Origin: an uncultured Lentisphaerales bacterium
Lineage (GTDB): Bacteria > Verrucomicrobiota > Kiritimatiellia > RFP12 > UBA3636
Direction of reading: 5' to 3'
DNA length: 64,000 nucleotides
Assembly: GCA_964405775.1 (NCBI GenBank)
Contig: CAYOPG010000001.1
Location: 4,276 to 68,275 of the forward strand
Within the stretch, counting starts at the first letter, position 1, and every line of letters begins with the position of its first letter. The notes under the pieces were generated by a model. That model worked only from the letters and a program-made list of their open reading frames with translations. It ran no database searches and was not told the DNA's origin. Shown here piece by piece: positions 1 through 64,000 of this stretch. A program made the position numbers and the translations under genes.

Positions 1-662
1 CGGCATTTGTGTATCCCACCAGCGATACGATCGGCCATTTGCGTTTTGCTATGTCGCGTGATGTCTGGCGTGACTGCACGATCTCAAGTTTTTTCTTCAG
101 TTCGTTAATGCGGCGGCGTAGGGGTTCGTTTCTGAGTTGCAGGTGGCTTTCGCCCGGACCGCGGACGTTTGCCCTGCCTTTAAACCGCTGTTGCGATTCT
201 GTGACGGGTATTCGCTTGAGCTGAAACTGCAGCTGTGCCAGTTCAACTTGCAGCTTGGCCTCAGACGATCTGGCACGACGCGCGAAAATTTCTAGTATGA
301 TCTCCGTCCGGTCTAGGATGCGCACGCCAAGAGCCTTCCACAGATTGTGGGCTTGGATGGCGCTCAGCTCGTTGTCGAAAACCACCGTGTTGGCTCCGGA
401 GTGGGCAATGATAGCTTCAAGCTCCCGAAGCTTTCCGGCGCCAACCATCGTTCCCCCATCGGGCTTGTCGCGACGCTGTTCCACATGGCAGACTACCTCA
501 AAACCCGCCGTTTCCGCCAGCCTGCCCAATTCAAGTAAAGAATCAGCCGCCTCGTCCCGTTCCATTCGTGAATGGATGACCTGCACCAGTATAGAGCGTT
601 CGACTTCTTTTGTATCGTGTAGAATTGTCAACTTGATCCTGCTTTGCCTCATGGTGGCAATT
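1..662 (-). CDS. hflX: GTPase HflX, N-terminal portion (gene runs off the 5' end of the window)
   Basis: Minus-strand translation from ATG at 662: MRQSRIKLTILHDTKEVERSILVQV...DKPDGGTMVGAGKLRELEAIIAHSGANTVVFDNELSAIQAHNLWKALGVRILDRTEIILEIFARRARSSEAKLQVELAQLQFQLKRIP...RGPGESHLQLRNEPLRRRINELKKKLEIVQSRQ...PIVSLVGYTNA. This matches the HflX N-domain and the start of its G-domain. The listed plus-strand ORFs 255..671 and 347..538 lie antisense to it. Confidence 0.8.
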
Positions 663-798
663 AGGGTTTAAACTGCCGCTGATTGTAAGGCATTAAAGCC
701 GCCGAAGTCAAGCCGCAGAACCTTTACATCTTGCTCGCTGAAGGCGTTTTTGTTAGAATTGCCACAACTTTGACTCTTTTAAAATACACGAGGATGAT

Positions 799-3360
799 GT
801 GATGGAGCGTTTTGTAAACTACACTGTTTTACCCAAAGTGCCTGAGAAGCTTTCTTTTCTGCAGGTTCTTGCCAATAATGTCTGGTGGTCTTGGAACATA
901 GGGGCGTCCGCATTGCTGAGGCGTATTGACCCCCAGCTTTTCCGCAGTTCTGGGTTTAATCCGGTAGTATTGCTTTCGTCAGTAAGTCAGGAGAGGCTCG
1001 AAGAGCTCGCAGGCGACTCGTCTTTCCTTTCTCACATGAAATCTGTGGAGGAGCAGTTTAAGAATGAAGTGCTAAAATCACGCCATTGGAAGAATATATA
1101 CGACCCGCACCGTTGCGTCGCGTATTTCTCCATGGAGTTCGGCCTTCAGGAAAGTATTCACATCTATTCCGGCGGTCTTGGCCTTTTGGCGGGAGACCAT
1201 CTCAAATCCGCGTCGGACCTTGACGTTCCTATTTGTGCTATAGGAATCTTCTACCGCGAGGGATATTTTGAGCAGGATTTGGATCGCAATGGACATCAGA
1301 TCGAATTCTATCCTGAGAACGATGTTCACAAGTTGCCGGTAAACCCGGCATACGATGCCTCAGGTAACCATGTGAAAATATCTGTGCCGCTGGCAGAGGG
1401 TCCCCTAGTCGCCGCAGTATGGCGTCTGGATGTTGGCCGCATACCTCTGTTTTTGCTGGACACGAACCTGAACGAGAACAGGCCCGAATTCCGAGAGATA
1501 TCGGGCCGCCTTTATGGTGGAGACAAACTAAACCGCCTGCGTCAGGAGATATTGCTTGGCATCGGCGGTATGCGCGCCCTCGCGGCAATGGGATACGAAG
1601 TCGCTCTTAGTCACATGAACGAAGGCCATGCCGCATTCCTCGGACTTGAGCGCATTGCAACGTCCATGCGAGGCGGACTTTCTTTTGAAGAGGCGCATGA
1701 GTTCGTGAGGCGTACGAGCGTGTTCACGACTCACACCCCAGTGCCCGCCGGCAACGAGACGTTTGATCTGGGCTTGTTGTATCCGCACCTCAAGGCGATA
1801 GAGGCAGAAGGCGGAGTTGCTGCAAATGTGGCGGTTGCCATGGGTAAGCCGACCGGCGACACAAAGACCAACGAGTTTTCCATGACAATTCTCGGACTGA
1901 ACTGCTCCGAGTATTGCAACGGCGTCTCTCGCCTGCACGGAATAGTCGAGCGCGACATGTGGAAGCACCTCTGGCCAAGCTTCCCAGTGTCTGAAGTTCC
2001 CATCGGGCACATCACCAACGGCGTTCATGTACCGACATGGATTTCATCCGACAATTATAATATTTATGAGAGTGTGTTAGGTCCAGATTGGGACAAGCGT
2101 CTGTTGACTGAAAGTCAGATCAACAAGATCGACCATATTCGAGACGAGGATCTCTGGCGGGTGCACGAGGCGTCGCGGGCTCACTTGATTCGTTCTGCAC
2201 GCGAACACTTGGTGCGCTGCTGCATGAAGCGTAACGAGCCGTTCGAAGTCCTCGCGTCTGTTAGAAACGTCCTCGACAAAGACGCTCTTACAATCGGGTT
2301 CGCGCGTCGTTTTGCGACGTATAAACGCGCTACATTGCTGCTCTCCGATCCCGCCCGCCTAAAGCGCATATTGCTCGACCCCGCACGCCCTGTACAGATA
2401 CTGTTTGCCGGCAAGGCGCACCCGGCGGACTTCGAAGGCAAGCGCTTTATACAGGAGGTAGTGGCTTTTGCCAAAGACCCAGAGGTTAAGGGGAAGATTG
2501 TTTTCCTTGAGAACTACAATATACACATAGCGCGGCGTCTGGTGCGAGGCGTTGACGTCTGGTTGAACACTCCCAGACGCCCGAATGAAGCTTCCGGGAC
2601 TTCCGGGATGAAAGCATGTATAAACGGAGCCCTGCACGTCTCCACGCTTGACGGCTGGTGGCCAGAAGGCTACAGCAAAGACTGCGGCTGGGCTATAGGT
2701 GACATCGAAGAAAAGCAAGACATCGATGCGCAGGATCAATCAGACGCTCAGGCTCTGTACAACTTGCTAGAGTCCGAAATCGTGCCCACTTTCTACGATC
2801 GGCCGTTTGGCGAGATTCCGGTTCGCTGGATCAGCATGATGAAGAATTCAATCAAAATGAGCTTGAACAAGTTCACTAGCAGTAGAATGGTGTCTGAGTA
2901 CAGTGGTCAGGCATACGAGCCTGCGTTCTATGACTTTGATTCCCTTGTTGCCGACGACTTCGCGGTGATCCGGCGCGATGTGGCTAATCAGAAGGACATA
3001 CTGTATAAATGGTCGTCGGTCCGGATTTCGTTCCCGGAAACCAACCGTGACCTTGCAAAGAGCTTCGTTGGAGACGAGTTCGAAGCTACGGTACGAGTCA
3101 AACTCGGGGGAATATCTCCGAAAGACGTCAATGTCGAATTCTTTTCAGGTGTTTTTGATTCGGACTCAAGAGTTCTTTCAGGCACTGGAAACGAGATGGT
3201 ACTGTCTGAAAGTCTTCCAGACGGAGTGTACATTTACAAGCAAAAGGTCAAATGCTCCAAGGTCGGGACATTCGGATATTCAGCTAGAGTTTATCCCAAA
3301 GACAAAACTCTGCGAGATGAAATGCCCGGTTATATAGTATGGAGCTCCAGAAGTATGTGA
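799..3360 (+). CDS. glgP: alpha-glucan (glycogen/maltodextrin) phosphorylase, GT35 family
   Basis: 853 aa. N-terminal WWSWN motif typical of the alpha-glucan phosphorylase subfamily. PLP/phosphorylase core motifs present (EASGTSGMK, GFARRFATYKR). Immediately followed by glgA. Confidence 0.9.
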   Translation: MMERFVNYTVLPKVPEKLSFLQVLANNVWWSWNIGASALLRRIDPQLFRSSGFNPVVLLSSVSQERLEELAGDSSFLSHMKSVEEQFKNEVLKSRHWKNIYDPHRCVAYFSMEFGLQESIHIYSGGLGLLAGDHLKSASDLDVPICAIGIFYREGYFEQDLDRNGHQIEFYPENDVHKLPVNPAYDASGNHVKISVPLAEGPLVAAVWRLDVGRIPLFLLDTNLNENRPEFREISGRLYGGDKLNRLRQEILLGIGGMRALAAMGYEVALSHMNEGHAAFLGLERIATSMRGGLSFEEAHEFVRRTSVFTTHTPVPAGNETFDLGLLYPHLKAIEAEGGVAANVAVAMGKPTGDTKTNEFSMTILGLNCSEYCNGVSRLHGIVERDMWKHLWPSFPVSEVPIGHITNGVHVPTWISSDNYNIYESVLGPDWDKRLLTESQINKIDHIRDEDLWRVHEASRAHLIRSAREHLVRCCMKRNEPFEVLASVRNVLDKDALTIGFARRFATYKRATLLLSDPARLKRILLDPARPVQILFAGKAHPADFEGKRFIQEVVAFAKDPEVKGKIVFLENYNIHIARRLVRGVDVWLNTPRRPNEASGTSGMKACINGALHVSTLDGWWPEGYSKDCGWAIGDIEEKQDIDAQDQSDAQALYNLLESEIVPTFYDRPFGEIPVRWISMMKNSIKMSLNKFTSSRMVSEYSGQAYEPAFYDFDSLVADDFAVIRRDVANQKDILYKWSSVRISFPETNRDLAKSFVGDEFEATVRVKLGGISPKDVNVEFFSGVFDSDSRVLSGTGNEMVLSESLPDGVYIYKQKVKCSKVGTFGYSARVYPKDKTLRDEMPGYIVWSSRSM

Positions 3361-3436
3361 CGGGAGAAGGGCGACGTCTAGAAAAAGAACGCGGAATTAC
3401 GCCGTAGCAACGAAGTTGTTCCGCATTAAGGAATAG

Positions 3437-4993
3437 GTGGTGAATATGCAGTCGAACATGCAGGCGAAGGGAAAACACTTGAAATCAAAATCGGGCGCGA
3501 ACCCGCGTATTCTGATAGTGACGCCTGAAATCACATATCTGCCTCCTGGTATGGGCAACATGGCAAACAAGATGTCGGCCAAGGCCGGAGGAATGGCCGA
3601 TGTATCAGCCTCGCTTGTAAGCGCCCTTTTTGCGCAGGGAGCCGATGTGCACGTCGCGCTCCCGCACTATCGCAAAATGTTCCACGTAGATGTCGGGAAC
3701 CTGATTGACCACGAGTTGAAGGTTTATAAATCTGTTCTTCCAGATTCGCGAATACATTTGGCTCAGGATCGCATGTTCTATTACCGCGACAAGGTGTATA
3801 GCTCATACAGCGAAGACAACCCCAGACTTGCGCTTGCGTTCCAACGCGAGATAATAAACAATATAATCTCTACAGTCCGTCCAGATCTAATCCACTGTAA
3901 CGATTGGATGACTGGGCTCGTTCCGGCCGCCGCGCGTCGTCTAAGCATTCCCTGCCTCTTCACACTCCACAACATCCACACGCACGAAGTCACACTGGAA
4001 CAGGTAGAAAACATTGGCATCGACGCCGCGGAATTCTGGGAATACCTTTACTACATGCGGCCGCCATACAACTACGAAGAAACCCGCTCGAACAACCCTG
4101 TCGATATGCTCGCCAGCGGTATTTTCGCTTCGCATTACATAAATACGGTAAGCCCTGAGTTTCTTAAGGAAATCGTGAATGGAATGCATAACTTCGTACC
4201 CCCGCAGATCCGAAACGAGATAAGGGCTAAATACGGCGCAGGTTGCGCAAAGGGCATCCTCAACGCACCGGACGACAGCTACAGGCCATCCACTGACGAC
4301 GCGTTGCCTGTGAAATACGACGCTGACTCACACGCAGAAGGCAAGCGCGCCGCAAAAGATCAGCTGCAAGAGAGCCTTTCGCTGATAAAAAATCCAAATG
4401 CGCCTGTTTTCTTCTGGCCTTCGCGCCTCGATCCGGTGCAAAAGGGCTGTTCACTATTGTCGGACATACTCTATCACATGGTTTCGAAGTATTGGGAACA
4501 GGGCCTTCAGATTGTTTTTGTCGCCAACGGCTCATATCAAAAGGTGTTTCACGACATAGTGGTCTTTCACGGTTTTGAAGATCGTGTGGCAGTCTTCGAT
4601 TTCAACGAAGATCTTTCCCGCCTCGCATACGCCGCGTCAGACTTCGTTCTGGTTCCGTCGCTTTTTGAGCCATGCGGACTGACCCAGATGGTCGGGCAAA
4701 TATACGGCACGCTGCCAATAGTGCACGACACGGGCGGGTTGCACGATACCGTAGAGCATCTGGATATTGTTAATTCCAAAGGCAACGGATTCGTCTTCAA
4801 AGACTACGACGCCAACGCACTTTCATGGGGCGTTGACGAGGCTATGCGTTTCTATCTTTCTCCGGTAGAAGTCCGGACGGCTCTGGTCGGCAGAGTAATG
4901 CGGGAAAGCTCAAAACGCTTCACCCACGAAGAATGCGCAAAGGCGTACATAGACATGTACGAACACATGCTCAAGCGGCCGCTTGTCGTTTGA
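3437..4993 (+). CDS. glgA: glycogen synthase (ADP-glucose type, GT5)
   Basis: 518 aa with RILIVTPEITYLPPGMGNMANKMSAKAGGMADVSASL and the KTGGL-equivalent HDTGGLHDTV motif. GTG at 3437 or ATG at 3446 are possible starts. Confidence 0.9.
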   Translation: MVNMQSNMQAKGKHLKSKSGANPRILIVTPEITYLPPGMGNMANKMSAKAGGMADVSASLVSALFAQGADVHVALPHYRKMFHVDVGNLIDHELKVYKSVLPDSRIHLAQDRMFYYRDKVYSSYSEDNPRLALAFQREIINNIISTVRPDLIHCNDWMTGLVPAAARRLSIPCLFTLHNIHTHEVTLEQVENIGIDAAEFWEYLYYMRPPYNYEETRSNNPVDMLASGIFASHYINTVSPEFLKEIVNGMHNFVPPQIRNEIRAKYGAGCAKGILNAPDDSYRPSTDDALPVKYDADSHAEGKRAAKDQLQESLSLIKNPNAPVFFWPSRLDPVQKGCSLLSDILYHMVSKYWEQGLQIVFVANGSYQKVFHDIVVFHGFEDRVAVFDFNEDLSRLAYAASDFVLVPSLFEPCGLTQMVGQIYGTLPIVHDTGGLHDTVEHLDIVNSKGNGFVFKDYDANALSWGVDEAMRFYLSPVEVRTALVGRVMRESSKRFTHEECAKAYIDMYEHMLKRPLVV

Positions 4994-5170
4994 GGTGAAG
5001 CCAGATAGAGCCTAGCGCAGGGAGAACAAATTCCATTTTTGAGCACTCCCCTACTTTTTTCGCCACTTTTAAAATTTATTGCTCTTGACGCGTATCCTAA
5101 TTTTATAGTACCCTTCGCCCCTGTTGAAAAGTTAGGCTACTATAACAAAAACAAGGCCGAGGAGTGGGGA

Positions 5171-5404
5171 ATGAATCTTAAGAATATGTCAAGAGGTATG
5201 GAGGCCATAGTCACCGGATATGCCGAGGGTGATGCGTCTTATCGCGCAAAGCTGCTCGCTCTGGGGCTGACTCGTGGCGTGAGAATTCGTCTTGTGAACC
5301 GTGCCCCGCTAGGAGACCCTGTCGAGATAGAGCTACGTGGCTTTAACCTTTCGCTTCGCGGCAGTGAGGCTGAAGTCGTTAACGTTCGCGAAATCGCAGG
5401 ATAA
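5171..5404 (+). CDS. feoA: ferrous iron transport protein A
   Basis: 77 aa from the internal ATG at 5171 with GGAG RBS. FeoA-like SH3 domain (LLALGLTRGVRIRLVNRAPLGDPVEIELRGFNLSLRGSEAEVV). The listed ORF start at 5039 has no RBS and adds a non-conserved leader. Confidence 0.85.
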   Translation: MNLKNMSRGMEAIVTGYAEGDASYRAKLLALGLTRGVRIRLVNRAPLGDPVEIELRGFNLSLRGSEAEVVNVREIAG

Positions 5405-5441
5405 GTGCGCCCCAAAAATTAAAAGTTGTAGGAGGTGCGCT

Positions 5442-7700
5442 ATGCTCGGAAAACCACTCACGGTTGCCCTTGTGGGCAATCCAAATTCAGGTAAAACGAC
5501 TGTTTTCAACGCACTCACCGGCTCCCGCCAACACATAGGAAACTGGCCAGGAGTCACAGTCGAACGAAAAGAGGGCTTTTTCACAGTCGATGGACAGGAG
5601 GTGCGCGTTGTTGACTTGCCTGGAATTTATTCCCTGACAGCAGTGAGCGAGGACGAGCGCGTATCGGTTGAATACGTGCTGGGAGGCGAGGCGGATCTGT
5701 TCATCAACGTTATTGATGGCACGAATATAGAACGCAACCTGTACCTGACGCTTCTGCTTTCCGAGTTGCGCGTGCCGATGGTGCATGTGGTTACGATGAT
5801 GGATATCGTGAGGGATCGCGGTACTGTAATCGACTTCGATCATCTGGCGGAACATCTGGGGTGTCCTATTATAGGAATAAATGCGTCGGATAAAAGAGAC
5901 GTCAAGAAACTCTTGTCCATCATAGTCGATGCTGCTGAGCATTCGCATCTGCCAGTGGTCAATATCGAGTACCAGAACGAGGTCGAGGACGAGATAACGG
6001 CACTGCTTCCGCATTGCGAACCTGTTTGCGCAGTCTTCGGTGTGAATGCGCGCTGGGTTGCCCTCAAACTGCTGGAAGGTGATCCGAAAATATGCGACGA
6101 GGCGGAGAAAATTGGCGCAGTGAGTCGCACTACGCTTGATGCAGCGCGCGAGCGAATACGCAAAGTTCTTAATGAATTCAGCGATGAGGCTCTGGCAGAC
6201 GCCCGCTACGGTGTCATTCAGGGACTCTGCCACGACGTGGTTAAAAAAGGGGCTAAAAAGGAGAATTTCACTCAGCGTTTTGACAGGCTGGTTCTAAACC
6301 GCTGGCTTGGAATCCCCTTTTTCTTCTTGGTGATGCTGTGTGTCTTCTGGGTGACTCAGGTGGTAGGAGGCTCGTTCATAGATTTTTTCGGTCTCTTAGG
6401 CAAGACTCTGTTTGTCGATGGTCCTGCGCACCTGATGGCAAAGGTCGGCGTTCCCGAGTTCGTTATTGCGATTTTGGCTGGAGGTCTTGGAGCAGGATTG
6501 CAGACGATGGCGACATTCATCCCGCCGATTTTACTAATGTTCTTCTGCCTTTCGCTACTTGAGGATTCCGGTTACATGGCGCGGGCTGCATTTGTCATGG
6601 ATCGCTTTATGCGCTGGCTGGGGCTGCCAGGCAAATCTTTCGTGCCTCTTCTCGTTGGCTTTGGGTGCTCCGTCCCTGCGATTCTGGCGACGCGCGCGCT
6701 GGAGAGCAAACGCGATAGATTCCTGACGATATTTATGACGCCATTCATGTCGTGTGGCGCCAAGTTGCCTGTATACGTTGTTTTCGGAGCTGCGTTTTTC
6801 GCTGACAGTCCGGGGTTCCTCGTCTTTGCTCTCTATGCATCAGGCATAGTACTCGCCGTTTTAACCGGTCTCCTGCTGAAACACACAATTTTCGAGGGCA
6901 AACCGTCTCATTTTATAATGGAACTGCCTCCATACCATGTCCCGCGTATCAAGCATATCGCTTTGCACTCAATGGACCGAATGAAAGGATTTGTTGTCCG
7001 GGCAGGCAAGGTTATCGTGCCGATGGTACTGCTGCTTGGAGTCTTAAACACGGTCGGCAAAGACGGTTCAATCGGCAACGAAAACTCGGAGAATTCAGTT
7101 CTGACGTCAGTCGGAAAGGCGGTCACGCCCGTGTTCGGGCCCATGGGTGTCGAACCTGACAACTGGCCTGCATCCGTGGCCATATTTACTGGCCTTTTCG
7201 CCAAAGAAGCGGTAATTGGCACTCTTACGAGCATTTACGGGCAAAACAAAGGTGTCGACAACAATGATGTTGACGTTGACAAAACCTCTTACAGCCTTTG
7301 GGGTGGCGTCCGTGAAGCCTTCGCTTCGCTTCCGCTAATCGGTCACTTATTTGAAAGGGCTGAGACCGGACCGGCTGATGAAGTCGATGACACACTCTTC
7401 CAAGAAATGCGCAGACATTTTCCGAAAGGCCGCCATCAGGTCTTCTCCTATCTGCTCTTTATTTTGCTTTACATCCCTTGCCTTGCTGCCATGGGGTCTG
7501 CTTTGCAGGCTCTTGGCGGTCTGTATGGAACCGTGTTCGCGATTTATCTGACCGTGCTGGGCTGGTCCGTCTCAACGCTCTACTTCCAAATTTCTATTGG
7601 AGGCAGTTCGTTATGGATAGGCGTCGCCAGCGGACTGCTTGTCGCAATGGCCGCTGGCTTTGCCGTTATGGGGCGCTACAGGAAAATCCCGCTGGTTTAG
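5442..7700 (+). CDS. feoB: ferrous iron transporter B
   Basis: N-terminal G-domain (VALVGNPNSGKTTVFNALTG; DLPGIYSL) followed by a polytopic gate domain. Start at ATG 5442 with GGAGG RBS; the ORF-track start at 5337 is upstream. Confidence 0.92.
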   Translation: MLGKPLTVALVGNPNSGKTTVFNALTGSRQHIGNWPGVTVERKEGFFTVDGQEVRVVDLPGIYSLTAVSEDERVSVEYVLGGEADLFINVIDGTNIERNLYLTLLLSELRVPMVHVVTMMDIVRDRGTVIDFDHLAEHLGCPIIGINASDKRDVKKLLSIIVDAAEHSHLPVVNIEYQNEVEDEITALLPHCEPVCAVFGVNARWVALKLLEGDPKICDEAEKIGAVSRTTLDAARERIRKVLNEFSDEALADARYGVIQGLCHDVVKKGAKKENFTQRFDRLVLNRWLGIPFFFLVMLCVFWVTQVVGGSFIDFFGLLGKTLFVDGPAHLMAKVGVPEFVIAILAGGLGAGLQTMATFIPPILLMFFCLSLLEDSGYMARAAFVMDRFMRWLGLPGKSFVPLLVGFGCSVPAILATRALESKRDRFLTIFMTPFMSCGAKLPVYVVFGAAFFADSPGFLVFALYASGIVLAVLTGLLLKHTIFEGKPSHFIMELPPYHVPRIKHIALHSMDRMKGFVVRAGKVIVPMVLLLGVLNTVGKDGSIGNENSENSVLTSVGKAVTPVFGPMGVEPDNWPASVAIFTGLFAKEAVIGTLTSIYGQNKGVDNNDVDVDKTSYSLWGGVREAFASLPLIGHLFERAETGPADEVDDTLFQEMRRHFPKGRHQVFSYLLFILLYIPCLAAMGSALQALGGLYGTVFAIYLTVLGWSVSTLYFQISIGGSSLWIGVASGLLVAMAAGFAVMGRYRKIPLV

Positions 7701-8686
7701 CAGGCTACCCAGGTGCCGGATTTAGCCGACTTATATGCCGCTTCCATTATCTTGACGGCGTCGCGGGAGGCTTCGAGATCGGCTTTCCAATCCTCTTTGG
7801 AAATATTGCCTTTAACCACTTCGATCAGGCGTTCAATTTGTCTCGGCTTTTCTTCGATAGGCGCAACTGGTTCCGCAGGGAAACCTGGCCCGCCGATCTT
7901 AAGGCCATCGCTGTTCCAAACGCTTTTCTTTGAACCGATGATCTCCAGCCCGGCGTGTCCGCCAGTGAAAATCCAGCCTGCCTCGACCCTGCCGATTACT
8001 CCTGATTTGAACTGCAAAACAATCAGACCGTAGTCATCCACATCCGAGTAGATCCCCGACAAGTTGCGAATGTCTGCCCAGACTTTCTCAACCGCCCCGC
8101 CGAGGTGACGCAGGAACTGAACTGCATGTGTTCCCATGTCTAGCAATGCTCCGCCTCCGGAAAGTTCGGGGTTTGTGAACCATGCGAGTTCTGGGTTGTC
8201 GAACCATCTGCCATATGCAGCATGGTGAGCGTTCCGGAAATTGATATGCGTCACCTTGCCCAGCGCCTCGTCCGCAAGAAGCTTGCGAGCCGATCCTCCC
8301 ATGCCGGAAAAAGGCAAATGGTATCCGCATATGATGGGTGTGTTGTGCTTTTGCGCAAGGTTGAAGATCTCGTCTGCCTCTTCCGACTTGGTGGCAAGTG
8401 GCTTCTCGCACATAATCGGTTTGCCGGTGGGTATAAGTTTTTTTAGAAGAGGTAGATGACGAGTGTTCTCAGCGCAAACGACGAACGCATCAACTTCGGG
8501 GGCAGCCGCGGCCTTGTCTAGGTCTGGCTCGAACCTGCATTTGAAGTCTGCGGCATACTTGGCGCCACGATCGGCGTTATCGTCCCAAATGAAAACAGGT
8601 GCGCCGCCAGAAGTTGTTTTCGATATTATTTCGCAAAAATGGCGGCTGTGGATATGTGCTACTGATATAACGGCGATTTTTGGCAT
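7697..8686 (-). CDS. Gfo/Idh/MocA family NAD(P)-dependent oxidoreductase
   Basis: MPKIAVISVAHIHSRH... Rossmann N-terminus and the EKPLA motif (CEKPLATKSEEADEI) characteristic of Gfo/Idh/MocA. Start placed at the M after the non-conserved 15-aa leader. Its stop overlaps the feoB stop (convergent, 4 nt). Confidence 0.85.
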   Translation of the reverse strand: MPKIAVISVAHIHSRHFCEIISKTTSGGAPVFIWDDNADRGAKYAADFKCRFEPDLDKAAAAPEVDAFVVCAENTRHLPLLKKLIPTGKPIMCEKPLATKSEEADEIFNLAQKHNTPIICGYHLPFSGMGGSARKLLADEALGKVTHINFRNAHHAAYGRWFDNPELAWFTNPELSGGGALLDMGTHAVQFLRHLGGAVEKVWADIRNLSGIYSDVDDYGLIVLQFKSGVIGRVEAGWIFTGGHAGLEIIGSKKSVWNSDGLKIGGPGFPAEPVAPIEEKPRQIERLIEVVKGNISKEDWKADLEASRDAVKIMEAAYKSAKSGTWVAC

Positions 8687-8810
8687 TTCTGTTACCCCAG
8701 TGTTCGTATGTGAAGTTGCTAAACCGTCCACTGTTGACGCGCCCTGCGTAATCGTGAACTGTTCTTGCCCTCCATTCTAGTGCCGCTGCCTTGAATAAGT
8801 CAAGCTCTGG

Positions 8811-8875
8811 AATTAACAGGCGAATTAGCAGGTGAATTAACGGTGAATTAACACGAAAAAATCATTGATTTTTTG
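8811..8875. promoter_or_regulatory. phased direct-repeat array (GAATTAAC x4 at 11-12 bp spacing) plus perfect 19-bp palindrome in the divergent promoter region
   Basis: GAATTAAC at 8811, GAATTAGC at 8823, GAATTAAC at 8835 and 8846. AAAAAATCAtTGATTTTTT at 8857-8875. Lies in the 322-bp intergenic region between the Gfo/Idh/MocA gene (minus) and the polyamine operon (plus). Confidence 0.5.
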
Positions 8876-9008
8876 GCGCGGTAAATGCATCATGTTGCCC
8901 TGTTTTCCCCGCGTTGCCGCCTGACTCCCGAACGGGGGCGGGCAAGTGGCATACCGATCTCCATTCACGATAGCCCATATAAACGGCTGAAACGGCAGGT
9001 GACCCATA

Positions 9009-10463
9009 TTGAATAAGCTCTCGCAGCAGAATACCCCCATCCACAAAGCATTGGAAGAACAGAGAATAAACCGCTTGGCGCACTTTGACGTGCCAGGTCA
9101 CAAAGGCGGCCGAGGGAACAAGGAGCTGACGGAATTTCTGGGTGAGACTGCGATGAGTCTGGACGTGAACTCGATGAAGCCGCTCGACAATCTCGGCCAT
9201 CCTGTTTCCGTCATTAAAAACGCGCAGAAACTGGCGGCGGAGGCTTTCGGAGCCGACGAGTCGTTTTTTATGGTGAACGGCGCCACTGCCGGCGTGCAGG
9301 CTATGATCATGTCAACTTGCAACACTGGTGACAAGGTGATCATGCCACGCAACGTCCACCGCAGCGCCATCAACGCGCTCGTAGTGTGTGGCGCTCTTCC
9401 TGTTTACGTTAATCCCGGAACGAACAAGGAGCTTGGAATCCCGCTTGGTATGCCGACGGCGGCCGTAAAAAAAGCGATCGAGGCTAACCCCGACGCAAAA
9501 GCCATTCTGGTTAACAACCCGACTTATTACGGCATCTGCTCGAATATGCGCGAGATCGTGAAGTTGGCTCACGACAACAACATGCTGGTTCTTGCCGACG
9601 AGGCTCACGGCACGCATTTCTATTTCCACGACAAGCTGCCGATCTCAGCGATGGAGGCTGGCGCGGACATGGCCGCTGTGAGCATGCATAAGACGGGCGG
9701 TTCGCTGACTCAAAGCTCAATACTGTTGGCTCGCCACACGGTCAACGCCGACTATGTGCGCCAGATTATAAACCTCACGCAAACAACTTCCGCTTCGTAT
9801 CTGCTGCTTTCGTCGTTAGACATTTCGCGCAAAAACCTCTGTTTGAATGGTTACGCAATGTATTCAAAGACGATTGATTTCGCCGACTACGCCCGCGATG
9901 AGATCAACAGCCTGGGCGGGTACTACGCATTCGGCACAGAATTGGTCGATGGTGACGCGGTGTATGGTTTCGACACCACAAAGCTATCGGTACACACCCG
10001 TAATATCGGCCTCGCAGGTATCGAAGTGTACGACCTTCTGCGCGATGACTACGGAATCCAAATCGAGTTCGGCGACATAGGCAACGTTCTGGCTATCATT
10101 TCGGCTGGCGACCGCACAATGGAGATTGAAAGGCTAATATCTGCGTTTGCAGAAATCAAGCGCCTACACGAAAAGGACAAGGCCGGTCTCTTTGATCACG
10201 AATACATTGACCCGCAGATCGCGATGGCACCTAAGGACGCGTTCTACTCGAAGAAACGCTCAATTCCCATCCGTAAAAGTGTCGGCCAGATAAGCGGTGA
10301 GTTCGTTATGAGCTATCCTCCCGGGATTCCTATTCTTGCGCCAGGTGAGCGTATCACGACGGACATCATGGAGCACATTCTCTATGCAAAAGAGAAAGGA
10401 TGCTTTATGACTGGCACGCAGGACATGAATGTTGAAAACATTAACGTCGTAGTCGGCGCATAG
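9009..10463 (+). CDS. speA: Orn/Lys/Arg decarboxylase family (fold-type I PLP), arginine decarboxylase-like
   Basis: 484 aa. HFDVPGHKGG N-terminal motif, PLP-lysine region SMHKTGGSLTQSS. TTG start with AGGTGA RBS. First gene of the polyamine operon. Confidence 0.8.
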   Translation: MNKLSQQNTPIHKALEEQRINRLAHFDVPGHKGGRGNKELTEFLGETAMSLDVNSMKPLDNLGHPVSVIKNAQKLAAEAFGADESFFMVNGATAGVQAMIMSTCNTGDKVIMPRNVHRSAINALVVCGALPVYVNPGTNKELGIPLGMPTAAVKKAIEANPDAKAILVNNPTYYGICSNMREIVKLAHDNNMLVLADEAHGTHFYFHDKLPISAMEAGADMAAVSMHKTGGSLTQSSILLARHTVNADYVRQIINLTQTTSASYLLLSSLDISRKNLCLNGYAMYSKTIDFADYARDEINSLGGYYAFGTELVDGDAVYGFDTTKLSVHTRNIGLAGIEVYDLLRDDYGIQIEFGDIGNVLAIISAGDRTMEIERLISAFAEIKRLHEKDKAGLFDHEYIDPQIAMAPKDAFYSKKRSIPIRKSVGQISGEFVMSYPPGIPILAPGERITTDIMEHILYAKEKGCFMTGTQDMNVENINVVVGA

Positions 10464-10507
10464 GCTCCTGCGACTTCTGAAACATCTTTTGATTGGAGGC
10501 TGATAAA

Positions 10508-11365
10508 ATGGAATTGTGGTACACGGACCAGCACACCAAGGACGTGCGTTTTTCTATGAAGTCTAAGCGTCAGCTCGCGAGCCATCAGAGCGAGATTCAG
10601 CGAATAGACATCCTTGAAACTTACGAATATGGGCGCATACTCGTGCTCGATGGGGATCTCATGATCACCGAGAAGGACGAATTTATCTACCACGAGATGA
10701 TCACGCATGCCCCCATGGCCGTGCACCCCAACGTGAAGAACGTCCTCGTAATCGGCGCCGGGGATGGCGGTACCATACGCGAACTCACCAAGTATTCCAC
10801 GATAGAAAGCATCGACATGGTCGAAGTCGATAAGGACGTTGTAACCCTCTGCATGGTGCACATGCCATTCACGGCCTGCAAACTGCAGGATCCCCGCGTT
10901 CACATGTATTTTGAGGAAGGCCTCCGCTTTGTGCGCACAAAGAAGAACGAGTACGACTTGATAATCGTCGATTGCGCCGACCCTTACGGTCCGTCAGAAG
11001 GACTTTTCACCCGCGAATTCTATGGTACCTGCTTCAGGGCGCTACATGATGACGGCATCCTAATAAACCAGCACGAAAGTCCTTTTTACAACTCACATTC
11101 GATGACCGTACAGAAGGCTCACAAACAAATAGCGACGACCTTCCCGCTGAGCATGGTTTATCAGTGTCATATACCGTCATATCCCTCTGGACACTGGCTT
11201 TTCGGTTTCGCATCGAAGAAATACCATCCTCTGGAGGACCTGATGGTCAAAGAGTGGAATTCGTTGGGAATCCGCACAAGATACTACAACACAGACTTGC
11301 ACGAAGGCAGCTTCTACCTGCCCACATACGTCAAGGAACTGCTGGGGTACTCAAGCAATGGATAG
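10508..11365 (+). CDS. speE: polyamine aminopropyltransferase (spermidine synthase family)
   Basis: MELWYTD...RILVLDGDLMITEKDEFIYHEMITH...VLVIGAGDGGTIRE...IIVDCADPYGPSEGLFT: canonical SpeE motifs. ATG at 10508 with GGAGG RBS; the ORF-track TTG start at 10493 is less likely. Confidence 0.9.
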   Translation: MELWYTDQHTKDVRFSMKSKRQLASHQSEIQRIDILETYEYGRILVLDGDLMITEKDEFIYHEMITHAPMAVHPNVKNVLVIGAGDGGTIRELTKYSTIESIDMVEVDKDVVTLCMVHMPFTACKLQDPRVHMYFEEGLRFVRTKKNEYDLIIVDCADPYGPSEGLFTREFYGTCFRALHDDGILINQHESPFYNSHSMTVQKAHKQIATTFPLSMVYQCHIPSYPSGHWLFGFASKKYHPLEDLMVKEWNSLGIRTRYYNTDLHEGSFYLPTYVKELLGYSSNG

Positions 11366-12221
11366 AAACGTCCATACATTCATTGGCTGCGACAAGGAGT
11401 ATGCTGAAAGCGACATCGTAATTTTCGGAGCTCCATTCGACAGCACTACATCGTATCGCCCGGGCACTCGTTTCGCAAGCGCGGCGATGCGTTCCGAGAG
11501 CTTCAGCATAGAGACTTACAGCCCTTATCTAGACCGTGATCTGATCGCTGATGCACGCATCTTCGATGGAGGCGACCTTGAGCTCCCGTTCGGTTCGCCA
11601 GAGGCAGCGCTCGACATGATCGAAGAGTTCACTGAACAAATTTTAGCAGACGGTAAATTCCCTGTGATGATTGGTGGCGAGCACCTTGTGACGCTGGCGA
11701 CCATACGCGCTGTTGCTAAACGCCATCCTGATCTTCATATCATACACTTCGATGCCCACGCGGATTTGCGCGATGACTATCTCGGAGTGAAGCTCTCTCA
11801 TGCGTGCGTGATGAGACGCTGCCACGAGATATTAGGCGACGCGCGCATCTTCCAGTTTGGCATTCGCAGCGGCGACCGCTCGGAATTCGCCTGGGCCGCC
11901 GAAGGCCATGTGACGATGCGCAAATTCGATTTGAAAACACTGCCGGAAGTGGCGAAAAAGCTCCAAAGCGTCCCCGTGTACGTAACTGTCGATCTTGACG
12001 TGCTTGATCCATCACAATTCCCCGGAACAGGTACGCCGGAAGCGGGTGGTGTCATGTTTACTGAGTTACGCGAAGCGCTGGAAATCGCGCTTGGGCTTAA
12101 CGTGGTCGCCATGGATATGAACGAACTCTCGCCGGCGCTCGACCATTCTGGCGCGTCAACGGCACTTGCCTGTAAACTAATGCGCGAAGCGCTTCTTATG
12201 ATCGGAGGAAAACACAAATGA
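11358..12221 (+). CDS. speB: agmatinase/ureohydrolase family (SpeB-like; possibly aminopropylagmatine ureohydrolase)
   Basis: 287 aa, arginase-fold motifs (GGEHLVT, DAHADL, VTVDLDVLDP). Overlaps speE by 8 nt and the next gene by 4 nt. Confidence 0.88.
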   Translation: MDRNVHTFIGCDKEYAESDIVIFGAPFDSTTSYRPGTRFASAAMRSESFSIETYSPYLDRDLIADARIFDGGDLELPFGSPEAALDMIEEFTEQILADGKFPVMIGGEHLVTLATIRAVAKRHPDLHIIHFDAHADLRDDYLGVKLSHACVMRRCHEILGDARIFQFGIRSGDRSEFAWAAEGHVTMRKFDLKTLPEVAKKLQSVPVYVTVDLDVLDPSQFPGTGTPEAGGVMFTELREALEIALGLNVVAMDMNELSPALDHSGASTALACKLMREALLMIGGKHK

Positions 12222-13420
12222 GCAAAAAAACATTGATAATCGGCGCCGGCGGGGTTGCCAGCGTGGTCGTGCATAAGTGTTGCCAAAACCACGAAGTGTT
12301 CCCTGATATTTGCATCGCCAGCCGGACGAAGTCCAAGTGTGACGCACTCAAGAAAAAGCTGGAAGGCGGCAAAACGAAGATCTCGACGGCGCGTGTCGAT
12401 GCCGACAACGTCAAAGAGCTCGTGGCTCTCATCAAAGACTACAAGCCGGATCTTGTAATGAACATCGCGTTGCCTTATCAGGATCTCACGATAATGGATG
12501 CGTGCCTCGCGACCGGCGTTGATTATCTCGACACCGCGAACTACGAACCCAAAGACACCGCCAAGTTCGAATACAAGTGGCAGTGGGATTACCGCGACCG
12601 CTTCAAGAAAGCCGGAATAATGGCGCTGCTCGGCTGCGGTTTTGACCCGGGCGTCACTGGCGTATACTCCGCTCACGCGCAGAAACACCATTTCGACGAA
12701 ATAGATACTATCGATATCCTGGACTGCAATGGCGGTGACCACGGGTACCCTTTCGCAACGAACTTCAACCCCGAAATAAACATCCGCGAAGTATCCGCGA
12801 AAGGCAGCTACTGGGAGAATGGCCGTTGGGTACACACAGAACCGATGGAAATCAAGCGAGTGTACGACTTCGATGGCGTGGGCAAAAAGGACATGTATCT
12901 GCTCCACCACGAAGAAATCGAATCCCTTGCTATTAATATCAAAGGCGTCAAACGCATCCGCTTCTTCATGACATTCGGGCAGAGTTACCTGACCCACCTT
13001 AAGTGCCTCGTGAACGTGGGTATGACCTCGATTGAGCCGATTGACTTCAAAGGAAACAAAATAGTGCCTCTGGAGTTCCTGACAGCCGTGTTGCCTGATC
13101 CAGCGTCGCTCGGTCCTCGCACTAAGGGCAAGACCAACATCGGCTGCATATACACAGGCTCGAAAAACGGAAAGCCGGTGAACTACTACGTATACAACAT
13201 CTGCGACCATCAGGAAAGCTACAAAGAAGTCGGTTCTCAAGCCATTTCGTACACCACGGGTGTCCCCGCGATGATCGGCGGTATGATGATGCTGACAGGC
13301 AAATGGAAGAAGCCCGGCGTTTTCAACGTCGAGGAATTCGACCCAGATCCTTTCATGGACGCCCTCAACAAATGGGGACTCCCTTGGCAGGATACCTTTG
13401 AACCGGTGCTCGTCGATTGA
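12218..13420 (+). CDS. saccharopine dehydrogenase family, carboxy(nor)spermidine dehydrogenase-like
   Basis: 400 aa. N-terminal LIIGAGGVASVVVHKCCQNHEVFPDICIASRTKSKCD Rossmann motif. Length and architecture typical of CANSDH. Last gene of the operon. Confidence 0.78.
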   Translation: MSKKTLIIGAGGVASVVVHKCCQNHEVFPDICIASRTKSKCDALKKKLEGGKTKISTARVDADNVKELVALIKDYKPDLVMNIALPYQDLTIMDACLATGVDYLDTANYEPKDTAKFEYKWQWDYRDRFKKAGIMALLGCGFDPGVTGVYSAHAQKHHFDEIDTIDILDCNGGDHGYPFATNFNPEINIREVSAKGSYWENGRWVHTEPMEIKRVYDFDGVGKKDMYLLHHEEIESLAINIKGVKRIRFFMTFGQSYLTHLKCLVNVGMTSIEPIDFKGNKIVPLEFLTAVLPDPASLGPRTKGKTNIGCIYTGSKNGKPVNYYVYNICDHQESYKEVGSQAISYTTGVPAMIGGMMMLTGKWKKPGVFNVEEFDPDPFMDALNKWGLPWQDTFEPVLVD

Positions 13421-13441
13421 TCTTTCGACCGAGAATCAATC

Positions 13442-14308
13442 ATGGGCAACAACATAACAAACATTGTAGGGGGCGACAGTGCTGGCCTCAGTTTGGCGCA
13501 GTCCGGTCTGTCTGGCGAGGTGTTTGTTTGGCATGATGTTCTCTATGACGGTGTGCGCAAGCCTGGATGGCCAGATGAGGAGACCATCGAGGCTAGGGCG
13601 GCATTTCTTGAGGATCACACCGCTGGTGGAATGACCCGCGAATTCCTGCGGAAGTCACTGCACCGCGAATATTCCAAGCTTGAGGCCATAGCAGGCACCC
13701 ACATAATTTTGTGGTTTGATGCCTGTCTTTTCGATCAGGCGATGCTAGCGCACATACTTGCTTGTCTTTCACATCTTCGCGCTAGGCACGTCGAACTTAT
13801 TTGCGTAGATTCGTTTCCAGGAGTGGAGCCATTCCACGGTCTTGGTCAGCTTAGCCCGGAACAATTCGTGTCGCTCGAGGGGCGTCAACTCCCGGTGAGC
13901 GAACAGGAATTTGAGTTTGCCATTCAAGTCGACAAAGCATTTGCCACCAGCGATTTTCAGGCTTTGGAAGAGATATCCCGTATGTCAGATGCTCCGCTGC
14001 CATTTGTCCCGGCAGCGGCTGCACGATGGCTGCAGGAGCGTCCTGATCCAGAAACTGGGCTAGGACTTCTGGAAAGCCTCGTCATGTCAGCGCTGCGTAA
14101 CGGATGTAATACGCCTCTGGAAATCTTCAAGTTCGCCGCATCAGCAGACACGCCCCCGCAGTTTTGGGGAGACTCCACAATGTGGGCAAAGATAAACGGC
14201 CTTGCCATGCGCAATCCTCCCCTTTTAAAAATTGAAGGTCCGACTGACAAACTACCACAGAGGGAAAGCAATCTTTCCCTTGAGAGTTTTTTGATAAAAA
14301 AAGTTTAA
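13442..14308 (+). CDS. hypothetical protein, DUF1835-like N-terminus
   Basis: 288 aa. N-terminal IVGGDSAGLSL..SGLSGEVFVWHDVLYDG resembles the DUF1835 signature recalled from memory (HI.nGDSaag.L...GE...W.D.L..GP). Confidence 0.5.
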   Translation: MGNNITNIVGGDSAGLSLAQSGLSGEVFVWHDVLYDGVRKPGWPDEETIEARAAFLEDHTAGGMTREFLRKSLHREYSKLEAIAGTHIILWFDACLFDQAMLAHILACLSHLRARHVELICVDSFPGVEPFHGLGQLSPEQFVSLEGRQLPVSEQEFEFAIQVDKAFATSDFQALEEISRMSDAPLPFVPAAAARWLQERPDPETGLGLLESLVMSALRNGCNTPLEIFKFAASADTPPQFWGDSTMWAKINGLAMRNPPLLKIEGPTDKLPQRESNLSLESFLIKKV

Positions 14309-14344
14309 CGCCGATTTCTGACGGTCGGGACATTTTATATTTTT

Positions 14345-14770
14345 ATGGGCATACAGCTCGGCTGGCTCGGCAACTACGCTGAAAACTACAAAGGACTCAT
14401 GTTTGGCGGGTTTTTCAACTACGTCAAAGGCGACTTCACCGGATGGGAAGGGGCTTTGGTAAACTGGAACGAAGGAGACTTCAAGGGACTTCAAACCGGT
14501 TTGGTCAACTGGAACGAGGGCGATTTCTTTGGAGTTCAGGCTGGCGGTGTCAACTTCACCGGCGGAACGATGAAGGGTCTTCAGCTCGGCGCGTTCAACT
14601 CCGCTGAAAACCTGAACGGTTTCCAGCTGGGCGTCATCAACCATGCCGACGGCGTCGTCGCAGGACTCCAGATTGGTCTTCTCAACATCATGATGGAGAA
14701 CGACAGCTGGTTCGGCGAATTCCCGAATGCGCTCGCCCCAGCAATGGTCTTCGTGAACTGGCGCTATTAA
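14345..14770 (+). CDS. short-repeat protein (tandem ~15-aa G-x-Q-x-G-x-x-N repeats), no signal peptide
   Basis: 141 aa: ...NEGDFKGLQTGLVNW / NEGDFFGVQAGGVNF / TGGTMKGLQLGAFNS / AENLNGFQLGVINH / ADGVVAGLQIGLLNI. In-frame TAA lies 36 nt upstream of the ATG, so no longer N-terminus is possible. Confidence 0.5.
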   Translation: MGIQLGWLGNYAENYKGLMFGGFFNYVKGDFTGWEGALVNWNEGDFKGLQTGLVNWNEGDFFGVQAGGVNFTGGTMKGLQLGAFNSAENLNGFQLGVINHADGVVAGLQIGLLNIMMENDSWFGEFPNALAPAMVFVNWRY

Positions 14771-14788
14771 TGGGCACTTAAGTTGCGG

Positions 14789-14828
14789 AAAAGCCCGCGT
14801 CCTTCACTGGACGCGAGCTTTTTTTTAC
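14789..14828 (+). terminator. rho-independent terminator
   Basis: AAGCCCGCGTCC-ttcact-GGACGCGAGCTT followed by a T8 run. Confidence 0.7.
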
Positions 14829-14976
14829 CATAACCTGTTGCGCAGTGGCGAAGAGCGGCGTTGCGGCTCCTGCCTTAGCCAGACTGCGAGAGCGCAAAAC
14901 GCGAACATCGCAATCGCGTTCCCTAAAAACCATCATCAGATTGATTTTTTTTTGGAGAAAAGGTATTATACGCACA

Positions 14977-16566
14977 ATGAACGAGGCACCAGAAGCACCT
15001 GAACAAGCACAGACTACGCCCCCGATAGCAGTCATAGACATAGGGGCGACATTCATACGCATGCTCATCGCAGAAAAGCGCGGTGCAAAAGGTATTGCGA
15101 TTTTGGAAAAAGTCGTCCAATCAGTGGCGCTTGGTCGTGATATCGTTGCCGATGGCCGGATATCAAATGCCACTGTCGAGCAATGCGTCAGGATCCTCAA
15201 ATCGTTTCGCCACCTACTGGACGAATACAAAATAAGCACTGATTCGGTGACAGCGGTTGCGACGGCAACACTGGACCATGCCGACAACAGCGAGGTGTTC
15301 CTCGACCGGATTTCCACCTCGTCCCACATAGACTTCCGCCTGCTTGACCAAGGCCAGATCGGCTATTACTACCACCTCGCATTCCGCGCCCTGAAAGACC
15401 GCAAGAACAAATGGGAGAAGGGCGAGTCCATCGTGCTCGAAATCGGAGGCCTAAACTGCGGCATGCTCTGCCGCAAAGACGGTGAGATCAGGTTCGTCCA
15501 GACGTACACAGTCGGATCGCTCCAACTCCGCAAGCAGATGGAGGAAGGCGGCTTCAAGCAACAGCAGCTATCGGCGCTTGCGGATGGCAGATCGCACGAA
15601 ATTTCAGAACAGCTCCTCAATAAACTGGAAGACGTAAAATCCGTCAAGCTCCTGCTTATGGGGCGTGAAATGCGATTCGCGGCGGCTCGAATGAAATCCA
15701 GCGAAAACGGAGACGGAGCGCAAGAGCCTACCGACTCCGTAACCTGTCTTGCCGTTTCGGATCTCCAGACCCTCCTTGAGAAGATTGAATCCTCCACAAC
15801 GGAAGAACTTGTTAAGAAGTGGCGAATATCTTATCCCGACGCCGAGCTTCTTGCGCCATCCCTTAGCATCGCCATTTCAGTCGCCAACTCGCTTATGCTA
15901 AAAAACGTTTACGTCAGCAACTTGTCTTTCAGCCACGGTTTACTCGAGGAGGCAGTTGCCGGGACACCCTGGACAGAAACAATGAGAAAACACGTGCTGC
16001 GTGTGGCTCGCGAGACCGGCGAAAAGTATCGTTACGATTACAACCATGCACGCAAGGTCGCAGACATATCCCTCACCCTTTTCGACATGCTAAGGTCTGA
16101 GCACGAGTGTACACCGCGCCATCGGCTCATCTTGGAAGTCGCCGCGCTCCTGCATGACATCGGCGTCTTCGTCAGCGTGCATTCACACCACAAGCACACG
16201 ATGTACCTGATCCGAAATACAGAATTTGCAGGTCTCTCGTCCGAGGAGATAGAGCTCATAGCAGTCATCGCGCGCTATCACAGAAAGACTATTCCCAAAA
16301 GCGTCCATCCCGAATACTCCGCTCTCAACCGCGAGGACCGACTTGTCGTAAGCAAACTGGCGGCGTTCCTGCGCGTGGCGGACGCACTAGACCGCGTGCA
16401 CGATCAGAGTCTAGGCGAAATTAAGTTCGAACTCCGCGAGGACACGCTCCTATGCATTCCCAGCAGGCAGGCTCCGACAAGCGCAGAACGGGTGGCACTC
16501 TCTGAAAAAGGAAACCTTTTTGAAATGATGTACGGCCGCAGGAGTTACCTTTATTCGCCTGAATGA
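14977..16566 (+). CDS. ppx: Ppx/GppA family exopolyphosphatase / pppGpp phosphohydrolase with C-terminal HD domain
   Basis: IAVIDIGATFIRMLIAE actin-like ATPase N-terminus. HD domain LHDIGVFVSVHSHHKHTMYLI. ATG at 14977 with GGAGAAAAGG RBS; the ORF-track start at 14845 is upstream. Confidence 0.85.
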   Translation: MNEAPEAPEQAQTTPPIAVIDIGATFIRMLIAEKRGAKGIAILEKVVQSVALGRDIVADGRISNATVEQCVRILKSFRHLLDEYKISTDSVTAVATATLDHADNSEVFLDRISTSSHIDFRLLDQGQIGYYYHLAFRALKDRKNKWEKGESIVLEIGGLNCGMLCRKDGEIRFVQTYTVGSLQLRKQMEEGGFKQQQLSALADGRSHEISEQLLNKLEDVKSVKLLLMGREMRFAAARMKSSENGDGAQEPTDSVTCLAVSDLQTLLEKIESSTTEELVKKWRISYPDAELLAPSLSIAISVANSLMLKNVYVSNLSFSHGLLEEAVAGTPWTETMRKHVLRVARETGEKYRYDYNHARKVADISLTLFDMLRSEHECTPRHRLILEVAALLHDIGVFVSVHSHHKHTMYLIRNTEFAGLSSEEIELIAVIARYHRKTIPKSVHPEYSALNREDRLVVSKLAAFLRVADALDRVHDQSLGEIKFELREDTLLCIPSRQAPTSAERVALSEKGNLFEMMYGRRSYLYSPE

Positions 16567-18731
16567 CAAGGACGATAGTCATGAAAAAAAATGTGAAAAC
16601 AAAAAAACAGTTCACAAGGCAAGAGCTATTCGTCAACAGGGAGCTGAGTTGGTTGGAGTTTAACCAGCGCGTCTTGGACGAAGCGCGTGACACATCAAAC
16701 CCACCGCTGGAACGCTTGAAGTTTCTCGCGATCACGGGATCAAACTTGGATGAGTTTTACATGGTTCGAGTAGGCGGATTGAAGATATTGTCGGACGCGA
16801 AGATCAGACGGCAAGACATATCCGGAATGTCTCCCAACCAACAACTAACGGCGATCACGCGACGTGTTCGTAAGATGGGTGCTGAGCAGTACGCAATTCT
16901 CAAAAACCTTTGCACAGAACTTGCTGGCAACGAGCTTGTGCTGCTTGAAGACGTCGGAGAAATGTCCAACGAACAACGTAAATGGCTGGAACGCGAATTC
17001 ATGGACAATGTGTTCCCGCTCATCTCGCCGGTAGGCGTAGATGAATCCCGCCCGTTCCACCCTGCCGGGCTGATGCTCCACTGCGCAGCGCTTCTCGATC
17101 CGATCAATCAAGGTGGAGAACCCCGTCTCGCGCTAATTCCGCTCGGCCCGAAAATATCTCGTTTCATACGAATCCCCGATCCCGCTGGACGCGCAATCTT
17201 CATACCGGTTGAACAAGTGGTGGCGTGGCAGATCCACACCATTCTGGAAGGCCAGACCGTGCGCGAATGCGTACCTTTCCGTGTAACCCGGAATGCAGAC
17301 ATCGAACTGCGCGAAGATCTTTCCTCGGATCTCCTTGTCGGCATGCAAGATCTCTTGGAAGACAGGCAGCAGACAGAGTGCATACGCCTCGAAATACACC
17401 GGTCAGCTTCACGTAAACTCACTGCGATCCTTAAACGAGCCCTGCATCTTGAACAGGCGGTCGTTTACCATATTGATGGTCCGGTTGAATTGCGCGGCAT
17501 AATGGCGCTGGCGGATACCGATGGCTTCGACAACCTTCGCGATTCGCCATGGGAGCCCATGAAATCGCCCGATGTTGACATCAAGGAGCCAATCTTTCCA
17601 CAGATCGCTCAGAAAGACATTCTCTTGGTACACCCATACGAATCGTTTGACCCTGTCGTCAAATTCGTAGAGGATGCGGCGGACGATCCTCAGGTGCTCG
17701 CCATCAAACAGGTCTTATACAGAACCGCGCCGCAAAGCGCCATAATAGACGCGCTCGTGCGCGCCGCTCAAGTCGGTAAACACGTTACAGTGCTCATAGA
17801 GCTCAAGGCTCGTTTCGATGAAGCTCGAAACATCACACAAGCCAACCGCCTTGAACTGGCCGGGGTGCATGTGGTCTACGGAGTGCGCGGACTTAAGACA
17901 CACTGCAAAATTTGCCTAGTCGTGCGCCGTGAACCTCAGGGCATTGTGCGCTACACGCACTATGCGACTGGCAACTACAATGAGAAAACCGCCAAGCAGT
18001 ACAGCGATGTAGGATTTTTCACTTCGAGAACGGATTTCGGAGCAGACGCCTCAGATGTCTTCAACGCCATCACAGGCTATTCGCAACCGCAGTCGCTGCG
18101 TCGCCTTGAGATTGCGCCCTTCACCATACGTTCAACACTTCTCAGGCTCATCGCCAACGAAACCGAGCGCGCGCGAAACGGAGAGGAGGCCGAAATCACG
18201 ATGAAGATGAATTCGCTAAGCGATGAAGGCATCACGCGAGCCCTGTATGAGGCATCGCAGGCCGGCGTTAAGATACGCATCAACGTGCGTGGCATCTGCT
18301 GCCTCAGGCCTGGGGTTCCCGGTCTGAGCGAGAACATAACCGTCATCAGCATTGTCGGCAGATACCTTGAACACGCGCGAATTTATCATTTCCGGGATGG
18401 CAACCGCAACGCTCTTTACATTTCAAGCGCCGACATCATGCCGCGCAATCTGGATAGCCGCGTGGAGTTGATGATTCCTGTCGTCGACCGAGGAACACGA
18501 GCGAAACTCCTGGAAACGCTTGAAACGTATTTCGCCGACAACACCAAGGCCAGAGTCATAAATTCAGACGGCTCGTACAGCGTTCGCAAGCCCGAGGGCA
18601 AAGAAAAACGTCTCTGCGCACAGGAAGAACTCTATAATAAAGCGCGCCGCGCCTCCAACATGAAGGAACAAACAAAACCGACGATGCTGGAGCCATACCA
18701 CAAACAACGTAAAACCAAAACAGACAGATAG
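16563..18731 (+). CDS. ppk1: polyphosphate kinase 1
   Basis: 722 aa. RELSWLEFNQRVLDEA N-terminus, PLD-like HxK repeats (KTHCKICLVVRRE). Overlaps the ppx stop by 4 nt. Confidence 0.92.
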   Translation: MTRTIVMKKNVKTKKQFTRQELFVNRELSWLEFNQRVLDEARDTSNPPLERLKFLAITGSNLDEFYMVRVGGLKILSDAKIRRQDISGMSPNQQLTAITRRVRKMGAEQYAILKNLCTELAGNELVLLEDVGEMSNEQRKWLEREFMDNVFPLISPVGVDESRPFHPAGLMLHCAALLDPINQGGEPRLALIPLGPKISRFIRIPDPAGRAIFIPVEQVVAWQIHTILEGQTVRECVPFRVTRNADIELREDLSSDLLVGMQDLLEDRQQTECIRLEIHRSASRKLTAILKRALHLEQAVVYHIDGPVELRGIMALADTDGFDNLRDSPWEPMKSPDVDIKEPIFPQIAQKDILLVHPYESFDPVVKFVEDAADDPQVLAIKQVLYRTAPQSAIIDALVRAAQVGKHVTVLIELKARFDEARNITQANRLELAGVHVVYGVRGLKTHCKICLVVRREPQGIVRYTHYATGNYNEKTAKQYSDVGFFTSRTDFGADASDVFNAITGYSQPQSLRRLEIAPFTIRSTLLRLIANETERARNGEEAEITMKMNSLSDEGITRALYEASQAGVKIRINVRGICCLRPGVPGLSENITVISIVGRYLEHARIYHFRDGNRNALYISSADIMPRNLDSRVELMIPVVDRGTRAKLLETLETYFADNTKARVINSDGSYSVRKPEGKEKRLCAQEELYNKARRASNMKEQTKPTMLEPYHKQRKTKTDR

Positions 18732-18738
18732 TTAAAGC

Positions 18739-19923
18739 ATGGCAATCATAACTAAATCCCCCAAGATAACACGCAGCATCGGCATCCTAACTGCCGGCGG
18801 GGACTGCCCCGGACTTAACGCCGCTATACGCGCCGTGGCAAAGTCAACAATGCACCACGGCATACCCGTCATCGGATTTCTCGACGGATTCAGGGGTCTA
18901 GTGGAGAATAGATACATATCGTTAGACGATCGCACCGTAAGCGGCATTCTGACGCTCGGCGGCACAATACTCGGATCGAATCGCGATAAGCCTCACAAGA
19001 TGGACATGGGCGGCACAATCATGGACATGACCGAAGTCGCAATCGCCAACGCCAAGCGCCTTAATCTCGACTGCATCGTCTGCCTCGGCGGCAACGGCAC
19101 TCAGAAAAATGCGTACCGCCTCGCCGAAAAGGGCGGGATAAACGTTATCACACTCCCAAAGACGATTGACAACGATGTGGTTCTCACCGACACCTGCTTC
19201 GGCTACGACACAGCCAAGGCGATCGCCACCGAGGCGATCGACCGCCTACACACGACCGCCAGCAGCCACCACCGGATAATCGCCGTCGAGATCATGGGGC
19301 ACTCCGCAGGATGGCTCGCGCTCGGAGCCGGTATCGCCGGGGGCGCCGACGTGATCTTGATACCAGAAATAAAATATGACATACACGCCGTCGCCGAATT
19401 CCTGAACGCCCGACGTCACAGCGGAAAACGCTTTTCGATAATTGCCGTCGCCGAAGGCACCACCGCCATTGGCGAGCCGGACGATATTGACGAGGACGAC
19501 GACGATAAGCCGCAGAAGAAAAACGGCAAGAAGAAAAACGGAGATTCCAACGGTGCGAACAGTAGCTCCAGCGGCTCCTGCCCCCTCCCACAGCACCCGC
19601 TCATGATCCGCGAATCAAAGGTAAGCAGGATAGTGCGTGAACTAGAGCAACTCACCGGAATTGAGGCACGCATGACGCAACTAGGACACATACAACGCGG
19701 CGGCACCCCTACCCCGGCCGACCGTCTCCTTTGCACAAGACTTGGCGCAGTTGCCGGGGAGCTCGTGGCCGCCCACAAATACAACGTCATGGTCGCCGTC
19801 AGGGGGGATGACTGCGTGCCCGTTCCGCTGGAAGACGTTTCAGGCAAAGTCAGAACTGTTCCAACAGAGCACCCATGGGTCAACGCCGCCCGCCTTATGG
19901 GCACCTGCATGGGCGACGCTTGA
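18739..19923 (+). CDS. pfk: 6-phosphofructokinase (PFK-A family), PPi-type signature, with ~45-aa charged low-complexity insertion
   Basis: [32 protein letters not shown] (Lys in place of Gly in the PGTIDND motif), LGHIQRGG. Insertion [33 protein letters not shown]. Confidence 0.9.
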
Positions 19924-20110
19924 CACGTCGGCTTCAGACACATTGATGTTTCCACGCGCCGGCGACAGATCTCGGGGCATTCTTGTTGCCGCGCCATACG
20001 CCTCTGTATAGAATAACACCTGTATGTACCCTGTGGATCGATGTTTTCACCATTTTCATGCCGACGGCCTATTCGGGACGCCCCGCGACCTCGCTTAAGG
20101 CCTCAATCGA

Positions 20111-21505
20111 ATGCTTTTTTCGTCTGTCATTTTCCTTTGCCTGTTTTTACCAGTAGTACTGGCGCTGTATTACTGCCCATTTTTTCTCGGCAGAGGGTAC
20201 AAGAATTTCATATTGTTTTCGATAAGCATTCTGTTCTACGCGTGGGGTGAGCCTTTTTATGTTTTCCTGCTGCTTGCATCGATAATTTTTAACTGGATAA
20301 TAGGGCTTGCGGCGAAAGGCAGGTTCGCAGGCTTGGCGGTGGGTATCGGCGTAGCAGTCAACATCGCTGTGTTGATGGCATTCAAGTACCTTGATTTTCT
20401 GCTCTACAACATAGGTCTAATTACAAACAGTGAGATCCGTCTTACAGGCTTGCCTCTGCCTATAGGCATTTCATTCTATACTTTTCAGGCAATATCCTAC
20501 ATTGTGGACGTCAAGCGAGGCAAGGCCAAGGCCAGGGTGAACCCAATGGAAATAGGTCTTTATATTTCGCTGTTTCCTCAACTGATTGCCGGACCAATCG
20601 TCAGATACGAAACTATTGCAGAGGAAATCAAGGGCCGAGCCGAAACCATCGCCGACTTCTACGCAGGAATGCAGCGGTTAATAATTGGACTTAGCAAAAA
20701 GGTGATCTTGGCGAACAGCATGGGATTTCTTGCCGACTCTATTTTCGACACCCCTGGCATGGCGCAATCCTCAATGGCCACGGCGTGGATTGCAGCGCTT
20801 GCGTACACCTTTCAGATTTTCTTCGACTTCTCGGGCTATTCAGACATGGCGATCGGTTTAGGCAGGATATTCGGCTTCCACTTTCTCGAAAACTTCAACT
20901 TCCCCTATGTGGCAAAGTCCGTATCCGAGTTCTGGCGGCGATGGCACATCTCGCTCTCTACATGGTTTAGGGACTACGTGTATTTCCCGATGGGCGGAAG
21001 CAGGGTAACCTCCAAGTTCAGGCTTTTGTTCAACTTATTCGTAGTCTGGTCGCTGACCGGCATTTGGCACGGTGCGAACTGGACTTTTCTGTTGTGGGGT
21101 ATTTTTTATTTCATACTCATAGCGCTGGAGAAGACCACTGGCTTTAATAAGCGGTTTGGGTGGTTTGGCCATGTTTACACAATGTCCGCAGTCATAGCCG
21201 GGTGGGTGCTCTTCCGATCTCCTACTGCTGCAGTTGCGGTACAACACCTCAAAACCATGCTGGGCATAGGAGTAGCCGCTGTTTATGACGAGATCACACT
21301 CTGGTGGTTGGAAGAATACTGGCTTGTTTTCCTTGTAGCGGCATTCTTCAGTGTCCAACATTGCAGGATAGGTAGCCTATGGTCGCGACTGCCGGCCTTC
21401 ATAGCCCGCCCGGTGGTTTTTGTCGTTCTCATGGTGCTGCTTGCCGTTAACATCTGCATGCTGGTAAAAAGCACACACAACCCTTTCATATATTTTAACT
21501 TTTAG
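20111..21505 (+). CDS. MBOAT family membrane-bound O-acyltransferase (AlgI/DltB/PatA-like)
   Basis: 464 aa polytopic protein. N-terminus MLFSSVIFLCLFLPVVLALYY and the conserved His region (WRRWHISLSTWFRDYVYFP) typical of MBOAT. Confidence 0.88.
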   Translation: MLFSSVIFLCLFLPVVLALYYCPFFLGRGYKNFILFSISILFYAWGEPFYVFLLLASIIFNWIIGLAAKGRFAGLAVGIGVAVNIAVLMAFKYLDFLLYNIGLITNSEIRLTGLPLPIGISFYTFQAISYIVDVKRGKAKARVNPMEIGLYISLFPQLIAGPIVRYETIAEEIKGRAETIADFYAGMQRLIIGLSKKVILANSMGFLADSIFDTPGMAQSSMATAWIAALAYTFQIFFDFSGYSDMAIGLGRIFGFHFLENFNFPYVAKSVSEFWRRWHISLSTWFRDYVYFPMGGSRVTSKFRLLFNLFVVWSLTGIWHGANWTFLLWGIFYFILIALEKTTGFNKRFGWFGHVYTMSAVIAGWVLFRSPTAAVAVQHLKTMLGIGVAAVYDEITLWWLEEYWLVFLVAAFFSVQHCRIGSLWSRLPAFIARPVVFVVLMVLLAVNICMLVKSTHNPFIYFNF

Positions 21506-21517
21506 GATATTTGGTCT

Positions 21518-22570
21518 GTGAACACTATCAACAACAAACTCTGGCAGATCCTCGCAATTGTTGTATTCATTGCCATGATTTCGTTTATCCCGATCAGAAC
21601 CCTAACATTAAACTGTGATGGTTTTTTCTCTGCCTTGAGAAGCGAGATACGCGCAAAACCCCCGAAAACCAACAATACTTTTATTCGCCTGGCTTACTCG
21701 GCACGTTGCATCGAGCCAGTTCTTTTGGCACATATGGCAGATAAGAATCATTACACCTCGGCAGCTTCCAGATTCGAATATGCTTTCACGCGTCGAGTCA
21801 GAGGAGCAAATAAGGCGAACGTGTGGGGCAAGGATGGCTGGCTTTTTTATATGGCTGATGATGCGCCGAGCATCTTCAAGGGAGTCAACCGGTTTTCGGA
21901 AAAAGAGCTCAAGTCATATCTCAATAACTTAACGGCAGAAAAGGAACATCTCGCATCCTACGGCATGAAACTTGTTTTGCTAATCGTTCCGAACAAAGAG
22001 ACAATCTATGGCGAATTCATGGCTCCGACAATAAAGCGGGAGAACACATATTCCAAAATCGACCAGTTGGTCGACTACCTGAGGTCTAACGGCTTTGAAG
22101 ATGTTGTCTACCCCAAGGCTGAAATGATTGCGGAACACGAAAAACACCACCTTTATTTCAAGGACGACACGCATTGGACCCCTTTGGGAGCTTTTATTGC
22201 TTCACAGCAGCTCAACGCGCATTTGGGCTACGAGCGGCAGTATTTGAATGAGGTCTCTATATCGAATCTGCAACAAGAAAAGATTGGAGACATTTCACGT
22301 CTTCTTGCTACGCAATGGCGAGTACAGGAATCAGAAATTCCCTCCATCGACCCAAAACGCAACGGAACAATTACCGACAAAAAGGTTTTCATAGCAGGCG
22401 ACTCATTCCGTCATCTAATATCACCGGAGTTCGCACATATCAGGCGCGAACACTCCGTCGACACCTATGAACCTAGTCAATTGATGTCGGGGGATTACGA
22501 CATCGTCGTCCTTGAGGCTGTGGAACGCTACCACATGGGACTTCGAGGATTCACTTTTCGTCTGCCGTGA
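21518..22570 (+). CDS. DHHW/AlgX-AlgJ-like periplasmic O-acyltransferase partner (SGNH-like)
   Basis: Signal-anchor N-terminus. DTHW motif in HLYFKDDTHWTPLGAF. Position immediately after the MBOAT gene. Confidence 0.65.
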   Translation: MNTINNKLWQILAIVVFIAMISFIPIRTLTLNCDGFFSALRSEIRAKPPKTNNTFIRLAYSARCIEPVLLAHMADKNHYTSAASRFEYAFTRRVRGANKANVWGKDGWLFYMADDAPSIFKGVNRFSEKELKSYLNNLTAEKEHLASYGMKLVLLIVPNKETIYGEFMAPTIKRENTYSKIDQLVDYLRSNGFEDVVYPKAEMIAEHEKHHLYFKDDTHWTPLGAFIASQQLNAHLGYERQYLNEVSISNLQQEKIGDISRLLATQWRVQESEIPSIDPKRNGTITDKKVFIAGDSFRHLISPEFAHIRREHSVDTYEPSQLMSGDYDIVVLEAVERYHMGLRGFTFRLP

Positions 22571-24338
22571 GCCGCAAAGCGATTGGGAACATGGAGTCGT
22601 ATCGCAATTCCGGATCGTTACCAATAGCGGAACGAAGCATACTTTCCGAGGCTGCGACCAGAATTCCACACCCATCCCCATCTTCGCGGAAGCGGGTCAC
22701 TGCCGTGTAGAGCAGAGAACGCGTAAGAACACGCGTCTTGTAGGGGGGGATGACAACAGCCAATCGTGAATATTCGCTCCCTTGCGATTTGTGGATTGTG
22801 ATGGCATAAGCCGGAGCGTGGTTCGGGAGTCCTCCCACAGGGAATCTGCGGCACTCCCCATACTCGCTGTTTTCTGGTTTGAAGAAGGCGACTCGTGCCG
22901 CTGGGTTCGTGGCAGAGTTCATTATGACACCGGTGTCGCCATTGAAAAGGCGCAGGTCATAATCGTTCTCCAGTATAATGATGGGCTGCGGGTCACAATG
23001 ATTCTCAACGTTCTTTGAAAGCCATCTGGCACAGGCAATGTTGAGCGCATCGCACCCAAACGGACCCGCATTCTGCGCACAGAGAATGCGGGCTTTTTCG
23101 AATGCCTCGATGGCTCCGGCAGGGTCTTCGAACGTTGATGCCCTGAAAACTCCAAAAAGACTCTCGTATAGAGCTGGGCCGTCTTTTTCCGGCATCCAGT
23201 CGCGACACCACAGCAGCGGAGGTGCGGCATTGCGCAGACATTCGACGGCTTTGGCCGGTTTGTTCTCCACTACCGCCCACGCAAGTAAGCCAACACTCTC
23301 GTCGGTGCGGAAACGATATGTTTTTTTCAGTTCATGAACAGACTTGGCGAAGCGAGAGGTATCAGGGTTGCCAATAGCATCGCGGCAGATCGCCCCCAGA
23401 ATATTGCCAGGCTCGACTGATTTTAGCTGATGTCTGTCTCCCAACAAAATCAGTTTGGTGTCAGGCGCAATCGCCTGGAGAAGAAGCTGCATCAGCTCTG
23501 CAGAGATCATTGAAGCCTCGTCGACAACGACGGCGTCGGCGGCGATAGGGTTGGATTCTTTTCTGGCGGGCGCCCTGCCCTCGCCTGAGATCCCCAACAA
23601 GCGGTGTATGGTGGATGCAACTTCGATTTTAAAATTCTCAGGAATTAATTTTGACCCCCTCAAAGATTCTGACATGCGAGCCGCGGCCTTGCCGCTGGGC
23701 GCCGCCATTCTGACAGTCGCCGTGGGATTGTCTGCCGCCAGTCTTGCAATTATGCCTGCCACTGTAGTGGTCTTTCCGGTGCCGGGACCGCCTGTGATTA
23801 CGGTAAGCCGGTTCGCAACAGCCCATTGCGCCGCGGCGTTCTGCTCGTCGTTGAGATCGTCGTGGCAGAGTCCATACTCCGCCACGGGGTTGTCGGTGAC
23901 GATTGAATTTAGACGTTGCGCGATGTCGTGTTCACGCAAAGCAAAACGCGTGAGGGCAACTTTGAACGCCCCGCTCGATTCTGCGTGGTATTGCAGTGGC
24001 AGTGTGGATCTATCATTGGGAAACTTGTCGCAAGCTCCTGATGAGAGAAGGGTTTCACGCCACACATCGGCGTCTGGTAGCGTTACGGATCTGACATCAT
24101 CCATACCGGACATCTCAAAAATGTCATCTGCTGGGAAAGCGCGTCCGGCAAACTTTTCAACATCCACGCATGTGTGGCCCAATTCATGAAGAGTGGACGC
24201 AAGAGCAACGGTCAGACGCACGCATTCCCGAGCGCTCCCTTCGGGGTATTCTACGGCCACTGTGCCGGACAGCCACCGTGCTAGCGGCTTGAGCGCGGCG
24301 TCTGGCAATGTCGGAAATAAATTGAGATCTGTCAACAT
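22551..24338 (-). CDS. recD: RecD-like DNA helicase (exodeoxyribonuclease V alpha-subunit family, SF1)
   Basis: 595 aa. Walker A VITGGPGTGKTTTV, motifs VVVDEASM and LLGDRHQL. No recB/recC in the window. Confidence 0.85.
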   Translation of the reverse strand: MLTDLNLFPTLPDAALKPLARWLSGTVAVEYPEGSARECVRLTVALASTLHELGHTCVDVEKFAGRAFPADDIFEMSGMDDVRSVTLPDADVWRETLLSSGACDKFPNDRSTLPLQYHAESSGAFKVALTRFALREHDIAQRLNSIVTDNPVAEYGLCHDDLNDEQNAAAQWAVANRLTVITGGPGTGKTTTVAGIIARLAADNPTATVRMAAPSGKAAARMSESLRGSKLIPENFKIEVASTIHRLLGISGEGRAPARKESNPIAADAVVVDEASMISAELMQLLLQAIAPDTKLILLGDRHQLKSVEPGNILGAICRDAIGNPDTSRFAKSVHELKKTYRFRTDESVGLLAWAVVENKPAKAVECLRNAAPPLLWCRDWMPEKDGPALYESLFGVFRASTFEDPAGAIEAFEKARILCAQNAGPFGCDALNIACARWLSKNVENHCDPQPIIILENDYDLRLFNGDTGVIMNSATNPAARVAFFKPENSEYGECRRFPVGGLPNHAPAYAITIHKSQGSEYSRLAVVIPPYKTRVLTRSLLYTAVTRFREDGDGCGILVAASESMLRSAIGNDPELRYDSMFPIALRLTADEK

Positions 24339-24543
24339 GGTAACCCCTTGGGCATGCCACTAATTATACCTGAATTCAGTACATTATAGCCAATCCTTTT
24401 AAAAGCAGACCATTTTTGACACAAACTATTGCTCTTTACTTGTTTGACCAAAGTATATGTGTTAAAATCCATGACGTTGCTGCGACCGCTGGACGCGGCC
24501 ACCAAAACACAGCACCCTCCAAAACCGGAAACAAGGATATGCC

Positions 24544-25191
24544 ATGAATATGTTTTTATTGACCACCCTCGCCCAAGCCGAAACACAGACGTCACAAGCG
24601 ACGTTCCCGACGTGGATTATAATTCTCGTCGTTGTCGCAGTAATAGCACTCGCCTTAATCGGCATGTACAACTCTCTTGTGACGCTGCGCAACCGCTACA
24701 AAAACGCTTTTTCGCAAATAGATGTTCAACTCAAAAGGCGTTACGATCTTATACCCAACCTAGTCGAATCGGTCAAAGGCTACATGAAGCATGAGCGCGA
24801 AACACTGGAAGCCGTGATCAAGGCGCGCAATATCGCGGCTACAGCCGCTCAAGCTGCGAGCTCAGCGCCCGGTGATCCTGATGCTATGGGCAATCTGGCA
24901 GCGGCAGAAAGCTCACTGAAGGGTGCAATGTCGCGCCTTATGGTGGTGGTTGAACGCTACCCTGAACTCAAGGCAAATGAAAACATGATGGCGCTTCAGG
25001 AAGAACTCACTTCCACTGAAAACAAGGTGTCGTTCGCCCGTCAGGCATACAACGATGCGGCGATGGCTTACAACACTAAGCGCGAGGTGTTCCCCAACAA
25101 CATTTTTGCGGGTATGTTCGGCTTCAGAGAAGCCAAGCTGTTCGAAGTTGCTGACGCGACCGAGCGCGAGGCTCCCAAAGTCCAGTTCTAA
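24544..25191 (+). CDS. lemA: LemA family protein
   Basis: N-terminal TM plus NRYKNAFSQIDVQLKRRYDLIPNLVESVKGY...ERYPELKANEN. Confidence 0.9.
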   Translation: MNMFLLTTLAQAETQTSQATFPTWIIILVVVAVIALALIGMYNSLVTLRNRYKNAFSQIDVQLKRRYDLIPNLVESVKGYMKHERETLEAVIKARNIAATAAQAASSAPGDPDAMGNLAAAESSLKGAMSRLMVVVERYPELKANENMMALQEELTSTENKVSFARQAYNDAAMAYNTKREVFPNNIFAGMFGFREAKLFEVADATEREAPKVQF

Positions 25192-25205
25192 TCGCTTATC
25201 GTTAA

Positions 25206-27203
<1,998 letters not shown>

Positions 27204-27219
27204 ACACGCAATCCAGAAA

Positions 27220-28443
27220 ATGAAAAGACTTGCTATATTGGGCGGCGAACCGGTTAACAAAAAAACACCAGAATTCATAAAGTGGCCGGTCGCGGGAGAG
27301 CTTGAAAAAAAAGCGCTGCTGGAAGTGTTGGAATCCGGCAAATGGGGCGCCGATGGAGAGCAGAGACTCTCTCTTTCACATGAGTTCGCGGAGTACTGCG
27401 GCACAAAACACGCCCTTCCAGCCATTAACGGCACGACATGCCTTGAGATGATCCTGAGAGCGTTGGGCATAGGACGCGGCGATGAGGTTGTAGTGTCGCC
27501 ATACACATTCGTGGCAAGCGTTCACGCAATAGTGAACACTGGCGCCTTTCCGGTGTTTGCCGACACCGATCCGGAGACTCAGAACCTTTCGCCTGAGTCG
27601 TGCGAGGACGCCATAACAAACAGGACCCGAGCGATTATGGCAGTCCACATGGGTGGGCGCCCCGCCGACCTCGATGCTCTTATGGAGATTTCAAACAGAC
27701 GTGGCATCCCTCTTATTGAGGACGCGTCGCACGCACATGGCTCGGAGTGGAAAGGATCAAAAGTCGGCAGTTTCGGAATCGCGGGCGCCTTCAGCTGTCA
27801 GGCGTCTAAGAACATCAGCGCGGGCGAAGGCGGGATAATCACAACGAACGACTCCGGGCTATATGAAAAACTGCTTTGCCTGCACGACTACGGGCGGGCA
27901 GGCGGCGTTGTAGCAGAGTTAGGCACTAACGCACGCCTCGCAGAATGGCAGTGCGCCATACTGCGGGCGCAACTCCACAGGCTCGACGCTGACAACGAGC
28001 GCCGCTACCGTAACAAAGGGATTCTAGAAGAGGTGTTCCGCCAAACAAAATCCCTTGAGCCACTCAAGCGTGACGACCGCATCACGATGAACTCGTGTCA
28101 CGTCTTCACGTTCCGTTACCACTCGGAAAATCTGCTCGGGCTTACACGTCAACAGTTCTTTAAAGCACTTTGCGCCGAGAATGTTTGTTCAGGAGGCCCT
28201 GGATACGCCGAACCGATTTACACCATGAAGTTCATGCACTCTGATGAATTCCTAAAAAAAACAGGCCGCAAGTTCATGACTAGGCCGGAACAAATGCCCG
28301 GCAATGAAATTGTCGCCCACAGCGAAGGCTGCTGGTTCTACCACTCGACGTTGCTTGGAGAAAAAGAAGACACAGAAAGGCTCGCCGAGGCGATTTTTAA
28401 AGTGGAAGCGAATGCGGAAGCGCTGGTTAAGGAGTTCTCATAA
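27220..28443 (+). CDS. DegT/DnrJ/EryC1/StrS family PLP aminotransferase (paralog 1)
   Basis: 408 aa from ATG 27220. GKWGADGEQ...VVVSPYTFVASVHAIV...AVHMGGRPADLDAL...FSCQASKNISAGEGG. The ORF-track start at 27166 overlaps the previous gene. Confidence 0.88.
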   Translation: MKRLAILGGEPVNKKTPEFIKWPVAGELEKKALLEVLESGKWGADGEQRLSLSHEFAEYCGTKHALPAINGTTCLEMILRALGIGRGDEVVVSPYTFVASVHAIVNTGAFPVFADTDPETQNLSPESCEDAITNRTRAIMAVHMGGRPADLDALMEISNRRGIPLIEDASHAHGSEWKGSKVGSFGIAGAFSCQASKNISAGEGGIITTNDSGLYEKLLCLHDYGRAGGVVAELGTNARLAEWQCAILRAQLHRLDADNERRYRNKGILEEVFRQTKSLEPLKRDDRITMNSCHVFTFRYHSENLLGLTRQQFFKALCAENVCSGGPGYAEPIYTMKFMHSDEFLKKTGRKFMTRPEQMPGNEIVAHSEGCWFYHSTLLGEKEDTERLAEAIFKVEANAEALVKEFS

Positions 28444-28457
28444 CTAATGGAGACTAT

Positions 28458-29645
28458 ATGCAACCGAATTCGATAAAACCTGCCGTTGAATTTCCCGCAT
28501 GGCCGCAATGGGATGAGCATGAACGCAATAACATCTTGAAAGCCCTGCAGGATCGGAACTGGGGGACACTCGGCCCCGTGGCAATGGGGTTTGCAAGACG
28601 GTTTGCCGAATACATTGGGGTACCCCATGCTGTTCCGGTAAATTCTGGCTCGCAGGCCATGCAAATACTTTTAGAGGGCGCTGGGATCGGGTTCGGCGAC
28701 GAAGTTATCGTACCGGCTTACGCTTGCAGTCCGACGGCGTCAGCTGTTGCGATTACAGGTGCGGTGCCCGTCTTCGCAGATGTTGGCGCGGGCGATGCCT
28801 GTTTGTTGCCATCCGAGGTAGAGCGGCTGATCACGTCCAAAACGCGCGCGATAATAGCCGTGCACCTAGGAGGTATGCCGTGCGATATGGAGGCATTGAA
28901 TAGGGTGGCGAAGCGCCATTCCATCTTGCTGTTGGAAGACTGCTCCCACGCTCATGGAGCGGAATTCCTAGAACGTCGCGCCGGTTCTCTGGGCAACGGA
29001 GCCATATTCAGCTTTGGCAGTGGCATGAACATGACCTGTGGAGAAGGCGGAATCATTGTGACTGGCTCCTACGAACTTTATGCCGAATGCTGGCATTTAC
29101 ACACTTCTGGCCGAGCACTTGCCGGGAGCTCCGAATTCGGTGGTACTGTGTTGATGGGCACTAATGGGCGGATGGCAGAATGGGAAGCCGCGATTCTGGA
29201 TGCCCAGATGGATCGCCTGGAAGCGCAGAATGCAACTAGAACGCGAAACGCCGTCGCTCTAAAACAAAAGCTTGGAGAACTCGACGGGCTGATTTTACGG
29301 GATTCTGACCCTCGGGTTTCACTAAACGCATTCAATTATTTCGGTGTAAGACTAGATCTTAGGCGCATAAATTGCGACCGTAATGGTTTTGTCTACGCAC
29401 TCGCCGCGCGAGGCACACCAGCCACAACCGGCTTTGCAGCGCTCTGCCGCATGGAGATGCTCAAGAGCGAAAGTTACGTCAAGAGCACTGGGCACGCCTT
29501 TGCGGATGACAAGCGGACACCAAACGCGGAAGTTTGGGCGGAAAGCTCCGTCTGGCTTCCAGGACGTGTTTTGCTGGGCACCGAGGAGCATGTCGCGAAA
29601 ATCTTCGAAGACTTTCGCGAAGTCGCACTTGCCAATGCGAAGTGA
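28458..29645 (+). CDS. DegT/DnrJ/EryC1/StrS family PLP aminotransferase (paralog 2)
   Basis: 395 aa. VIVPAYACSPTASAV...AVHLGGMPCDMEAL...FSFGSGMNMTCGEGG. Confidence 0.88.
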   Translation: MQPNSIKPAVEFPAWPQWDEHERNNILKALQDRNWGTLGPVAMGFARRFAEYIGVPHAVPVNSGSQAMQILLEGAGIGFGDEVIVPAYACSPTASAVAITGAVPVFADVGAGDACLLPSEVERLITSKTRAIIAVHLGGMPCDMEALNRVAKRHSILLLEDCSHAHGAEFLERRAGSLGNGAIFSFGSGMNMTCGEGGIIVTGSYELYAECWHLHTSGRALAGSSEFGGTVLMGTNGRMAEWEAAILDAQMDRLEAQNATRTRNAVALKQKLGELDGLILRDSDPRVSLNAFNYFGVRLDLRRINCDRNGFVYALAARGTPATTGFAALCRMEMLKSESYVKSTGHAFADDKRTPNAEVWAESSVWLPGRVLLGTEEHVAKIFEDFREVALANAK

Positions 29646-29654
29646 GGTTCGTCG

Positions 29655-30617
29655 GTGAGTGGGCAGATAGTAATAGGAGTCGATGGAGGCGGCAGCCGAA
29701 CAACAGCGGTTGCGGCGTCGAAGGACGGACGGCTTCTATCCGTCGCACATGGCGAAGGAATCAACTACAACACAATCGGAATGGATGAGGCCCGGCGCCG
29801 GCTGCGTAAAGTTGTAGAACAATTGCTCCAGAGTTGCGGAGCCAGAGACATCCGGTTCATATCTGTGGGGATGTCGGCACTAGATGGGCCCGCCACTGCG
29901 GAAGTGCTCAACCAGTTCGCTGGTGGCGAGTTCCCCACAGAAAAGCTTATTCTGGACTCAGATGCCAACGCCGCGCTTTACGCCGCAACTCTTGGAGGCA
30001 AAGGGACGATTGTCATATGCGGAACGGGATCCATGGTGCAGTCGTCTGATGGTCGTGGCAATGTCCGCGTGGGCGGTGGCTGGGGCGTTGTGACCGGGGA
30101 TCCAGGAAGCGGCTACCAGCTCGCGACGGATGGATTGCGAGCCGCTACTGCGGCATGGGACGGAATCGCACAGCCCACGATGCTGTGTGCAGAAGCTCTT
30201 GCGTTCTTCGGAGCTGACAAGCCTCGTTCGCTCATAGAAAAAATCTATGCGCCAGAAATGAATGCCGCCCTCCTGGCGAGGTTCTCGAAGCAAGTTGAAA
30301 AATGCGCCGCCGACGGCGATCATGTGGCTATAACTGTAATCGAGCGCAACATGTACGACCTCGCTAGTATAGCTGCCGCAACAGCCTTTGAAGCTGAAGG
30401 ACAGACTTTCTGGTTATACGGCGGAGTTTTTGAAAACAGTGAATTAATGAGAAAGATTTTTTCTCTGGCATTGGCGAAACTAGCATGTGGATCATCAACG
30501 AGAGTGCTAGACGTGTCGCCTTCCGTTGGAGCACTGCTTTATGGTTACAAAATGCTAGGCGAGCTGACATCAGAGGTTGAAAACGCCATCAAGACAACAT
30601 ACAAAGAGGTGTTTTAG
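29655..30617 (+). CDS. BadF/BadG/BcrA/BcrD-type ATPase, N-acetylglucosamine-kinase-like sugar kinase
   Basis: GTG start. IVIGVDGGGSRTTAV...ICGTGSM...GGGWGVVTGDPGSGY. Confidence 0.8.
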   Translation: MSGQIVIGVDGGGSRTTAVAASKDGRLLSVAHGEGINYNTIGMDEARRRLRKVVEQLLQSCGARDIRFISVGMSALDGPATAEVLNQFAGGEFPTEKLILDSDANAALYAATLGGKGTIVICGTGSMVQSSDGRGNVRVGGGWGVVTGDPGSGYQLATDGLRAATAAWDGIAQPTMLCAEALAFFGADKPRSLIEKIYAPEMNAALLARFSKQVEKCAADGDHVAITVIERNMYDLASIAAATAFEAEGQTFWLYGGVFENSELMRKIFSLALAKLACGSSTRVLDVSPSVGALLYGYKMLGELTSEVENAIKTTYKEVF

Positions 30618-30619
30618 AA

Positions 30620-31354
30620 ATGAGTGCGATAGAAGCATACTGGAAGGCTCTTTCAATAATAATGACTGAAGCGTTTACGCGACAGGCAGAGACGCTTGAG
30701 AAGGCTGCTCGGGCTATTGCCTCGGCGCTTCAAGAAAAGCACATGGTTTACACTTTCGGCACAGGACACGGACATCTGCTTTCTCTGGAGCTTTTCTACC
30801 GCGCCGGAGGACTTGCGAGCCTTTGCCCGATGCTTGATGAAACCCTGATGCTTCACAAAGAGGCTGCCAAAGGCTCCGAGTTGGAGAGGCTGAGCGGAAA
30901 GGCGCGCGAGTTGATTGTAAAATACGGCGTAAAAAAAGGAGACATCGTCTTGGTGTGCTCAAACTCAGGGAGGAATGCTGCTCCTGTTGAAATGGCAGCA
31001 GAGGCGAAATCTGTCGGCGCGGTTGTAATCGCGCTTACAAGCATACGCCATTCCTCATCTGTATCTCCGCGTAACGCGCTGGGCAAACGCCTGTACGAAG
31101 CCGCAGACATTGTATTGGACAACTTCGGCGAACCGGGAGACGCCATTTTCGAGGTTTCTGACGGCATGCGCGCGGGCCCCACATCCACGGCGGTCGGTTC
31201 TGCGCTGCTACAAGCCATCGTTTGCCGCGTTTCCGAGATTCTTAACGAGCAAAAAGCCAACGTCGAGTTCTACAAATCAGCGAACATCGATGGTGGCGAC
31301 GCATGGAATTCTGTCCTCATCGAAAAATACAAGCCGCTAATCCCGCATCTGTGA
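30620..31354 (+). CDS. SIS-domain protein (UPF0309-like)
   Basis: 244 aa. YTFGTGHGHLL...IVLVCSNSGRNAAPVEMAAEAK...VIALTS pattern of a sugar-phosphate-binding SIS fold. Confidence 0.6.
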   Translation: MSAIEAYWKALSIIMTEAFTRQAETLEKAARAIASALQEKHMVYTFGTGHGHLLSLELFYRAGGLASLCPMLDETLMLHKEAAKGSELERLSGKARELIVKYGVKKGDIVLVCSNSGRNAAPVEMAAEAKSVGAVVIALTSIRHSSSVSPRNALGKRLYEAADIVLDNFGEPGDAIFEVSDGMRAGPTSTAVGSALLQAIVCRVSEILNEQKANVEFYKSANIDGGDAWNSVLIEKYKPLIPHL

Positions 31355-31421
31355 CGTGCAAGTTTGCCATCCATCACAGGTCGTGGTAGAATTAGCACCA
31401 ACAAACAGCGAATAAGGATAT

Positions 31422-33632
31422 ATGAATAAGGACACATCACCATCTGGGAAGCCTACCGGCGCCGCACTGCAGGTCGGGTGTTTTCCAGAAGGCAAAATTC
31501 CTGTCAAATTCAAAATAGGCAATCAGACGGTCAGGTCGTTTACCAGCCATGACCCCATAGGCGACCGCTATTCCATCGTGTTTGGCTCTACCAACCATTT
31601 GTACGATATCAACGTCTCGTTCGGAGGGCCGTTTGAGCTCTCGCATAATGATTTCGCTGAAATCCTGAGACGGAGCTCCGCTCTACGACACCCATGCCTT
31701 GTCCCTTATTTCGCGTGTGGAGACGACAACGGCGTTATATGGCTCCGTTCAGCGCACAGCGCGGGAGTTTCCGCGCAAAACACTGCGACCTCCGGACTTG
31801 ATGACCACGAAGAGCTAAGCGAAAACGAATTGGCGGACGAAGACGGCAACCGTTGCTTCACCACACTACGATCACTGCTGAACGCTTGCGGGGGGAATCT
31901 AGAAGATGAGGACCGGAACCTGATAATAGGTGATCTGGCTGAAGCTCTTGCTTTTTTACACTCCAATGGCGCTTACGCAGGCACGATAACTCCTGAGACG
32001 ATTTTTCTGGATCGCGTCCGACGTCATTCAGGTATGATCGCTAAGCTTAGATTCTATAACTGGCCAGCAACCGCTACACCCGAGCTAATCGCCAAAGATC
32101 TCTCGCAGGCAGGAGAGATCATTGCGCTACTTGTAGGCGCCGGCAACAGGCATGGCTCACAAACCGCACAAAAACTCATTAGGCTTTCTGAACAATTGCG
32201 CTCTCCGCTCCCTGAAATGACGGGAATGGATTTTCTGAGCGCTTTAACAGATACGATCAAGTTACATCGCACACCTCGGCATTTGAAAAAAACGGCTAGC
32301 GACACTGCGAAGACCACTATTGGATCCAGTACGGGCGGAGCCGATCCCGATGATGCCGGAGCTGCTACAGGCAAGATACACCACCTCTCACACCAAGGCA
32401 GGGAACAGCGCCGCGTGCGAAGACACAAGAAAACCGCCCGAATCGGCATTCTTGATTTAGCCGATGACAGAGTAAAAAAAGCAGTCACGATGTTTGCCGT
32501 GATTCTTGTATTCGCTGCTATAATCCTCACAGCTTTTGGAATATACTACGGGGTGAAATACTTTGACCACAGACGCATTCTCTATCAAAGGCTTGAAGAA
32601 CCGAGAGGGTTCTCCCCTGTCACAGTTCTAGATGCCGAGACAGGAAAGGCGTTTACAGAGACGCAGATTAATGTGGACTATTTCACTGCCGATCAACTTC
32701 AGGCAGCCGTTGTAGAAGGTGATTCCGCCGCTGCGGCACGGCTATGCGTGACTCGCGTGCTCGAGGCTCCGTCAGATCTCCAGGTTCGCGCCGAATCCAT
32801 CGCCGTCCTGACGCCACTTCTTGAGAACCTCGAATCGCGTGCCCAAGCGGAGCCGTCCGCTGCATACTGGCGAGCGTGCGCGATCATGCTCGCCATCGCA
32901 GGGGAACCGGACTACGAAGCCGCCGTCTCCAACCTGCAGTCCGCTTCAAGTTCGGGGCATATCAACGCGAAAGTGTTGTTGGGAGACTGGTACGCCACGC
33001 GCCGTTCCGTCCCGAATACAGAGGATGACCGCAAGGCTCTTTCACTTTGGCTTGAGGCATCCGGGGCGGGCGATTCCGAAACACGCCAGAACGTAGCAGG
33101 ACGGATAATAAAATTCGTCAGGGAAGGACGTGGATTCAATAAAGGCGACACCGCTCCAGTTGATTTCATCCGTTCTGTCGCTACCGGAGGAACCCCAGAA
33201 GCTATGATGATGATGGCGGACGTATACGAGGAAGGCATCTACGTCGAACAGAGCTACGCGACCGCCCTTTCGTGGCTCCGGGATCTAGCTTCAAACATGA
33301 ACGCGGCATTTTACTTGCGTTCAGAAGCGCAGCGACGCATGGCCGAAATGTTTGCAGTCGGCAGAGGTTCGCCACAATCAGACACGGCAGCACGGACGTG
33401 GTACGCACGTGCCGCGTCACTTGGAAACGCAGAGGCGATGAAGGCGTTTGCGGATTTTCTAGAGACAGGCAGAGGCGGTGGTGAAGGCGAATCAGACACT
33501 GAGGCGGCAAAAGAATGGCGCTTGAAGGCTGAGACCGCCGCCCCACCTCCGGCTCCGGATGACACTTTCAAGTTTATAACCGCGGTGCGCACTTCCGCGG
33601 CAGTTTTCAACGACCAATCCACAAAACAATGA
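31422..33632 (+). CDS. membrane-spanning protein: N-terminal degenerate protein-kinase-like domain, one TM helix, C-terminal Sel1/TPR-like repeats
   Basis: Kinase-like landmarks with catalytic residues replaced: LRHPCLVPYF, AFLHSNGAYAGTITPETIFLD (HRD/LKPEN positions), IAKLRFYN (DFG position). TM helix VTMFAVILVFAAIILTAFGIYYGV. Sel1-like repeats DWYATRRSV..., MMMADVYEEGIYVEQSYATALSWL, RTWYARAASLGNAEAMKAFADFL. Confidence 0.6.
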   Translation: MNKDTSPSGKPTGAALQVGCFPEGKIPVKFKIGNQTVRSFTSHDPIGDRYSIVFGSTNHLYDINVSFGGPFELSHNDFAEILRRSSALRHPCLVPYFACGDDNGVIWLRSAHSAGVSAQNTATSGLDDHEELSENELADEDGNRCFTTLRSLLNACGGNLEDEDRNLIIGDLAEALAFLHSNGAYAGTITPETIFLDRVRRHSGMIAKLRFYNWPATATPELIAKDLSQAGEIIALLVGAGNRHGSQTAQKLIRLSEQLRSPLPEMTGMDFLSALTDTIKLHRTPRHLKKTASDTAKTTIGSSTGGADPDDAGAATGKIHHLSHQGREQRRVRRHKKTARIGILDLADDRVKKAVTMFAVILVFAAIILTAFGIYYGVKYFDHRRILYQRLEEPRGFSPVTVLDAETGKAFTETQINVDYFTADQLQAAVVEGDSAAAARLCVTRVLEAPSDLQVRAESIAVLTPLLENLESRAQAEPSAAYWRACAIMLAIAGEPDYEAAVSNLQSASSSGHINAKVLLGDWYATRRSVPNTEDDRKALSLWLEASGAGDSETRQNVAGRIIKFVREGRGFNKGDTAPVDFIRSVATGGTPEAMMMMADVYEEGIYVEQSYATALSWLRDLASNMNAAFYLRSEAQRRMAEMFAVGRGSPQSDTAARTWYARAASLGNAEAMKAFADFLETGRGGGEGESDTEAAKEWRLKAETAAPPPAPDDTFKFITAVRTSAAVFNDQSTKQ

Positions 33633-34279
33633 TATCAGCTTACATATTCGATCTTGACGGAACACTTCTGGACACTGAAATCGTCTGGGTAGACGCAACT
33701 ATTAACTATCTCGCCTCAAAAGGCCACAATATATCGCACGCCCAGTCCATGAACATTGTATATGGACGAGCATGGTTCGATGTTTACGCAGATATCGTTT
33801 CGAGATTTCCAGACCTAGACATGGGCTTGCCTAAAATGCAGGACGAAATGGCGGAATACTTCTATGCTCTGCGAGATGTCACCGACGTCCGCATCCATGG
33901 TTCGGTGGAGCTGCTGCACCGTCTCTCGAAAACAAAGCCATGCTGCATCGTCTCTGGTTCGCCGCGTTCGCACATTACCGAAGGTATTGAAATCATGGGC
34001 GTTGAGGACGCCGTCTCCTTCTATCTCGGCTCGTCCGATTACGATTTCGGCAAACCGCATCCTGCAGGATTTTTAGCTGCAGCAGAGCGCTTGGGAGTCG
34101 CGCCGTCTGAGTGTATCGTATTTGAAGACTCAGAAGTCGGAATCGCCGCGGGGAAAGCCGCCGGAATGAGAGTCGTGGCACTGTCCAGACCCGGCCACCC
34201 CAAGCAGGATGTCGCGGCGGCGGATATTATCCTTCCCGATCTCGCACAGTTCGAGCCTGCGCTGTTTGGTGAAAAATGA
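33629..34279 (+). CDS. HAD-superfamily hydrolase (beta-phosphoglucomutase/phosphatase-like)
   Basis: YIFDLDGTLLDTE motif I, later FEDSEVGIAAGKAAGM. Confidence 0.85.
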   Translation: MISAYIFDLDGTLLDTEIVWVDATINYLASKGHNISHAQSMNIVYGRAWFDVYADIVSRFPDLDMGLPKMQDEMAEYFYALRDVTDVRIHGSVELLHRLSKTKPCCIVSGSPRSHITEGIEIMGVEDAVSFYLGSSDYDFGKPHPAGFLAAAERLGVAPSECIVFEDSEVGIAAGKAAGMRVVALSRPGHPKQDVAAADIILPDLAQFEPALFGEK

Positions 34280-35241
34280 GCGGCGCCACGGGTAAGAGCG
34301 CTTCATGTGAGGCATGGATACTAGTCGGCCCGACAGCTACGGGGAAGACGGCAGTTTCATGTGAATTAGCGCGCCGCCTTAGTGCCGTTGTCCTTTCGGC
34401 CGACTCCATGCTCGTTTACAAAGGCATGGATATCGGCACAGCAAAGCCCTCCAGCTCAGAACTTGAAGATATCGATGTTTTTGGTATCGACATAGTTCCG
34501 CCATCTGAAAAATTCAGCACAGGCCGCTGGCTTGAATGTGCAAAAGAGGCTTTTGCAACAGGGCGGGATGTGATTGTCGCCGGTGGAACCGGCCTGTACA
34601 TAAACGCCCTTATCAACGGTATCGACGCACCACCCTCCTCCACCGCCACTCGCGCAGTCACAACCGAAATTTTAGAAAGAGGAGGAGTCGAGGCTCTGCG
34701 CATGCGAGCGGAAGAACTCTCCCCGGGGTCGGTCACCTCTCTGGGCGATCCAGATAATCCTCGCCGACTGATGCGGCTTGTTGAAAAGCTCCTCGCGGGT
34801 GCGACTGCTTCAGACAGCGACAAGCGCCTGACTAGTAACGGCGGCATTGTTGCAGGGCTGGAAATTTCCCCCACCGCACTTGCTGTGCGCATTGAAGCGC
34901 GCGTCATCAAGATGTTTGAAGACGGCCTGCTTGATGAGGTAGCGGAGCTGCGGCGCAATTACCCCGGGTTTTCGGAAACAGCCGGGAAAGGCATAGGCTA
35001 CGCCGAAGCCGCGGCGGTGCTCGACGGCGTAATTGATCGAAAAGAGGCAATACAGAAAATCGCCTTGCGCACCCGACAACTCGCGAAACGCCAAAGGACA
35101 TGGTTCCGTCATCAACTTGATGTAGACTGGATACGAGGGCCCGAAAACAAACACGACGTCGCCCGTGCTGCGGATGACGTTATGGAGGCATGGAAACGCC
35201 ATGGGAAAACTAGAATATCAATCAGAAGAGAGTGTTCCTAA
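34276..35241 (+). CDS. miaA: tRNA dimethylallyltransferase
   Basis: ILVGPTATGKTAVSCELARRL...SADSMLVYKGMDIGTAKP. Overlaps the upstream gene by 4 nt. Confidence 0.9.
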   Translation: MSGATGKSASCEAWILVGPTATGKTAVSCELARRLSAVVLSADSMLVYKGMDIGTAKPSSSELEDIDVFGIDIVPPSEKFSTGRWLECAKEAFATGRDVIVAGGTGLYINALINGIDAPPSSTATRAVTTEILERGGVEALRMRAEELSPGSVTSLGDPDNPRRLMRLVEKLLAGATASDSDKRLTSNGGIVAGLEISPTALAVRIEARVIKMFEDGLLDEVAELRRNYPGFSETAGKGIGYAEAAAVLDGVIDRKEAIQKIALRTRQLAKRQRTWFRHQLDVDWIRGPENKHDVARAADDVMEAWKRHGKTRISIRRECS

Positions 35242-35995
35242 AGTATTAAAGGAGGCGCCTACCAATATTGCGCAGGTTCCTGACACAACAGATACTTTAA
35301 AAAATGTGGTCAGGAAGGATGACAGACCGCGGGAAAAGCTGAAGGAAGGCAGATATCTTTCAGACGCGGAACTTCTTGCCATCATTATTTCGCAGGGAAT
35401 CTCGGGTCATAATGTGCTGAGCATTGCAAATGCGATAATGAAAGATGCCAAGACACTGACAAATCTGACTAAGAAGGGTGTTGGTGAACTAAAGGAGTAT
35501 AAAGGCATCGGAGATGCAAAGGCTATACAAATAGCCGCAGTGCTCGAACTCGCCAAAAGGGTTCGTGATGAGAAAATAGAGAAAGGGGCTCCGTCGCTGC
35601 TAACACACCCGGAAGTCGTCGCAGAGGAAGTCAACGCCTACAAGCTGAATGATGATACTGAGTCATTCTTTGTCCTGCCGATTGACAAAAAATGCCGTCT
35701 CTGCGGCCCGGTTACAGAAGTGACACACGGTATTCTCGACTCTTCACTTGTGCACCCGCGCGAAGTCTTTAGAGTTGCTCTGCGTTGGGCGTCCGCCTCA
35801 GTGATTGTCGCGCACAATCACCCGTCCGGCGACCCCACGCCATCTAGGGAAGACCTCGATGTCACTCGCAAGCTCATAGAGGCTGGTCGAATTGTGGCTA
35901 TACCCGTAACTGACCACATAATCGTCGGTGACAAACACCTGTTTCCGCCAGGCTTTCACAGTATACGCCGCAGCGGCGTCATTGCTTTCGACTAG
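35201..35995 (+). CDS. radC: RadC-like JAB domain protein
   Basis: RPREKLKEGRYLSDAELLAIII N-terminus (HhH). JAMM motif HNHPSGDPTPSREDLDVTRKL. Start placed at MGKLEYQ, which overlaps the miaA 3' end; the exact start is uncertain. Confidence 0.85.
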   Translation: MGKLEYQSEESVPKVLKEAPTNIAQVPDTTDTLKNVVRKDDRPREKLKEGRYLSDAELLAIIISQGISGHNVLSIANAIMKDAKTLTNLTKKGVGELKEYKGIGDAKAIQIAAVLELAKRVRDEKIEKGAPSLLTHPEVVAEEVNAYKLNDDTESFFVLPIDKKCRLCGPVTEVTHGILDSSLVHPREVFRVALRWASASVIVAHNHPSGDPTPSREDLDVTRKLIEAGRIVAIPVTDHIIVGDKHLFPPGFHSIRRSGVIAFD

Positions 35996-37209
35996 CTACA
36001 AAGCTCTGGACATATTTCGGAGAGCCGCTTCGCAAGATAAGGGGTAGAGCCCCATTCGTCGCGCAAATCAAGGTATTCGGAAAGCGCTGTTTCCAAACCT
36101 GCCCGAGACGTCCTTACAGCTCGTATCATTATGTTGCGGGCGGTGGCTTCTGGCTCTATGAATTCGACGACGTTAGCACGGTATCCCATAATGCGCAGTA
36201 TCTGTGCGCGGAAAGCATCGGTCAGGATATCAGCAAGTCTCTCGCGCAGAATTCCGTTGCGCAGAACAGCGCGGTTGCGCCCGGTGGTGCCGAGTTGCGA
36301 ATGTAGCTCGTGCTGACAACATGGAGCGCACAGAATTGCACGCGCAGAATGTTCGACACCGAAAGCCATCGCCTCGTCGGTGGCAGTATCACAGGCATGC
36401 AGGCTCATTACAATGTCCGGCTCGGCAACGGGTTTGAAGACGCCGATGTCGGATGCAATGAAACATGCACCGCTTTCATCCCACCCCAAAGACTCGGCCA
36501 TTCTACGGCACGACCGGATGATTTTTTCGTTTATGTCTATACCTGTGAGCTTAATTTCAACACCGCGCGTTGCCTCAAGATAGGCTTTGGCCGAAAACGA
36601 AAGGTATGACTTTCCGCAACCCGCGTCGAAAAGCTGAATGGGGGTGTTTTGTTCGAACTTAAGGGCATCAAGCGTGGCGTCGATAATGCGGAGGAATTCA
36701 TTGACTTGGCGGTATTTAGCCCGCATGGTCGGTTTGATCTCGCCCTCTGGATCAGAAAGCCCGATGACCAAGAGCAACTTCGATGAATCGAATCTCGTAA
36801 GGGGATAGTCTTTTTCCCGGTTATGCGATCTTGATGCTGCGGGGTCACGGTTTAAGTTAGACTTGCTCCTCGAAATGAGAACACGTCCCTTTTTCGAAAC
36901 ACGGCAATGCAGATCTCGGTCAGACGTCATTACATGAGCCTCTGAGAGCGGGATTCCGCTCATCAGTTCCGACATTTTTTTCATGGCCTCGCCGCGCTGC
37001 AGATTTTCCGATTCAGAAGCGCGGGTGAACTGCCAAACTTCGCCGTCCTTTACCTCTACAATGCGGAGCTTCAGTTCGTTATTTGATCCGGGGCCGACTG
37101 GCTCCTTGAATTTTAAAACCGCGGATATGAACGATTGCACGTCGAAAATCATCTTTATGATTTCACGTGATGCCGCTTTCTTTTCTTGCTGGAAATCTTG
37201 CGTTTTCAA
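35992..37209 (-). CDS. class I SAM-dependent methyltransferase (Methyltransf_32-like)
   Basis: 405 aa. Motif I LFDAGCGKSYLSF. The stop overlaps the radC stop in the palindrome CTAG (convergent). Confidence 0.7.
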   Translation of the reverse strand: MKTQDFQQEKKAASREIIKMIFDVQSFISAVLKFKEPVGPGSNNELKLRIVEVKDGEVWQFTRASESENLQRGEAMKKMSELMSGIPLSEAHVMTSDRDLHCRVSKKGRVLISRSKSNLNRDPAASRSHNREKDYPLTRFDSSKLLLVIGLSDPEGEIKPTMRAKYRQVNEFLRIIDATLDALKFEQNTPIQLFDAGCGKSYLSFSAKAYLEATRGVEIKLTGIDINEKIIRSCRRMAESLGWDESGACFIASDIGVFKPVAEPDIVMSLHACDTATDEAMAFGVEHSARAILCAPCCQHELHSQLGTTGRNRAVLRNGILRERLADILTDAFRAQILRIMGYRANVVEFIEPEATARNIMIRAVRTSRAGLETALSEYLDLRDEWGSTPYLAKRLSEICPELCS

Positions 37210-38444
37210 AAGAATTTACCTACACCTAGTCGGAGCGAAGTCTCCGTTCCGAAAGACACGCCACCGCCGACGATATAGTCGGCAAAAGGAGAATACCAAC
37301 CCGAGAAAAGTATTCCCACAGGATCTGTCCGTTCGGCGTTTAGGTCGTAATGCTGGTCAGCTATATCGAGCGAACCACTGTAGCTCACGTCCGTGTAGGC
37401 ATCAACGAAAAGGTATGCCCCTACGCCCCAGAAGTGCGATGTATAATCAATGCCACCGATGAGGGAGAAAGTGAATTCTCCCATGTCTACCTCTTCCGAG
37501 TAATTCGTGAAAGTGTATTCGTAAACAGTTGATTCCGCTGTTCCCGGCGTTTCTGGAGTTGCGGGGATTTCCGGCACTACGTATTCACCGCTTTTATTAA
37601 AAACGGTCGCGTTCATATCAAGCGTCGTAGTCTCGTAAGAGGTCATTGCGCCTAAATTCGCATTCCAGTTGCCGTCAATGACGAACGAATACACGTAGCC
37701 AATCCTGCCTCCCATGCCAGAGCCACCATCGAGATTTAGATCCGAGAGATAAGTCCTGTCCGGCACTATGCCACCGCTCGTCTTTGCATCTGTAACCACA
37801 TAGATATCCGCAAACCAATTGCGCCATGTAGCCGACAGTCCAAGGCGGGTAATCTCTATATCCTCTCCGCCGCTTCCAGTATAGTCTCCGACATTCCAGT
37901 CGTATTTTACTGTGTGGATCGGCTCTATCCACACAAGCCCAGCTGCAGGATAAGTGCGCGGTGTGACGGTGAGGTCACCAAAAACAGTCCTATATGCGCC
38001 GGGGTTAGTGCTAGGCAACGGAGCGGGCTCCCAGCGCTGCGGTCTTGCAACGTCTGGTGCGACCGGCTCAGGATCGCCAGAACGCGACATGACAATGGGA
38101 GGTGGAGGAGTGCTCTCGTCTCCGTGAAATTCGCCGATCCGTGAGATCGCCATCGCAAACCCGCCCAAGTCAACTATGCGGTTGAGCACGAAATCATACG
38201 GCCCGTGACGTCGTTCCGTGACTGAATCCGCGAACAAAATCTCTTGCGGGCGCGAGGCGAGAATCGTCCACTCCTTCCCTCCCGCAGTGAATTTGACACC
38301 CGGTTTTTTGACAATAGGCCCCAACGTGTCTCGCGTGACCGTGGACGTTAGCCAGAACGTCTTGTACTCTTCGGCGTTGGCGGTCATGCCGACTGCCGCA
38401 AACACCAGCGTCAAAGCAACAATAAAGCTAATTTTATTTTTCAT
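37206..38444 (-). CDS. outer-membrane beta-barrel protein (hypothetical) with signal peptide
   Basis: MKNKISFIVALTLVFAAVGMTANA signal peptide. Pro-rich linker. Alternating hydrophobic beta-strands. C-terminal ...LRLGVGKFF with terminal Phe. Confidence 0.6.
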   Translation of the reverse strand: MKNKISFIVALTLVFAAVGMTANAEEYKTFWLTSTVTRDTLGPIVKKPGVKFTAGGKEWTILASRPQEILFADSVTERRHGPYDFVLNRIVDLGGFAMAISRIGEFHGDESTPPPPIVMSRSGDPEPVAPDVARPQRWEPAPLPSTNPGAYRTVFGDLTVTPRTYPAAGLVWIEPIHTVKYDWNVGDYTGSGGEDIEITRLGLSATWRNWFADIYVVTDAKTSGGIVPDRTYLSDLNLDGGSGMGGRIGYVYSFVIDGNWNANLGAMTSYETTTLDMNATVFNKSGEYVVPEIPATPETPGTAESTVYEYTFTNYSEEVDMGEFTFSLIGGIDYTSHFWGVGAYLFVDAYTDVSYSGSLDIADQHYDLNAERTDPVGILFSGWYSPFADYIVGGGVSFGTETSLRLGVGKFF

Positions 38445-38445
38445 C

Positions 38446-39045
38446 TCAAATTTCCAAGCGCATTACAAAATCATCCATCAAGAAACCGCCGCCGATTTCC
38501 CGTACTTGTTCTTTCCTTTTGGTAAATCCAACCCGTTCATAAGCGCGTATAGCACGCTCGTTCTTTTTGTTAACGTTGAGTTCCACAGCACGTGCACCGA
38601 CATCTTCCGCGTGTTTTGCGACATGCTTCAAAAGCCGACGTCCAAGCCCCTGGCTCCACAGCGCGGGAGCCAGATAGATCTTATGCAAGTAAACAACGCC
38701 ATCGCCATCCGGCTTCATATCATACGATAACACCCCGGAGTCAGATCCATTGGTTTCCAAGAGAAAATATCCGACACCTTCTGATATTTCTTTTTTAATA
38801 GTCTCAGGGGCATACATCCACGCTAACATGAAGTCGATTTGTGTGGCAGTAATAATGTCCTTGTAGCATATCGGCCAGATTTTAGACGCAAGAGCGAATA
38901 CGGACGCAATATCGGCATCCGTCTCTATCTTCCTTAGAATCAGCTCTCCATCGCAAGGTGCTTCGCAATTCACATCAAATTCCTTTTGGGTTGTGAGTTT
39001 CAGGCTTTGTGGAAGAGTCCTGACCCCGCCACGGTTGGGTATCAC
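38446..39045 (-). CDS. GNAT family N-acetyltransferase
   Basis: Acetyl-CoA motif QGLGRRLLKHVAKHAEDVGARAVELNV...NERAIRAYERVGF. The listed start overlaps dtd by 70 nt, so the true start is probably internal. Confidence 0.8.
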   Translation of the reverse strand: MIPNRGGVRTLPQSLKLTTQKEFDVNCEAPCDGELILRKIETDADIASVFALASKIWPICYKDIITATQIDFMLAWMYAPETIKKEISEGVGYFLLETNGSDSGVLSYDMKPDGDGVVYLHKIYLAPALWSQGLGRRLLKHVAKHAEDVGARAVELNVNKKNERAIRAYERVGFTKRKEQVREIGGGFLMDDFVMRLEI

Positions 39046-39484
39046 TTGTCAGCTCTATCGTAACTGGTCCTTCATTAACAAGCGCGACTCTCATTTCGGC
39101 ACCGAATTCACCGTGAGCAACCTTGTCGGGACCGAGAACATCACGCATCTGCTCAATGAAATACTCATAAAGAGCTTCTGCCTTAGCCGGGTCGCCACCC
39201 ATAGTGAAACCGGGACGGTTGCCTTTTCTCGTATCGGCATAAAGCGTGAATTGCGATATAAGCAGTACAGAGCCACCGGTCTGCTCAATGGAAAGGTTCA
39301 TTTTGCCATCGGCGTCGTTGAACACACGCAACCCTGCGAGCCTGTGTGCCAGATAGTCAGCATCGCGACGCGAATCGTCGAAACGGCATCCTATAAGCAC
39401 CACATAACCTCCGCCTATGGCACCTTTCACGACTCCACCAACAGTTACGTGCGCTTCAGAGACTCTTTGGACTATCAGCTTCAT
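38975..39484 (-). CDS. dtd: D-aminoacyl-tRNA deacylase
   Basis: MKLIVQRVSEAHVTV...GGYVVLIG...SQFTLYAD...NRPGF...NEGPVTIEL, canonical Dtd. Carries ~20 extra C-terminal residues. Confidence 0.88.
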   Translation of the reverse strand: MKLIVQRVSEAHVTVGGVVKGAIGGGYVVLIGCRFDDSRRDADYLAHRLAGLRVFNDADGKMNLSIEQTGGSVLLISQFTLYADTRKGNRPGFTMGGDPAKAEALYEYFIEQMRDVLGPDKVAHGEFGAEMRVALVNEGPVTIELTSDTQPWRGQDSSTKPETHNPKGI

Positions 39485-39785
39485 TTGCGGTTAACTCTCA
39501 TAATTAAAGGGGCATTTTACCATTGCGACACTTCATCTTCAAGTGGCGATTTTTTGTTGGACGTTGTTGGACTTTCACCAAAATTTGAATCGCGAGTGCC
39601 ACACCGGCAATCTATTCCCCACTTGCAGCGCACACGTCGTTGTCAAAGCACAACATTTATGATGGCAAAAGAACTGCTCATGCGGTAAACTTACACCATA
39701 CAAAACAGTTACCCACTCCTATCGAATGAACCAAAACATCGGGCGGTTATCAGTACTGCCCGCAAGTTTACAAGAGCAACTAAAA

Positions 39786-40886
39786 ATGGCAGTAAAAGAG
39801 AATCTATACGCAGTTATAATGGCAGGCGGTCGCGGCGAAAGATTTTGGCCTTTGAGCCGGACGGCAAGACCCAAGCAGTTTGTATCCATCTTCGGAGGAA
39901 AGCCGCTGATCACAATAGCCGTAGAGCGCCTGGAAGGCTTAGTTGCACCCGACCACATCCTTGTAATAACGTCGGCGGATCTAGTGGACGTATCACGCGA
40001 AGCACTGCCGGAGCTCCCACCGGAGAACATAATAGGTGAACCGTTCGGACGCGACACCGCCGCCGCATGTGCGCTGGGCATGGCATGGACTTCGTGGAAG
40101 GGTGGAGACTCTGCCACGATGGCCGTCCTGACAGCAGATCATCTTATTGAGGACGTACCGGTATTCCGTCAAACGCTGGCGGACGCATCCGACATCGCCG
40201 CCCGCGAGAAAGCCATAAGCGTTATAGGGATCGTCCCGGAATTTCCCTCGACGGGTTATGGCTACGTGGAATCGGAAAAATCGCTGGAGACCGGCACCAC
40301 CACGGAATTCATACGAGTCAAACGTTTCGTCGAAAAGCCAAATCTGGAGACGGCCAAACAGTACGTTTCTTCCGGCCGCCACTACTGGAATTCGGGTATG
40401 TTCATATGGACCGCCTCCACTTTCAAGAATGCGCTACGCGAATTCCGGCCACAACTTCTGGAAATGGCGGAACGTATGGAGTCCAAATTCGGCAAAGAAG
40501 ATTTCAATGACGCCCTGCTTGAGGAGTACACAAAGCTCGACAAGATTTCGATTGACTACGCCGTTATGGAAAAGGCAAGTAACATCATCGCAGCACGTGG
40601 CTCATTCGGGTGGGACGATGTTGGCACGTGGGTTTCGGCCGCGACCCATTTTGCCAACGACTCCAATGGCAACGCAACTCACGGCAAGACCGAAATCCTT
40701 CAGTCCCAAGGCAATACAATCGTAAACGACGTCGATGGGCACCTCGTGGCCGTTATGGGCGCCGAAAATCTCGTGGTAGTTCATACAGCAGACGCCACGC
40801 TCGTCTGCACTCGCGACTGCGCCCAGGACCTCAAGGAACTGGTGAAACAAATCTCAGAAAAAAACAACAACCCGTCTTACACATAA
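39786..40886 (+). CDS. manC: mannose-1-phosphate guanylyltransferase (GDP-mannose pyrophosphorylase)
   Basis: LYAVIMAGGRGERFWPLSRTARPKQF nucleotidyltransferase motif. Length ~367 aa from ATG 39786. Confidence 0.88.
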   Translation: MAVKENLYAVIMAGGRGERFWPLSRTARPKQFVSIFGGKPLITIAVERLEGLVAPDHILVITSADLVDVSREALPELPPENIIGEPFGRDTAAACALGMAWTSWKGGDSATMAVLTADHLIEDVPVFRQTLADASDIAAREKAISVIGIVPEFPSTGYGYVESEKSLETGTTTEFIRVKRFVEKPNLETAKQYVSSGRHYWNSGMFIWTASTFKNALREFRPQLLEMAERMESKFGKEDFNDALLEEYTKLDKISIDYAVMEKASNIIAARGSFGWDDVGTWVSAATHFANDSNGNATHGKTEILQSQGNTIVNDVDGHLVAVMGAENLVVVHTADATLVCTRDCAQDLKELVKQISEKNNNPSYT

Positions 40887-40889
40887 ACT

Positions 40890-41195
40890 ATGCTTTCGAC
40901 ACTACTCAAAACCTTCGGCACTGTTTTCGTGGCAGAGCTGGGAGACAAGACACAGCTGACCTGCATGGGATTCGCATCGACCGATCCTGGACAACGTCTG
41001 TGGATATTCCTCGGCTCAGCGCTTGCGCTTGCGGTTTCTTCCGCAATAGCAGTGTACTTCGGCTGCCAGATCCAGAAATTCGTAAGTCCCAAAACAATTA
41101 AAATCATTGCCGGCACTGTCTTCATAATTTTCGGGATTATATATCTGAGTGAAGCTTTTTTGGGCGATCCTCCCCTCCCGCCACCCGAAGCATAG
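40890..41195 (+). CDS. UPF0016 (GDT1/TMEM165) family cation transporter, single-repeat (half-size) form
   Basis: 101 aa, 3 TM. Signature E-x-G-D-K-T (AELGDKTQL). Confidence 0.75.
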   Translation: MLSTLLKTFGTVFVAELGDKTQLTCMGFASTDPGQRLWIFLGSALALAVSSAIAVYFGCQIQKFVSPKTIKIIAGTVFIIFGIIYLSEAFLGDPPLPPPEA

Positions 41196-41202
41196 CATAG
41201 CC

Positions 41203-41544
41203 ATGGGAATGAACCGGATTGACGGTCGAAAGGACTGGGTGGACATCCGCAAAGACGACGCCCATGTGGCGCGCGAACGCGAAAAGGCGCGCGAACTTAG
41301 AAAGAGCCAATGGTGGAAAGCCCGTCTGGCAGAAGGCAAATGCCACTATTGCGGAGGTTCGTTCAGGCCGGAAGAGCTGACTATGGATCATGTGATCCCT
41401 GTAGCGCGCGGCGGGAACTCTGTGAAAAGCAACGTTGTGCCTGCATGCGAAAAGTGCAACAAAACAAAAAAACACTTGACGCCAGTGGAGCAGATTCTAA
41501 ACGAAATGGAAGCATCCGGCGAACTATCACCGGCGAATGAATAA
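41203..41544 (+). CDS. small HNH endonuclease
   Basis: CHYCGGSF...DHVIPVARGGNSVKSNVVPACEKCNKTK: HNH motif with a Cys4 zinc finger. Confidence 0.85.
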   Translation: MGMNRIDGRKDWVDIRKDDAHVAREREKARELRKSQWWKARLAEGKCHYCGGSFRPEELTMDHVIPVARGGNSVKSNVVPACEKCNKTKKHLTPVEQILNEMEASGELSPANE

Positions 41545-41561
41545 TTGGAGCAAGAGATAAA

Positions 41562-43157
41562 ATGAGAGTTATTCAATGCGATTATCTGGTAGTCGGGAGC
41601 GGGATGGCGGGACTCTCCGCAGCGCGCAATTTATCGAAGCATGGCGAAGTGCTCGTGGTGACGAAAAAAGAGAAGTGGGAGTCCAACACCAACTACGCGC
41701 AAGGCGGCATAGCCTGCGTCATGCTGGAAGACGATTCCTTCGAGATGCACATCGCCGACACTCTCGATGCCGGTGCCGGGTTATGCGACGAGGACGTCGT
41801 TCGCGAGATCGTGAGCGCCGCGCCGGCGCGCATTCAGGAACTGCGCGACATTGGCATGAAGTTCACCGAACGTACGGACACCCTAAATGGAGAACTTGAC
41901 CTCGGGCGCGAAGGAGGCCACTCGAAAAGGCGCATCCTGCACGCTGGCGACATCACGGGCAGGCACATGGAGGAAGTGCTGCTAAAGAACGTCGCCAAAA
42001 ACAAGAAAATCACCATGATGGAGCACACCATGGCGATAGACCTTGTGACGCGCGAAATCAAGGGCAAAACCTCCTGTGTCGGTTGCTATATGCTTGACAC
42101 CAAATCAGGCGAGATTTTCGCAGTCCGCGCGCCATACACAATACTTGCTGCCGGCGGTGCCGGCAAGGTTTACCTCTACACAACAAATCCGGACGTCGCC
42201 ACAGCCGGTGGCATCTCAATAGCATGGCGAGCAGGGGCTGAAATCCGCAACATGGAGTTCGTACAGTTCCATCCCACGTGCCTATACCACCCCGAGGCGA
42301 AAAACTTTCTCATCAGCGAAGCAGTTCGCGGCGAAGGCGCACAGCTTGTCAATGCCGACGGCAGTCCGTTCATGTGGAGATACGATAAGCGCGGCCCCCT
42401 CGCCCCTCGCGACATTGTCGCCAGAGCGATTGACCACGAAATGAAGACGCACGGCATCGAGTGCGTATATCTCGACATTCGCCACAAGGGCAAAGAATTT
42501 CTTCTCAAGCGCTTCCCCAACATATACGAGAAATGCAAATCTTTCGGCATCGACATGGCCACGGATCTTATTCCCGTAGTCCCTGCGGCGCACTACTGCT
42601 GCGGAGGGGTCAAGACAACAGTCGATGGACTCACCAACATCCCCGGTCTGCTGGCTATCGGGGAAACGGCAAGCACCGGACTCCACGGAGCCAACCGCCT
42701 TGCCAGCAACTCGCTTCTTGAAGCGGCGGTCTGCGCCCACAACGCCGCGGAATGGATCGCTGCGCATCCACGCAAGGCCGATATATCCGAGATAGAGATC
42801 CCCGCATGGGTATACGGCGACGCAGTACCGAGCGATGAAAAAGTCGTCGTCTCGCACAACTGGGAAGAAGTGCGGACCTGCATGTGGGACTATGTCGGCA
42901 TCGTTCGCACGGATAAGCGTCTTGACCGAGCCTTGACGCGAATAGCCAACATTCGCCGCGAAATTCATCAATATTACTTCGACTATCTGGTAACCCTTGA
43001 AACACTTGAACTTCGCAATATTGCCGACGCCGCATACCTTATTGTAAAGTCCGCACAGCACCGCAAGGAAAGCCGAGGGCTGCACTACACGCTCGACCAC
43101 CCCAATCTGCTGTCCTACGTGGAAGACACCGTAATACAAAGAGACGCGGCTGTTTGA
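41562..43157 (+). CDS. nadB: L-aspartate oxidase
   Basis: DYLVVGSGMAGLSAA FAD motif. Flavoprotein motif HYCCGGV. 531 aa. Confidence 0.92.
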   Translation: MRVIQCDYLVVGSGMAGLSAARNLSKHGEVLVVTKKEKWESNTNYAQGGIACVMLEDDSFEMHIADTLDAGAGLCDEDVVREIVSAAPARIQELRDIGMKFTERTDTLNGELDLGREGGHSKRRILHAGDITGRHMEEVLLKNVAKNKKITMMEHTMAIDLVTREIKGKTSCVGCYMLDTKSGEIFAVRAPYTILAAGGAGKVYLYTTNPDVATAGGISIAWRAGAEIRNMEFVQFHPTCLYHPEAKNFLISEAVRGEGAQLVNADGSPFMWRYDKRGPLAPRDIVARAIDHEMKTHGIECVYLDIRHKGKEFLLKRFPNIYEKCKSFGIDMATDLIPVVPAAHYCCGGVKTTVDGLTNIPGLLAIGETASTGLHGANRLASNSLLEAAVCAHNAAEWIAAHPRKADISEIEIPAWVYGDAVPSDEKVVVSHNWEEVRTCMWDYVGIVRTDKRLDRALTRIANIRREIHQYYFDYLVTLETLELRNIADAAYLIVKSAQHRKESRGLHYTLDHPNLLSYVEDTVIQRDAAV

Positions 43158-43223
43158 CATTTTAGACCTGTATTCGGAGCAACAGACTCAGCTGCATCCT
43201 GACATGTCGAATAACATGGGGAC

Positions 43224-43260
43224 ACAAAAAAGGCGCCGTAGTTTGAACTACAGCGCCTTG
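43224..43260 (-). terminator. rho-independent terminator (minus-strand orientation; possibly bidirectional)
   Basis: AAGGCGCCGTAG-tttgaa-CTACAGCGCCTT with an A6 run on the plus side (a T-run on the minus strand). Confidence 0.6.
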
Positions 43261-43283
43261 TTCTCTTGTAGGTCTAACCCAAA

Positions 43284-43388
43284 TTAGAACTTAGCTGTAA
43301 CTTCGAAGCGCAGGAATGTGGCGGTGTCTTCTGTCGTGTCGTAGTAATCGCCGTAGTCCAACATTTCGCCCAGCACCGCTCCGCCGAG
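43284..43388 (-). pseudogene. 3'-terminal remnant (34 codons) of an outer-membrane beta-barrel gene
   Basis: Minus-strand frame reads LGGAVLGEMLDYGDYYDTTEDTATFLRFEVTAKF* with the classic OMP C-terminal ...AKF. An in-frame TAG lies immediately upstream. The terminator above follows it. Confidence 0.45.
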
Positions 43389-43603
43389 CTAGAGTCTGTA
43401 AAAGCGGCCCGCCAGCCGATCCTCGATGCAATCAAGCAGTTCGAAGCAGAGTTAGACGGCATGAAGGCCTCCCCTGAAAAACGAGAACTCCGTGCTGAGT
43501 ATAAACATACACGCCAGCTTATCTCAGAGCTACTTGGCCCAATACCTGGTGATCCGACGCCTATTTTGATGCGCTTGGCCAAGGAACCAAAGTTAAACGT
43601 CTC

Positions 43604-44737
43604 GTGTTGCCAAAAACCAGCCACCTTGCAACGCTTGCAACAGCGCTGAACGAGGCTGCCGACAAGCTTGATGAACGAATGAAATCAATGGAGGAGACGA
43701 AGGCGTTTTCCGACACTGTACTTTCAAACATCCCGAGCGGCATCATAACTCTGGACGACGAACTCAATGTCACAATGTACAACGAGGCGGCGGCATACAT
43801 GATGGGATTCACCTCCCCAATACCAACTCCAAACCTAAAGACAGCAAGGATTCAAGATCTCGAACTCATAAAAATCGTCTACGACACCATGAAGACCAAG
43901 TCCCCAGTACGCGGAGAATTCAAGCAAGGTGCCACGGGCAAGAAAGTCATGGACGTTTTCTCGACCACGATGTCTGACTCTAGTGGCAATACCTCGGGGG
44001 TACTCCTGCTCATATCGGACTTGACTACTGTGCGAAGGCTTGAAACTATAAGGCAGGATTTCGTGGGCAACGTGGCGCACGAGTTGCGTACGCCCGTAAC
44101 TTCTATAAGCGGCTTCGCGGAGTTGCTTGGCCGCACAACCCACGACGAACACGGGAAAATCACCCGTTACTCAGCCATAATTCTGCGCCAGGCAAAACAC
44201 ATGGAGACTATAATAAACGACCTCCTATTGCTGGCCAGCCTGGACGACTCCGCCGGTACTGCCATAGAGCAGAAAACCGTAGTCTCAATCAGACAGACGA
44301 TAGATAATGCTGTGGAGCTTTGCGGCGAGCGCGTAGGAATGGAACAAGTAAAGCTCACAGTGCACTGTCCGGACACTCTTGAAGCGACGATACATCAGGG
44401 ACTAATGGAACAGGCAATTGTGAACCTCATTGAAAATGCCGTCAAATACGGTGTAACCCAGAGCAGCGACAAAATCGAAATCTCTGCTGCGAAAGCAGAC
44501 GATGGCACTGTCGAGATCAATGTTACGGATTATGGGAACGGCATACCTGCTGAGCAACAGGAACGCATATTTGAACGATTCTACCGCATCGACAAAGGTC
44601 GTACGCGTGAGAACGGCGGCACGGGATTGGGTCTCTCCATTGTTAAACACATAATGCGTCTACACGCAGGCACGGTTTTTGTGGTCAGCAAACGCGAAGT
44701 CTCAACAACATTCACGCTCAAGTTTCCCAAGGGATGA
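43604..44737 (+). CDS. PhoR-like sensor histidine kinase (PAS-HisKA-HATPase) lacking a transmembrane region
   Basis: PAS (SNIPSGIITLDDELNVTMYNEAA). H-box HELRTPVTSISGFAELL. N/G boxes (NLIENAVKYG..., GGTGLGLSIVKH). GTG start; only ~30 aa precede the PAS domain. Confidence 0.85.
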   Translation: MLPKTSHLATLATALNEAADKLDERMKSMEETKAFSDTVLSNIPSGIITLDDELNVTMYNEAAAYMMGFTSPIPTPNLKTARIQDLELIKIVYDTMKTKSPVRGEFKQGATGKKVMDVFSTTMSDSSGNTSGVLLLISDLTTVRRLETIRQDFVGNVAHELRTPVTSISGFAELLGRTTHDEHGKITRYSAIILRQAKHMETIINDLLLLASLDDSAGTAIEQKTVVSIRQTIDNAVELCGERVGMEQVKLTVHCPDTLEATIHQGLMEQAIVNLIENAVKYGVTQSSDKIEISAAKADDGTVEINVTDYGNGIPAEQQERIFERFYRIDKGRTRENGGTGLGLSIVKHIMRLHAGTVFVVSKREVSTTFTLKFPKG

Positions 44738-44750
44738 TTGAGTTAGCAGC

Positions 44751-44815
44751 TTTATCACAGCACAGCAAACAGACTGGCATTCCTAACAAAAAACTAACGC
44801 GATGTTTATCACAGC
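44751..44815. promoter_or_regulatory. two identical 11-mers TTTATCACAGC (reverse complement GCTGTGATAAA, Pho-box-like) 54 bp apart upstream of pstS
   Basis: 44751-44761 and 44805-44815. Reverse complement resembles the CTGTCATAAA half-site of the Pho box. Confidence 0.4.
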
Positions 44816-44890
44816 CTAGCGTCCGTATTGTTTAATATGCGGCAACCCAGCAAAAGGCGGGCAACAACAAATCAACAAAGGGCAAACAAT

Positions 44891-45820
44891 ATGAACAAAT
44901 CAATCAACAAGACAATACTCACAGCTGCAGCCGCTGCTAGCATAATGCTAAGCGCTGGAGCGGCAGAACAGAAACTCACTCTCGACGGCTCCACCACCGT
45001 GGGACCGATCGCCAAGGCTTTCGCGGAATACATGATGGGGCAAGACAAGGAAGTCAATATCACGGTCAGCGAATCAGGTAGCGGCAACGGCGCAAAAGCG
45101 CTTCTAAACGGAACATGCGACATTGCGACTCTCTCCCGCGACCTGAAGAGTTCAGAAAAAGAAGCCATGGAAGCCAAGGGCGTAACGCCCGTTAAGCACG
45201 TGTGCGCACTCGACGCTTTGCCCGTCATCGTCCACCAGTCCAATAAAGTTAAAGGCCTCACTATAGAGCAGATCCGCGATATATACACTGGCAAGATCAC
45301 AAACTGGAAGGAAGTCGGCGGATTCGACAAGAAAATCGTCGTCATCAGCCGTGACACGAACAGTGGCACGTACGAGACCTTCTCGGAAATCGTCGTTGGG
45401 AAAGACAACAAGGTTGTTTCCAGCGCGGAATACACGGGAAGCAACGGTGCCGTGCGCCAGCGCGTACAGACAACCGAAGGCGCAATTGGATACGTCGGCC
45501 TAGGTTTCGCTGACAGCACAATAAAGGTACTCGAAGTCAATGGCGTCAAGCCCTCCGTCGAGACGGTGTTCAGCAAGAAGTACCCCATCAGCCGCGAACT
45601 GTACATGTTCACTAACGGCGAACCAAAAGAAGGTTCACTGGCGGCTCGCTACCTCGCCCTCATCACCTCAGAAGAAGGCTCGGAAATGGTTGAGGAAATT
45701 GGGTATATTTCCATGACTGCCGGCGCCAAGAAGGCGGCAACCGAAGCGACCTGCCCCAAATGCGGCACAAAGTTCCCTGTTGACTCCAAAGAGACCGCAG
45801 AGGTCAAAGAAACCAAATAA
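44891..45820 (+). CDS. pstS: phosphate ABC transporter substrate-binding protein PstS family (orphan)
   Basis: Signal peptide MNKSINKTILTAAAAASIMLSAGAA. LTLDGSTTVGPIA...SESGSGNGAKAL...ATLSRDL...VISRDTNSGTYETF. ATG at 44891. Confidence 0.88.
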   Translation: MNKSINKTILTAAAAASIMLSAGAAEQKLTLDGSTTVGPIAKAFAEYMMGQDKEVNITVSESGSGNGAKALLNGTCDIATLSRDLKSSEKEAMEAKGVTPVKHVCALDALPVIVHQSNKVKGLTIEQIRDIYTGKITNWKEVGGFDKKIVVISRDTNSGTYETFSEIVVGKDNKVVSSAEYTGSNGAVRQRVQTTEGAIGYVGLGFADSTIKVLEVNGVKPSVETVFSKKYPISRELYMFTNGEPKEGSLAARYLALITSEEGSEMVEEIGYISMTAGAKKAATEATCPKCGTKFPVDSKETAEVKETK

Positions 45821-45846
45821 GCTGGAAAAGCATTAAAGAGTCCAAC

Positions 45847-45884
45847 AAGCGGCGGCAGGCGTTAAAACGCCAGCCGCCTTTTTA
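45847..45884 (+). terminator. rho-independent terminator after pstS
   Basis: AGCGGCGGCAGGCG-ttaaaa-CGCCAGCCGCCT followed by TTTTT. Confidence 0.7.
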
Positions 45885-46007
45885 ATTAAGACTTGGATGC
45901 GCAGGGAGAGAGATAGCAGGACAGACTCCCCAGCACCTTGCGCCAATTGCCAGCATTATGTAATTGGCGGCTGACTCAGCGCAAAGAGGAGTAGCTCAGC
46001 CACATGC

Positions 46008-46847
46008 CTAATTCCGAAGTTTTTTCAGGAGAGCTATTTCCTCAGCATACCCATCTAATTCGTTGGGCGTTTCAAGATAGAACGGGAGATCACGCAACTT
46101 GGGATGATTTATAATACGTGCTAGCACTTCGATCCCCAGCGTCCCCTCCCCGATCTTTTCATGACGGTCTTTGTGCGATGAAGGTGGGTTTTTACTGTCG
46201 TTAACATGCATCGCCTTGACCCTGTCCAGACCAACAATTCGATCAAACATATCGAGCACGCCGTCCAGATCTCCTATTATATCGTAGCCGGCATCGGACA
46301 TATGGCATGTGTCCATGCACACGCCAATCTTATCCTTCAACTCAACGCCATCGATTATCCTGCGGAGCTCCTCGAAAGTTCCACCGATCTCCGAGCCCTT
46401 GCCAGACATGGTTTCCAGCAGAACAATAGTTTTGTGCTCGGGCTTGAGTATGGCGTTCAACACGCCGCATATCAGCGTTATGCCGTCGTCCACCCCCTGA
46501 CCCACATGACTGCCGGGATGGAAGTTGTACATAGCACTTGGAATATGTTGAAGTCGCGCCATATCGTCCGCCATCGTCTCCAAGGCGAATTCCCTCACAC
46601 GCAAATCCTTGGAGCATGGGTTTATTGTGTAAGACGCATGAGCAAGCGGCGGTCCGAATTCATTTTTCTTTGCGATGTCGATATACTCTGCCACGTCCGC
46701 GGGATCCATGGTTTTCGCAGCACCGCCACGCGGATTACGAGTGAAGTACTGGAACACGTTGGCGCCGATTGAAAGGGCGTCTCTCGCCATTCCTGAATAG
46801 CCGCCAGACGTTGATAAATGACACCCGATATAAAACCTATTATCCAT
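46008..46847 (-). CDS. nfo: endonuclease IV (AP endonuclease family 2)
   Basis: [17 protein letters not shown]...NFHPGSHVG..., TIM-barrel AP endonuclease motifs. 279 aa. Confidence 0.9.
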
Positions 46848-46856
46848 ATAATCACC

Positions 46857-47357
46857 TCAACTGTTTTTCTTATGTAAACCGCTGTAAACGTACCTCAGCT
46901 CCATGGGGAACACGTTTTTGAAATGTCTGATCACGGGAGGTTCGTGTGAACCCATTTCACCTACGACCTCAATAAGATCGAATCTAAAGGGCTTTGGAGG
47001 AAGCCGTTTCATGTATTTAGCAGCCGCTCTGCAAAGCGCGTGGCGCTTGCGCTTGTCGAGCGCTGCCTTGCCGCCGCCGAACCAATCAGACCGCCGCGTC
47101 TTGACTTCGACAAATACGATCATCTCCACTCCGCCACCAACGTCACAGGCCGCCACCAAATCTATTTCATCGCGTCTCATCCGAACGCGCTTGCCGAGGA
47201 TCTTGTAGCCTTCGTTGCGCAGCGTTTCGGCTGCCATCTCTTCTCCCCACTCTCCTGTACGGTGAGTCTCCGGCAGATCATCTCCGCTTGCCGTGGCAGG
47301 GTTCACACCCTTCCACTTTCCACGGAAAGTTTTAAGAAGATCTTCGAGTTTCATCAC
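46857..47357 (-). CDS. yraN: YraN family (UPF0102) predicted endonuclease
   Basis: GEWGEEMAAETLRNEGYKILGKRVRMRRDEIDLVA...IVFVEVKTRRS...FRFDLIEV. Confidence 0.75.
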   Translation of the reverse strand: MMKLEDLLKTFRGKWKGVNPATASGDDLPETHRTGEWGEEMAAETLRNEGYKILGKRVRMRRDEIDLVAACDVGGGVEMIVFVEVKTRRSDWFGGGKAALDKRKRHALCRAAAKYMKRLPPKPFRFDLIEVVGEMGSHEPPVIRHFKNVFPMELRYVYSGLHKKNS

Positions 47358-47409
47358 CGCTATAAAAAGTCTGAACGTAAGAGCCGGGGGCGCTGTTACT
47401 CCGGGAATC

Positions 47410-48816
47410 TCACTTGCCGTTGGCGTCTATCCCGTATTTTTTAATCAGCCTTTGCAGGTAGGCGCGTTCAATGTCAGCCTCGCGAGCAGACTTCGAAATG
47501 TTGCCGTCGTTGCGTTTCAAGAGCTTCATTATGTACTTGCGCTCAAACTCATCGACCAGCTCCGCCTTCTCCTCCTTGAAAGGACGGCTCCCTACGGCGG
47601 GTTCATCACTTAGCACACCGGATTGGGGTTGGGATTGCCGCTGCGAAGTCCGCCCTATCCCGCCGGAGTAAAGCACTGACGTTAGGTCTATCGGCCGCGA
47701 GGGGCTGTAGAACGCTCGGTCGATCAAGTTGCGAAGTTCCCGCACGTTGCCAGGCCATTCGTGGCGGCGAAGCGACTCCATAGAAACGTCGAATTCGGCG
47801 ATTTCTTCCAGCGCGTCCGCTCCGTGCAGATCCGCAACAAACTTCCTCGCCAAGAGCGGAATATCTTCAGTGCGGTTGCGTAAAGGCGGAAGTTCGATGT
47901 TGACGACGGCAAGCCTGTAAAAAAGATCCTCGCGGAAACGCCCTTCCGAAACTTCCAAATCCATGTCTCGGTTTGTGGCGCAAATTATTCGTACATCGAT
48001 TTTCTTGACGGTGTTTGTGCCGACGCGGCGGATTTCACGTTTCTCCAGCACGCGCAGAAGTTTGGGCTGGAGCTCTGGAGCAAGATCCCCGACTTCATCT
48101 AGGAACACGGTTCCCCCATTCGCGTGCTCGAAAGCACCGGGGCGATCCGACGCCGCGCCCGTAAAAGCGCCTTTTACATGGCCGAAGAGTTCGCTTTCAA
48201 TTAGGTCTTTTGCCAGCGCGGCGCAATCGATGACAACAAATGGCTTGTCTGCTCTCGCACTGTGGCGGTGTATCTCCTCCGCCATTATTTCTTTGCCGGT
48301 CCCCGTCTCTCCGGTTAACATAATAGACGCGTCAGTAGGCGAATAAGTCTCTGCGATGTAGAAAATGCGGCGCATGGCGAGACTGCTGCCGACTACGGCA
48401 CCAAAGCTGTCCGACGGGCTCAACTGCAGCTCACGAGCCTCCTGCAACGGAGAAAACACAAGATTCGTGCTGCCGAGCTGCAATTCAGCGCCTGGATTAA
48501 GATAGGCGTTGGAAATACGAACCCCGTTTACTGCCGTGCCGTTCGTGCTGTTCAGATCCACAATCGTGTAGCCATGCTCATCGGCCCTTATTTCACAGTG
48601 CCTACGCGAAACTGATGGATCTTCAAGCTGCAGATCAACGTTTTTCCCCGTTCCTATTGAAAACACGTCCTTATCAACTGGGAACTTTCTACCACCGAGG
48701 GGACCAGTCGTCACCAGCAACTCTGTTTTTCTGACGCGCACCGGCGCGCCTTTACCTTGTGATAGCACCACAAGCGTCTGCGCCAACGATGATCGGTTTG
48801 AAGAAGAAGAAGACAT
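47410..48816 (-). CDS. sigma-54-dependent transcriptional activator with N-terminal FHA domain (FHA-AAA+-HTH)
   Basis: FHA domain (SIGTGKNVDLQLEDPSVSRRHCEI...GYTIVDLNSTNGTAVNG). AAA+ sigma-54 interaction domain (GETGTGKEIMAEEIH, GAFTGA, ESELFGH). C-terminal Fis-type HTH. Confidence 0.88.
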   Translation of the reverse strand: MSSSSSNRSSLAQTLVVLSQGKGAPVRVRKTELLVTTGPLGGRKFPVDKDVFSIGTGKNVDLQLEDPSVSRRHCEIRADEHGYTIVDLNSTNGTAVNGVRISNAYLNPGAELQLGSTNLVFSPLQEARELQLSPSDSFGAVVGSSLAMRRIFYIAETYSPTDASIMLTGETGTGKEIMAEEIHRHSARADKPFVVIDCAALAKDLIESELFGHVKGAFTGAASDRPGAFEHANGGTVFLDEVGDLAPELQPKLLRVLEKREIRRVGTNTVKKIDVRIICATNRDMDLEVSEGRFREDLFYRLAVVNIELPPLRNRTEDIPLLARKFVADLHGADALEEIAEFDVSMESLRRHEWPGNVRELRNLIDRAFYSPSRPIDLTSVLYSGGIGRTSQRQSQPQSGVLSDEPAVGSRPFKEEKAELVDEFERKYIMKLLKRNDGNISKSAREADIERAYLQRLIKKYGIDANGK

Positions 48817-48907
48817 GGCGAAAGATTATACCGTTCCTGGCGAATTCACGCAAGGAAGGACTTGGCCATTTAACTTGCAAATCACCTTCAAACAGCGTGC
48901 TGCCGTT

Positions 48908-49474
48908 CTAGGCTCGCGACATGAACTTGCCTGTTCGGGTGTCGACGCGCACGACCTCGTCACCTTCAATATACTCAGGCACTAGGATTCGAAGACCGGT
49001 CTCGAGAATAGCGTTCTTCTGGCGCGCCGTCGCACTCGCGGCTTTCATTGCAGGATCGCATTGTGTGATTTTTAAATTCACAGAAGGCGGCAGCTCTATT
49101 GCCAGCACTTTCCCCTCTGAGAGCAACGCGTTGATATTCTCCATACCCTCAACAAGATACGGTCCCTGTTCCTCAATGTCCTCTTTGAGCAAGACAAACT
49201 GTGAAAAGTCTTCCGTATCCATAAAAGTGAACTCGTCTTTGTCTGTGAAGAGAAACTGAACAGGACGCTTTTCAAAGTCGATGGGCGGATACATTTCATC
49301 GCCCTTCACGTTGTGGTCGACCTTGTTCTGAGTTACGAGGTTCCTGAACCTCATGTGGTATATGCTTGCCGCACCACGTGCGCTCGGAGTGCTCTTCCGT
49401 AATTCCTCCAACATGTGCGGTTCGCCATCTATCGCGACTATGTCGCCCTTCCCCAATTCGCTTGCCTTCGGCAT
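48908..49474 (-). CDS. efpL: elongation factor P-like protein (YeiP/EfpL family paralog)
   Basis: MPKASELGKGD...STPSARGAASIYHMRF...FMDTEDF...ATARQKNAILETGLRILVPEY. Matches the YeiP pattern with Arg rather than Lys in the beta3-beta4 loop. Confidence 0.8.
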   Translation of the reverse strand: MPKASELGKGDIVAIDGEPHMLEELRKSTPSARGAASIYHMRFRNLVTQNKVDHNVKGDEMYPPIDFEKRPVQFLFTDKDEFTFMDTEDFSQFVLLKEDIEEQGPYLVEGMENINALLSEGKVLAIELPPSVNLKITQCDPAMKAASATARQKNAILETGLRILVPEYIEGDEVVRVDTRTGKFMSRA

Positions 49475-49591
49475 AAAAATCCAGTCCCTCGCTTAAAAAT
49501 GCTTAAATTAAAGCTATCATTATAAACCAATTGCTAACGGCGATGGAAGCGCAAAAAAAAACAATTCACCCTTTCCCGGTATGTCGCAAGA

Positions 49592-50632
49592 CTACAAAAA
49601 GCGTTGAAGGGCAAGCTCGGCGATGTTTATCCTAACCTCCTGTGCCTTGTCGTGGTCGCCTGTGCTGCGGTATGTTAAGACGATCACATATAGTTGCTTC
49701 TCAGGGTCAATCCAAACGGTGTTTCCAGTCCATCCGGTGTGGCTAAGAGTGCGGCTGGAAAGCGAGGGGGCATTGTATCTGGAGTCCACACGCCATCCGA
49801 AAGCGACTGGCGAACGCATGTCAGGACGCGTTCCGAGAAAATCAACAACGTCCTCCGATAGGATGCGCCTTCCATCATATTCGCCTCTTGCCAGCATCAT
49901 TCGGCAGAAAACAGTTATGTCAGCGGCTGTCGAAAAAAGCCCGGCATTCCCTACAGGATGCAGAGCGTTACGTGCGGGAGGATCGCTGGCAATACCGAAT
50001 GTGTCATACTCGGAGTAACGTATCACTCGCGAAGGATCGGGATTTGGAAGCGGCGCCCAGCGCGAGTCTGTCATTCCAAGAGGGCTGAAAATGTTTTCGA
50101 CGCAAATCGAGTTCAGATCCGAGCCTAGAATCCGCTCGGCGATGATCCCAAGCAGGATGTAGTTGCCGCAAGAGTATTCGTACATTTCGCCAACAGGCCG
50201 AATGGGACCGAAATCAAGTATGCGCTCGACAACCTCTCCGACAACGTCGTATGGTTTCTGGTTTGGGAAGCCGGAGATATGGCGAGAGAGGTCGCGGATG
50301 GTAACAGGCTCCCTCAGCTTCCCCCTGTAATCAGGAAGATATTTTGTAAACGGGGCGTCAGGATCCAGAAGGCCGCGCCCCATGCACTGCGCTAGGACCG
50401 TGGTAGTACCAACGACTTTTGTTACGCTTGCCAAATCGAAAATGGCGTTAGCGGGCATCCTCACGGTATGTACGGCATCTATCCATCCGAAAGGTTTTAT
50501 AAAGCTCGTCCCTTCGGACGTACCGACTGCCAGCACACCTCCGGCGTTCCATCCCTCCATGACAGTCCGATCCAAGTATTCATCAAGCGCGCTCTTTCCA
50601 CCACGATTCTCGAGTTCAATAGTTCCCGACAT
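49592..50632 (-). CDS. serine hydrolase, beta-lactamase class C / PBP4-like family
   Basis: SxxK motif SVTK. YSC and HTG motifs (YEYSCGNY, LSHTGWTGN). Start at ATG 50632 with AGGGGG RBS. Confidence 0.8.
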   Translation of the reverse strand: MSGTIELENRGGKSALDEYLDRTVMEGWNAGGVLAVGTSEGTSFIKPFGWIDAVHTVRMPANAIFDLASVTKVVGTTTVLAQCMGRGLLDPDAPFTKYLPDYRGKLREPVTIRDLSRHISGFPNQKPYDVVGEVVERILDFGPIRPVGEMYEYSCGNYILLGIIAERILGSDLNSICVENIFSPLGMTDSRWAPLPNPDPSRVIRYSEYDTFGIASDPPARNALHPVGNAGLFSTAADITVFCRMMLARGEYDGRRILSEDVVDFLGTRPDMRSPVAFGWRVDSRYNAPSLSSRTLSHTGWTGNTVWIDPEKQLYVIVLTYRSTGDHDKAQEVRINIAELALQRFL

Positions 50633-50764
50633 ACAATCCCCCCTGTTATAAAATTTTAACTTTGAGCATAGATGATAAGCTAATAACACCCTCTGGGGAA
50701 GTACAAATAATTGGGATATCCCACTGGGAATTCAGAAACAAACCACTGAACATTCAGACGCATA

Positions 50765-51091
50765 CTATCGCATAGAAAAATAAGCAACAGAAGCACGGCC
50801 ATCAACTAAAAGCTCCACACCCCATTTTATTGAAAAGAGCGTGCCTTCGTAGGTATAAGGTTTACCCGGTAATTGGAACTCAAACCGTTCTTCATCTTCG
50901 GTGCTTGTGGAAGGTATCTCTCGTGAATCGGCGACATAAGCATCGTCGACCCCACCACCGACCACCTGCCAGAAAAGCCGGATTTCAACTTCACGCGGCG
51001 GCTCGACTCTTTTCCAAGCGACTCGACCAGACACACTGCCACCTGGTGCGCATGTGGCACTGTCTAAAACCACTTCGTACACTGTGTTCAT
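50765..51091 (-). CDS. small hypothetical beta-sandwich protein, paralogous to the C-terminal domain of the upstream DUF3592 membrane protein
   Basis: 108 aa. FEFQLPGKPYTYEGTLFSIKWGVELLV resembles LEVKLPPDAMHSFESAHASIQWRLKVVG in the upstream gene. Its ATG overlaps the upstream stop (ATGA). Confidence 0.5.
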   Translation of the reverse strand: MNTVYEVVLDSATCAPGGSVSGRVAWKRVEPPREVEIRLFWQVVGGGVDDAYVADSREIPSTSTEDEERFEFQLPGKPYTYEGTLFSIKWGVELLVDGRASVAYFSMR

Positions 51092-52803
51092 AACCAGTCT
51101 CCTTTGGACGGATGAACGCTAAGCAAATATTCGTCTTTTATGCCCGGCCAAAAGGGGATCTGCCCCACCACTTTGAGGCGCCATTGTATCGACGCGTGAG
51201 CGCTTTCAAACGAATGCATAGCATCGGGAGGAAGTTTAACCTCCAGTTCGCCGCGCGTCATGTCGTGTGGGTTAGACGTCTCTACCAGCGTCGCAGTAAA
51301 AAATTCGTGCTCTTCCGAGCTGTCCAAATCTCCATCACTCACAGATATTGTCTCCACTCCGTGCAGGGTGACCTTCAGAGAAATGACACGGTGCATAGAG
51401 CCAGTTGCACGGAAACGCAACCTGATTGGCTTATCCAGACTAAAGTTGCCGCTGTCGGGGATTACTTCGATTTTGGGGTTTAAAATACGGAGAAACTCCT
51501 TCAACAGTACACCAATAGCAACAAGGCCAACGACGACAAATGGAATAAGAAATATAATTAACACCCACTCGGGGCGCCCTTCTTTTATACTAGACCAGGC
51601 TTTGAACACGAAAATGGATAAAATGCCATTCCATAAAAACGCGAATATCATTGCTCCGAAAATTTGCCGAGTGGTAGTTTTCTTTATCGGTGGCACTGGA
51701 CGGCCATTCCTCCCACTTTTATTTTTTCTGCTCCTGTCGAATGCGGCAGCAGGCGTATTCCTCATCATCAAACCAGCTATGAATATAGCGGAGCCTACCC
51801 CGATAAAGATAAATGGGAAAAGAATGGAAATAATAGCGCTCCACTCCGCGTCACGGTTTATTACGCTCCGCTCGGGATTTTGAGGGTCAACGAAAATCTT
51901 GATTTCACGTCCAACTGGATGCGCCCTAACGACCTCAGCTTTCCCGTCGTAGCCGCTGCTGGAAACTTTGAAGAAAACATATTTGTCACCCTCGCAGGTT
52001 TTACCATTGAAATCATACGAATAGGCTATGTAGGGATAATAAGTAGTGCTGTCGTTGTCACTGTTTTCCCTAACAGCGCTTGCCGTTACGACGGCCGGGG
52101 TTTCGACCCAAGACGCTGAAGCCCACCATTCTTGCAACGGAGGTAGAGACTGCGATAACACGCCAATGCCGGCGGCAACAAAAACGCCCCCGAAAATGAT
52201 CATTACCACCTTACCCAGACGCTTTGAAGAGATGTCTTTTTGAGTGGGCGACTCGAAACCAACAGCCCGCTTTTTTCTTGAACGCGACACCCAGGGGCCA
52301 AACGCGACACCAAGCCCTATGACAACAAACGGCACCATAAAGAGTAGCTCGAGCCAGGGTAAAGAGCCAGAGCCTCGGGTCAACACAGCCATTGACGGAT
52401 TCTGCGGGCTGACGTAACAAGTCGTTGCTTTCCCTTCTGGATAGCTCTCGAGCAACTTATTCTTTTCAGCAACAGAATCGACACTGTACGAGCGCAAATT
52501 TCGGCTGTATTGATTGCCCGTGTAATTGCGCCCGCCAAACTGGTAACTGAAATTAGCAGAAAATGAATATTCTCCATCTCTGGAAGTCTCTACGCGAGAT
52601 TTTTCAATCGTGCAGGGAGTCGGCACCCATTGAAGGATTTCTCTGTCAGCCAGATGGTCTTTAACCACGAATGAGCCCATGACAACTGCAAACGAAGCGA
52701 AAATGATTCCGAACACTGTTGTTCCCAGCAAAGAGCCAATTGACGGCACTGAGTTTGAGTTTTTCCGCCTATTTCTAGAGATATGTACTCTTCTGCGCCT
52801 CAT
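51088..52803 (-). CDS. polytopic membrane protein with two DUF3592-like modules and a C-terminal beta-sandwich domain
   Basis: 571 aa, ~6 TM. Two TM-flanked domains match the DUF3592 pattern (e.g. PAVVTASAVRENSDNDSTTYYPYIAYSYDFNGKTCEGDKYVFFKVSSSGYDGKAEVVRAHPVGREIKIFVDPQNPERSVI). Confidence 0.65.
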   Translation of the reverse strand: MRRRRVHISRNRRKNSNSVPSIGSLLGTTVFGIIFASFAVVMGSFVVKDHLADREILQWVPTPCTIEKSRVETSRDGEYSFSANFSYQFGGRNYTGNQYSRNLRSYSVDSVAEKNKLLESYPEGKATTCYVSPQNPSMAVLTRGSGSLPWLELLFMVPFVVIGLGVAFGPWVSRSRKKRAVGFESPTQKDISSKRLGKVVMIIFGGVFVAAGIGVLSQSLPPLQEWWASASWVETPAVVTASAVRENSDNDSTTYYPYIAYSYDFNGKTCEGDKYVFFKVSSSGYDGKAEVVRAHPVGREIKIFVDPQNPERSVINRDAEWSAIISILFPFIFIGVGSAIFIAGLMMRNTPAAAFDRSRKNKSGRNGRPVPPIKKTTTRQIFGAMIFAFLWNGILSIFVFKAWSSIKEGRPEWVLIIFLIPFVVVGLVAIGVLLKEFLRILNPKIEVIPDSGNFSLDKPIRLRFRATGSMHRVISLKVTLHGVETISVSDGDLDSSEEHEFFTATLVETSNPHDMTRGELEVKLPPDAMHSFESAHASIQWRLKVVGQIPFWPGIKDEYLLSVHPSKGDWL

Positions 52804-53112
52804 GCTATTACTTTATGCGAGTTAAAAGTTTCGGCTATACCCGTTCTTCCATGCTAAAACGTATCATTTTGTACTACTTTTCGCAAGATAAACCCGTTCC
52901 GCGCGACAGCGAAAGAAAAGTTTTTTTTGCGTCACATGAACCAAATGAGCTCTTAAGCCGTTTTATGATTTGACGGCCTCATTTGTGCCGTTGATGCGTG
53001 GCGGCGTGTCGCGCATGGATATTATCGGTAAGAATGGCGGTTTTGTTTGAATATATCTGGTTTTGTTTCCGCAACGGCGCATAGCACCGCAAGTAAGGCT
53101 TTTTGGAATTTG

Positions 53113-53718
53113 ATGGAATACGGAGGGCCAGTGATGTGGCCACTGCTCATGTGTTCAGTATTGGTTGTAGCAGTGGTTCTGGAGCGGGCATGGGTTTTTA
53201 TCGCGTTCACTTTGGCAGAGTGGCGTTCTCGGAGTCGCATAGAAGCGTTTCATAAAGCGCTCAACTGTGGTGACTTGAAAGCTGCGATTGAAATAGGCAA
53301 GAACTCCGGACCGATCGGAAACTTTTTATCGCAGGGGGTTGAGCTCAGGCAAAACGGAATCCATGATGGACTTGAGGAAAGCGGGCAGCAGCTCCTGGAT
53401 CGACTAGGCAGAGGGCTTACAGTACTTGACACTATCGTTACGCTAGCCCCCATGCTTGGTATACTCGGCACAGTGACTGGCATAATTGATTCATTCCAAC
53501 TTATGGGCGCGGCGAAAGGAGTGCAAGGCATTGAGGCCGTGTCTTCAGGAATCGCGGAAGCCCTTGTAACAACTGCGGCGGGCTTGGTGGTTTCGATGAT
53601 CGCGCTCGTGCCCTTTAACATCTTCAAGACGCTCCATACGCGATGGTTGCGCAAGCTGGAGCGGGCTGCACGCTGTTGCGAGGCGGCTTGCATGAAGGAG
53701 GACGGTGTTGAAGCTTAA
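53113..53718 (+). CDS. exbB: MotA/TolQ/ExbB proton-channel family
   Basis: 3 TM. C-terminal IAEALVTTAAGLVVSMIALVPFNIF signature. ATG at 53113; the ORF-track TTG start at 53047 is less likely. Confidence 0.85.
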   Translation: MEYGGPVMWPLLMCSVLVVAVVLERAWVFIAFTLAEWRSRSRIEAFHKALNCGDLKAAIEIGKNSGPIGNFLSQGVELRQNGIHDGLEESGQQLLDRLGRGLTVLDTIVTLAPMLGILGTVTGIIDSFQLMGAAKGVQGIEAVSSGIAEALVTTAAGLVVSMIALVPFNIFKTLHTRWLRKLERAARCCEAACMKEDGVEA

Positions 53719-54109
53719 ATCGAAGTACGAAGGCGAATCAGCTAGAATGGAAATGACGCCGCTGATGGACGTAGTATTCCTGTTGCTCGTTTTTTTCGTA
53801 TATGCCATAGTAGTTACACCCTCACAACAAGCAATTGGCATCTCACTGCCTGAAGCCAAAGCTGAAAGCTCTGGATGCGAGTACATTGAATTTTTAATGA
53901 CCGCTGATGGCACCATATTGTTTGACGAGAGGGAAATAGGTGAAGAAGAAATTACCACGCTCGTTGCGCTGCATGCTCCCGGGACTCCGGTTCTAATCAG
54001 TGCCGACGAAACCGTGGCAATCGGACGTGGTCTTGCACTTCTCGGCGAAATGCGTGAAGCCGGAATAACCGAAGTGGCTTTTCAAACTAAACCCCAGACT
54101 GAAAAATAG
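53705..54109 (+). CDS. exbD: ExbD/TolR biopolymer transport protein
   Basis: MTPLMDVVFLLLVFF TM, periplasmic domain. Overlaps exbB. Confidence 0.85.
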   Translation: MLKLKSKYEGESARMEMTPLMDVVFLLLVFFVYAIVVTPSQQAIGISLPEAKAESSGCEYIEFLMTADGTILFDEREIGEEEITTLVALHAPGTPVLISADETVAIGRGLALLGEMREAGITEVAFQTKPQTEK

Positions 54110-54120
54110 GGTGGCATTAC

Positions 54121-54870
54121 ATGATGTTCGATGGCTCCAGCCCGACGACATGCAAATTCGCGGCCTTGCTCTTAGCGGGCGGAATACATTTGCTAGCATT
54201 CAGTCTGGCAGATTTTGATATTTCCATGCCGGCAATCCCCCAACCCACCGTGACTCGTATGATTCTGCTGCCACCTGCACCTGTGCCTGCACCACCTGCA
54301 GTTGAGCCTGCCAAGATTGAATCACCCCCCGCCCCCATTACCCCTGAGCCACAAACTCTTCTTCAGGAGGAGCCGTCGCCAGTAGAATTGCCGGACGAAG
54401 GTTCAGAGGATGAATCAGAACCGATACAAGAAACCGCTGAGGAACAACGACCAGAAGAGATAGTATCTGAGGAATCTCCACCGGCACCGCAGGAAGTTGT
54501 TCAGGAACCAGCAACCATACCGGTATCGCCCGAAGTCTCAGAATCGGCTCAGCCCGTAGCCATTGAAGCACCAGAAGACTCCGACGGGAAATTTGATGTC
54601 GCGCCTGCTGTTTATAGCAGGATCAAACCTGAGTATCCGCTTTCGGCAAGACAAGCAAAAGTCGAAGGCGATGTGGGTTGCGAGCTGTTGGTTTCAAAGC
54701 GTGGCAGAGTCCTTGAAGCAGCTGTCGTATCAAGTAGCGGACACAAAGAAATCGACGATGCTGCGGTAAAAGCCCTTCGTGCAGCGCGTTTTTCACCGGC
54801 TACAAAACGCGGAAGACCTGTCGAAGCGCGTGTCCGTCTTGTGGTTGAATTCAACCTTTCCGCAAACTGA
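54121..54870 (+). CDS. tonB: energy transducer TonB
   Basis: N-terminal TM. Pro-rich spacer (PPAPVPAPPAVEPA...). C-terminal TonB domain (YPLSARQAKVEGDVGCELLVSKRGRV...RFSPATKRGRPVEARV). Confidence 0.8.
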   Translation: MMFDGSSPTTCKFAALLLAGGIHLLAFSLADFDISMPAIPQPTVTRMILLPPAPVPAPPAVEPAKIESPPAPITPEPQTLLQEEPSPVELPDEGSEDESEPIQETAEEQRPEEIVSEESPPAPQEVVQEPATIPVSPEVSESAQPVAIEAPEDSDGKFDVAPAVYSRIKPEYPLSARQAKVEGDVGCELLVSKRGRVLEAAVVSSSGHKEIDDAAVKALRAARFSPATKRGRPVEARVRLVVEFNLSAN

Positions 54871-54891
54871 ACACGCGTCCTAGATAAATGT

Positions 54892-57015
54892 TTAGAAACG
54901 GCCTCGCAACGCTATTTCCACTGTTCGAGGTTCTCCGGTAAAGCACTGGTAGTAGTGGCGGTTCGATTCGAAGTATTCTTCGTTGAAAGCGTTTTTAAGC
55001 GCAAGTTGCAGTGTCCAGTCTCCCGACAAACCAAACTTTGACATGGGCGCTTGCACAGAGAAATCAAACACGTGCACGTCATCGAAGTAGTAGTCGGAAC
55101 TGACATATTCTCCACGCATGGTACCATCGTAGCCATGCTTGAAGCGATACCCAGCCCCAAGCGTCAGTCCATTCAGCAAGCCGCCTGGGATACTATATGT
55201 TGTCTGCAAAGATATTGAGTGCGGCGGGTAAGGGTCGAAAGCCTTTCCGCCGGACACAGGTTTGGCGTCGTTGTAGGAATAACCGAATGACAACGACCAG
55301 TTTTCAGAAACATTTCCAGATAGCGTCGCTTCCACTCCGCGGTTGTCGGAGCGCCCTTCAGTTACGTAATAACCGGTCGAGTCGTCATAGCTTGGTGTAT
55401 CGTTCTGCTTGATTTCATAGACAGTCAGCGTCAGCCATAAAGTTTCCACCGGACTGATACGAACGCCGGTTTCGTACTGCTCCGCATTCCACGATGAAGT
55501 CAATTCCTCCGTTTTACTTTTCATGTGCCCGAAATTTGGCGACTCTGTGCGTGAGTAATTCGCAAAAAAGGCAAGCCACTGGGCTGGCAGTATGGAGACG
55601 CCCACGCGCGGACTCACGGCATCTCCGGAATTGCCCAGGTTGCTCTCATGTTCATCGTAGCGAACTCCTCCAATCAGACGTAGAATCCCAACCTCCACAT
55701 AATCTTGCGCAAGAATGCCAAAACGATCGAGTTCAGAGTCTATGAAATCGCCTTTCGGTAGCGGGCTGAATAAGTTTGGCGCTAGCAGCACGGCATTGGC
55801 ACTGCGTGAATGCGTATTCATCCGCAAGGCATCGACTTGGAAAAGCGTAGTGTGAGACGCGCCAAAAGCGTCATAACGAGCTATTGAACGACCATACAAA
55901 TTGTAGTTTTCGCTGGTTGTATCCCTCCAGTTCAGATCGAACTCCTTGACGGATGGCACGCCAGACTGATTCGCATATGTCGATGAGCCTATGTGATCAA
56001 ACTCCATGTCGGAACCGGCAAACCCTGCGCCGCCGCGAAACTGCCAAACGTCCGTTGCATCCCACTCGATGTATCCTTGCAAACTATAGCCTGTGTACTC
56101 GTCACGTAGATCATGGTCTCCAGCAACATAGCTGTCCCAATTGTAAGGCGGCAGCGGTTTGCCTCGAAACGACGGCACCCCTTGATATCCTGGCGCATCG
56201 GTAAACTGGAGCGTGGAGCTAAGGCTTATGCGCAGATCGTCCGAGGGCTCCCAGTATAGCGATGGAGCTGCAAAGACGGTATGTGCCCAGTCGTGTCCCG
56301 AAGGCAGCCAAAACGGTTTTGAAAGACTGATTCCAAGAGGAATCCGAACTCCTAGCGATTCTGAACCAGACGCGTGTACATCTGCGTTCATCCGATATTG
56401 CTGTGACTCGCTCCCAACAGAGGTCCTGATGTCAACATCAGTAAACTCTTCCCCAAGTCTAGGTTGCTTCTGAACAAGGCTTATTGCGCCACCGGCGCCA
56501 TAAGGCCCCAATGTGGAAGTCTGCCCGCCTTGAACCGCCCCGATTGGCCCCTTAGAGATTTCGACGCGCTCCAACATGCCGGGATCCAAAAACATACCCA
56601 TGGATCCTGTCATTGGAAGCGTCCCATCAAGCGAAGGAGTGGAGCCGGCCATGCCGCGTATGGAGTACTGTCCGGAAGTGCGATCCATCATTGACTTCCC
56701 GCCACCAGACAACCCTGGCTGAAAAAACAATAATTCATGCAGATCAACAGGATTTTGCTCCCTAATGAAGTCGGTCGTGATAACATCAACGCTTACCGGA
56801 AATTCCGTCGGCGGAACATTGAAATAAGTTGAGGATGACACTTCGTCCACATGGTATTTTGATATTGGAGAGGCCTCCACATAAATGGTTCCCAGATCGT
56901 GCACCTCGTTGGTTGAAGCAATCCCGCAAAGCGGAAATGCAAGCATAAGCGGGGTTATGAGTTTTAATTGTATTTTCATATAGTCGTTGTTGCTGTTGGT
57001 ATTTACTGAACTCAT
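54892..57015 (-). CDS. TonB-dependent outer-membrane receptor
   Basis: Signal peptide (MKIQLKLITPLMLAFPLCGIAS if the start is 56979). Plug domain. 22-strand barrel. Terminal ...ALRGRF. Confidence 0.85.
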   Translation of the reverse strand: MSSVNTNSNNDYMKIQLKLITPLMLAFPLCGIASTNEVHDLGTIYVEASPISKYHVDEVSSSTYFNVPPTEFPVSVDVITTDFIREQNPVDLHELLFFQPGLSGGGKSMMDRTSGQYSIRGMAGSTPSLDGTLPMTGSMGMFLDPGMLERVEISKGPIGAVQGGQTSTLGPYGAGGAISLVQKQPRLGEEFTDVDIRTSVGSESQQYRMNADVHASGSESLGVRIPLGISLSKPFWLPSGHDWAHTVFAAPSLYWEPSDDLRISLSSTLQFTDAPGYQGVPSFRGKPLPPYNWDSYVAGDHDLRDEYTGYSLQGYIEWDATDVWQFRGGAGFAGSDMEFDHIGSSTYANQSGVPSVKEFDLNWRDTTSENYNLYGRSIARYDAFGASHTTLFQVDALRMNTHSRSANAVLLAPNLFSPLPKGDFIDSELDRFGILAQDYVEVGILRLIGGVRYDEHESNLGNSGDAVSPRVGVSILPAQWLAFFANYSRTESPNFGHMKSKTEELTSSWNAEQYETGVRISPVETLWLTLTVYEIKQNDTPSYDDSTGYYVTEGRSDNRGVEATLSGNVSENWSLSFGYSYNDAKPVSGGKAFDPYPPHSISLQTTYSIPGGLLNGLTLGAGYRFKHGYDGTMRGEYVSSDYYFDDVHVFDFSVQAPMSKFGLSGDWTLQLALKNAFNEEYFESNRHYYQCFTGEPRTVEIALRGRF

Positions 57016-57176
57016 ATCTATAAACGTTCACGCCTCGCATCTAGTTCGTGTCATAGAAAGGGGCAACATTGAAACTACGAAACAATTGTCTTTAAACCAA
57101 CAAGAATGTAAGTTGTTAGCAAAACCAACATCGACACTCCGGGTCAGAGTGCTGATTACGTATCTGGGCTCTGATC

Positions 57177-58139
57177 CTATTTCAGGCTTGGATCCTCGTC
57201 TGAACGGAGTATCTCAAGCCTTATATCCATGTCCAACGGGATGCCTGGGTGAAAACGCCGCCTAGCCATTTTGTCGAGCCTCTTCTGACGTGACATAGAA
57301 CGCTCCAAGGCGCTGCGCAACAACTCCACCGGACGCCGCTCAAACATAGGTGCAAGATTGTCAACGTTTGCATCAAGCTTAGGAATCGTGATCTTATATG
57401 TCATCGACACTCCGTCAGTGTATCTTTTGAAATCCAAATCGCAGCGTATGTCCATCCGGCGGATTTTAGCGGAAACAGTTTTTCTCCCGAAAGAGTCCTT
57501 CACCCTGAACTGCACTCGCCCCGTCGCGTATCCTTCTATGCGGCGGAATGTTATTGGCTTGCGCAATTCCCTCTCCGTCAAGCTGGATTCTAACTGCCCG
57601 CCATCGAACCACACCCAAAGCTCTTCATCGTAATGACCTAGAAAGTACCCACGTCTCTTCTGCTTGTTAGTAAATGATCCCTCATAATCAAGAGCTTCAT
57701 TCACATAGTCCGCCGGCAAGCGAACATCAAGCGAAGGCGCAGAGAGTCCAGGGACTATGCGTACCACAAACGGCAACTCCACCAACTCAGCATTATCATC
57801 CATCCGTATCATTGCAGACCCAGACACGGCGTACTGATTCGGGATAAGCCCCGGTGGAAGCAACCACGCCTTCCACCCAAAAAGCTCGTGCGTCAACATC
57901 TCTAGTCGCTCGCGACTGATTGCAACCTCTGCTCCCATCTTAAGCGCCGGGATTTCCTCTTTGCCGACATACGTCAGACGGAACTTAGACGACTCTTTCG
58001 GCACGAGTCTTACGATTGTGAAACGTGTTAAAGAGCCAATAACTCCAGAAAACCACAAAACTATCACAAACACAAAAAGAAACTTAAGTATGTTCCATTT
58101 GCGGCTGTTATGCGGATTCTTGTCTTTGTATTTCTCCAT
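57177..58139 (-). CDS. hypothetical membrane-anchored protein
   Basis: 320 aa. Single N-terminal TM (WNILKFLFVFVIVLWFSGVIGSL). No recognisable domain. Divergent from the ABC-2 operon. Confidence 0.5.
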   Translation of the reverse strand: MEKYKDKNPHNSRKWNILKFLFVFVIVLWFSGVIGSLTRFTIVRLVPKESSKFRLTYVGKEEIPALKMGAEVAISRERLEMLTHELFGWKAWLLPPGLIPNQYAVSGSAMIRMDDNAELVELPFVVRIVPGLSAPSLDVRLPADYVNEALDYEGSFTNKQKRRGYFLGHYDEELWVWFDGGQLESSLTERELRKPITFRRIEGYATGRVQFRVKDSFGRKTVSAKIRRMDIRCDLDFKRYTDGVSMTYKITIPKLDANVDNLAPMFERRPVELLRSALERSMSRQKRLDKMARRRFHPGIPLDMDIRLEILRSDEDPSLK

Positions 58140-58306
58140 AATTCTGCCAATAATGTGTACTTTTGTTCTCTAAAATGCAAGCAGAATATAGATTGCCCTC
58201 AGGGAGGGAAATGTTTTCCCTTCCCCCGCTCTATTTGGGATGAAGCATTGCTTTTTATGATCGTTTTTTGTAGACTGGAGCAATCAATAAACATGGAAGC
58301 AAAGGA

Positions 58307-59062
58307 TTGGGAATGTTCCCTCTTGAACTCGTAAACATCGAAAAATCATTCAGAGGCGTAAGAGTTGTTAACGATTTGTCTCTTACGGTCGCAGAAGGTG
58401 AGATTTTCGGTTTGCTAGGCACCAATGGCGCAGGAAAGACAACCACGATCAAAATACTTCTTGGTTTAACACCTTCTGATTCTGGACGGGCATCGATCTT
58501 TGGCAAGGATCCTCAAAACGCCATTGCACGAAAAAGAATCGGGTACATGCCTGAAACGGCGTATTATTATCCGTTTCTTAGAGCGGACGAACTACTCACC
58601 TTCTATGGACGGCTATGCGGAATGAACAAGCTTGAGATAAAAAAGAGGACTGAGGAGCTTTTGGTGGACGTGGGGCTAGAGAAGGCAGCAGGGAAGCAAC
58701 TCAAGACCTACTCTAAAGGAATGCTGCAGCGTGTAGGCATTGCACAGGCTCTTTTGCATGACCCCGATTTGTTCATACTCGATGAACCGTTCACCGGTCT
58801 TGACCCGCTGGCGAGAATCCACTTTCGCGACTTGATCCTCAGCCTGAAGCGCCGAGGTAAAACGGTGTTTTTTTCATCGCACGAACTTTCTGAAGCGGAA
58901 TTGATTTGCGACCGCGTCGCCATACTCAAGGAAGGGCGTTGCGTCTATGATGGATTGACGTCCGAAATCGCGGGTGATGGCGGGCGCAATCTCGAGCGTA
59001 TTTTTCTTCGAGTTCTCTCAGAGGAAAATGCCGATTCGGGAACCTGGAAAGGCGGAGACTAA
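58307..59062 (+). CDS. ABC transporter ATP-binding protein (ABC-2 subfamily)
   Basis: Walker A GTNGAGKTT. Signature YSKGMLQRV. Walker B LFILDEPFTGLD. Confidence 0.9.
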   Translation: MGMFPLELVNIEKSFRGVRVVNDLSLTVAEGEIFGLLGTNGAGKTTTIKILLGLTPSDSGRASIFGKDPQNAIARKRIGYMPETAYYYPFLRADELLTFYGRLCGMNKLEIKKRTEELLVDVGLEKAAGKQLKTYSKGMLQRVGIAQALLHDPDLFILDEPFTGLDPLARIHFRDLILSLKRRGKTVFFSSHELSEAELICDRVAILKEGRCVYDGLTSEIAGDGGRNLERIFLRVLSEENADSGTWKGGD

Positions 59063-59838
59063 TGATCTGTCGTCAAATCATTGCGCTCATAAAGCTCTCG
59101 TTCCTTGACCTTTATCGCCGCAAGGAACTATTCGTACTTCTTGTTCTGGGCTTGGTATTGATAGCTCCGCTTTCAATGCTCCGCCCTTTTGGCCAAGCTG
59201 GCGCAACCCGTTATATGAACGAGATTGCCATGTTGATGATATGGGTGTTCTCCTTCATAATAGCACTTGGTGCCTCTGCAAGGCTTTACCCGCCTGAGTT
59301 CGAATCGCGCACGATATATCCTCTGCTCGCTAAACCAGTCAGCAGAGGGACAACGCTTTTGGGCAAGTATCTGGGGGCGCTTCTGACGGCGATATCGGCT
59401 CTCGCCATCTTTTACACCCTCTATGCGATCCCGAACGGTATCGTCGGCAACGGATGGTTTCCCCTTATTCTCTGGCAGGCTTTCATACTGCATTGCGGTT
59501 TTGTCGCCATAGTTGTGGCTCTGGGGCTCCTTGGATCACTGCTCGTCACGTCTTCCGCAAACATCACTATCACAACTATTGTCGTGTCGACGATGTTCCT
59601 TTTCGGGCGGCGCCTTCCAGATTACATCGCGACACAGGGAGCCCCTGCCAAATGGATCATCGGTGCAGCGCATGCAATCTGCCCACATGTAGAATTTTTT
59701 GACTTAAGACAGCGCCTAGTGCACTCCTGGGACGTGATATCGTGGCAAGTCTGCGGGCTCGCTCTGGCATACGCTATTTGCTACTCGTCCGCATGTCTCT
59801 GGCTCGCCTGGCTAGCACTGCGCCGGAAAAAACTGTAA
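59062..59838 (+). CDS. ABC-2 family transporter permease
   Basis: 258 aa, ~6 TM. Start overlaps the ATPase stop. Confidence 0.75.
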   Translation: MICRQIIALIKLSFLDLYRRKELFVLLVLGLVLIAPLSMLRPFGQAGATRYMNEIAMLMIWVFSFIIALGASARLYPPEFESRTIYPLLAKPVSRGTTLLGKYLGALLTAISALAIFYTLYAIPNGIVGNGWFPLILWQAFILHCGFVAIVVALGLLGSLLVTSSANITITTIVVSTMFLFGRRLPDYIATQGAPAKWIIGAAHAICPHVEFFDLRQRLVHSWDVISWQVCGLALAYAICYSSACLWLAWLALRRKKL

Positions 59839-59845
59839 AGCGACA

Positions 59846-60670
59846 ATGAAGGTAAAGTTTCTGATCCCGGGCACGTTCGCCATTTCCGCAGCAGCCATAG
59901 CCTTCGCTATGCCGAAACGATACGCGGATGAGATGCCGCAGTATGCCGGCGAGGATCTGTTCTCCCTGCTTTTCTCCGATGCACGGGCCTTGCTAGGAGA
60001 CTCGTTCATCAAAGTAAGCGACCGCTACTATCACGGCGGCATAGACATAAGCTACACGCTTCCGGATCATACGGACAAATTTTGCGAAGGCCACGACCAC
60101 GATACAGGAGATCACAACGGAGACGGACACACGCACCATCTCGACCAACCCGATTCACCGAGGCACAAATCAGGAAGCTCCAACTTTCCTGACCCCTGGG
60201 CATGGCTCAACGCTCGCATCCACGTGCAGGAACTCCGCCACCTTGAAGGAAGCGAACTAGTAGAAATAGTGCCATGGATATGGGCAGCGATTAAAGCAGA
60301 CCCGCATAACATCGACGCTTACGAAACAGGGTGGTACGTCATGGCAAAGATGCAGAAACGGCCGGAGGACGGGATGAAAATTCTCGAAGACGGCATCAAA
60401 AACAACCCAGAATCAATAAGTCTGGAAGTCACGCGGGGCCAAAGCCTGATTGGTGACATGAAAGACAATGTGGCTTCGGAGGCTGCTTTTCTGCTCGCCC
60501 GGGAAAAGGCGTTGAAAAAATGCGGAGGCCAGCCCGACAATCTCAGCGAAGAGGATGTATTGCTGCTGAGACGCGCGCTCAGCTACCTCATCCATTTTGC
60601 ATCGGAACGTGGCGACAAAGATGTCGAGATACAATACAAAACCGAGTTGGGAACTATAAGAAGCGAATGA
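59846..60670 (+). CDS. secreted hypothetical protein with His/Asp-rich segment
   Basis: Signal peptide MKVKFLIPGTFAISAAAIAFA. HDHDTGDHNGDGHTHH segment. Third gene of the ABC-2 operon. Confidence 0.5.
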   Translation: MKVKFLIPGTFAISAAAIAFAMPKRYADEMPQYAGEDLFSLLFSDARALLGDSFIKVSDRYYHGGIDISYTLPDHTDKFCEGHDHDTGDHNGDGHTHHLDQPDSPRHKSGSSNFPDPWAWLNARIHVQELRHLEGSELVEIVPWIWAAIKADPHNIDAYETGWYVMAKMQKRPEDGMKILEDGIKNNPESISLEVTRGQSLIGDMKDNVASEAAFLLAREKALKKCGGQPDNLSEEDVLLLRRALSYLIHFASERGDKDVEIQYKTELGTIRSE

Positions 60671-60729
60671 GCAGAATCTTCTGCTTGTGAAGAACCTCTG
60701 TATTAATTCTATCAATCCGCACTAAAGAA

Positions 60730-60768
60730 ATTAAAGCCGCTCAGGTGCACCGAGCGGCTTTAATTTAA
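60730..60768. terminator. bidirectional rho-independent terminator between convergent genes
   Basis: AAGCCGCTC-aggtgcacc-GAGCGGCTT perfect 9-bp stem. A-rich upstream flank and T-rich downstream flank. Confidence 0.7.
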
Positions 60769-60816
60769 TCCTGCAGATTCTCAGAAAAGCCAGAGAACCA
60801 GAGTGATCTCTCGAGG

Positions 60817-63618
60817 TTACTCTGCCTCGCCAGTTTCCTCCGCACCATTGTCGGTGTCGGCGGATTGCTCCGCTTCAGGAAGGTCGACAGCGGCTTCGTC
60901 TTTAGCAGCGATGACTGTGGCCGAGACTACTTTGTCGCCTTCTGCCACGTTCACAACTCTGACTCCTTTCGCTACGCGGCGCGTTTCACGAATTGAATCT
61001 ACGCTGGTGCGAATTGTCTGACCGAGCTCGGTTATCACGAGAATCGAATCGCCTTTCACCAGAGGGTCGTCGCCTTCATCGCTTGAATCCGCCCGGCAAA
61101 CTGATGCGGCGAAAACAACTTTGCCGTTACGGTCGCCCGTGTCGATCGATTTAACGCCCTTGCCACCACGACGGTGTACTGGGTAGTCGTCGAATTTGGA
61201 GCAGGTTCCATAACCATTCTCGACAAGCATAAGTATGCGGCATGAAGAAGAGTTGTCGACTTTTACAAGCGCGCGCAGCTCGTCCTTTTCTGAAACGTCG
61301 GCAGCGACCTCTACTGTTTCGCCGTCCTGATGCGGGGCGGAATCCGACTCGTCTTCCGAAACCGTGGTAACTCCCGCGAGCCTTATGCCCCTGACGCCAC
61401 GTGCAGCGCGGCCCATCGCACGCGCGTCCGAAGTTCTGAAACGAACCGTCTGACCATTGGCAGAAATCAGGATCACTTCGTCAGCATCTTCGACCAATTC
61501 GGCTCCGACGAGTTCATCGTCATCGTCGATCTTGATCGCTATGATACCCGCTTTGTGTACATTGCGGTATTCGCTTAAACGCGTTTTCTTGACAACTCCC
61601 TTCGCAGTGGCGAAGAAGATGTATTTGTTTTCGTCGAAATCATCGAACGAAATGATGCCAAGCACGCGCTCCGCAGGACGGGACGAAACTCCGCTGACTT
61701 CCTCGCCATCGCCTTCCCCTGTGCCATTGCCGTTTTGACCGTTGATTTTCTCCGCCTGAGCATCGGTGATTTCGGGGCGTAGCATGAGCAGGTTTACAAG
61801 CGGACGTCCAAAGGAAGTTCGTTCGGCCTCGGGAATGTTGTATGCTTTTTCAGTAAAGATACGTCCATGCGAGGTGAAGAACAACAGCCTGTCGTGCGTC
61901 ATCGGGGTGAAAAGGTTTATGACGAAGTCGCCATCCTTGAGCTTGGCGCCTTTTCTGCCTTTACCACCCCTGCCCTGTTCTTCGAAATCCGTCAGCGCGC
62001 CGCGTTTGATGTATCCGCGGTTGCTAAGAGTTACGACGCAGGGTTCATTGGGTATAATGTCTTCGAGATCGACTTCGCCTTCCGAGAATGTTATCTCTGT
62101 ACGACGTTTATCGCCATACTTCTCACTCAGCTCGGCGCAGTCGTTCTTGACGATGTCGAGTACGCGCTGAGGATTTGCCAGTATGTCCTTGTAGTCGGCG
62201 ATGCGGATCAGGATGGCCTGATACTCCGCCTCAACCTTGTCGCGAGCGAGACCGGTGAGCTGGCGCAGGCGCATATCGAGGATGGCCGTGCATTGGAGAT
62301 CACTCAGGCCAAACTGCGCGGTCATCTTCGCGCGTGCCTCAACATCGTCCGCAGAACTGCGTATGATCCGGACGATTTCGTCCATGTTGTCGATGGCGAT
62401 CCTGAAGCCCTCGAGAATGTGGCAGCGTTCCTCAGCTTTGCGAAGATCATACTTCGTACGGCGTGTAATAACCTCGATGCGGTGGTCAATGAAACAGCGC
62501 ATGAGCTGCTTCAGGTTCATAACCTTGGGGCGTCCATGGTCGAGTGCCAGCATGATGGCGCCAAATGTCGTCTGCAGCTGCGTGTGCTTATAAAGGAGGT
62601 TTAGGACCACCTGAGGCATCGCATCGCGCTTGAGCTCGATCACGACACGGATATCGGCCTTTGATTCGTCGCGGATATCCCGTATCCCTTCGATTACCTT
62701 GTCCTTGACGAGATTCGCCATGTTTTCAATCATGGCCGCCTTGTTCACGCCGTACGGCAGTTCGGTTATCAAGATCCGCGTATCGTTACCGTGTTCCACG
62801 ATTTCGGCACGGCCGCGCACGCGCATTGCGCCACGCCCTGTTTTGTACATCGACTCTATCGGGCGTGTGCCGCATATAATGCCGGCAGTCGGGAAGTCCG
62901 GCCCTTTCACGAACTTCATGAGCTCGTCGATAGTACACTGCGGATTGTCGACCATGTGTATTATGGCAGAGCAAATTTCGTTCAGGTTGTGCGACGGCAT
63001 GTTAGTCGCCATGCCGACCGCTATGCCGGTGGAGCCGTTGAGGAGGAGGTTGGGGATCTTAGAGGGCAGCACGAGAGGCTGCTGCAACGACTCGTCGTAG
63101 TTTGGCCCCATGTCCACTGTCTCTTTTTCAAGATCTTCGAGCATCGCCTCGGCCAGACGCTCCATGCGCACTTCCGTGTAACGCATCGCCGCGGCACCGT
63201 CGCCATCTATCGAGCCGAAGTTGCCATGGCCGTCGACAAGTGTGTAACGCATTGAGAACGGCTGTGCGAGACGTACGATTGTGTCGTAAATCGAAGCATC
63301 GCCGTGAGGGTGGTATTTACCCATGACTTCGCCGACCACACGCGCAGATTTCTTGTGGGGCTGCGAATGCGTGTTGTTCAGTTCGCTCATGGTATACAGG
63401 CAACGCCTGTGCACTGGCTTGAGACCGTCACGCGCATCTGGCAGCGCACGACCTACGATCACCGACATGGAGTAGTCGATGTAAGAGGTCTGCATCTCGT
63501 CTTCAATGCGTATTGGCGATAAGCCGGGTTCGACTTTGTCCGCCGAGTCCTGCATCGCCACTTCTACGGTGCTGGCAGGGGCAGTCTCCTCTTTTTTGAT
63601 CTCGTTATTGTCTTCCAT
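60817..63618 (-). CDS. gyrA: DNA gyrase subunit A
   Basis: 933 aa. Active-site region AAMRYTE. QRDR-like GDASIYD. C-terminal beta-pinwheel repeats. Confidence 0.95.
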   Translation of the reverse strand: MEDNNEIKKEETAPASTVEVAMQDSADKVEPGLSPIRIEDEMQTSYIDYSMSVIVGRALPDARDGLKPVHRRCLYTMSELNNTHSQPHKKSARVVGEVMGKYHPHGDASIYDTIVRLAQPFSMRYTLVDGHGNFGSIDGDGAAAMRYTEVRMERLAEAMLEDLEKETVDMGPNYDESLQQPLVLPSKIPNLLLNGSTGIAVGMATNMPSHNLNEICSAIIHMVDNPQCTIDELMKFVKGPDFPTAGIICGTRPIESMYKTGRGAMRVRGRAEIVEHGNDTRILITELPYGVNKAAMIENMANLVKDKVIEGIRDIRDESKADIRVVIELKRDAMPQVVLNLLYKHTQLQTTFGAIMLALDHGRPKVMNLKQLMRCFIDHRIEVITRRTKYDLRKAEERCHILEGFRIAIDNMDEIVRIIRSSADDVEARAKMTAQFGLSDLQCTAILDMRLRQLTGLARDKVEAEYQAILIRIADYKDILANPQRVLDIVKNDCAELSEKYGDKRRTEITFSEGEVDLEDIIPNEPCVVTLSNRGYIKRGALTDFEEQGRGGKGRKGAKLKDGDFVINLFTPMTHDRLLFFTSHGRIFTEKAYNIPEAERTSFGRPLVNLLMLRPEITDAQAEKINGQNGNGTGEGDGEEVSGVSSRPAERVLGIISFDDFDENKYIFFATAKGVVKKTRLSEYRNVHKAGIIAIKIDDDDELVGAELVEDADEVILISANGQTVRFRTSDARAMGRAARGVRGIRLAGVTTVSEDESDSAPHQDGETVEVAADVSEKDELRALVKVDNSSSCRILMLVENGYGTCSKFDDYPVHRRGGKGVKSIDTGDRNGKVVFAASVCRADSSDEGDDPLVKGDSILVITELGQTIRTSVDSIRETRRVAKGVRVVNVAEGDKVVSATVIAAKDEAAVDLPEAEQSADTDNGAEETGEAE

Positions 63619-63661
63619 ATTATGAAATCTTTCTCTCTGAAATTGAAAATTCCCGAATCAG

Positions 63662-64000
63662 TTAGATATCGAGGTTGCCTACCATCAACGCGTGATCTTC
63701 GATGAATTTGCGACGCGGTCCAACTTCGTCGCCCATCAGCATTGAGAATATCTTATCAGCCTCCACAGCGTCCTCGAGCACAACCTTCAACATCTTCCTG
63801 TTCTTATGGTCCATAGTGGTTTCGAAGAGCTGATCGGCATCCATTTCACCTAGACCTTTATAACGCTGAACGGTAAGTCCCTTGCGGCCGCGTTCACGCA
63901 CTGAGTTGAGCAGTTCCACGAGAGACGTCATTTGCTTTTCGGAGTCGGACGCTGTCTTCTGTGCGCCGGATGTCACATCCTTCAGCGTCCCGATCGGACC
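63662..64000 (-). CDS. gyrB: DNA gyrase subunit B, 3' end (gene runs off the window)
   Basis: C-terminal ...[32 protein letters not shown]...[10 protein letters not shown]. Confidence 0.9.

Follow-up and report, generated by a model that had tools for sequence, protein, structure and literature searches.

Tandem AT-rich repeats and a palindrome between the divergent promoters of a polyamine operon in an uncultured Lentisphaerae lineage: a putative promoter-upstream module

Four near-identical tandem 8-mers and a perfect 19-bp palindrome are located between a Gfo/Idh/MocA oxidoreductase gene and a polyamine operon, in a stretch of DNA of 64,000 nucleotides (referred to as the window) from an uncultured Lentisphaerae lineage. 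Judged from the comparison with related loci, the array and the palindrome most likely represent an ordinary promoter-upstream AT-block module. We give even chances to the proposal that the two make up the upstream half of the promoter of the speA operon, an extended UP-like element derived from tandem duplication. As had been proposed from a reading of the letters only (the sequence-only reading), the divergent promoters share the upstream region that holds array and palindrome, and one of these promoters drives the polyamine operon. The region contains the following features.

7697-8686, minus strand: Gfo/Idh/MocA oxidoreductase gene, left flank of the intergenic region
8774-8803, minus strand: Gfo promoter of the sigma70 type, with TTGACT (8803-8798), an 18-nt spacer and TAGAAT (8779-8774)
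8810-8817, plus strand: array unit 1, GAATTAAC
8822-8829, plus strand: array unit 2, GAATTAGC
8834-8841, plus strand: array unit 3, GAATTAAC
8845-8852, plus strand: array unit 4, GAATTAAC
8855-8864, plus strand: A tract GAAAAAATCA, centred at about -41, left arm of the palindrome, at the position of an UP proximal subsite
8865-8873, plus strand: putative -35 hexamer TTGATT with T run, TTGATTTTT, right arm of the palindrome
8888-8893, plus strand: putative weak -10 hexamer CATCAT, assigned by its position 17 nt after TTGATT
8900-9008, plus strand: conserved 5' leader of speA of about 110 nt, alignable in nine lineages
8997-9002, plus strand: Shine-Dalgarno sequence AGGTGA of speA
9009-10463, plus strand: gene for a SpeA-like Orn/Lys/Arg decarboxylase (OKR_DC_1, Pfam) with a TTG start, first gene of the operon

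Pfam domains gave the operon order speA-speE-speB-(saccharopine-dehydrogenase-like)-DUF1835, in which speE is the gene for spermidine synthase and speB that for agmatinase. The locus was found in several metagenome assemblies, and independent assemblies carry the same speA gene call. The saccharopine-dehydrogenase-like gene of the operon (9009-14308) is of the carboxyspermidine-dehydrogenase type. Neither speD nor a gene for carboxyspermidine decarboxylase adjoins the operon; in the relative L024, an Orn_DAP_Arg_deC gene follows the dehydrogenase gene.

The four copies of GAATTA[A/G]C, at spacings of 12, 12 and 11, were present as had been reported, with all reported coordinates 1 nt too high. 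TRF returned the array (8810-8853; period 12, 3.8 copies, score 67) as the top array of the window. GAATTARC was counted 8 times in the 64 kb, against 3.96 expected, and 4 of these 8 lie within 43 nt on one strand. No second same-strand pair at 10-13 nt spacing occurs in the 64-kb window, even when the degenerate GAANNARC is included, which identifies the array as a true tandem duplication. Likewise, neither the rest of the window nor 465 kb of fetched loci contained tandem pairs of GAAWWARC, GAANNARC or TTARCR; this recurrence scan covered about 2% of the genome. The tandem array is far beyond chance. Its four 8-mer cores are identical at 31 of 32 positions, and the excess of differences in the spacers (2/12, versus 1/32 in the cores) is not significant.

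The one-turn helical phasing that had been described for the copies holds as an approximation only, the mean period being 11.7 bp and not about 10.5. By arithmetic, the outermost copies are then rotated by about 120 degrees relative to each other on the helix. A crude wedge model of curvature did not set the array apart; its end-to-end ratio was at the 23rd percentile. The degenerate fifth copy that had been assigned to the array (GAATAAGT, 8793-8800) had to be dropped as an array member, because it lies outside the array and within the Gfo promoter block CTTGACTTATTCAAGGCnGCGGCACTAGAAT; a better fifth unit is GAAAAAAT (8855-8862), which keeps the array phasing. A literature search with the 8-mer returned primers and unrelated matches only.

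Several known site types were compared with the array and rejected. For ARG boxes, TGAAT half-sites exist as direct repeats and the ATTCA partner is missing. The candidate IHF site WATCAANNNNTTR has 2 mismatches and is not kept by relatives, CodY and ComK boxes matched poorly and belong to the wrong phylum, and the replication gene or origin context of iterons is absent.

The upstream regions of speA were compared in nine lineages, the window species included. One of the sisters, L010, from genome JALHHX01, is a Lentisphaerae MAG that was found by a contig scan with the Gfo protein, which also gave the phylum; it is syntenic and the nearest named genome. Identities to the window were as follows.

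Window species: reference
Sisters L007 and L010: SpeA 98%, Gfo 86%
L027, L061, L031, L030, L008 and L062: SpeA 84-87%

Other Gfo orthologues in the contig scan (57-74% identity) have no adjoining speA, and their upstream DNA is unrelated. A metagenome scan with the start-region pattern ATTGAATAAGCTNNCNCAGCA yielded 29 loci, 2 of which were speA loci, both duplicates of lineages already collected.

Within the window species the array is identical, with four copies, in five assemblies (the window, L001, L002, L004 and L066). Over 400 nt these assemblies differ by just two SNPs, both in L004 (1497 and 1504, corresponding to 8801 and 8808 of the window) and next to the left end of the array; one makes the -35 element of Gfo weaker (TTGACT to TTAACT). 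Conservation in relatives, one half of the refutation test that the sequence-only reading had set beforehand, was not found: the sister species have no GAATTAAC units. For the other half, frequency in the genome, the small sample scanned showed no recurrence. L007, L010 and L034 (SpeA 98%, Gfo 86%) have units of the GGTTGAAAAAGCA or TTAAAAAAGC type instead, with indels in the core. At the array position L007 has GGTTGAAAAAGCA twice and then TTAAAAAAGCG, and L010 has GGTTAAAAAAGCA, GGTGAAAAAAGCA and TTAAAAAAGCG, and the sister species show phased A5-6 tracts at this place. Another tandem pair, GATTTTTTTGG twice, lies upstream of the same promoter in L030. With the four-fold degenerate sites as a yardstick (50-65% identical between window and L007), the sections of the region compared to L007 as follows.

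Core promoter of speA, 8865-8893: 28/29 identical
Leader: 87% identical
Gfo core promoter: 84% identical
Gfo 5' UTR: 69% identical

The array region could not be aligned to L007 and is the least conserved section of the intergenic region. Everything from TTGATTTTT to the start codon is strongly conserved, in contrast to the array region upstream, and the boundary of conservation between window and L007 falls in the middle of the palindrome.

Further upstream, L007 and L010 contain about 135 extra nt that are absent from the window species. This segment (L007 3790-3950, L010 3730-3880) is flanked by the Gfo promoter and the A-tract repeats and carries a 13-nt direct repeat, GCGTGGCAAGAGC, twice at a distance of 70 nt; in L010 the palindrome GCGTGGC-aaga-GCCACGC is also present. 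The segment is possibly a small insertion or a site for a regulator. The exact 10-mer GTGAATTAAC of the window repeat unit occurs once in the extra segment of L010, in the opposite orientation (about 3797-3806), where L007 has GGGATATAAC. About 0.04 such matches are expected by chance, and the 10-mer may hint at where the window array came from.

In the alignment of the nine lineages, an invariant TTGATTTTT is followed by ten variable positions and an invariant TGCA. Six distant lineages have TTGATT-18-TGC-AATAMT, i.e. a -35 and an extended -10 element, and the window species and its sisters have TTGATT-17-CATCAT, with a weaker -10. The distance from TTGATT to the start codon was 142-150 nt in the seven lineages in which it was measured. 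The invariance of TTGATTTTT and its fixed distance to the start codon lead us to read the right arm of the palindrome as the -35 hexamer with a T run, with a putative speA transcription start at about position 8900. For Lentisphaerae, promoter annotation would gain a conserved TTGATT-17/18-(TGC)AATAMT with an A/T tract at -42. The promoter spacer (8871-8887) is identical to L007 at 16 of 17 positions and to L010 at 17 of 17. A plain sigma70 spacer need not be conserved, so that an operator or an alternative sigma element such as sigma54 possibly overlaps the core promoter at this spacer.

The perfect 19-bp palindrome, AAAAAATCA-T-TGATTTTTT, was confirmed at 8856-8874. Perfect palindromes with arms of at least 9 and a loop of 0-5 number 1 in the window and 1.8 +/- 1.3 in Markov shuffles, and the palindrome alone is not beyond chance. 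The proposal that it forms a separate dimeric operator was not supported by the comparison, in which only the right arm is invariant through the nine lineages. The sequences directly upstream of TTGATT differ:

Window: AAAAAATCA
L007 and L010: AAAAAAGCG
L008: AAAAAAGGCA
L027: AAAATTATGCA
L031: AAATTTCTGT

Both the sequence and the register of the left arm thus vary, and only the window species has a perfect dyad. In six distant lineages 1-6 of 8 positions are symmetrical with the right arm (counted by hand); on this alignment, dyad symmetry is not conserved across lineages. The palindrome resembles the operators of dimeric repressors in that a perfect 9+1+9 dyad overlaps the putative -35 element. 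Unlike in such operators, only one arm is conserved, the symmetry is mainly that of an A run facing a T run, and the frequency is at chance level. The perfect dyad would be a by-product of an A run beside TTGA and a T run, and not an operator.

In the explanation that we propose, TTGATT would be the -35 element of a sigma70-type promoter (TTGATT, 17 nt, CATCAT) from which transcription starts near 8900. Together with the A6 tract, the four AATTA(A) blocks would be sites with a narrow minor groove, about one turn apart, and would serve as docking sites for the C-terminal domains of the RNA polymerase alpha subunits. Such an extended UP-like element may also aid the back-to-back Gfo promoter, and the upstream blocks would compensate for the weak -10 element of this clade. 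In the lineage of the window species, an 11-12 bp unit would have been duplicated in tandem to give the blocks.

With TTGATT placed at -35, the A/T blocks of the window are centred at -41, -51.5, -62.5, -75 and -86.5. The centres of the A5-6 tracts in the sisters are at -43, -52 and -65 (L007) or -66.5 (L010), and in all nine lineages TTGATT is directly preceded by an A/T tract of differing sequence that has its centre at -41 to -43. Given the putative promoter, the stretch from about -38 to -59 just before the -35 element therefore contains A/T tracts, as in UP elements. In E. coli, the alpha C-terminal domain docks in the narrowed minor grooves of A/T tracts, with no base-specific contacts; its sites have their centres near -43 and -53, with transient docking at -63, -73, -83 and -93 (PMC3326320). 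Recognition by the shape of the tract or the minor groove, as in UP elements, would fit the turnover of sequence between species (PMC3326320). The position of the tract is kept while its sequence turns over, as a shape-recognised UP-like element would predict; a base-specific operator predicts no such turnover. Compared with the E. coli sites, the AT blocks, with their period of 11-12 bp, drift off the 10.5-bp face, and the distal two fit -73 and -83 within 2-3.5 bp. These UP rules are those of E. coli, extrapolated to Lentisphaerae.

The UP consensus of E. coli consists of a proximal AAAAAARNR at -46 to -38 and a distal AWWWWWTTTTT. AAAAAATCA matches the proximal consensus at 7 of 8 specified positions, yet lies 2 bp nearer to -35; in the strict proximal register, CGAAAAAAT matches at 5 of 8. 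The position of the distal subsite is occupied by GTGAATTAACA, which is A/T-rich and does not follow the E. coli consensus. Like UP elements of the E. coli rrnB P1 type, the region has its A/T tracts just upstream of -35, centred at -41, -51.5 and -62.5. Unlike them, its tracts are four near-identical tandem units of 11-12 bp, AATTAA blocks replace the long A/T runs of the consensus, and the array, common to this and a divergent promoter, reaches about -90. Phased A-tracts are a feature of the plc promoter of C. perfringens, a comparison that is not used as evidence here. If the proposal holds, the locus would illustrate the way in which an A run, the TTGA of a -35 element and a T run can mimic a perfect operator, and would be an example of tandem duplication building phased AT blocks upstream of a promoter.

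The 31/32 identity of the cores also fits selection for a specific binder or a very recent duplication, and other explanations were weighed as well. The cooperative binding of a regulator, which the sequence-only reading had proposed, gained no support: the units are absent in the sisters, and tandem recurrence, degenerate patterns included, was seen neither in the 64 kb nor in the 465 kb. In a narrower form, the repeats would be species-specific direct-repeat sites for a regulator of the OmpR/PhoB type, or for a nucleoid-associated protein, that co-regulates Gfo and speA; we consider this conceivable but doubtful. The cores lie 11-12 bp apart at -46 to -92 of both promoters, spacers vary more than cores (a difference that is not significant, as given above), copies 3 and 4 of the window and the L010 unit GGTGAAAAAAGC can be read as sharing a core GGTGAA-WW-AA, and the conserved promoter spacer hints at an extra factor. 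In favour of this reading we also count the embedded TTAACA, TTAGCA, TTAACG and TTAACA, which may resemble the PhoP boxes of B. subtilis with their 11-bp period. Arrays of the Pho-box type consist of direct repeats with a period of about 11 bp, often in four units, and the window array is like those of the OmpR/PhoB family in having four direct repeats with a short core at about one-turn spacing upstream of a promoter. In contrast to them, its period is 12/12/11, it neither abuts nor replaces the -35 element, it is not kept in the sister species, and it comes without another copy or a cognate regulator nearby; Pfam searches of the neighbouring genes showed no transcription-factor gene within about 10 kb of the array. 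The spacing of 12/12/11 also exceeds the 10-11 bp that winged-helix dimers typically show, and the sister units differ by substitutions as well as by indels in the core (GAAAAAGC, GAAAAAAGC and TTAAAAAAGC). Neutral slippage or local duplication in a weakly constrained spacer, whose function would be no more than to space the two promoters, seems rather unlikely to us. It would explain that the array region is the least conserved, that in the sister it contains other repeats and about 135 additional nt, and that several lineages show different short tandem repeats at the same spot. Against it, the window species and its sisters alike have A/T tracts at -42, -52 and -63 despite the turnover, and the array is identical in five assemblies while the two SNPs of L004 fall just outside. 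Neutral slippage and a weak UP-like function are hard to separate.

Two further explanations involve sigma54, and the features on which they draw are the following.

8874-8889, plus strand: sigma54-like -24/-12 element TGGCGC-GGTAA-ATGCA (TGGCGCGGTAAATGCA), with 2 mismatches, of low confidence
47410-48816, minus strand: gene for an enhancer-binding protein, FHA-Sigma54_activat-HTH_8

It is highly unlikely, in our view, that the speA promoter of this clade is sigma54-dependent (TGGCGC-N5-ATGCA, 8874-8889), with the array as the enhancer (UAS) of an activator ATPase; in the sisters, the GCGTGGCAAGAGC repeats would then be the enhancer. The region shares with sigma54 promoters a -24/-12-like spacer and an activator ATPase encoded in the genome (at 47410-48816), and the presence of this gene in the window implies that this Lentisphaerae lineage uses sigma54; rpoN was not seen in the 64-kb window. 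GG and GC are at the correct -24/-12 spacing, 9 of 11 positions agree with the consensus TGGCAC-N5-TTGCW, the stretch is conserved at 16/17 (L007) to 17/17 (L010) positions where sigma70 spacers normally drift, and the clade is without the good extended -10 of the other six lineages. Unlike in sigma54 promoters, the match is at chance level, with 33 two-mismatch matches observed in the window against 35.4 expected, and L007 has a third mismatch (TGGAGC). Moreover, TTGATTTTT, as a -35-like element, stays invariant though sigma54 would not need it, and the array consists of direct repeats, not dyads, and lies only about 20-65 bp upstream of -24, whereas usual sigma54 enhancers are much farther from the -24 element. 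A rewired speA promoter, in which the spacer would hold a sigma54 element or an operator, the GAATTAAC array would be a recent close platform for an enhancer or activator, and the leader would sequester the Shine-Dalgarno sequence, appears highly improbable; if true, polyamine synthesis would be controlled at two levels by undescribed elements. A phase-variable contingency repeat, whose copy number would switch promoter strength, is suggested by the short tandem repeat between two promoters and is extremely improbable: assemblies from different samples have exactly four copies with an identical sequence in all five cases, and the repeat is thus not of variable length. Near the activator gene, the window also encodes a HisKA/HATPase kinase (43604-44737) and a PstS-like PBP_like_2 protein (44828-45820).

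The Gfo promoter scored 10/12 in a consensus scan. Its block of -35, spacer and -10 (CTTGACTTATTCAAGGCnGCGGCACTAGAAT) is identical at 30 of 31 positions in the array-less L007 and L010, and its flanks diverge. The 9-mer TTGAATAAG occurs in the -35 region of Gfo (8791-8799) and again at the start codon of speA (9009-9017), and is kept by L010. About 0.3 repeats like it are expected per 400-nt region, and the pair is therefore probably due to chance.

Downstream of the core promoter, the leader RNA of speA can be folded into the following elements.

8915-8918 with 8948-8951 and an inner stem, plus strand: predicted hairpin P1, with compensatory changes
8972-8975 with 8985-8988, plus strand: predicted hairpin P3, with compensatory changes
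UCAC (8965-8968) and GCC with CGGC (8993-8996) and the GUGA of AGGTGA (8997-9002), plus strand: anti-SD helix, a potential pairing

In P1 and P3 together, 7 cells were changed on both sides; of 500 shuffles, 6 gave at least as many. The anti-SD helix, 96% pairable, is invariant and shows no covariation. Rfam contained no relevant match for 8500-9200 (E<=10) and no gathering-level match in seven related loci. A covariance model of the leader matched speA leaders only; the window and 17 other loci contained no additional copy. The leader is possibly a riboregulator that responds to polyamines, arginine or agmatine, and it is a better candidate than the repeats for the regulatory element of the operon. 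Lying just outside the segment that the sequence-only reading had singled out, it is a more useful lead than the array, a finding that matters little as it stands.

Some assemblies call a minus-strand ORF of 56 aa (8837-9007) across the leader. Its frame is broken by indels of 4, 2 and 1 nt relative to L007, and the call is therefore almost certainly spurious. A distant speA locus, L064, has long heptamer-like arrays of CTGGGAG/CTCCCAG in inverted blocks upstream (about 1260-1400), which are unrelated to the window repeats. Elsewhere in the window, at 41466-41510, an A7 run abuts TTGACG, followed by 16 nt and TAAACG, upstream of a gene for a FAD-binding protein at 41562. This site is intergenic and promoter-like, and is the second in the window at which an A tract directly precedes a -35-like hexamer.

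Follow-up and report, generated by a model that had tools for sequence, protein, structure and literature searches.

What does a protein do that is laid out like a receptor kinase but has lost the residues with which a kinase transfers phosphate? This question is raised by a gene at 31422..33632 (+) of the 64-kb stretch of DNA analysed here (the window), an open reading frame with an ATG start that encodes a 736-aa transmembrane protein combining a pseudokinase with Sel1 repeats; its full-length relatives (687-798 aa) share the same layout. The initial annotation had singled out this reading frame, and the peptides quoted there (LRHPCLVPYF, IWLRSAHSAG, AFLHSNGAYAGTITPETIFLD and IAKLRFYN) are all found in it. 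Ahead of the gene, a gap of 67 nt contains a sigma-70-like promoter candidate, TTGCCA-17-TAGAAT with a TG extension (31364..31392, +), which has the top score (10/12) in 27000-37500 as a consensus match only, and the total of such sites in 27000-37500 is not above that of shuffled sequences. A Shine-Dalgarno-like AAGGA (31414..31418, +), read from the sequence, lies 3 nt before the ATG.

The N-terminal domain and its catalytic positions

The N-terminal domain, which lies in the cytoplasm, truly descends from the bacterial Hanks-type (PknB-like) Ser/Thr kinase fold and is catalytically dead. As a single sequence it finds no significant match in Pfam, NCBIfam or PDB sequences, where its kinase matches are sub-threshold and collinear (E 0.3-1.5), as might be expected if the region were unrelated to kinases and resembled them by chance. 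The picture differs once relatives are used. Exhaustive HMMER searching recovered the family; a word-indexed homologue search gave one truncated homologue, and with the family profile it added two sequences only, both true kinases. The profile of the family's N-terminal domain matches 319 distinct PDB sequences at E<1 (best 4e-7), and each of the best 60 of these 319 is a protein kinase or pseudokinase. Comparison by hhalign gives a probability of 96.6% (E 6.5e-10) against a database protein with PF00069 and 87% against PknB, and 4 of 26 individual family members match PF00069 weakly. The domain also has the bilobal architecture of a kinase, with a five-stranded N-lobe and alphaC followed by a helical C-lobe comprising alphaE, the catalytic-loop region and alphaF. 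Because four profile or fold comparisons are independently significant and collinear, chance resemblance was ruled out and retains virtually no probability. The kinase likeness first proposed for this region is therefore borne out by matches far beyond chance, and profile searches return kinases where a lack of any protein-kinase-fold match would have counted against it; the extent of the domain, given initially as ~330 aa, is actually residues ~25-285.

The N-lobe (aa 25-111; 31494..31754, +), delimited by HMM alignment to PknI and 7naa, by hhalign and by the strands and helix of the structure model, is better conserved than any other segment (mean pairwise identity 0.34). Its landmarks are a degenerate Gly-loop (S42..G47), N64 at the position of the beta3 Lys, and an HPCL..YFACG..W107-x-R109 block. 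Between beta5/hinge and the C-lobe helices lies an acidic insert (aa 112-147; 31755..31862, +; 25% D+E, mean pairwise identity 0.17, pLDDT 73-80 in the structure model), which is present in all family members at a length of 27-45 aa. The C-lobe (aa 148-285; 31863..32276, +), assigned from HMM and family alignments, hhalign and the structure model, consists of alphaE with D171 and H180, remnants of the catalytic loop (A186-G187-T188...T193) and of DFG (F211-Y212-N213), a very short activation segment of ~10 residues, and alphaF with two further helices.

How much of the catalytic apparatus survives? The beta3 (VAIK) Lys position is occupied by N64, HRD aligns to A186-G187-T188 and the catalytic Asn to T193, and DFG aligns to F211-Y212-N213 by way of clade C members with NYG, GYG or DYG; at none of these positions does the protein carry what an active kinase requires. 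The same holds for the equivalent of GxGxxG, S42-H-D44-P-I-G47, in which the third Gly alone is kept; this G47 is invariant in the family and the nearby Y50 nearly so. Across the 26 aligned relatives on which residue counts are based, the beta3 Lys is found in 0/26, the HRD-Asp in 5/26, the Asn in 3/26 and the DFG-Asp in 1/26, and the full catalytic set in 0/26. A pseudokinase is defined by sequence as a kinase fold without at least one of VAIK-Lys, HRD-Asp and DFG-Asp (PMC12599244; bioRxiv 10.1101/2025.01.12.632604), and here all three are lost from such a fold. The initial annotation had recognised these losses with some errors of detail. Its reading of HRD as YAG and of DFG as RFY was correct as to loss and one residue out in register (Y185-A186-G187 and R210-F211-Y212), and profile and family alignments led us to replace both assignments by AGT and FYN. 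Its report of a missing VAIK lysine agrees with the alignment, whereas the Gly-rich loop that it found absent is degenerate but not wholly gone. Correct alignment does not restore the catalytic residues, which are absent here and form no set in any of the 26 members. From these positions we infer that the protein would be unable to transfer phosphate, and it probably does not bind ATP, with the qualification that some pseudokinases without these residues still bind nucleotide.

One alternative hypothesis is that the domain is a cryptic enzyme, its fold repurposed for other chemistry (ATP-dependent or unrelated) or still capable of phosphotransfer via migrated residues. Precedents for repurposed pseudokinases exist in SelO, which carries out AMPylation, and SidJ, which carries out glutamylation (PMC12599244); WNK illustrates migrated residues. 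Polar residues are conserved at D171, R109, K/R208, D226 and H180, and the holders of an Asp at the HRD position include the L001 orthologue, which is 72% identical. However, the mapped catalytic positions contain no polar residue conserved family-wide, and D171 and H180 align with residues also found in alphaE of PknB, which suggests a framework role. Moreover, R49 of the Gly-loop, the sole candidate for a migrated basic residue, occurs in 14/26 only, and the activation segment and substrate-binding region are shortened in the structure model. Four residues are invariant after the start Met, three in the N-lobe (G47, W107 and R109) and D171 in the C-lobe, and these, together with the conserved H180, occupy framework rather than catalytic positions in the Gly-loop, beta5 and alphaE. 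A hidden enzymatic activity thus appears highly improbable. The domain is not a decaying relic either, because its N-lobe is at least as conserved as the Sel1 region (identity 0.34 versus 0.31) and the layout has been kept, length and layout being conserved across 29 clusters.

Predicted membrane topology and the Sel1 ectodomain

The pseudokinase is followed by a cytoplasmic juxtamembrane linker (aa 286-353; 32277..32480, +) of low complexity that is Ser/Thr-rich and then strongly basic (His/Arg/Lys), with 22% K+R overall, 11 K/R within the 30 residues before the membrane segment, and an identity of 0.18. The single transmembrane (TM) helix originally proposed agrees with hydropathy, since aa 354-378 (32481..32555, +) is the sole segment with a 19-residue hydropathy above 1.6 (maximum 2.72), and its position is conserved in 25/26 relatives. 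The N-terminus does not resemble a signal peptide, and a positive-inside bias is seen family-wide, with 7.3 K/R among the 30 residues that precede the TM helix versus 3.9 after it. These features support the prediction of a bitopic inner-membrane protein with its N-terminus inside and its C-terminus outside, and the receptor-like topology suggested at the outset stands as a prediction on the same grounds.

Beyond the membrane, aa 421-707 (32682..33542, +) form a predicted extracytoplasmic Sel1/TPR-like alpha-solenoid of ~7 helical hairpins, assigned from PDB Sel1 alignment, the family profile and the helix pattern. Sel1 proteins of the PDB align over aa 496-705 (E 2e-14), the family profile matches Sel1 structures at E 2e-44, and PF08238 scores 48.9 bits on the whole protein against a Pfam gathering threshold of 30.7, which places the region within Sel1, a family of repeated ~36-aa alpha-hairpins. 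Scanned one by one, two units are canonical (aa 592-632 and 633-669; 33195..33428, +; PF08238 E 5.5e-5 and 5.6e-8). The 4-5 Sel1/TPR-like repeats of the initial annotation are accordingly right in kind, but only these two can be recognised individually and the other ~4-5 hairpins are degenerate. The solenoid helix pattern is read at low confidence, as the single-sequence AlphaFold model of the whole protein has a pLDDT of 42 and is unusable overall. The protein ends in a short tail with a PPPAP motif (aa 708-736; 33543..33629, +), identified from sequence and family alignment; what had been described as a Pro/Ala-rich tail amounts here to AAPPPAP (706-712) and is longer in relatives.

Sel1-repeat solenoids are protein-protein interaction modules, and one hypothesis is that this solenoid is the sole functional part, acting as an envelope, peptidoglycan or secretion-machinery adaptor comparable to ExoR, MotX or PodJ, with the pseudokinase serving as a passive folded plug. 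The Sel1 region is well conserved and weakly resembles MotX and ExoR, two periplasmic Sel1 proteins, which would be in keeping with this, as would public annotation, which covers the Sel1 part alone (family records read 'Sel1 repeat protein' or 'hypothetical', and Pfam Pkinase stays below threshold for family members). Such a plug would not be expected to contain three of the four invariant residues or to surpass the rest of the protein in conservation, as the N-lobe does, and the pseudokinase domain is kept at full length in all three clades of the family. We regard a purely Sel1-based function as quite unlikely.

Gene neighbourhood and candidate functions

The gene founds a small family whose named members all belong to Lentisphaerota or Kiritimatiellota, and which is probably vertically inherited and confined to these two phyla. 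The context initially described, a sugar-aminotransferase cluster on one side and housekeeping genes on the other, was confirmed: upstream are genes for two DegT aminotransferases, for a NagK-like ATPase and for a SIS protein, and HAD, MiaA and RadC follow downstream. The start codon of the HAD-IA hydrolase gene (33629..34279, +) overlaps the TGA of the pseudokinase gene (ATGA), and HAD is the conserved immediate downstream neighbour in clade A, being found in this position also in L002, L003/L004, L009 and L011. It matches at the generic HAD-IA/beta-phosphoglucomutase-family level only and at no equivalog, and for this reason was rejected as a specific functional clue. Next come miaA (IPPT) and radC (34276..35995, +), completing a conserved block of pseudokinase gene, HAD, MiaA and RadC that recurs in L003/L004, L009 and L011; the pseudokinase gene thus probably heads an operon with the HAD phosphatase, miaA and radC. 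This order characterises the window's clade, while in the second clade the gene lies between T2SSF and RdgC genes and in the third it is followed by YchJ. DNA-transaction genes (RadC, RdgC, RecR/YbaB) recur beside the family gene in all three clades. No paralogue, T2SSF or RdgC gene was found in the window. The gene for an FHA-sigma54 activator lies on the opposite strand at a distance of 14 kb (47410-48816, -), indicating that phosphothreonine readers exist in the organism.

We hypothesize, with a probability of roughly 0.65, that the product is an N-in/C-out membrane protein in which a dead kinase domain and a Sel1 ectodomain serve together, without catalysis, as a membrane-spanning scaffold or adaptor resembling EssB/YukC; this is the most likely function that we can infer. 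A periplasmic or envelope partner would be bound by the Sel1 solenoid, while the pseudokinase, as a rigid unit and above all through its highly conserved N-lobe, would provide a surface for dimerisation and for docking of cytoplasmic or membrane partners. In clade B, 6/6 loci have a gene for a single-domain T2SSF membrane-platform protein directly ahead of the family gene, and the two often overlap, as would suit a component of a membrane protein complex. The clade A neighbours HAD, MiaA and RadC are not obviously connected with scaffolding or signalling, and their conservation may be no more than housekeeping synteny.

An alternative hypothesis is that the protein is a phospho-acceptor, phosphorylated by an active Hanks kinase encoded elsewhere, in which case phosphothreonines of the linker (aa ~290-310) would recruit an FHA protein and thereby connect the state of the envelope with transcription or cell-wall synthesis. 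Such a case is known in the MviN pseudokinase, which is phosphorylated by PknB and recruits FhaA (PMC12599244), and the Thr/Ser-rich linker ahead of a basic stretch and the presence of the FHA-sigma54 activator gene are compatible with this role. Yet the linker is among the least conserved parts of the protein, the FHA gene lies far off in the opposite orientation, and neither a kinase nor an FHA gene is a conserved neighbour in the 16 loci examined. No active Hanks kinase was found in the 64-kb window. We consider this phospho-acceptor role unlikely.

A bolder extension of the scaffold hypothesis would make this an eighth, PVC-restricted bacterial pseudokinase family missed by standard kinase profiles, a core and vertically inherited envelope organiser whose dead kinase domain nucleates a membrane complex. 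Such a complex might include the orphan TadB/C-like T2SSF platform in one clade and involve translational coupling to HAD in another, and the link to RadC, RdgC and RecR/YbaB might point to, for example, a pilus- or competence-like function or nucleoid-membrane tethering. This proposal is speculative and we think it improbable as a whole.

Comparison with known systems

Bacterial pseudokinases are a young field, in which a 2025 atlas and a review describe seven families; Sel1 repeats are reported for none of them, and none is discussed for PVC bacteria (bioRxiv 10.1101/2025.01.12.632604; PMC12599244). Our literature search yielded no relevant report of Sel1 combined with a pseudokinase or Hanks kinase. 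The present family overturns no concept, and its kind is already known. It escapes routine annotation, which suggests that catalogues underestimate how widespread kinase-derived membrane scaffolds are, and it is a clear-cut case from nature in which the layout of a receptor kinase has been retained over hundreds of residues despite complete catalytic loss. Its clade-specific operon partners (HAD phosphatase, single-domain T2SSF) are concrete interaction candidates.

The active kinase PknB of M. tuberculosis has an intact K, HRD and DFG, none of which the window protein retains, and the identity of this protein to the kinase domains of PknI and PknB is only 15-16%. It further differs from both in having a Sel1 rather than a PASTA ectodomain, an acidic insert after beta5 and a shortened activation loop. 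The predicted placement of its kinase-like and Sel1 domains on opposite sides of the membrane is unlike PknG, which is not known to have a TM helix between kinase and repeats, so that both share one compartment. PknG, Strep1, Strep2, GN-NS1 and Myxo1, Ser/Thr kinase families with C-terminal TPRs (bioRxiv 10.1101/2025.01.12.632604), likewise place helical repeats after a kinase-fold domain on one polypeptide; their repeats are TPR and not Sel1, and none of them is among the seven pseudokinase families of the atlas (bioRxiv 10.1101/2025.01.12.632604). Periplasmic Sel1 adaptors (ExoR, MotX, the periplasmic region of PodJ, EsiB/C5321) are also extracytoplasmic protein-binding solenoids, and the best Sel1 matches are C5321 (4bwr), MotX and ExoR, but these adaptors are either soluble or, where anchored, lack a kinase-like domain. 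The similarity to MotX and ExoR is at repeat level only, because the scores (31 versus 330 bits and 23 versus 450 bits) are far below the family cut-offs.

Among pseudokinases, the actinobacterial ActPs3/MviN resembles the window family in its shortened activation loop and most conserved N-lobe. Its motif remnants (VALT / LSIDHPSR / Y--) differ from those of the window protein (DINV / AGTITPET / FYN), its pseudokinase domain follows a 14-TM flippase, and MviN is not among the listed sequence or fold matches. GLW, mostly from Proteobacteria, has lost all three motifs, has a TM region C-terminal to the pseudokinase and is hydrophobic at the beta3 Lys (PMC12599244; bioRxiv 10.1101/2025.01.12.632604), and the window family shares the first two features, with LLV/LFV at the beta3 Lys in clade C members. 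In contrast to GLW, the HRD position reads A-G-T in the window protein and [ACVS]-G-x in the family without Trp, the poly-Leu (LLLL/W) beta3 site is replaced by D-I-N-V, and a 27-45 aa insert is present where GLW has no family-specific insertions (bioRxiv 10.1101/2025.01.12.632604). GLW belongs to different phyla and has no reported Sel1 association. The GLW motif, poly-Leu site and lack of insertion that describe GLW are thus all missing, and membership was rejected.

A close architectural counterpart is EssB/YukC of Firmicutes type VIIb secretion, a monotopic TM pseudokinase with its three motifs and Gly-loop degraded and its activation loop attenuated that serves in scaffolding and dimerisation (PMC12599244). 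Genes for T7SSb components (EssA, EssC, EsaA, WXG100) were not found in the window or in the 16 related loci, and membership of EssB/YukC was set aside for want of a T7SSb locus. Neither EssB/YukC nor MviN is among the top structural matches, and for EssB/YukC this makes the analogy architectural and not evolutionary. The two differ in the Sel1 solenoid ectodomain, the Lentisphaerota/Kiritimatiellota lineage and the lack of T7SS genes nearby, and they have in common a cytoplasmic pseudokinase at the N-terminus, one TM helix, and a C-terminal domain outside the cytoplasm.

Kinase fold and catalytic residues of the N-terminal domain

The gene at 31422..33632 (+) is an ATG-started ORF in the ORF list of the window, and every peptide quoted in the initial annotation is found in its 736-aa product. 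How secure is the proposal that the N-terminal half of this protein is kinase-like? Compared alone with Pfam, NCBIfam and PDB sequences, the target sequence gives no significant match in this half, only two weak, sub-threshold, collinear kinase matches (residues 42-116 to the Myt1 N-lobe and residues 157-227 to the PKG catalytic-loop region). A word-indexed homologue search returned one relative, truncated; searching 1.84 billion representatives exhaustively with HMMER returned 29 clusters, nearly all 687-798 aa long, and a genome scan added two MAG sequences, an orthologue from Lentisphaerae at 72% identity and a homologue from Kiritimatiellia at 39%. A profile of 26 family N-domains matches, at E<1, 319 different PDB sequences. 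The best 60 are without exception protein kinases or pseudokinases, led by 7naa (4e-7) and M. tuberculosis PknI (2e-6) and followed by PknG, PknE, PAN3, GCN2 and LRRK2. Taken individually, 4/26 members match Pfam Pkinase weakly. Alignment with hhalign pairs the family with a database protein carrying PF00069 (probability 96.6%, E 6.5e-10) and with the PknB kinase domain (87%, E 3.6e-6). The AlphaFold2 model of the N-domain, built with a 24-sequence alignment, is confident (pLDDT 89, pTM 0.87) and matches at least 1988 PDB chains in Foldseek at E<=1e-3; the best 50 matches listed are kinases throughout, with PknI at the top (E 2e-10). As far as computation allows, these profiles and the predicted model establish a kinase fold, as the initial annotation had proposed.

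The motif register was concordant between the HMM and hhalign alignments. The GxGxxG loop reads S42-H-D44-P-I-G47, and N64 stands for the VAIK Lys, A186-G187-T188 for HRD, T190 for the loop Lys, T193 for the catalytic Asn and F211-Y212-N213 for DFG, the last position being set by the family's own alignment, in which clade C carries NYG, GYG or DYG opposite these residues. The substitutions first read as YAG for HRD and RFY for DFG correctly signaled lost motifs and were each one residue off, because this register and the clade C alignment give AGT and FYN; the shift leaves the loss of catalytic residues unaltered. After alignment they are still absent from the target, and across the family the Lys is retained in 0/26 members, the HRD-Asp in 5/26, the Asn in 3/26, the DFG-Asp in 1/26 and the full set in 0/26, with no conserved alphaC Glu in the family alignment. 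We infer that the target protein performs no phosphotransfer and probably binds no ATP. An enzyme repurposed on the kinase scaffold is very improbable.

Beyond the start Met, G47, W107, R109 and D171 are invariant and Y50, G55, T57, G100, H180 and A207 nearly so, all located in the Gly-loop, the N-lobe beta strands and alphaE. In the hhalign alignment, PknB has identical residues opposite D171 and H180, which suggests a framework role for both. The AlphaFold2 model has a very short activation segment of ~10 residues from beta8 to alphaF, and after beta5 it has an acidic insert, 27-45 aa long, that every member carries. Mean pairwise identity is 0.34 in the N-lobe, 0.31 in the Sel1 region, 0.26 in the C-lobe, 0.18 in the linker and 0.17 in the acidic insert. 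Since the N-lobe reaches 0.34 vs 0.31 for the Sel1 region, constraint on the dead kinase, as judged from these identities, is at least as great as on the ectodomain, which argues for a retained non-catalytic role centered on the N-lobe. That the cytoplasmic pseudokinase serves as a passive plug is, next to this pattern, quite unlikely. ActPs3/MviN has a similar pattern, with family constraints mapping to a back-to-back dimer interface (PMC12599244); an MviN-like function, in which the target is a phospho-acceptor that recruits FHA proteins, is unlikely.

Membrane topology and the Sel1 half

Residues 354-378 are the sole stretch of the target hydrophobic enough for a TM helix, and one TM segment lies at the same relative position in 25/26 relatives. 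Mean K/R content per 30 residues is 7.3 before the TM segment vs 3.9 after it, and a signal-peptide-like N-terminus is found in 0 members of the family. The protein is predicted to have one TM helix and its N-terminus inside, which would place the pseudokinase in the cytoplasm and the Sel1 repeats outside, in agreement with the receptor-like layout first suggested.

The target matches Pfam Sel1 PF08238 at 48.9 bits (cut-off 30.7), its residues ~496-705 align with Sel1 crystal structures, best with E. coli C5321 (4bwr, E 2e-14), and the family profile matches such structures at E 2e-44. The Sel1/TPR-like repeats of the initial annotation, at least 4-5 in number, are therefore correct in kind, but a unit-by-unit scan recognizes only 592-632 and 633-669 as standalone Sel1 units, the ~4-5 further hairpins being degenerate. 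Likeness to the periplasmic Sel1 proteins MotX, ExoR and MerG falls far under their family cut-offs, and for this reason this half is assignable no further than a Sel1 solenoid.

Genomic neighborhoods and distribution

A Shine-Dalgarno-like AAGGA precedes the target ATG, and a sigma-70-like site just upstream (31364-31392) is the best match within the surrounding 10.5 kb, both by consensus match only. The target TGA is shared, as ATGA, with the ATG of a HAD-IA hydrolase gene, followed by miaA and radC. The genes upstream encode two DegT-type aminotransferases along with a NagK-like BadF-family ATPase and a SIS-domain protein. The gene thus does sit between a sugar-aminotransferase cluster and housekeeping genes, as first described. 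The 64-kb window contains no paralogue of the target, active Hanks kinase, T2SSF gene or RdgC gene.

Other features of the window were observed. An FHA domain, a sigma-54 activator AAA+ domain and a Fis-type HTH occur in one protein 14 kb from the target (47410-48816 (-)); joining a phosphothreonine reader to a bacterial enhancer-binding protein implies that Ser/Thr phospho-signaling feeds sigma-54 transcription in this organism. At 14845-18731 (+), a Ppx/GppA phosphatase with an extra HD domain overlaps PPK1 (polyphosphate kinase), a polyphosphate turnover pair, with phosphofructokinase next, and at 20111-22570 (+) an MBOAT acyltransferase adjoining an AlgX-like SGNH protein resembles a polysaccharide O-acetylation pair of the AlgI/AlgX type. 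LemA is followed at 24544-27203 (+) by an M48-family peptidase unusually long at 665 aa, its protease domain confined to residues 119-346, and a 571-aa protein has two DUF3592 domains (51088-52803 (-)). Four long ORFs have no Pfam match at E<=1e-5: 11798-13240 (-), 480 aa; 13442-14308 (+), 288 aa; 37206-38444 (-), 412 aa; and 57177-58139 (-), 320 aa.

Every named member comes from a Lentisphaerota or Kiritimatiellota MAG, and public labels read 'sel1 repeat family protein', 'SEL1-like repeat protein', 'TPR repeat protein' or 'hypothetical protein', with no kinase-like annotation among labeled members. The nearest database representative, P0002 from an ENA metagenome, differs at 9/736 positions, mostly near the C-terminus, so the window derives from a close relative of the P0002 source sequence and not an identical one. 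The aligned sequences cluster into three clades, and the neighborhood conserved around the gene differs from clade to clade. Clade A (the window, loci L001 and L002, proteins P0005 and P0015, and sister P0013) has the order target homologue-HAD-MiaA-RadC. Clade B (P0007, P0008, P0011, P0018, P0020, P0029) has a ~295-aa single-domain, TadB/TadC-sized T2SSF gene directly upstream in 6/6 loci (L007, L010, L012, L013, L014, L015), often overlapping the target homologue, and RdgC downstream in 4/6; no further Tad or T2SS genes lie near the lone T2SSF at these six loci. In clade C (P0019, P0025, P0028), YchJ(SEC-C) follows and RadC or YbaB-RecR precedes.

Neighbors with recombination/nucleoid labels (RadC, RdgC, YbaB-RecR) adjoin members in all three clades (window 35165-35995; L005 7235-7960; L016 164-1076; L010 3347-4453), an arrangement that may reflect a real link or simply housekeeping synteny arising by chance. 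At L007, a 1510-aa gene product with a TMEM260_N (GT-C-like) domain (5135-9667) overlaps the stop of P0007, and this overlap suggests an operon of P0007 with a giant membrane glycosyltransferase-like protein.

Proposed role and relation to known pseudokinases

A kinase fold with all catalytic residues lost and a Sel1 solenoid are combined in a layout conserved family-wide. Together with the single predicted TM segment, this confirms the overall observation of the initial annotation and supports its interpretation. The target protein would most likely be a membrane-spanning scaffold or adaptor, in which the Sel1 solenoid may bind an envelope or periplasmic partner and the pseudokinase N-lobe may mediate dimerization or docking. 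The clade B pairing with a T2SSF platform protein is compatible with a membrane-scaffold role. The significance is that a well-supported pseudokinase family, not annotated before, pairs domains in a new way in phyla that have been little studied, and that it offers concrete candidate partners; current concepts are unchallenged, and the role is one that we infer.

Seven bacterial pseudokinase families have been described, ActPs1-3, GLW, CP1, DYD and DLHK (bioRxiv 10.1101/2025.01.12.632604; PMC12599244), and neither the 2025 STK atlas (bioRxiv 10.1101/2025.01.12.632604) nor the review (PMC12599244) mentions Sel1 or any PVC phylum. GLW, compared by description, likewise has all motifs lost and a C-terminal TM region, but the GLW motif is missing in the target family, which has an insert whereas GLW has no insertions. 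The activation-loop deletion and the constraints on the N-lobe are also seen in ActPs3, which differs in motif remnants and lineage. Because GLW, ActPs3 and EssB/YukC each differ, we file the target as a Hanks-type-fold pseudokinase that probably founds a new family of bacterial membrane pseudokinases outside every named family (GLW by description). The nearest functional analogue would be EssB/YukC, a monotopic TM pseudokinase whose motifs, Gly-loop and activation loop are all degraded and which serves as a secretion-system scaffold (PMC12599244); it has the same architecture as the target, although it sits in T7SSb loci and is no close structural match.

Follow-up and report, generated by a model that had tools for sequence, protein, structure and literature searches.

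Short-repeat deletions as the probable origin of a pst/pho gene-decay scar between nadB and pstS

The locus studied here raises the question of what occupies the interval between nadB and a histidine kinase gene that starts without a membrane anchor (43158–43603 of the window, the 64-kb stretch of DNA that was analysed as a whole). The initial annotation took it for a deletion or recombination junction, which had removed most of an outer-membrane protein (OMP) gene and possibly the N-terminus of the kinase.

Two deletions relative to an intact allele

The relatives searched for an intact OMP gene and a full-length kinase yielded both on a single contig (L001), from an intact strain 99% identical to the window. 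The gene order on L001 is nadB, a convergent gene for a 493-aa OMP, pstC, pstA, pstB, phoU, phoB, a 601-aa phoR and pstS. Alignment by blastn gave three collinear blocks of 98.9–99.8% identity, with L001 positions 1–1331 matching window positions 42063–43393, 4197–4389 matching 43383–43575 (99.5% identical) and 8181–10433 matching 43566–45818, and since these blocks overlap at short repeats only, they define two deletions. Every base of window positions 42063–45818 is explained by this tiling, which leaves no room for insertions or mobile-element sequence where the blocks join.

The first junction (J1, 43383–43393) retains one copy of the 8-bp direct repeat GCCGAGCT at 43383–43390, of which L001 has copies at 1321 and 4197, corresponding to a deletion of 2,876 bp; this repeat sits in an imperfect 10/11 repeat, GCCGAGCT[T/A]GA. 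The second (J2, 43566–43575) retains one copy of the 10-bp direct repeat TTGATGCGCT, with copies at L001 positions 4380 and 8181 and a deletion of 3,801 bp. The repeats at both junctions lie in coding sequence and the breakpoints cut genes mid-ORF. Together, the deletions removed 6,677 bp. Lost in their entirety are pstC, pstB, phoU and phoB, whereas the OMP gene lost approximately 93% of its length, pstA most of it, and phoR its codons 1–212. The removal of most of the OMP gene and of the kinase N-terminus was borne out by the comparison with L001, while the single junction was replaced by two, with a larger loss.

The flanks are collinear, each repeat is paired in the intact allele and single in the window, and nothing is inserted, as in deletions between short direct repeats, and the interval 43158–43603 is very probably a gene-decay scar left by two such deletions of the OMP and pst/pho cluster. 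As one copy of each repeat was kept and no foreign DNA is present, we infer RecA-independent illegitimate recombination, for example replication slippage or template switching, as the probable mechanism; sequence alone does not distinguish slippage from other forms of illegitimate recombination.

The left flank of the scar is an intact nadB gene (L-aspartate oxidase, 41562–43157, plus strand; Pfam FAD_binding_2, 4e-91, plus Succ_DH_flav_C), which is collinear with L001 positions 1–1095. The remnant of the OMP gene (43284–43388, minus strand) consists of the last 34 codons and the stop codon (43284–43286), and its frame reads L-stop-LGGAVLGEMLDYGDYYDTTEDTATFLRFEVTAKF-stop. It had been recognised as an OMP C-terminus from its aromatic-rich sequence with Phe as the last residue, and tblastn showed it to be 100% identical to residues 460–493 of the L001 OMP. 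The in-frame TAG noted upstream of it is present at 43389–43391, and was created by J1 itself, with the A at 43391 derived from the pstA side; among strains this codon is either TAG or AAG. In relatives, the counterpart of the remnant is the C-terminus of OMPs of 456–493 aa, which argues against a conserved small gene.

The hairpin and T-run terminator proposed next to the remnant was also recovered (43220–43259, minus strand). It has a hairpin at 43230–43259 with a stem of 13 bp, including 7 GC pairs, followed by a U-tract at 43220–43229 (minus-strand tail TTTTGTGTCC), and as RNA it folds with −31 kcal/mol (z = −5.8 versus shuffled sequences). In L001 the same stretch follows the intact OMP gene, in the space where this gene and nadB converge; in the window, the loss of its gene has left the minus-strand terminator orphaned. 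The plus-strand frame described as a helical protein fragment (43389–43649, reading ...VKAARQPILDAIKQFEAELDGMKASPEKRELRAEYKHTRQLISELLG...) is an internal piece of pstA, of which 193 bp (43383–43575, plus strand) are stranded between the two deletions. It is 98% identical to PstA residues 123–186 and retains 64 of approximately 500 codons, the full-length PstA being identified by TIGR00974 (268.9 bits, cutoff 193.45). Neither the 34-aa OMP remnant nor the pstA fragment matched a Pfam family on its own. For annotation, the interval 43158–43603 would be pseudogene debris (OMP tail and pstA fragment), neither intergenic space nor small genes.

The 412-aa ORF at 37206–38444, cited in the initial annotation as a full OMP with a similar end, matched no Pfam or NCBIfam family, nor could sequence similarity to the deleted OMP be detected. 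Most homologues of the latter (45–89% identity) have a PF13372 assignment and the NCBI name 'alginate export family protein', and they resemble the AlgE-like PF13372 barrels in this respect and in the C-terminus. Unlike these barrels, the full-length L001 OMP has no PF13372 match at E ≤ 1 and no NCBIfam match, with direct hmmscan giving only a weak OMP_b-brl match (E = 0.016), and it is linked with pst/pho genes both in L001 and in a ~60%-identical relative. This linkage suggests that the deleted OMP may be an anion or phosphate channel rather than an alginate exporter.

Distribution among strains and order of the deletions

A chimeric join in one metagenome assembly could have produced the apparent truncations, as the data are apparently of metagenome type, chimeric reads can yield microhomology joins, and one related contig (L006) has a coverage of 1.2x and a mosaic left end, with its first 88 nt resembling a second lineage described below. 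Against this, both J1 and J2 are found in 12 other assemblies from 12 samples (L002–L005 and L008–L015), generated by two pipelines (ENA/SPAdes and Logan) and including contigs of 45–75 kb at ~15x coverage. The junction sequences are identical in all of these apart from an A/T variant at position 43391 (A in the window, T in L004, L010 and L015), and other SNPs differ among the contigs, hence they are not copies of one assembly. An assembly or amplification artefact is thereby effectively refuted. Clustering at 90% placed 7 truncated sequences on 29 contigs and 3 full-length sequences on 3 contigs. An exact scan of JGI metagenome contigs with a 33-mer across J2 gave no match, and among the GTDB species representatives, which do not include the window's own species, the best match to the full-length kinase was an 84%-identical 'Lentisphaerae bacterium' MAG.

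A third allele carries J2 only. Contig L113 contains the OMP gene, pstC and 5′ pstA, followed by J2, the truncated phoR and pstS, and as far as L001 position 4389 the two contigs share 99.86% identity. The same J2 fusion is seen in L006 and in the PstA′ fusion proteins P0265 and P0266. Because of its low coverage and mosaic first 88 nt, L006 was rejected as sole evidence for an intermediate, and support comes mainly from L113, which was found instead, and from the fusion proteins. The intact, J2-only and J1+J2 alleles are all present in public metagenomes, and the existence of the J2-only intermediate places J2 before J1.

The ancestor would have had the convergent gene for a 493-aa alginate-export-like β-barrel between nadB and pstS, followed by pstC, pstA, pstB, phoU, phoB and phoR. 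In the first step (J2, 3,801 bp), pstA would have been fused out of frame at codon ~186 to codon ~213 of phoR, with loss of the 3′ part of pstA, pstB, phoU, phoB and the part of phoR encoding the membrane anchor and sensor. The second step (J1, 2,876 bp) would then have struck an allele already carrying J2, and cost it ~459 codons from the start of the OMP gene together with pstC and the 5′ end of pstA. The dimorphism at 43391 may reflect a slippage heteroduplex that escaped repair and later segregated, or J1 may have arisen more than once. Pairs of SNP sites, such as 40472 with 43515, show all four allele combinations, so that either the strains recombine or the consensus contigs mix strains, and no clean genealogy of the J1 variants can be drawn.

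The truncated kinase and the orphaned pstS

The truncated kinase gene (phoR′, 43566–44737, plus strand) shows homology from codon 213 of 601, being 99% identical to residues 213–601 of the 601-aa PhoR-like kinase P0001. The earliest possible start is the GTG at 43604, which gives a protein of 377 aa with PAS from about residue 37, matching the initial description of a kinase starting at a GTG without a transmembrane region. The hydrophobic segments of P0001 (residues ~16–45 and ~168–199, from 19-residue windows centred at 25–36 and 177–190) both lie upstream of the break. The 377-aa form is the derived one, because the kinase homologues listed (120 entries, a few of them shorter) are nearly all of ~580–620 aa.

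Like the PhoR proteins of pst-phoU-phoBR clusters, phoR′ has PAS, HisKA and HATPase_c domains (PAS_4 2e-4, HisKA 1.9e-18 and HATPase_c 1.6e-27), preceded by the end of the linker, and its best NCBIfam matches are PnpS and phoR_proteo. Unlike PhoR-type kinases, it has no TM1, periplasmic domain or TM2 and only the second half of the linker before PAS, and it scores below the equivalog cutoffs (316 versus 400 for PnpS and 251 versus 334 for phoR_proteo). Full-length P0001 scores similarly against these two models, and the assignment as PhoR is based on gene context. The full-length L001 allele directly follows phoB, phoU and pstB, while phoR′ has no adjacent phoB and no pst or phoU linkage except for the downstream pstS.

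The pstS gene (phosphate-binding protein, 44891–45820, plus strand; TIGR02136, 270.1 bits, cutoff 206.6, and a PBP_like_2 domain match) is an intact ORF that has been orphaned from pstCAB, as no homologues of pstC, pstA or phoB were found elsewhere in the 64-kb window. Upstream of it lies a candidate Pho box (44783–44798, plus strand) with two CTAAC half-sites 11 bp apart, the sole match in the window, where 0.1 would be expected by chance. A similar sequence, CTAACAAAATCCTAAC, precedes pstC in L001, and a related one, TTAACAAATATCTAAC, precedes pstS on a contig (L102) of a second lineage described below. The candidate Pho box, whose function we infer, would now be without its presumed activator PhoB.

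The leftovers could still be functional if phoR′ were a PAS-DHp-CA kinase in soluble, constitutively active form, perhaps rewired to a different response regulator and acting with pstS, or if the ORF of 30–34 codons were a real small gene. The phoR′ and pstS ORFs are uninterrupted in all deletion strains, the catalytic domains of phoR′ are complete, and cytoplasmic fragments of E. coli PhoR without the membrane region keep kinase activity in vitro. However, the cognate phoB has been deleted and no phoB-like gene is present within the window, the plus strand of 42800–44000 yielded no σ70-like promoter, and direct reading of the sequence showed no Shine-Dalgarno-like sequence before the GTG at 43604. 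Among strains, six of nine substitutions in phoR′ are nonsynonymous (6:3 nonsynonymous to synonymous, versus 4:11 in nadB), a difference that is only suggestive of relaxed selection given how few substitutions there are. The second lineage has lost phoR and half of pstS, making the pair dispensable in this niche, and the small ORF is the C-terminus of an OMP with a polymorphic upstream stop. Continued function of the leftovers is thus improbable. Divergence among the strains is so low (99.9% identity) that decay of phoR′ and pstS would not yet be visible.

On these sequence features, the OMP tail, the pstA piece, phoR′ and pstS are most probably non-functional. The OMP tail is without a start codon and is closed off by a TAG that arose at the junction, and the pstA piece represents only the interior of its gene. 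For phoR′, the cognate PhoB, the membrane sensor, a detectable promoter and an obvious ribosome-binding site are all missing, and pstS is left without the permease and ATPase that it would work with, as well as without its presumed activator. Both the OMP gene (34/493 codons) and phoR′ (389/601) are truncated copies of genes that are full-length in relatives, and the search for promoter-like sites was negative. Most likely, the truncated phoR is a pseudogene, and the 377-aa 'histidine kinase' would be better annotated as a truncated phoR remnant, with pstS as an orphan.

Independent loss in a second lineage and comparison with known systems

The strains live in anaerobic digesters. Among the accession numbers traced in the literature, only the SRR89257xx runs and LSQX led to studies, both on biogas or anaerobic digestion, with the runs deriving from full-scale biogas plants (PMC7842101; PMC5985405). 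A second lineage from the same digesters, with ~80% nucleotide identity, shows a pstC-to-pstS deletion of its own on 12 contigs, in which phoR is wholly deleted and half of pstS is gone, while a relative 95–96% identical to this second lineage keeps phoB, phoR and pstS. The breakpoints differ between the two lineages, and the comparison indicates that the same operon was lost twice, by independent deletions. The two lineages also co-occur, with L002 (window lineage) and L103 (second lineage) coming from the same sample with similar coverage. Paralogous loci in one genome were considered as a source of the ~80%-identical sequences and judged unlikely, as synteny extends over >13 kb and includes housekeeping genes.

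Loss of the same operon in two lineages could also suggest a mobile cassette, removed by a site-specific recombinase or mobile element (as a lost genomic island or through IS-mediated deletion), and nadB has an HNH endonuclease gene as its immediate upstream neighbour. This HNH gene occupies the same position in both lineages irrespective of whether the operon is intact, the breakpoints lie mid-ORF and are not shared between lineages, and no IS, integrase, tRNA or inverted repeat was found at J1 or J2, where there are no foreign bases and a single copy of the respective 8- or 10-bp repeat remains within coding sequence. Mobile excision is therefore highly improbable, and deletion between short direct repeats remains the preferred explanation.

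The strain would probably lack high-affinity phosphate uptake and a Pho response from this locus, and phosphate-rich anaerobic digesters plausibly allow, or even favour, such a loss. In model bacteria, lesions in pst or phoU alone lead to a harmful Pho-constitutive state, which would have been avoided here if J2 first took out pstB, phoU, phoB and the phoR sensor together. It is conceivable, and in our view rather unlikely, that loss of Pst-PhoU-PhoBR was positively selected in anaerobic digesters instead of resulting from neutral decay. This reading draws on the independent loss of the operon in two co-occurring lineages, on the roughly tenfold excess, in the window lineage, of public contigs carrying the deleted allele over those with the intact one, and on the passage of the loss through a surviving intermediate. 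If selection did act, the locus would be a natural, time-resolved case of adaptive regulon loss, and possible drivers would be the cost or toxicity of the system at high phosphate, entry of toxic oxyanions, or phage using the OMP or PstS. The locus also offers a convenient natural marker for strain turnover and for testing phosphate-driven loss of the Pho regulon.

The event itself is of a known and ordinary kind, microhomology deletion followed by gene decay, and leaves the understanding of the mechanisms unchanged; the gene loss is well documented, as alleles with neither, one or both deletions all occur in public metagenomes. Deletions between short direct repeats, by slippage or illegitimate recombination, have their classic case in E. 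coli lacI. As in lacI-type deletions, one copy of an 8–10-bp repeat is kept, nothing is inserted, the scale is in kilobases and the endpoints lie within genes. Unlike lacI-type deletions, two adjacent deletions here leave a 193-bp island, all three stages persist in natural populations, and J1 occurs in two versions, distinguished by the one mismatched position in its imperfect repeat. The loss also resembles natural losses of phoB and phoR where phosphate is not limiting, in which the regulator and linked uptake genes are lost in a lineage-specific, recurrent and independent manner, and marine Synechococcus clades I and IV likewise lack phoB and phoR (PMC7522525). In contrast to marine Synechococcus, the loss described here is very recent, with strains 99.9% identical and breakpoints and intermediates preserved, the host is a member of the Kiritimatiellia/Lentisphaerae group living in anaerobic digesters, and the link to phosphate supply is a presumed one.

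Two deletions between nadB and the kinase gene

The interval between the end of nadB (43157) and the start of the kinase ORF (43604) was described in the initial annotation as a deletion or recombination junction, and comparison with an intact allele supported this and extended it to two junctions. A protein search with the window kinase (377 aa) identified P0001, a PhoR protein of 601 aa with 99% identity across all 377 residues, and nearly all of the 119 other listed homologues were ~580–620 aa long, with a few shorter. P0001 is encoded on the 10.4-kb contig L001, in the order nadB (3′ part), a convergent minus-strand gene for a 493-aa outer-membrane protein (OMP), pstC, pstA, pstB, phoU, phoB, phoR and pstS, with PstA and PstS passing the NCBIfam cutoffs; contig L099 provides a second intact example. 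Alignment of L001 to the window by blastn gave exactly three collinear blocks, overlapping only at short repeats: L001 1–1331 matches 42063–43393 (98.9% identity), L001 4197–4389 matches 43383–43575 (99.5%) and L001 8181–10433 matches 43566–45818 (99.8%). The repeat at the first junction (J1), GCCGAGCT, has two copies in L001 (1321 and 4197) and a single one in the window (43383–43390); that at the second (J2), TTGATGCGCT, likewise has two L001 copies (4380 and 8181) and a single window copy (43566–43575). By our own arithmetic, chance alone would place an exact 8- or 10-bp match at any given junction with a probability of ~4^-8 to 4^-10, so the repeats are part of the event rather than coincidence. 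The missing DNA amounts to 2,876 + 3,801 = 6,677 bp and comprises five complete genes and portions of three others; the locus is a classical short-direct-repeat deletion scar with pseudogene remnants, an event of a kind already known.

The sequence features noted initially were all correct on re-reading, these being an OMP-like C-terminus, a TAG codon, a hairpin terminator, a GTG-initiated kinase and a second plus-strand frame. The minus-strand frame with its stop at 43284–43286 reads LGGAVLGEMLDYGDYYDTTEDTATFLRFEVTAKF and represents OMP residues 460–493, 100% identical to L001. The in-frame TAG preceding it (43389–43391) was created by the junction, as the pstA side contributed the A at 43391; the corresponding codon of the intact OMP is AAG (Lys). 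A hairpin with a 13-bp stem (43230–43259) is followed by TTTTGTGTCC on the minus strand, and folds as RNA at −31 kcal/mol (z = −5.8 against shuffles). The other plus-strand frame upstream of the kinase reads ...VKAARQPILDAIKQFEAELDGMKASPEKRELRAEYKHTRQLISELLGPIPGDPTPILMRL..., and residues 123–186 of PstA survive; neither this piece nor the OMP tail can be expected to encode a functional protein. The minus-strand 412-aa ORF at 37206–38444, initially taken for a full OMP, gave no Pfam or NCBIfam match, and comparison with the deleted OMP detected no similarity; it is conserved as 405–410 aa in a second lineage ~80% identical to the window. An HNH endonuclease gene (131 aa, 41149–41544) lies 17 bp upstream of nadB and overlaps a GDT1-family gene at the latter's end; as the ~80%-identical lineage has it in the same place, it is resident at the locus and not a recently inserted mobile gene.

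Order of the deletions and variation among strains

Exact look-ups of the window kinase and NadB retrieved 12 other assemblies from 12 samples, in which nadB is directly followed by a 376/377-aa kinase and pstS, with both junctions at identical positions in 12/12. As these assemblies differ mutually by scattered SNPs and a 4-bp indel they are independent, and the scar is real rather than an artefact, as is the polymorphism at population level: the 90%-identity cluster contained seven truncated sequences on 29 contigs and three full-length sequences on three contigs. The indel (GACT, 50414–50417) lies in a minus-strand beta-lactamase-family gene (49592–50689) of otherwise 99.9%-identical strains; this gene is a single ORF (346–365 aa) in the window, L005 and L008, and is called as two ORFs (263 + 78 aa) in L002, L003/L007 and L010, which lack GACT.

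An intermediate allele was found on the 8.2-kb contig L113, which carries the OMP gene (incomplete where the contig ends), pstC, a 205-aa PstA′ fusion, the 377-aa kinase, pstS and nfo, and is 99.86% identical to L001 over 1546–4389 before jumping to 8181, thus having J2 and lacking J1. The same fusion is present on contig L006, which would be weak evidence alone given its 1.2x coverage and first 88 nt resembling the second lineage, and further PstA′ fusion proteins were found on one JGI contig and another Logan contig. The existence of J2-only alleles indicates that J2 arose first, with J1 following on a J2 background. Nucleotides 1–88 of L006 are 97.7% identical to L097 of the second lineage and only ~85% to L001, with 99.9% L001-like sequence from ~nt 88; the switch falls where the second lineage has its deletion junction, and could represent inter-lineage recombination or a low-coverage chimera.

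Beyond its 8 bp the J1 repeat is imperfect (GCCGAGCT[T/A]GA), and deletion strains L004, L010 and L015 have the OMP-side T at 43391, hence no TAG, with A in the window and the other deletion strains. This could be a later point mutation; with roughly 60 polymorphic sites in ~23 kb, we estimate the chance of 43391 being polymorphic for the other parental base at ~10^-3, and the dimorphism probably reflects the mode of junction formation, either a segregated unrepaired slippage heteroduplex or a repeated event being possible. Apparent recombination among the strains stands in the way of a clean genealogy of the J1 variants. Contig L007 has seven SNPs clustered within 82 bp (window 32876–32957), and at several pairs of sites, 40472/43515 being one, every one of the four allele combinations occurs in some strain, suggesting homologous recombination between co-existing strains or strain-mixing consensus contigs. 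Between L001 and the window, divergence is ~1% in nadB (L001 1–1095, window 42063–43157), with 13 substitutions clustered at 42125–42509, compared with only 0.2% in phoR-pstS. None of the deletion strains departs from the window sequence across this nadB stretch, so either L001 is no direct ancestor or recombination has affected nadB.

The truncated kinase and the remaining pho genes

The truncated kinase gene phoR′ (43604–44737, 377 aa, GTG start) retains PhoR residues 213–601, with PAS matches from ~residue 37 followed by HisKA and HATPase_c domains. The catalytic core is thus kept and the membrane sensor is missing, both hydrophobic segments of P0001 (~residues 16–45 and 168–199) being absent. 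No phoB partner was found in the window, nor a promoter-like site upstream of phoR′, and direct reading showed no evident ribosome-binding site before the GTG at 43604. Nonsynonymous changes made up 6/9 substitutions in phoR′ versus 4/15 in nadB, counts that are suggestive only. A candidate Pho box, CTAACAAAAAACTAAC, with two CTAAC half-sites 11 bp apart, is located upstream of pstS (44783–44798) and has no second match in the 64-kb window; a similar candidate precedes pstC in L001 (~2839–2854); a related TTAACAAATATCTAAC is found in the phoR-pstS spacer, upstream of pstS, in L102 of the ~80%-identical lineage. In the absence of PhoB and PstCAB, pstS is probably either not expressed or of no use. 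The PstS C-terminus (45730–45820) has a ~30-residue extension past the binding-protein fold, containing CPKCGTKF and giving weak zinc-ribbon-like Pfam matches (E ~0.04), an unusual feature in a periplasmic binding protein. The family of the deleted OMP is named 'alginate export' by NCBI. Linkage of the OMP to pst/pho genes recurs in a ~60%-identical relative, and the protein could plausibly be an outer-membrane anion or phosphate channel.

Parallel loss in a second lineage and habitat

The operon has been lost in parallel by a related lineage in the same habitat. Contigs L096–L098 and L103–L111 (~78–84% DNA identity to the window, same flanking gene order) have an intact 456-aa OMP gene adjoining nadB, and have lost everything from pstC up to and including the 5′ third of pstS, with the junction ...TTTCATCTCGTCAAGC|ACGTCTGCG... 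in 12 contigs and breakpoints unlike those of the window. Two contigs 95–96% identical to these, L102 and L016 (a 'Lentisphaerae bacterium' MAG), have kept phoB-phoR-pstS or phoR-pstS beside nfo. The complete deletion of phoR and the cut in pstS in the second lineage speak against a need for either gene in this niche. The pstS-remnant ORF is 207 aa in L112 (2955–3578) and only 116 aa in the other second-lineage contigs (L096–L111), which suggests continuing decay of the remnant in most strains.

A window-type contig and a second-lineage contig occur together at similar coverage in sample ERZ4240871, and the named homologues are from Kiritimatiellia or Lentisphaerae MAGs. Biogas reactors are generally rich in phosphate. 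Contigs L011, L013, L097, L105 and L109–L111 are among those from runs SRR8925713-58, digestate of full-scale biogas plants (PMC7842101), and one member of the OMP cluster comes from assembly LSQX, a biogas-upgrading reactor (PMC5985405). The value of these observations is mainly eco-evolutionary, and in correct annotation of the locus. Natural loss of phoBR, as at the window locus, is known from other bacteria such as Synechococcus clades I and IV (PMC7522525).

Follow-up and report, generated by a model that had tools for sequence, protein, structure and literature searches.

A bacterial gene pair predicted to encode a membrane-tethered and a free arrestin-like lobe, with two DUF3592 modules on the membrane protein

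Introduction

In eukaryotes, proteins with an arrestin fold hold a central place among the adaptors of membrane receptors and transporters. The alpha-arrestins (ARRDC3, TXNIP, ARRD-6) and Vps26 are soluble single chains with an N and a C lobe, whose contact with membrane cargo is non-covalent, and the alpha-arrestins recruit ubiquitin ligases through PPxY tails. Canonical arrestins recognise phosphorylated receptors or cargo and possess a polar core as well as a finger loop. To our knowledge, the sole described prokaryotic relative of these proteins is the poorly understood Spo0M (PF07070; PDB 5CL2), which is soluble, consists of one chain of ∼250 aa and adds a further domain C-terminal to its arrestin-like N-domain. 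Spo0M has been described from Firmicutes, Actinobacteria, Cyanobacteria, Proteobacteria and haloarchaea, and a partnership between bacterial arrestin-like proteins and membrane receptors has so far been pure speculation (PMC2515105).

Our literature search found no experimental knowledge of DUF3592 (PF12158), the other domain that concerns us here. Typical PF12158 members are 150–240 aa long and comprise one module and nothing more. In such single-module proteins, for example Mycobacterium leprae ML2271, the unit is a TM helix, a beta-rich domain of ∼85 aa and a second TM helix, and for ML2271 a role as cofactor of the mannosyltransferase MptB has been predicted (bioRxiv 10.64898/2026.07.15.738315).

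The gene pair described here comes from an uncultured Lentisphaerales bacterium and lies in a 64-kb window (the whole stretch of DNA that was analysed, to which all coordinates refer). Unlike in the eukaryotic arrestins, one predicted lobe belongs covalently to the chain of a membrane protein and its counterpart is made as a polypeptide of its own; the single-chain order of lobe, linker and lobe that characterizes canonical arrestins occurs only in relatives. No PPxY motif was seen when the two window translations were read by eye and, unlike for the alpha-arrestins, no ubiquitin machinery is involved. Spo0M, in contrast to the window pair, has neither a TM fusion nor a tethered-plus-free gene pair, and the window lobes (108 and ∼135 aa, one of them membrane-tethered) have no PF07070 match. 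The big protein has the same DUF3592 unit as ML2271-type proteins, carried twice rather than once and placed, unlike in the single-module proteins, as N-terminal accessories to a TM hairpin and an arrestin-like lobe. We found no description of a membrane-protein-plus-free-lobe architecture in the literature, and Pfam holds no model for either lobe.

Results and Discussion

Architecture of the two genes

A preliminary description of this locus had proposed two overlapping genes, the first encoding a 6-TM protein with two TM-flanked DUF3592 modules and a soluble C-terminal domain. All of these elements were recovered: the two reading frames (571 and 108 aa) share a 4-nt ATGA in which the small-gene ATG overlaps the big-gene TGA, a hydropathy scan gave six TM segments, and the big protein comprises these, two DUF3592 modules and a C-terminal lobe predicted to be arrestin-like. 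The features, all on the (-) strand, are as follows.

51088..52803, (-): big gene, 571 aa plus stop (ORF list; Pfam DUF3592 E 1.3e-28)
52663..52719, (-): TM1, residues 29–47, preceded by a K/R-rich, predicted cytoplasmic N-terminus (hydropathy scan)
52369..52620, (-): DUF3592 module 1, residues 62–145, predicted periplasmic (PF12158, 53.5 bits alone)
52297..52353, (-): TM2, residues 151–169 (hydropathy scan)
52153..52209, (-): TM3, residues 199–217, behind a K/R-rich, predicted cytoplasmic loop (hydropathy scan)
51850..52101, (-): DUF3592 module 2, residues 235–318, predicted periplasmic (PF12158, 61.9 bits alone)
51778..51834, (-): TM4, residues 324–342 (hydropathy scan)
51508..51663, (-): TM5-TM6 hairpin, residues 381–432, with segments at 381–399 and 414–432 (hydropathy scan; invariant columns)
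51091..51495, (-): C-terminal arrestin-N-like lobe, residues ∼437–571, predicted cytoplasmic
51099..51103, (-): AGGAG ribosome-binding site, within the terminal part of the big gene (direct sequence reading)
50765..51091, (-): small gene, 108 aa plus stop, predicted free arrestin-N-like lobe (ORF list)

The big protein has 49 homologues of ∼570 aa. We prefer the ATG at 52803 as its start over V30, which gene callers use, because P0002 shows conservation of the first 29 aa. By the positive-inside rule, the protein is predicted to have its N-terminus inside, its DUF3592 domains in the periplasm and its C-terminal lobe in the cytoplasm, since the first 25 residues contain 8 K/R and 0 D/E, the loop between TM2 and TM3 (residues 170–198) contains 9 K/R and 2 D/E, and the loop at 347–380 is K/R-rich too; the DUF3592 segments are balanced in charge. 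Weak profile matches of the big protein to rhodopsin and to BK beta subunits (E ∼0.03) were set aside as chance TM-helix similarity.

PF12158 matches the big protein twice, with a whole-protein score of 99.9 bits, and each module alone exceeds the gathering score of 25.3 bits. Module 1, bracketed by TM1 and TM2, has a Cys64/Cys129 pair of which each residue is at least 90% conserved, consistent with a disulfide in the periplasm. Module 2, bracketed by TM3 and TM4, has conserved DDSTTY and SSSGYxGK loops, with T254, Y255, S281, S282, G284 and K288 invariant. Big-family relatives carry 0, 1 or 2 copies of DUF3592. The TM5-TM6 hairpin, with invariant positions at W391-N392, F422 and G426, is the constant membrane core of the family, being kept in relatives without any DUF3592 module. 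The DUF3592 modules are thus a family accessory, and the hairpin plus the lobe the constant core.

Fold and kinship of the two lobes

The C-terminal lobe begins ∼10 residues past TM6, at a conserved N442-P443. Separate AF2 models of residues 437–571 and of the 108-aa protein (the latter with pLDDT 94.9 and pTM 0.86) are both high-confidence, 7-stranded beta-sandwiches. In Foldseek searches both models were topped by the same arrestin-clan PDB entries, Spo0M included; for the small lobe the matches included the ARRDC3 N-lobe (2.2e-7), Spo0M (4.7e-6) and Vps26 (TMq up to 0.78). As modelled, both lobes are therefore assigned to the arrestin-clan fold (Pfam CL0135), being 7-stranded sandwiches whose nearest structures are arrestin-clan, which bears out the earlier suggestion of a duplicated arrestin- or Spo0M-like module in a tethered and a free form. 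Both resemble arrestin N-lobes rather than an N plus C pair.

Pfam gave little purchase on either lobe. The two window sequences have no Pfam match to Arrestin_N (PF00339), Spo0M (PF07070) or Vps26, and when the Pfam arrestin-clan models were compared with the lobes and their relatives, none scored above threshold. Sub-threshold matches to Arrestin_N were obtained for 12 of 72 small-family members (best E 9e-4) and for 4 of 23 C-terminal lobes (best E 0.0067).

The preliminary description had also pointed to a motif shared by the two lobes. The motif is real, with the spacing slightly different from that first given: it reads LP-x5-SFES-x3-SIQW in the big protein and LP-x4-TYEG-x3-SIKW in the small one, and when both families were placed in one alignment its P, S and W were invariant or nearly so. 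The consensus LP..SF..G..I.W is the arrestin-N signature, as found in the TXNIP N-domain. When the two lobes were compared directly by BLASTP, the match fell short of significance (E 0.33), and in HMM-to-sequence searches neither lobe picked up the other. Profile-profile comparison (hhalign) aligned 110 columns in register with an E of 6e-4 and a probability of 28%, and the score was higher than that of 100 of 100 column-shuffled and 100 of 100 block-shuffled controls. We conclude that the paralogy of the two lobes is remote, becoming visible only through profile-profile comparison and the modelled fold.

The gene pair across genomes

An AGGAG ribosome-binding site sits 7 nt 5′ of the small-gene ATG, and the small protein, which has no Pfam or NCBIfam match, is predicted to be translationally coupled to the big gene and to lack a membrane anchor. 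Comparison with the L093 orthologue gave dN 0.175, dS 1.41 and dN/dS ∼0.12, as expected of a real gene under purifying selection. A first profile search found 368 relatives of the small protein; a further one found 2308 representative clusters at E≤1e-3, 1116 of them at E≤1e-10. The window protein is without a C-terminal tail that nearly all relatives conserve. We considered whether this tail tracks the presence of the third gene described below and rejected the idea; nearly all relatives have the tail, with or without that gene.

Across many phyla, a big-family gene adjoins the small gene on the same strand in 77 of 80 genome loci, and in the remaining 3 the contig ends beside the small gene; the gene-neighbourhood conservation that had been named as a check on the pair is thus present. 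The order is small-then-big in 6 of these loci, and the two are fused in 1. That the genes strictly co-occur, whichever comes first, fits pairing of the lobes and competition between them equally well. A third gene, encoding a P-loop NTPase of ∼190 aa, lies immediately downstream in 67 of the 80 loci. Its matches in Pfam are sub-threshold (nSTAND_NTPase5, NACHT, AAA_22) and those in the PDB are generic P-loop, with an RFC-like AAA+ protein as the sole long match. Neither the 64-kb window nor any of loci L001–L007 yielded a match to an NTPase profile at E≤10, and the two-gene form is intact across relatives at 50–70% identity. There is no fourth conserved neighbour, the next-largest neighbour cluster being present in at most 6 of the 80 loci.

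In the window, the pair is flanked on one side by genes for a beta-lactamase-family hydrolase, EF-P and a sigma-54 activator and on the other by ExbB/ExbD/TonB, in line with the earlier remark that the neighbours are unrelated. Genomic neighbourhoods of the module differ between lineages; a Luteolibacter homologue adjoins AbiEii and PIN/Phd genes.

A possible split adaptor and its alternatives

The explanation that we favour, tentatively and at somewhat short of an even chance, is that the gene pair forms a split arrestin-like module, tethered to the membrane, that works as an adaptor or in signalling. The free lobe would bind its tethered counterpart on the inner side of the membrane, and the docked lobes together would make a two-lobed arrestin-like adaptor. 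The TM5-TM6 hairpin may set the state of this adaptor, as may, in the present version, the DUF3592 modules, which would serve in the periplasm as anchors or as sensors of the envelope. Once assembled, the pair would recruit or regulate a cytoplasmic partner, which in the ∼85% of relatives that have it is probably the downstream P-loop NTPase; in the lineage of the window, with its two-gene version only, the partner may be encoded elsewhere or have been dispensed with. Several observations count against the split-adaptor explanation: both lobes are N-lobe-like, fused relatives join the lobes by linkers of 20–30 aa, which exceed the arrestin hinge in length, hhalign gave a low probability and HMM-to-sequence cross-detection failed, no arrestin-clan Pfam model matched above threshold, and the window lacks both the NTPase and the tail of the small protein.

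A bolder form of this explanation, which we regard as conceivable but doubtful, is a prokaryotic "receptor-arrestin" unit in which a covalent lobe and a lobe on a separate subunit form a two-lobed, arrestin-like clamp through which the status of the periplasm is passed to a switch, the small P-loop NTPase. If this were true, bacterial arrestin-fold adaptors at the cytoplasmic face of multi-pass membrane proteins would predate eukaryotes, and the arrestin clan would have in this module, next to Spo0M, its second bacterial branch.

The lobes may, on the other hand, not pair at all. The free lobe could be a soluble competitor or regulator that binds the same ligand in the cytoplasm as the tethered lobe does, or else the K/R-rich loops of the TM protein, and in either way titrates or gates the output of the membrane protein. 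We consider this unlikely, while noting that two N-lobe-like domains with the same LP..SF..I.W surface motif could share a partner, that translational coupling would fix the stoichiometry of the lobes, and that one relative, P0307, joins the free lobe to the NTPase and not to the big protein. Fusions of the big and small proteins weigh on the other side: besides P0015, there are 13 among the best 150 representative clusters, and they run lobe, linker, lobe. Thirteen independent fusions in which the free lobe immediately follows the tethered one fit cooperation between the lobes better than competition.

It is distinctly less probable that generic Ig-like domains have converged on an arrestin-like topology, with the small protein serving as a structural subunit or assembly chaperone and having no adaptor-type function. 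The top matches in three fold searches were exclusively arrestin-clan, and sequence profiles independently point the same way: from 177,635 PDB sequences the small-family profile retrieved 10 matches, among them the TXNIP N-domain (E 0.005), Vps26B (E 0.007) and Spo0M (5CL2; E 1.4). Alignment of the LP..SF..G..I.W motif with that of the TXNIP N-domain likewise argues against convergence.

We also think it very unlikely that the module serves in conflict or defence as a system of the abortive-infection or toxin-like kind, in which a STAND/AAA-like NTPase senses invasion, the TM hairpin protein is a membrane-disrupting effector on a scaffold of lobes, and the window holds a decayed two-gene remnant. 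The sub-threshold nSTAND_NTPase5, NACHT and AAA_22 matches of the third gene, the differing neighbourhoods and the genes beside the Luteolibacter homologue would suit such a system. However, there were no PHROGs matches, neither window protein matches any PADLOC-DB 2.0 family at E≤1, the window neighbours are housekeeping genes, no other neighbour family recurs beyond 6 of 80 loci, and the small gene is under purifying selection; the persistence of an intact two-gene form among the 50–70% identity relatives speaks against a remnant. Finally, the suspicion that the 108-aa ORF is a spurious overlapping frame and the 571-aa gene alone is real, which its shortness, its lack of Pfam and NCBIfam matches and a first homologue search with two close matches only had invited, is refuted by its 2308 relatives, its place beside a big-family gene in 77 of 80 loci, a dN/dS of ∼0.12, the pLDDT of 94.9 and the AGGAG.

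The pair is of interest in that a fold of eukaryotic receptor adaptors is, as modelled, here built directly onto a multi-pass bacterial membrane protein and provided with a dedicated free second lobe, and it offers a first contextual clue for some DUF3592 proteins. The compact three-gene module of membrane protein, lobe and NTPase merits description as a family, which comprises ∼2300 clusters in many phyla, and the pair makes the notion of a bacterial arrestin at a membrane protein directly testable. The module occurs mainly in Planctomycetota, Verrucomicrobiota and Acidobacteriota, a phyletic range unlike that of Spo0M, with the first two especially well represented in our genome sample, and its cultured carriers include Desulfatibacillum alkenivorans DSM 16219 and Planctomycetales bacterium ZRK34.

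A gene pair joined by an ATGA overlap

The preliminary description had proposed a two-gene operon in which a membrane protein with two DUF3592 modules carries a beta-sandwich lobe that recurs as a free small protein. We conclude that the finding is real and that this interpretation is supported. Both ORFs were read from the sequence, together with an N-terminal stretch that matters for the start of the big gene:

51088..52803, minus strand: big gene, 571 aa
50765..51091, minus strand: small gene, 108 aa
52717..52803, minus strand: extra N-terminal stretch of the big gene relative to the public start, conserved in the homologue P0002

The ATG of the small gene overlaps the TGA of the big gene (ATGA), and AGGAG lies 7 nt upstream of that ATG. 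As had been described, the flanks are unrelated to the pair, with a beta-lactamase-family hydrolase, EF-P and an FHA/sigma-54 activator on one side and a divergent ExbB-ExbD-TonB cluster on the other. In public gene calls, a protein of 99% identity begins only at V30 and has 542 aa, so that the K/R-rich N-terminus is clipped. P0002 (68% identical) conserves these 29 residues, and the ATG at 52803 is therefore more likely the start.

A membrane protein with accessory DUF3592 modules

A Kyte-Doolittle scan of the big protein gave six TM segments, the number that had been predicted (residues 29-47, 151-169, 199-217, 324-342, 381-399 and 414-432). PF12158 (DUF3592) matched the whole protein with 99.9 bits in two stretches, and both expected modules scored well over the gathering score of 25.3 when scanned alone (residues 62-145, 53.5 bits; residues 235-318, 61.9 bits); the protein is a bona fide two-module member of this family, for which we found no functional account in the literature. 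No Pfam or NCBIfam match covered TM5-TM6, the last 135 residues or the small protein.

The N-terminal 25 residues contain 8 K/R and no acidic residue, K/R are also abundant in loops 170-198 (9) and 347-380 (10), and both DUF3592 segments are charge-balanced. By the positive-inside rule, we infer an N-terminus-in protein, which would place both DUF3592 modules in the periplasm and the C-terminal domain in the cytoplasm. A nearly invariant Cys64/Cys129 pair in the first module is compatible with a periplasmic disulfide. Since the small protein has neither a hydrophobic segment nor a signal peptide, it is predicted to be cytoplasmic, alongside the C-terminal domain.

Of the big genes at 80 genome loci, roughly 37 encode two DUF3592 modules and 29 one, and seven complete genes encode none; in these, two TM helices are joined by a short loop in place of the module, or the protein is cut down to the TM hairpin and lobe. 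Because some members have no DUF3592 at all, we regard these modules as accessory to a conserved core, which consists of the TM5-TM6 hairpin (invariant W391-N392, F422 and G426), the N442-P443 junction and an arrestin-like lobe. Big genes of the DUF3592-less kind, with four TM helices and a short loop or the hairpin only, plus the lobe, are found at loci L010, L012, L022, L070, L071 and L073. In the PDB, the big-family profile (positions 117-204) also hit bovine rhodopsin over residues 179-267 and the beta subunits of BK channels; at E ~0.03 these matches were not significant and were ascribed to TM-helix composition, and they are mentioned solely in view of the arrestin-like lobes.

Both lobes have a predicted arrestin-like fold

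AlphaFold2 models from the small-family alignment (pLDDT 94.9, pTM 0.86) and the C-terminal-domain alignment (pLDDT 93.0, pTM 0.84) each have seven strands in the same order, and Foldseek searches of the PDB returned the same top structures for both, in agreement with the structural prediction made for them.

Top Foldseek matches of the two lobe models (E-values)
ARRDC3 N-lobe (4R7X): small protein, 2.2e-7; C-terminal lobe, 2.8e-8
Spo0M (5CL2): small protein, 4.7e-6; C-terminal lobe, 3.0e-6

The next matches for both lobes were the TXNIP N-domain, Vps26 (TMq up to 0.78, small protein), ARRD-6 and beta-arrestins. A further structure-match list gave ARRD-6 (12.3), ARRDC3-N (12.0), Vps26 (11.3), Rgp1 (11.1), TXNIP (10.5), Spo0M (9.7) and S-arrestin (9.5). 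Sequence profiles agree weakly but coherently: the ten PDB matches of the small-family profile include the TXNIP N-domain (E 0.005), Vps26B (0.007) and Spo0M (1.4), and 12 of the 72 small proteins, along with 4 of the 23 C-terminal lobes, had sub-threshold matches to Pfam Arrestin_N. We consider it highly probable that the lobes are structurally arrestin-like.

The motif said to be shared by the lobes exists, although not with the spacing first given: the C-terminal lobe carries LP-x5-SFES-x3-SIQW, the small protein LP-x4-TYEG-x3-SIKW. Because LP..SF..G..I.W aligns with the same motif of TXNIP, we identify it as the arrestin-N signature. BLASTP found no significant match between the C-terminal lobe and the small protein (E 0.33), and HMM-to-sequence searches gave no cross-detection between the lobe families. 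Profile-profile comparison aligned them end to end and in register over 110 columns (E 6e-4, with a probability of only 28%); the score was 27.7, whereas 100 column shuffles averaged 12.8 and peaked at 20.1, and 100 shuffles in eight-column blocks averaged 17.4 and peaked at 26.5. On the strength of this score, the identical strand order and the identical best structural matches, we accept the lobes as remote homologues within an arrestin-N-like superfamily. The proposed duplication stands as common fold and remote homology, and we make no case for a recent one.

The arrestin clan has been extended to bacteria via Spo0M, for which partnering with membrane receptors was speculated (PMC2515105). 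The present module may work like arrestin-clan adaptors, which its modelled lobes resemble; no match passed the Pfam thresholds for Arrestin_N, Spo0M or Vps26. Unlike single-chain two-lobe arrestins, the window's pair has its lobes on separate products. Our literature search found no description of a membrane-tethered bacterial arrestin-like lobe or of this operon. The module is best filed as an unnamed, widespread family that puts a known fold, that of arrestins, into a membrane-tethered, split architecture.

The two genes are strictly co-inherited

A word-indexed search found 49 homologues of the big protein, most of which are ~570 aa long and share its architecture from end to end; named sources, few in number, were Kiritimatiellia, Sedimentisphaerales, Luteolibacter and Thermoanaerobaculia MAGs. 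The small protein as a lone query retrieved only two close relatives. Small ORFs lie 3′ of the big gene in three relatives (30-51% identity), with a 4-nt overlap or 4-nt gap and flanks that all differ, and a profile built from them retrieved 368 proteins. In an exhaustive library of 50%-identity representatives, the small-family profile matched 2308 clusters at E≤1e-3, of which 1116 remained at E≤1e-10. Comparison of the small gene with a 70%-identical orthologue (locus L093) gave dN 0.175 and dS 1.41, a ratio of ~0.12.

Scanning one genome per GTDB species yielded 299 loci, and the best 80 were scanned with HMMs built here. A big-family gene adjoins the small gene on the same strand in 77 of these 80; in the other three a contig ends no more than 320 nt from the small gene. 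Big-then-small is the usual order (69 loci, often with the same 4-nt overlap), the reverse occurs in six (Thermoanaerobaculia, Holophagales), one locus has a 425-nt gap and in one the genes are fused. Neighbourhood conservation, the homologous clusters, the dN/dS ratio and the AGGAG bear out the small ORF as genuine, and the possibility that it is spurious is refuted. Phyla with loci include Planctomycetota, Verrucomicrobiota, Acidobacteriota, Hydrogenedentota, Nitrospirota, Desulfobacterota, Bdellovibrionota, Omnitrophota and Sumerlaeota. Two tandem big-family genes precede one small-lobe gene in a Hydrogenedentota MAG (L029 1861-4004) and a Phycisphaerae MAG (L079 749-3978).

One homologue (P0015, 710 aa) is a big-small fusion, and such fusions occur in 13 of the top 150 representative clusters, every one as C-terminal lobe, 20-30-aa linker and small lobe. 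Frameshift errors at the ATGA junction could account for some of them; that thirteen separate 50%-identity clusters contain them argues for a real, recurrent fusion.

A P-loop NTPase is the usual third gene

All-against-all clustering of neighbouring ORFs identified a P-loop NTPase gene of ~190 aa in 67 of the 80 loci (L008 6104-6682, L031 4358-4942, L075 4351-4923 and 64 others), immediately 3′ of the small gene, or of the big gene at loci with the reverse order. Its product has Walker A (GPHGxGKTT), Walker B (LLDGAEQL) and an invariant N-terminal NPF; Pfam matches were sub-threshold only (nSTAND_NTPase5, AAA_22, NACHT), and PDB matches were generic P-loop, the sole long alignment being to an RFC-like AAA+ protein. 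In one further cluster (P0307) the small lobe is fused to the NTPase. No other neighbour family recurred in >6 of the 80 loci. Cultured carriers of the module are Planctomycetales bacterium ZRK34 (L075) and Desulfatibacillum alkenivorans DSM 16219 (L013/L014), in which the locus start is present at two contig ends, one alone running on into the NTPase gene.

The NTPase was found neither in the whole 64-kb window nor at the closest relatives' loci (L001-L007), and the window therefore holds a two-gene version. The window's small protein stops just past strand 7, without the C-terminal tail (R.E..hSP.G.Ei.L) of nearly all other small-family members; this tail did not correlate with NTPase presence.

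A possible split adaptor

In this module, a polytopic membrane protein ends in an arrestin-like lobe that is predicted to be cytoplasmic, and a free lobe with that fold is co-translated with it; the two genes are strictly co-inherited in either order, their lobes are recurrently fused, and the pair is often linked, and occasionally fused, to a small NTPase. We tentatively propose that docking of the free lobe onto its tethered counterpart gives an arrestin-like adaptor of two lobes on the inner face of the membrane; the state of this adaptor would be set by the TM hairpin and, where present, the periplasmic DUF3592 modules, with output through a cytoplasmic partner, normally the NTPase; taken whole, this scheme is perhaps a little short of an even bet. 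Alternatively, the free lobe may be a competitor or regulator of the tethered one, not its partner, which we think unlikely. We strongly doubt that the sandwiches are convergent Ig-like domains whose role is purely structural. A defence or abortive-infection system is very improbable, as there was no PADLOC match, the neighbourhoods consist of housekeeping genes and the small gene is under purifying selection. The module offers clear experimental handles.

Neighbouring genes

The window has an intact copy of the beta-lactamase-family gene beside the pair (49592..50689, minus strand). A metagenomic contig of 99.87% identity (L090 3460-4496) has this gene split into 78 and 263 aa by a 1-nt indel at the SVTK active-site motif, which reflects either pseudogene formation at strain level or an error of assembly. 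Upstream of the operon (53047..57015), the ExbB-ExbD-TonB cluster is accompanied by a convergent 707-aa ORF, a predicted TonB-dependent receptor by synteny with L093 (1-3063); this 70%-identity relative keeps the upstream side of the neighbourhood and not the downstream side.
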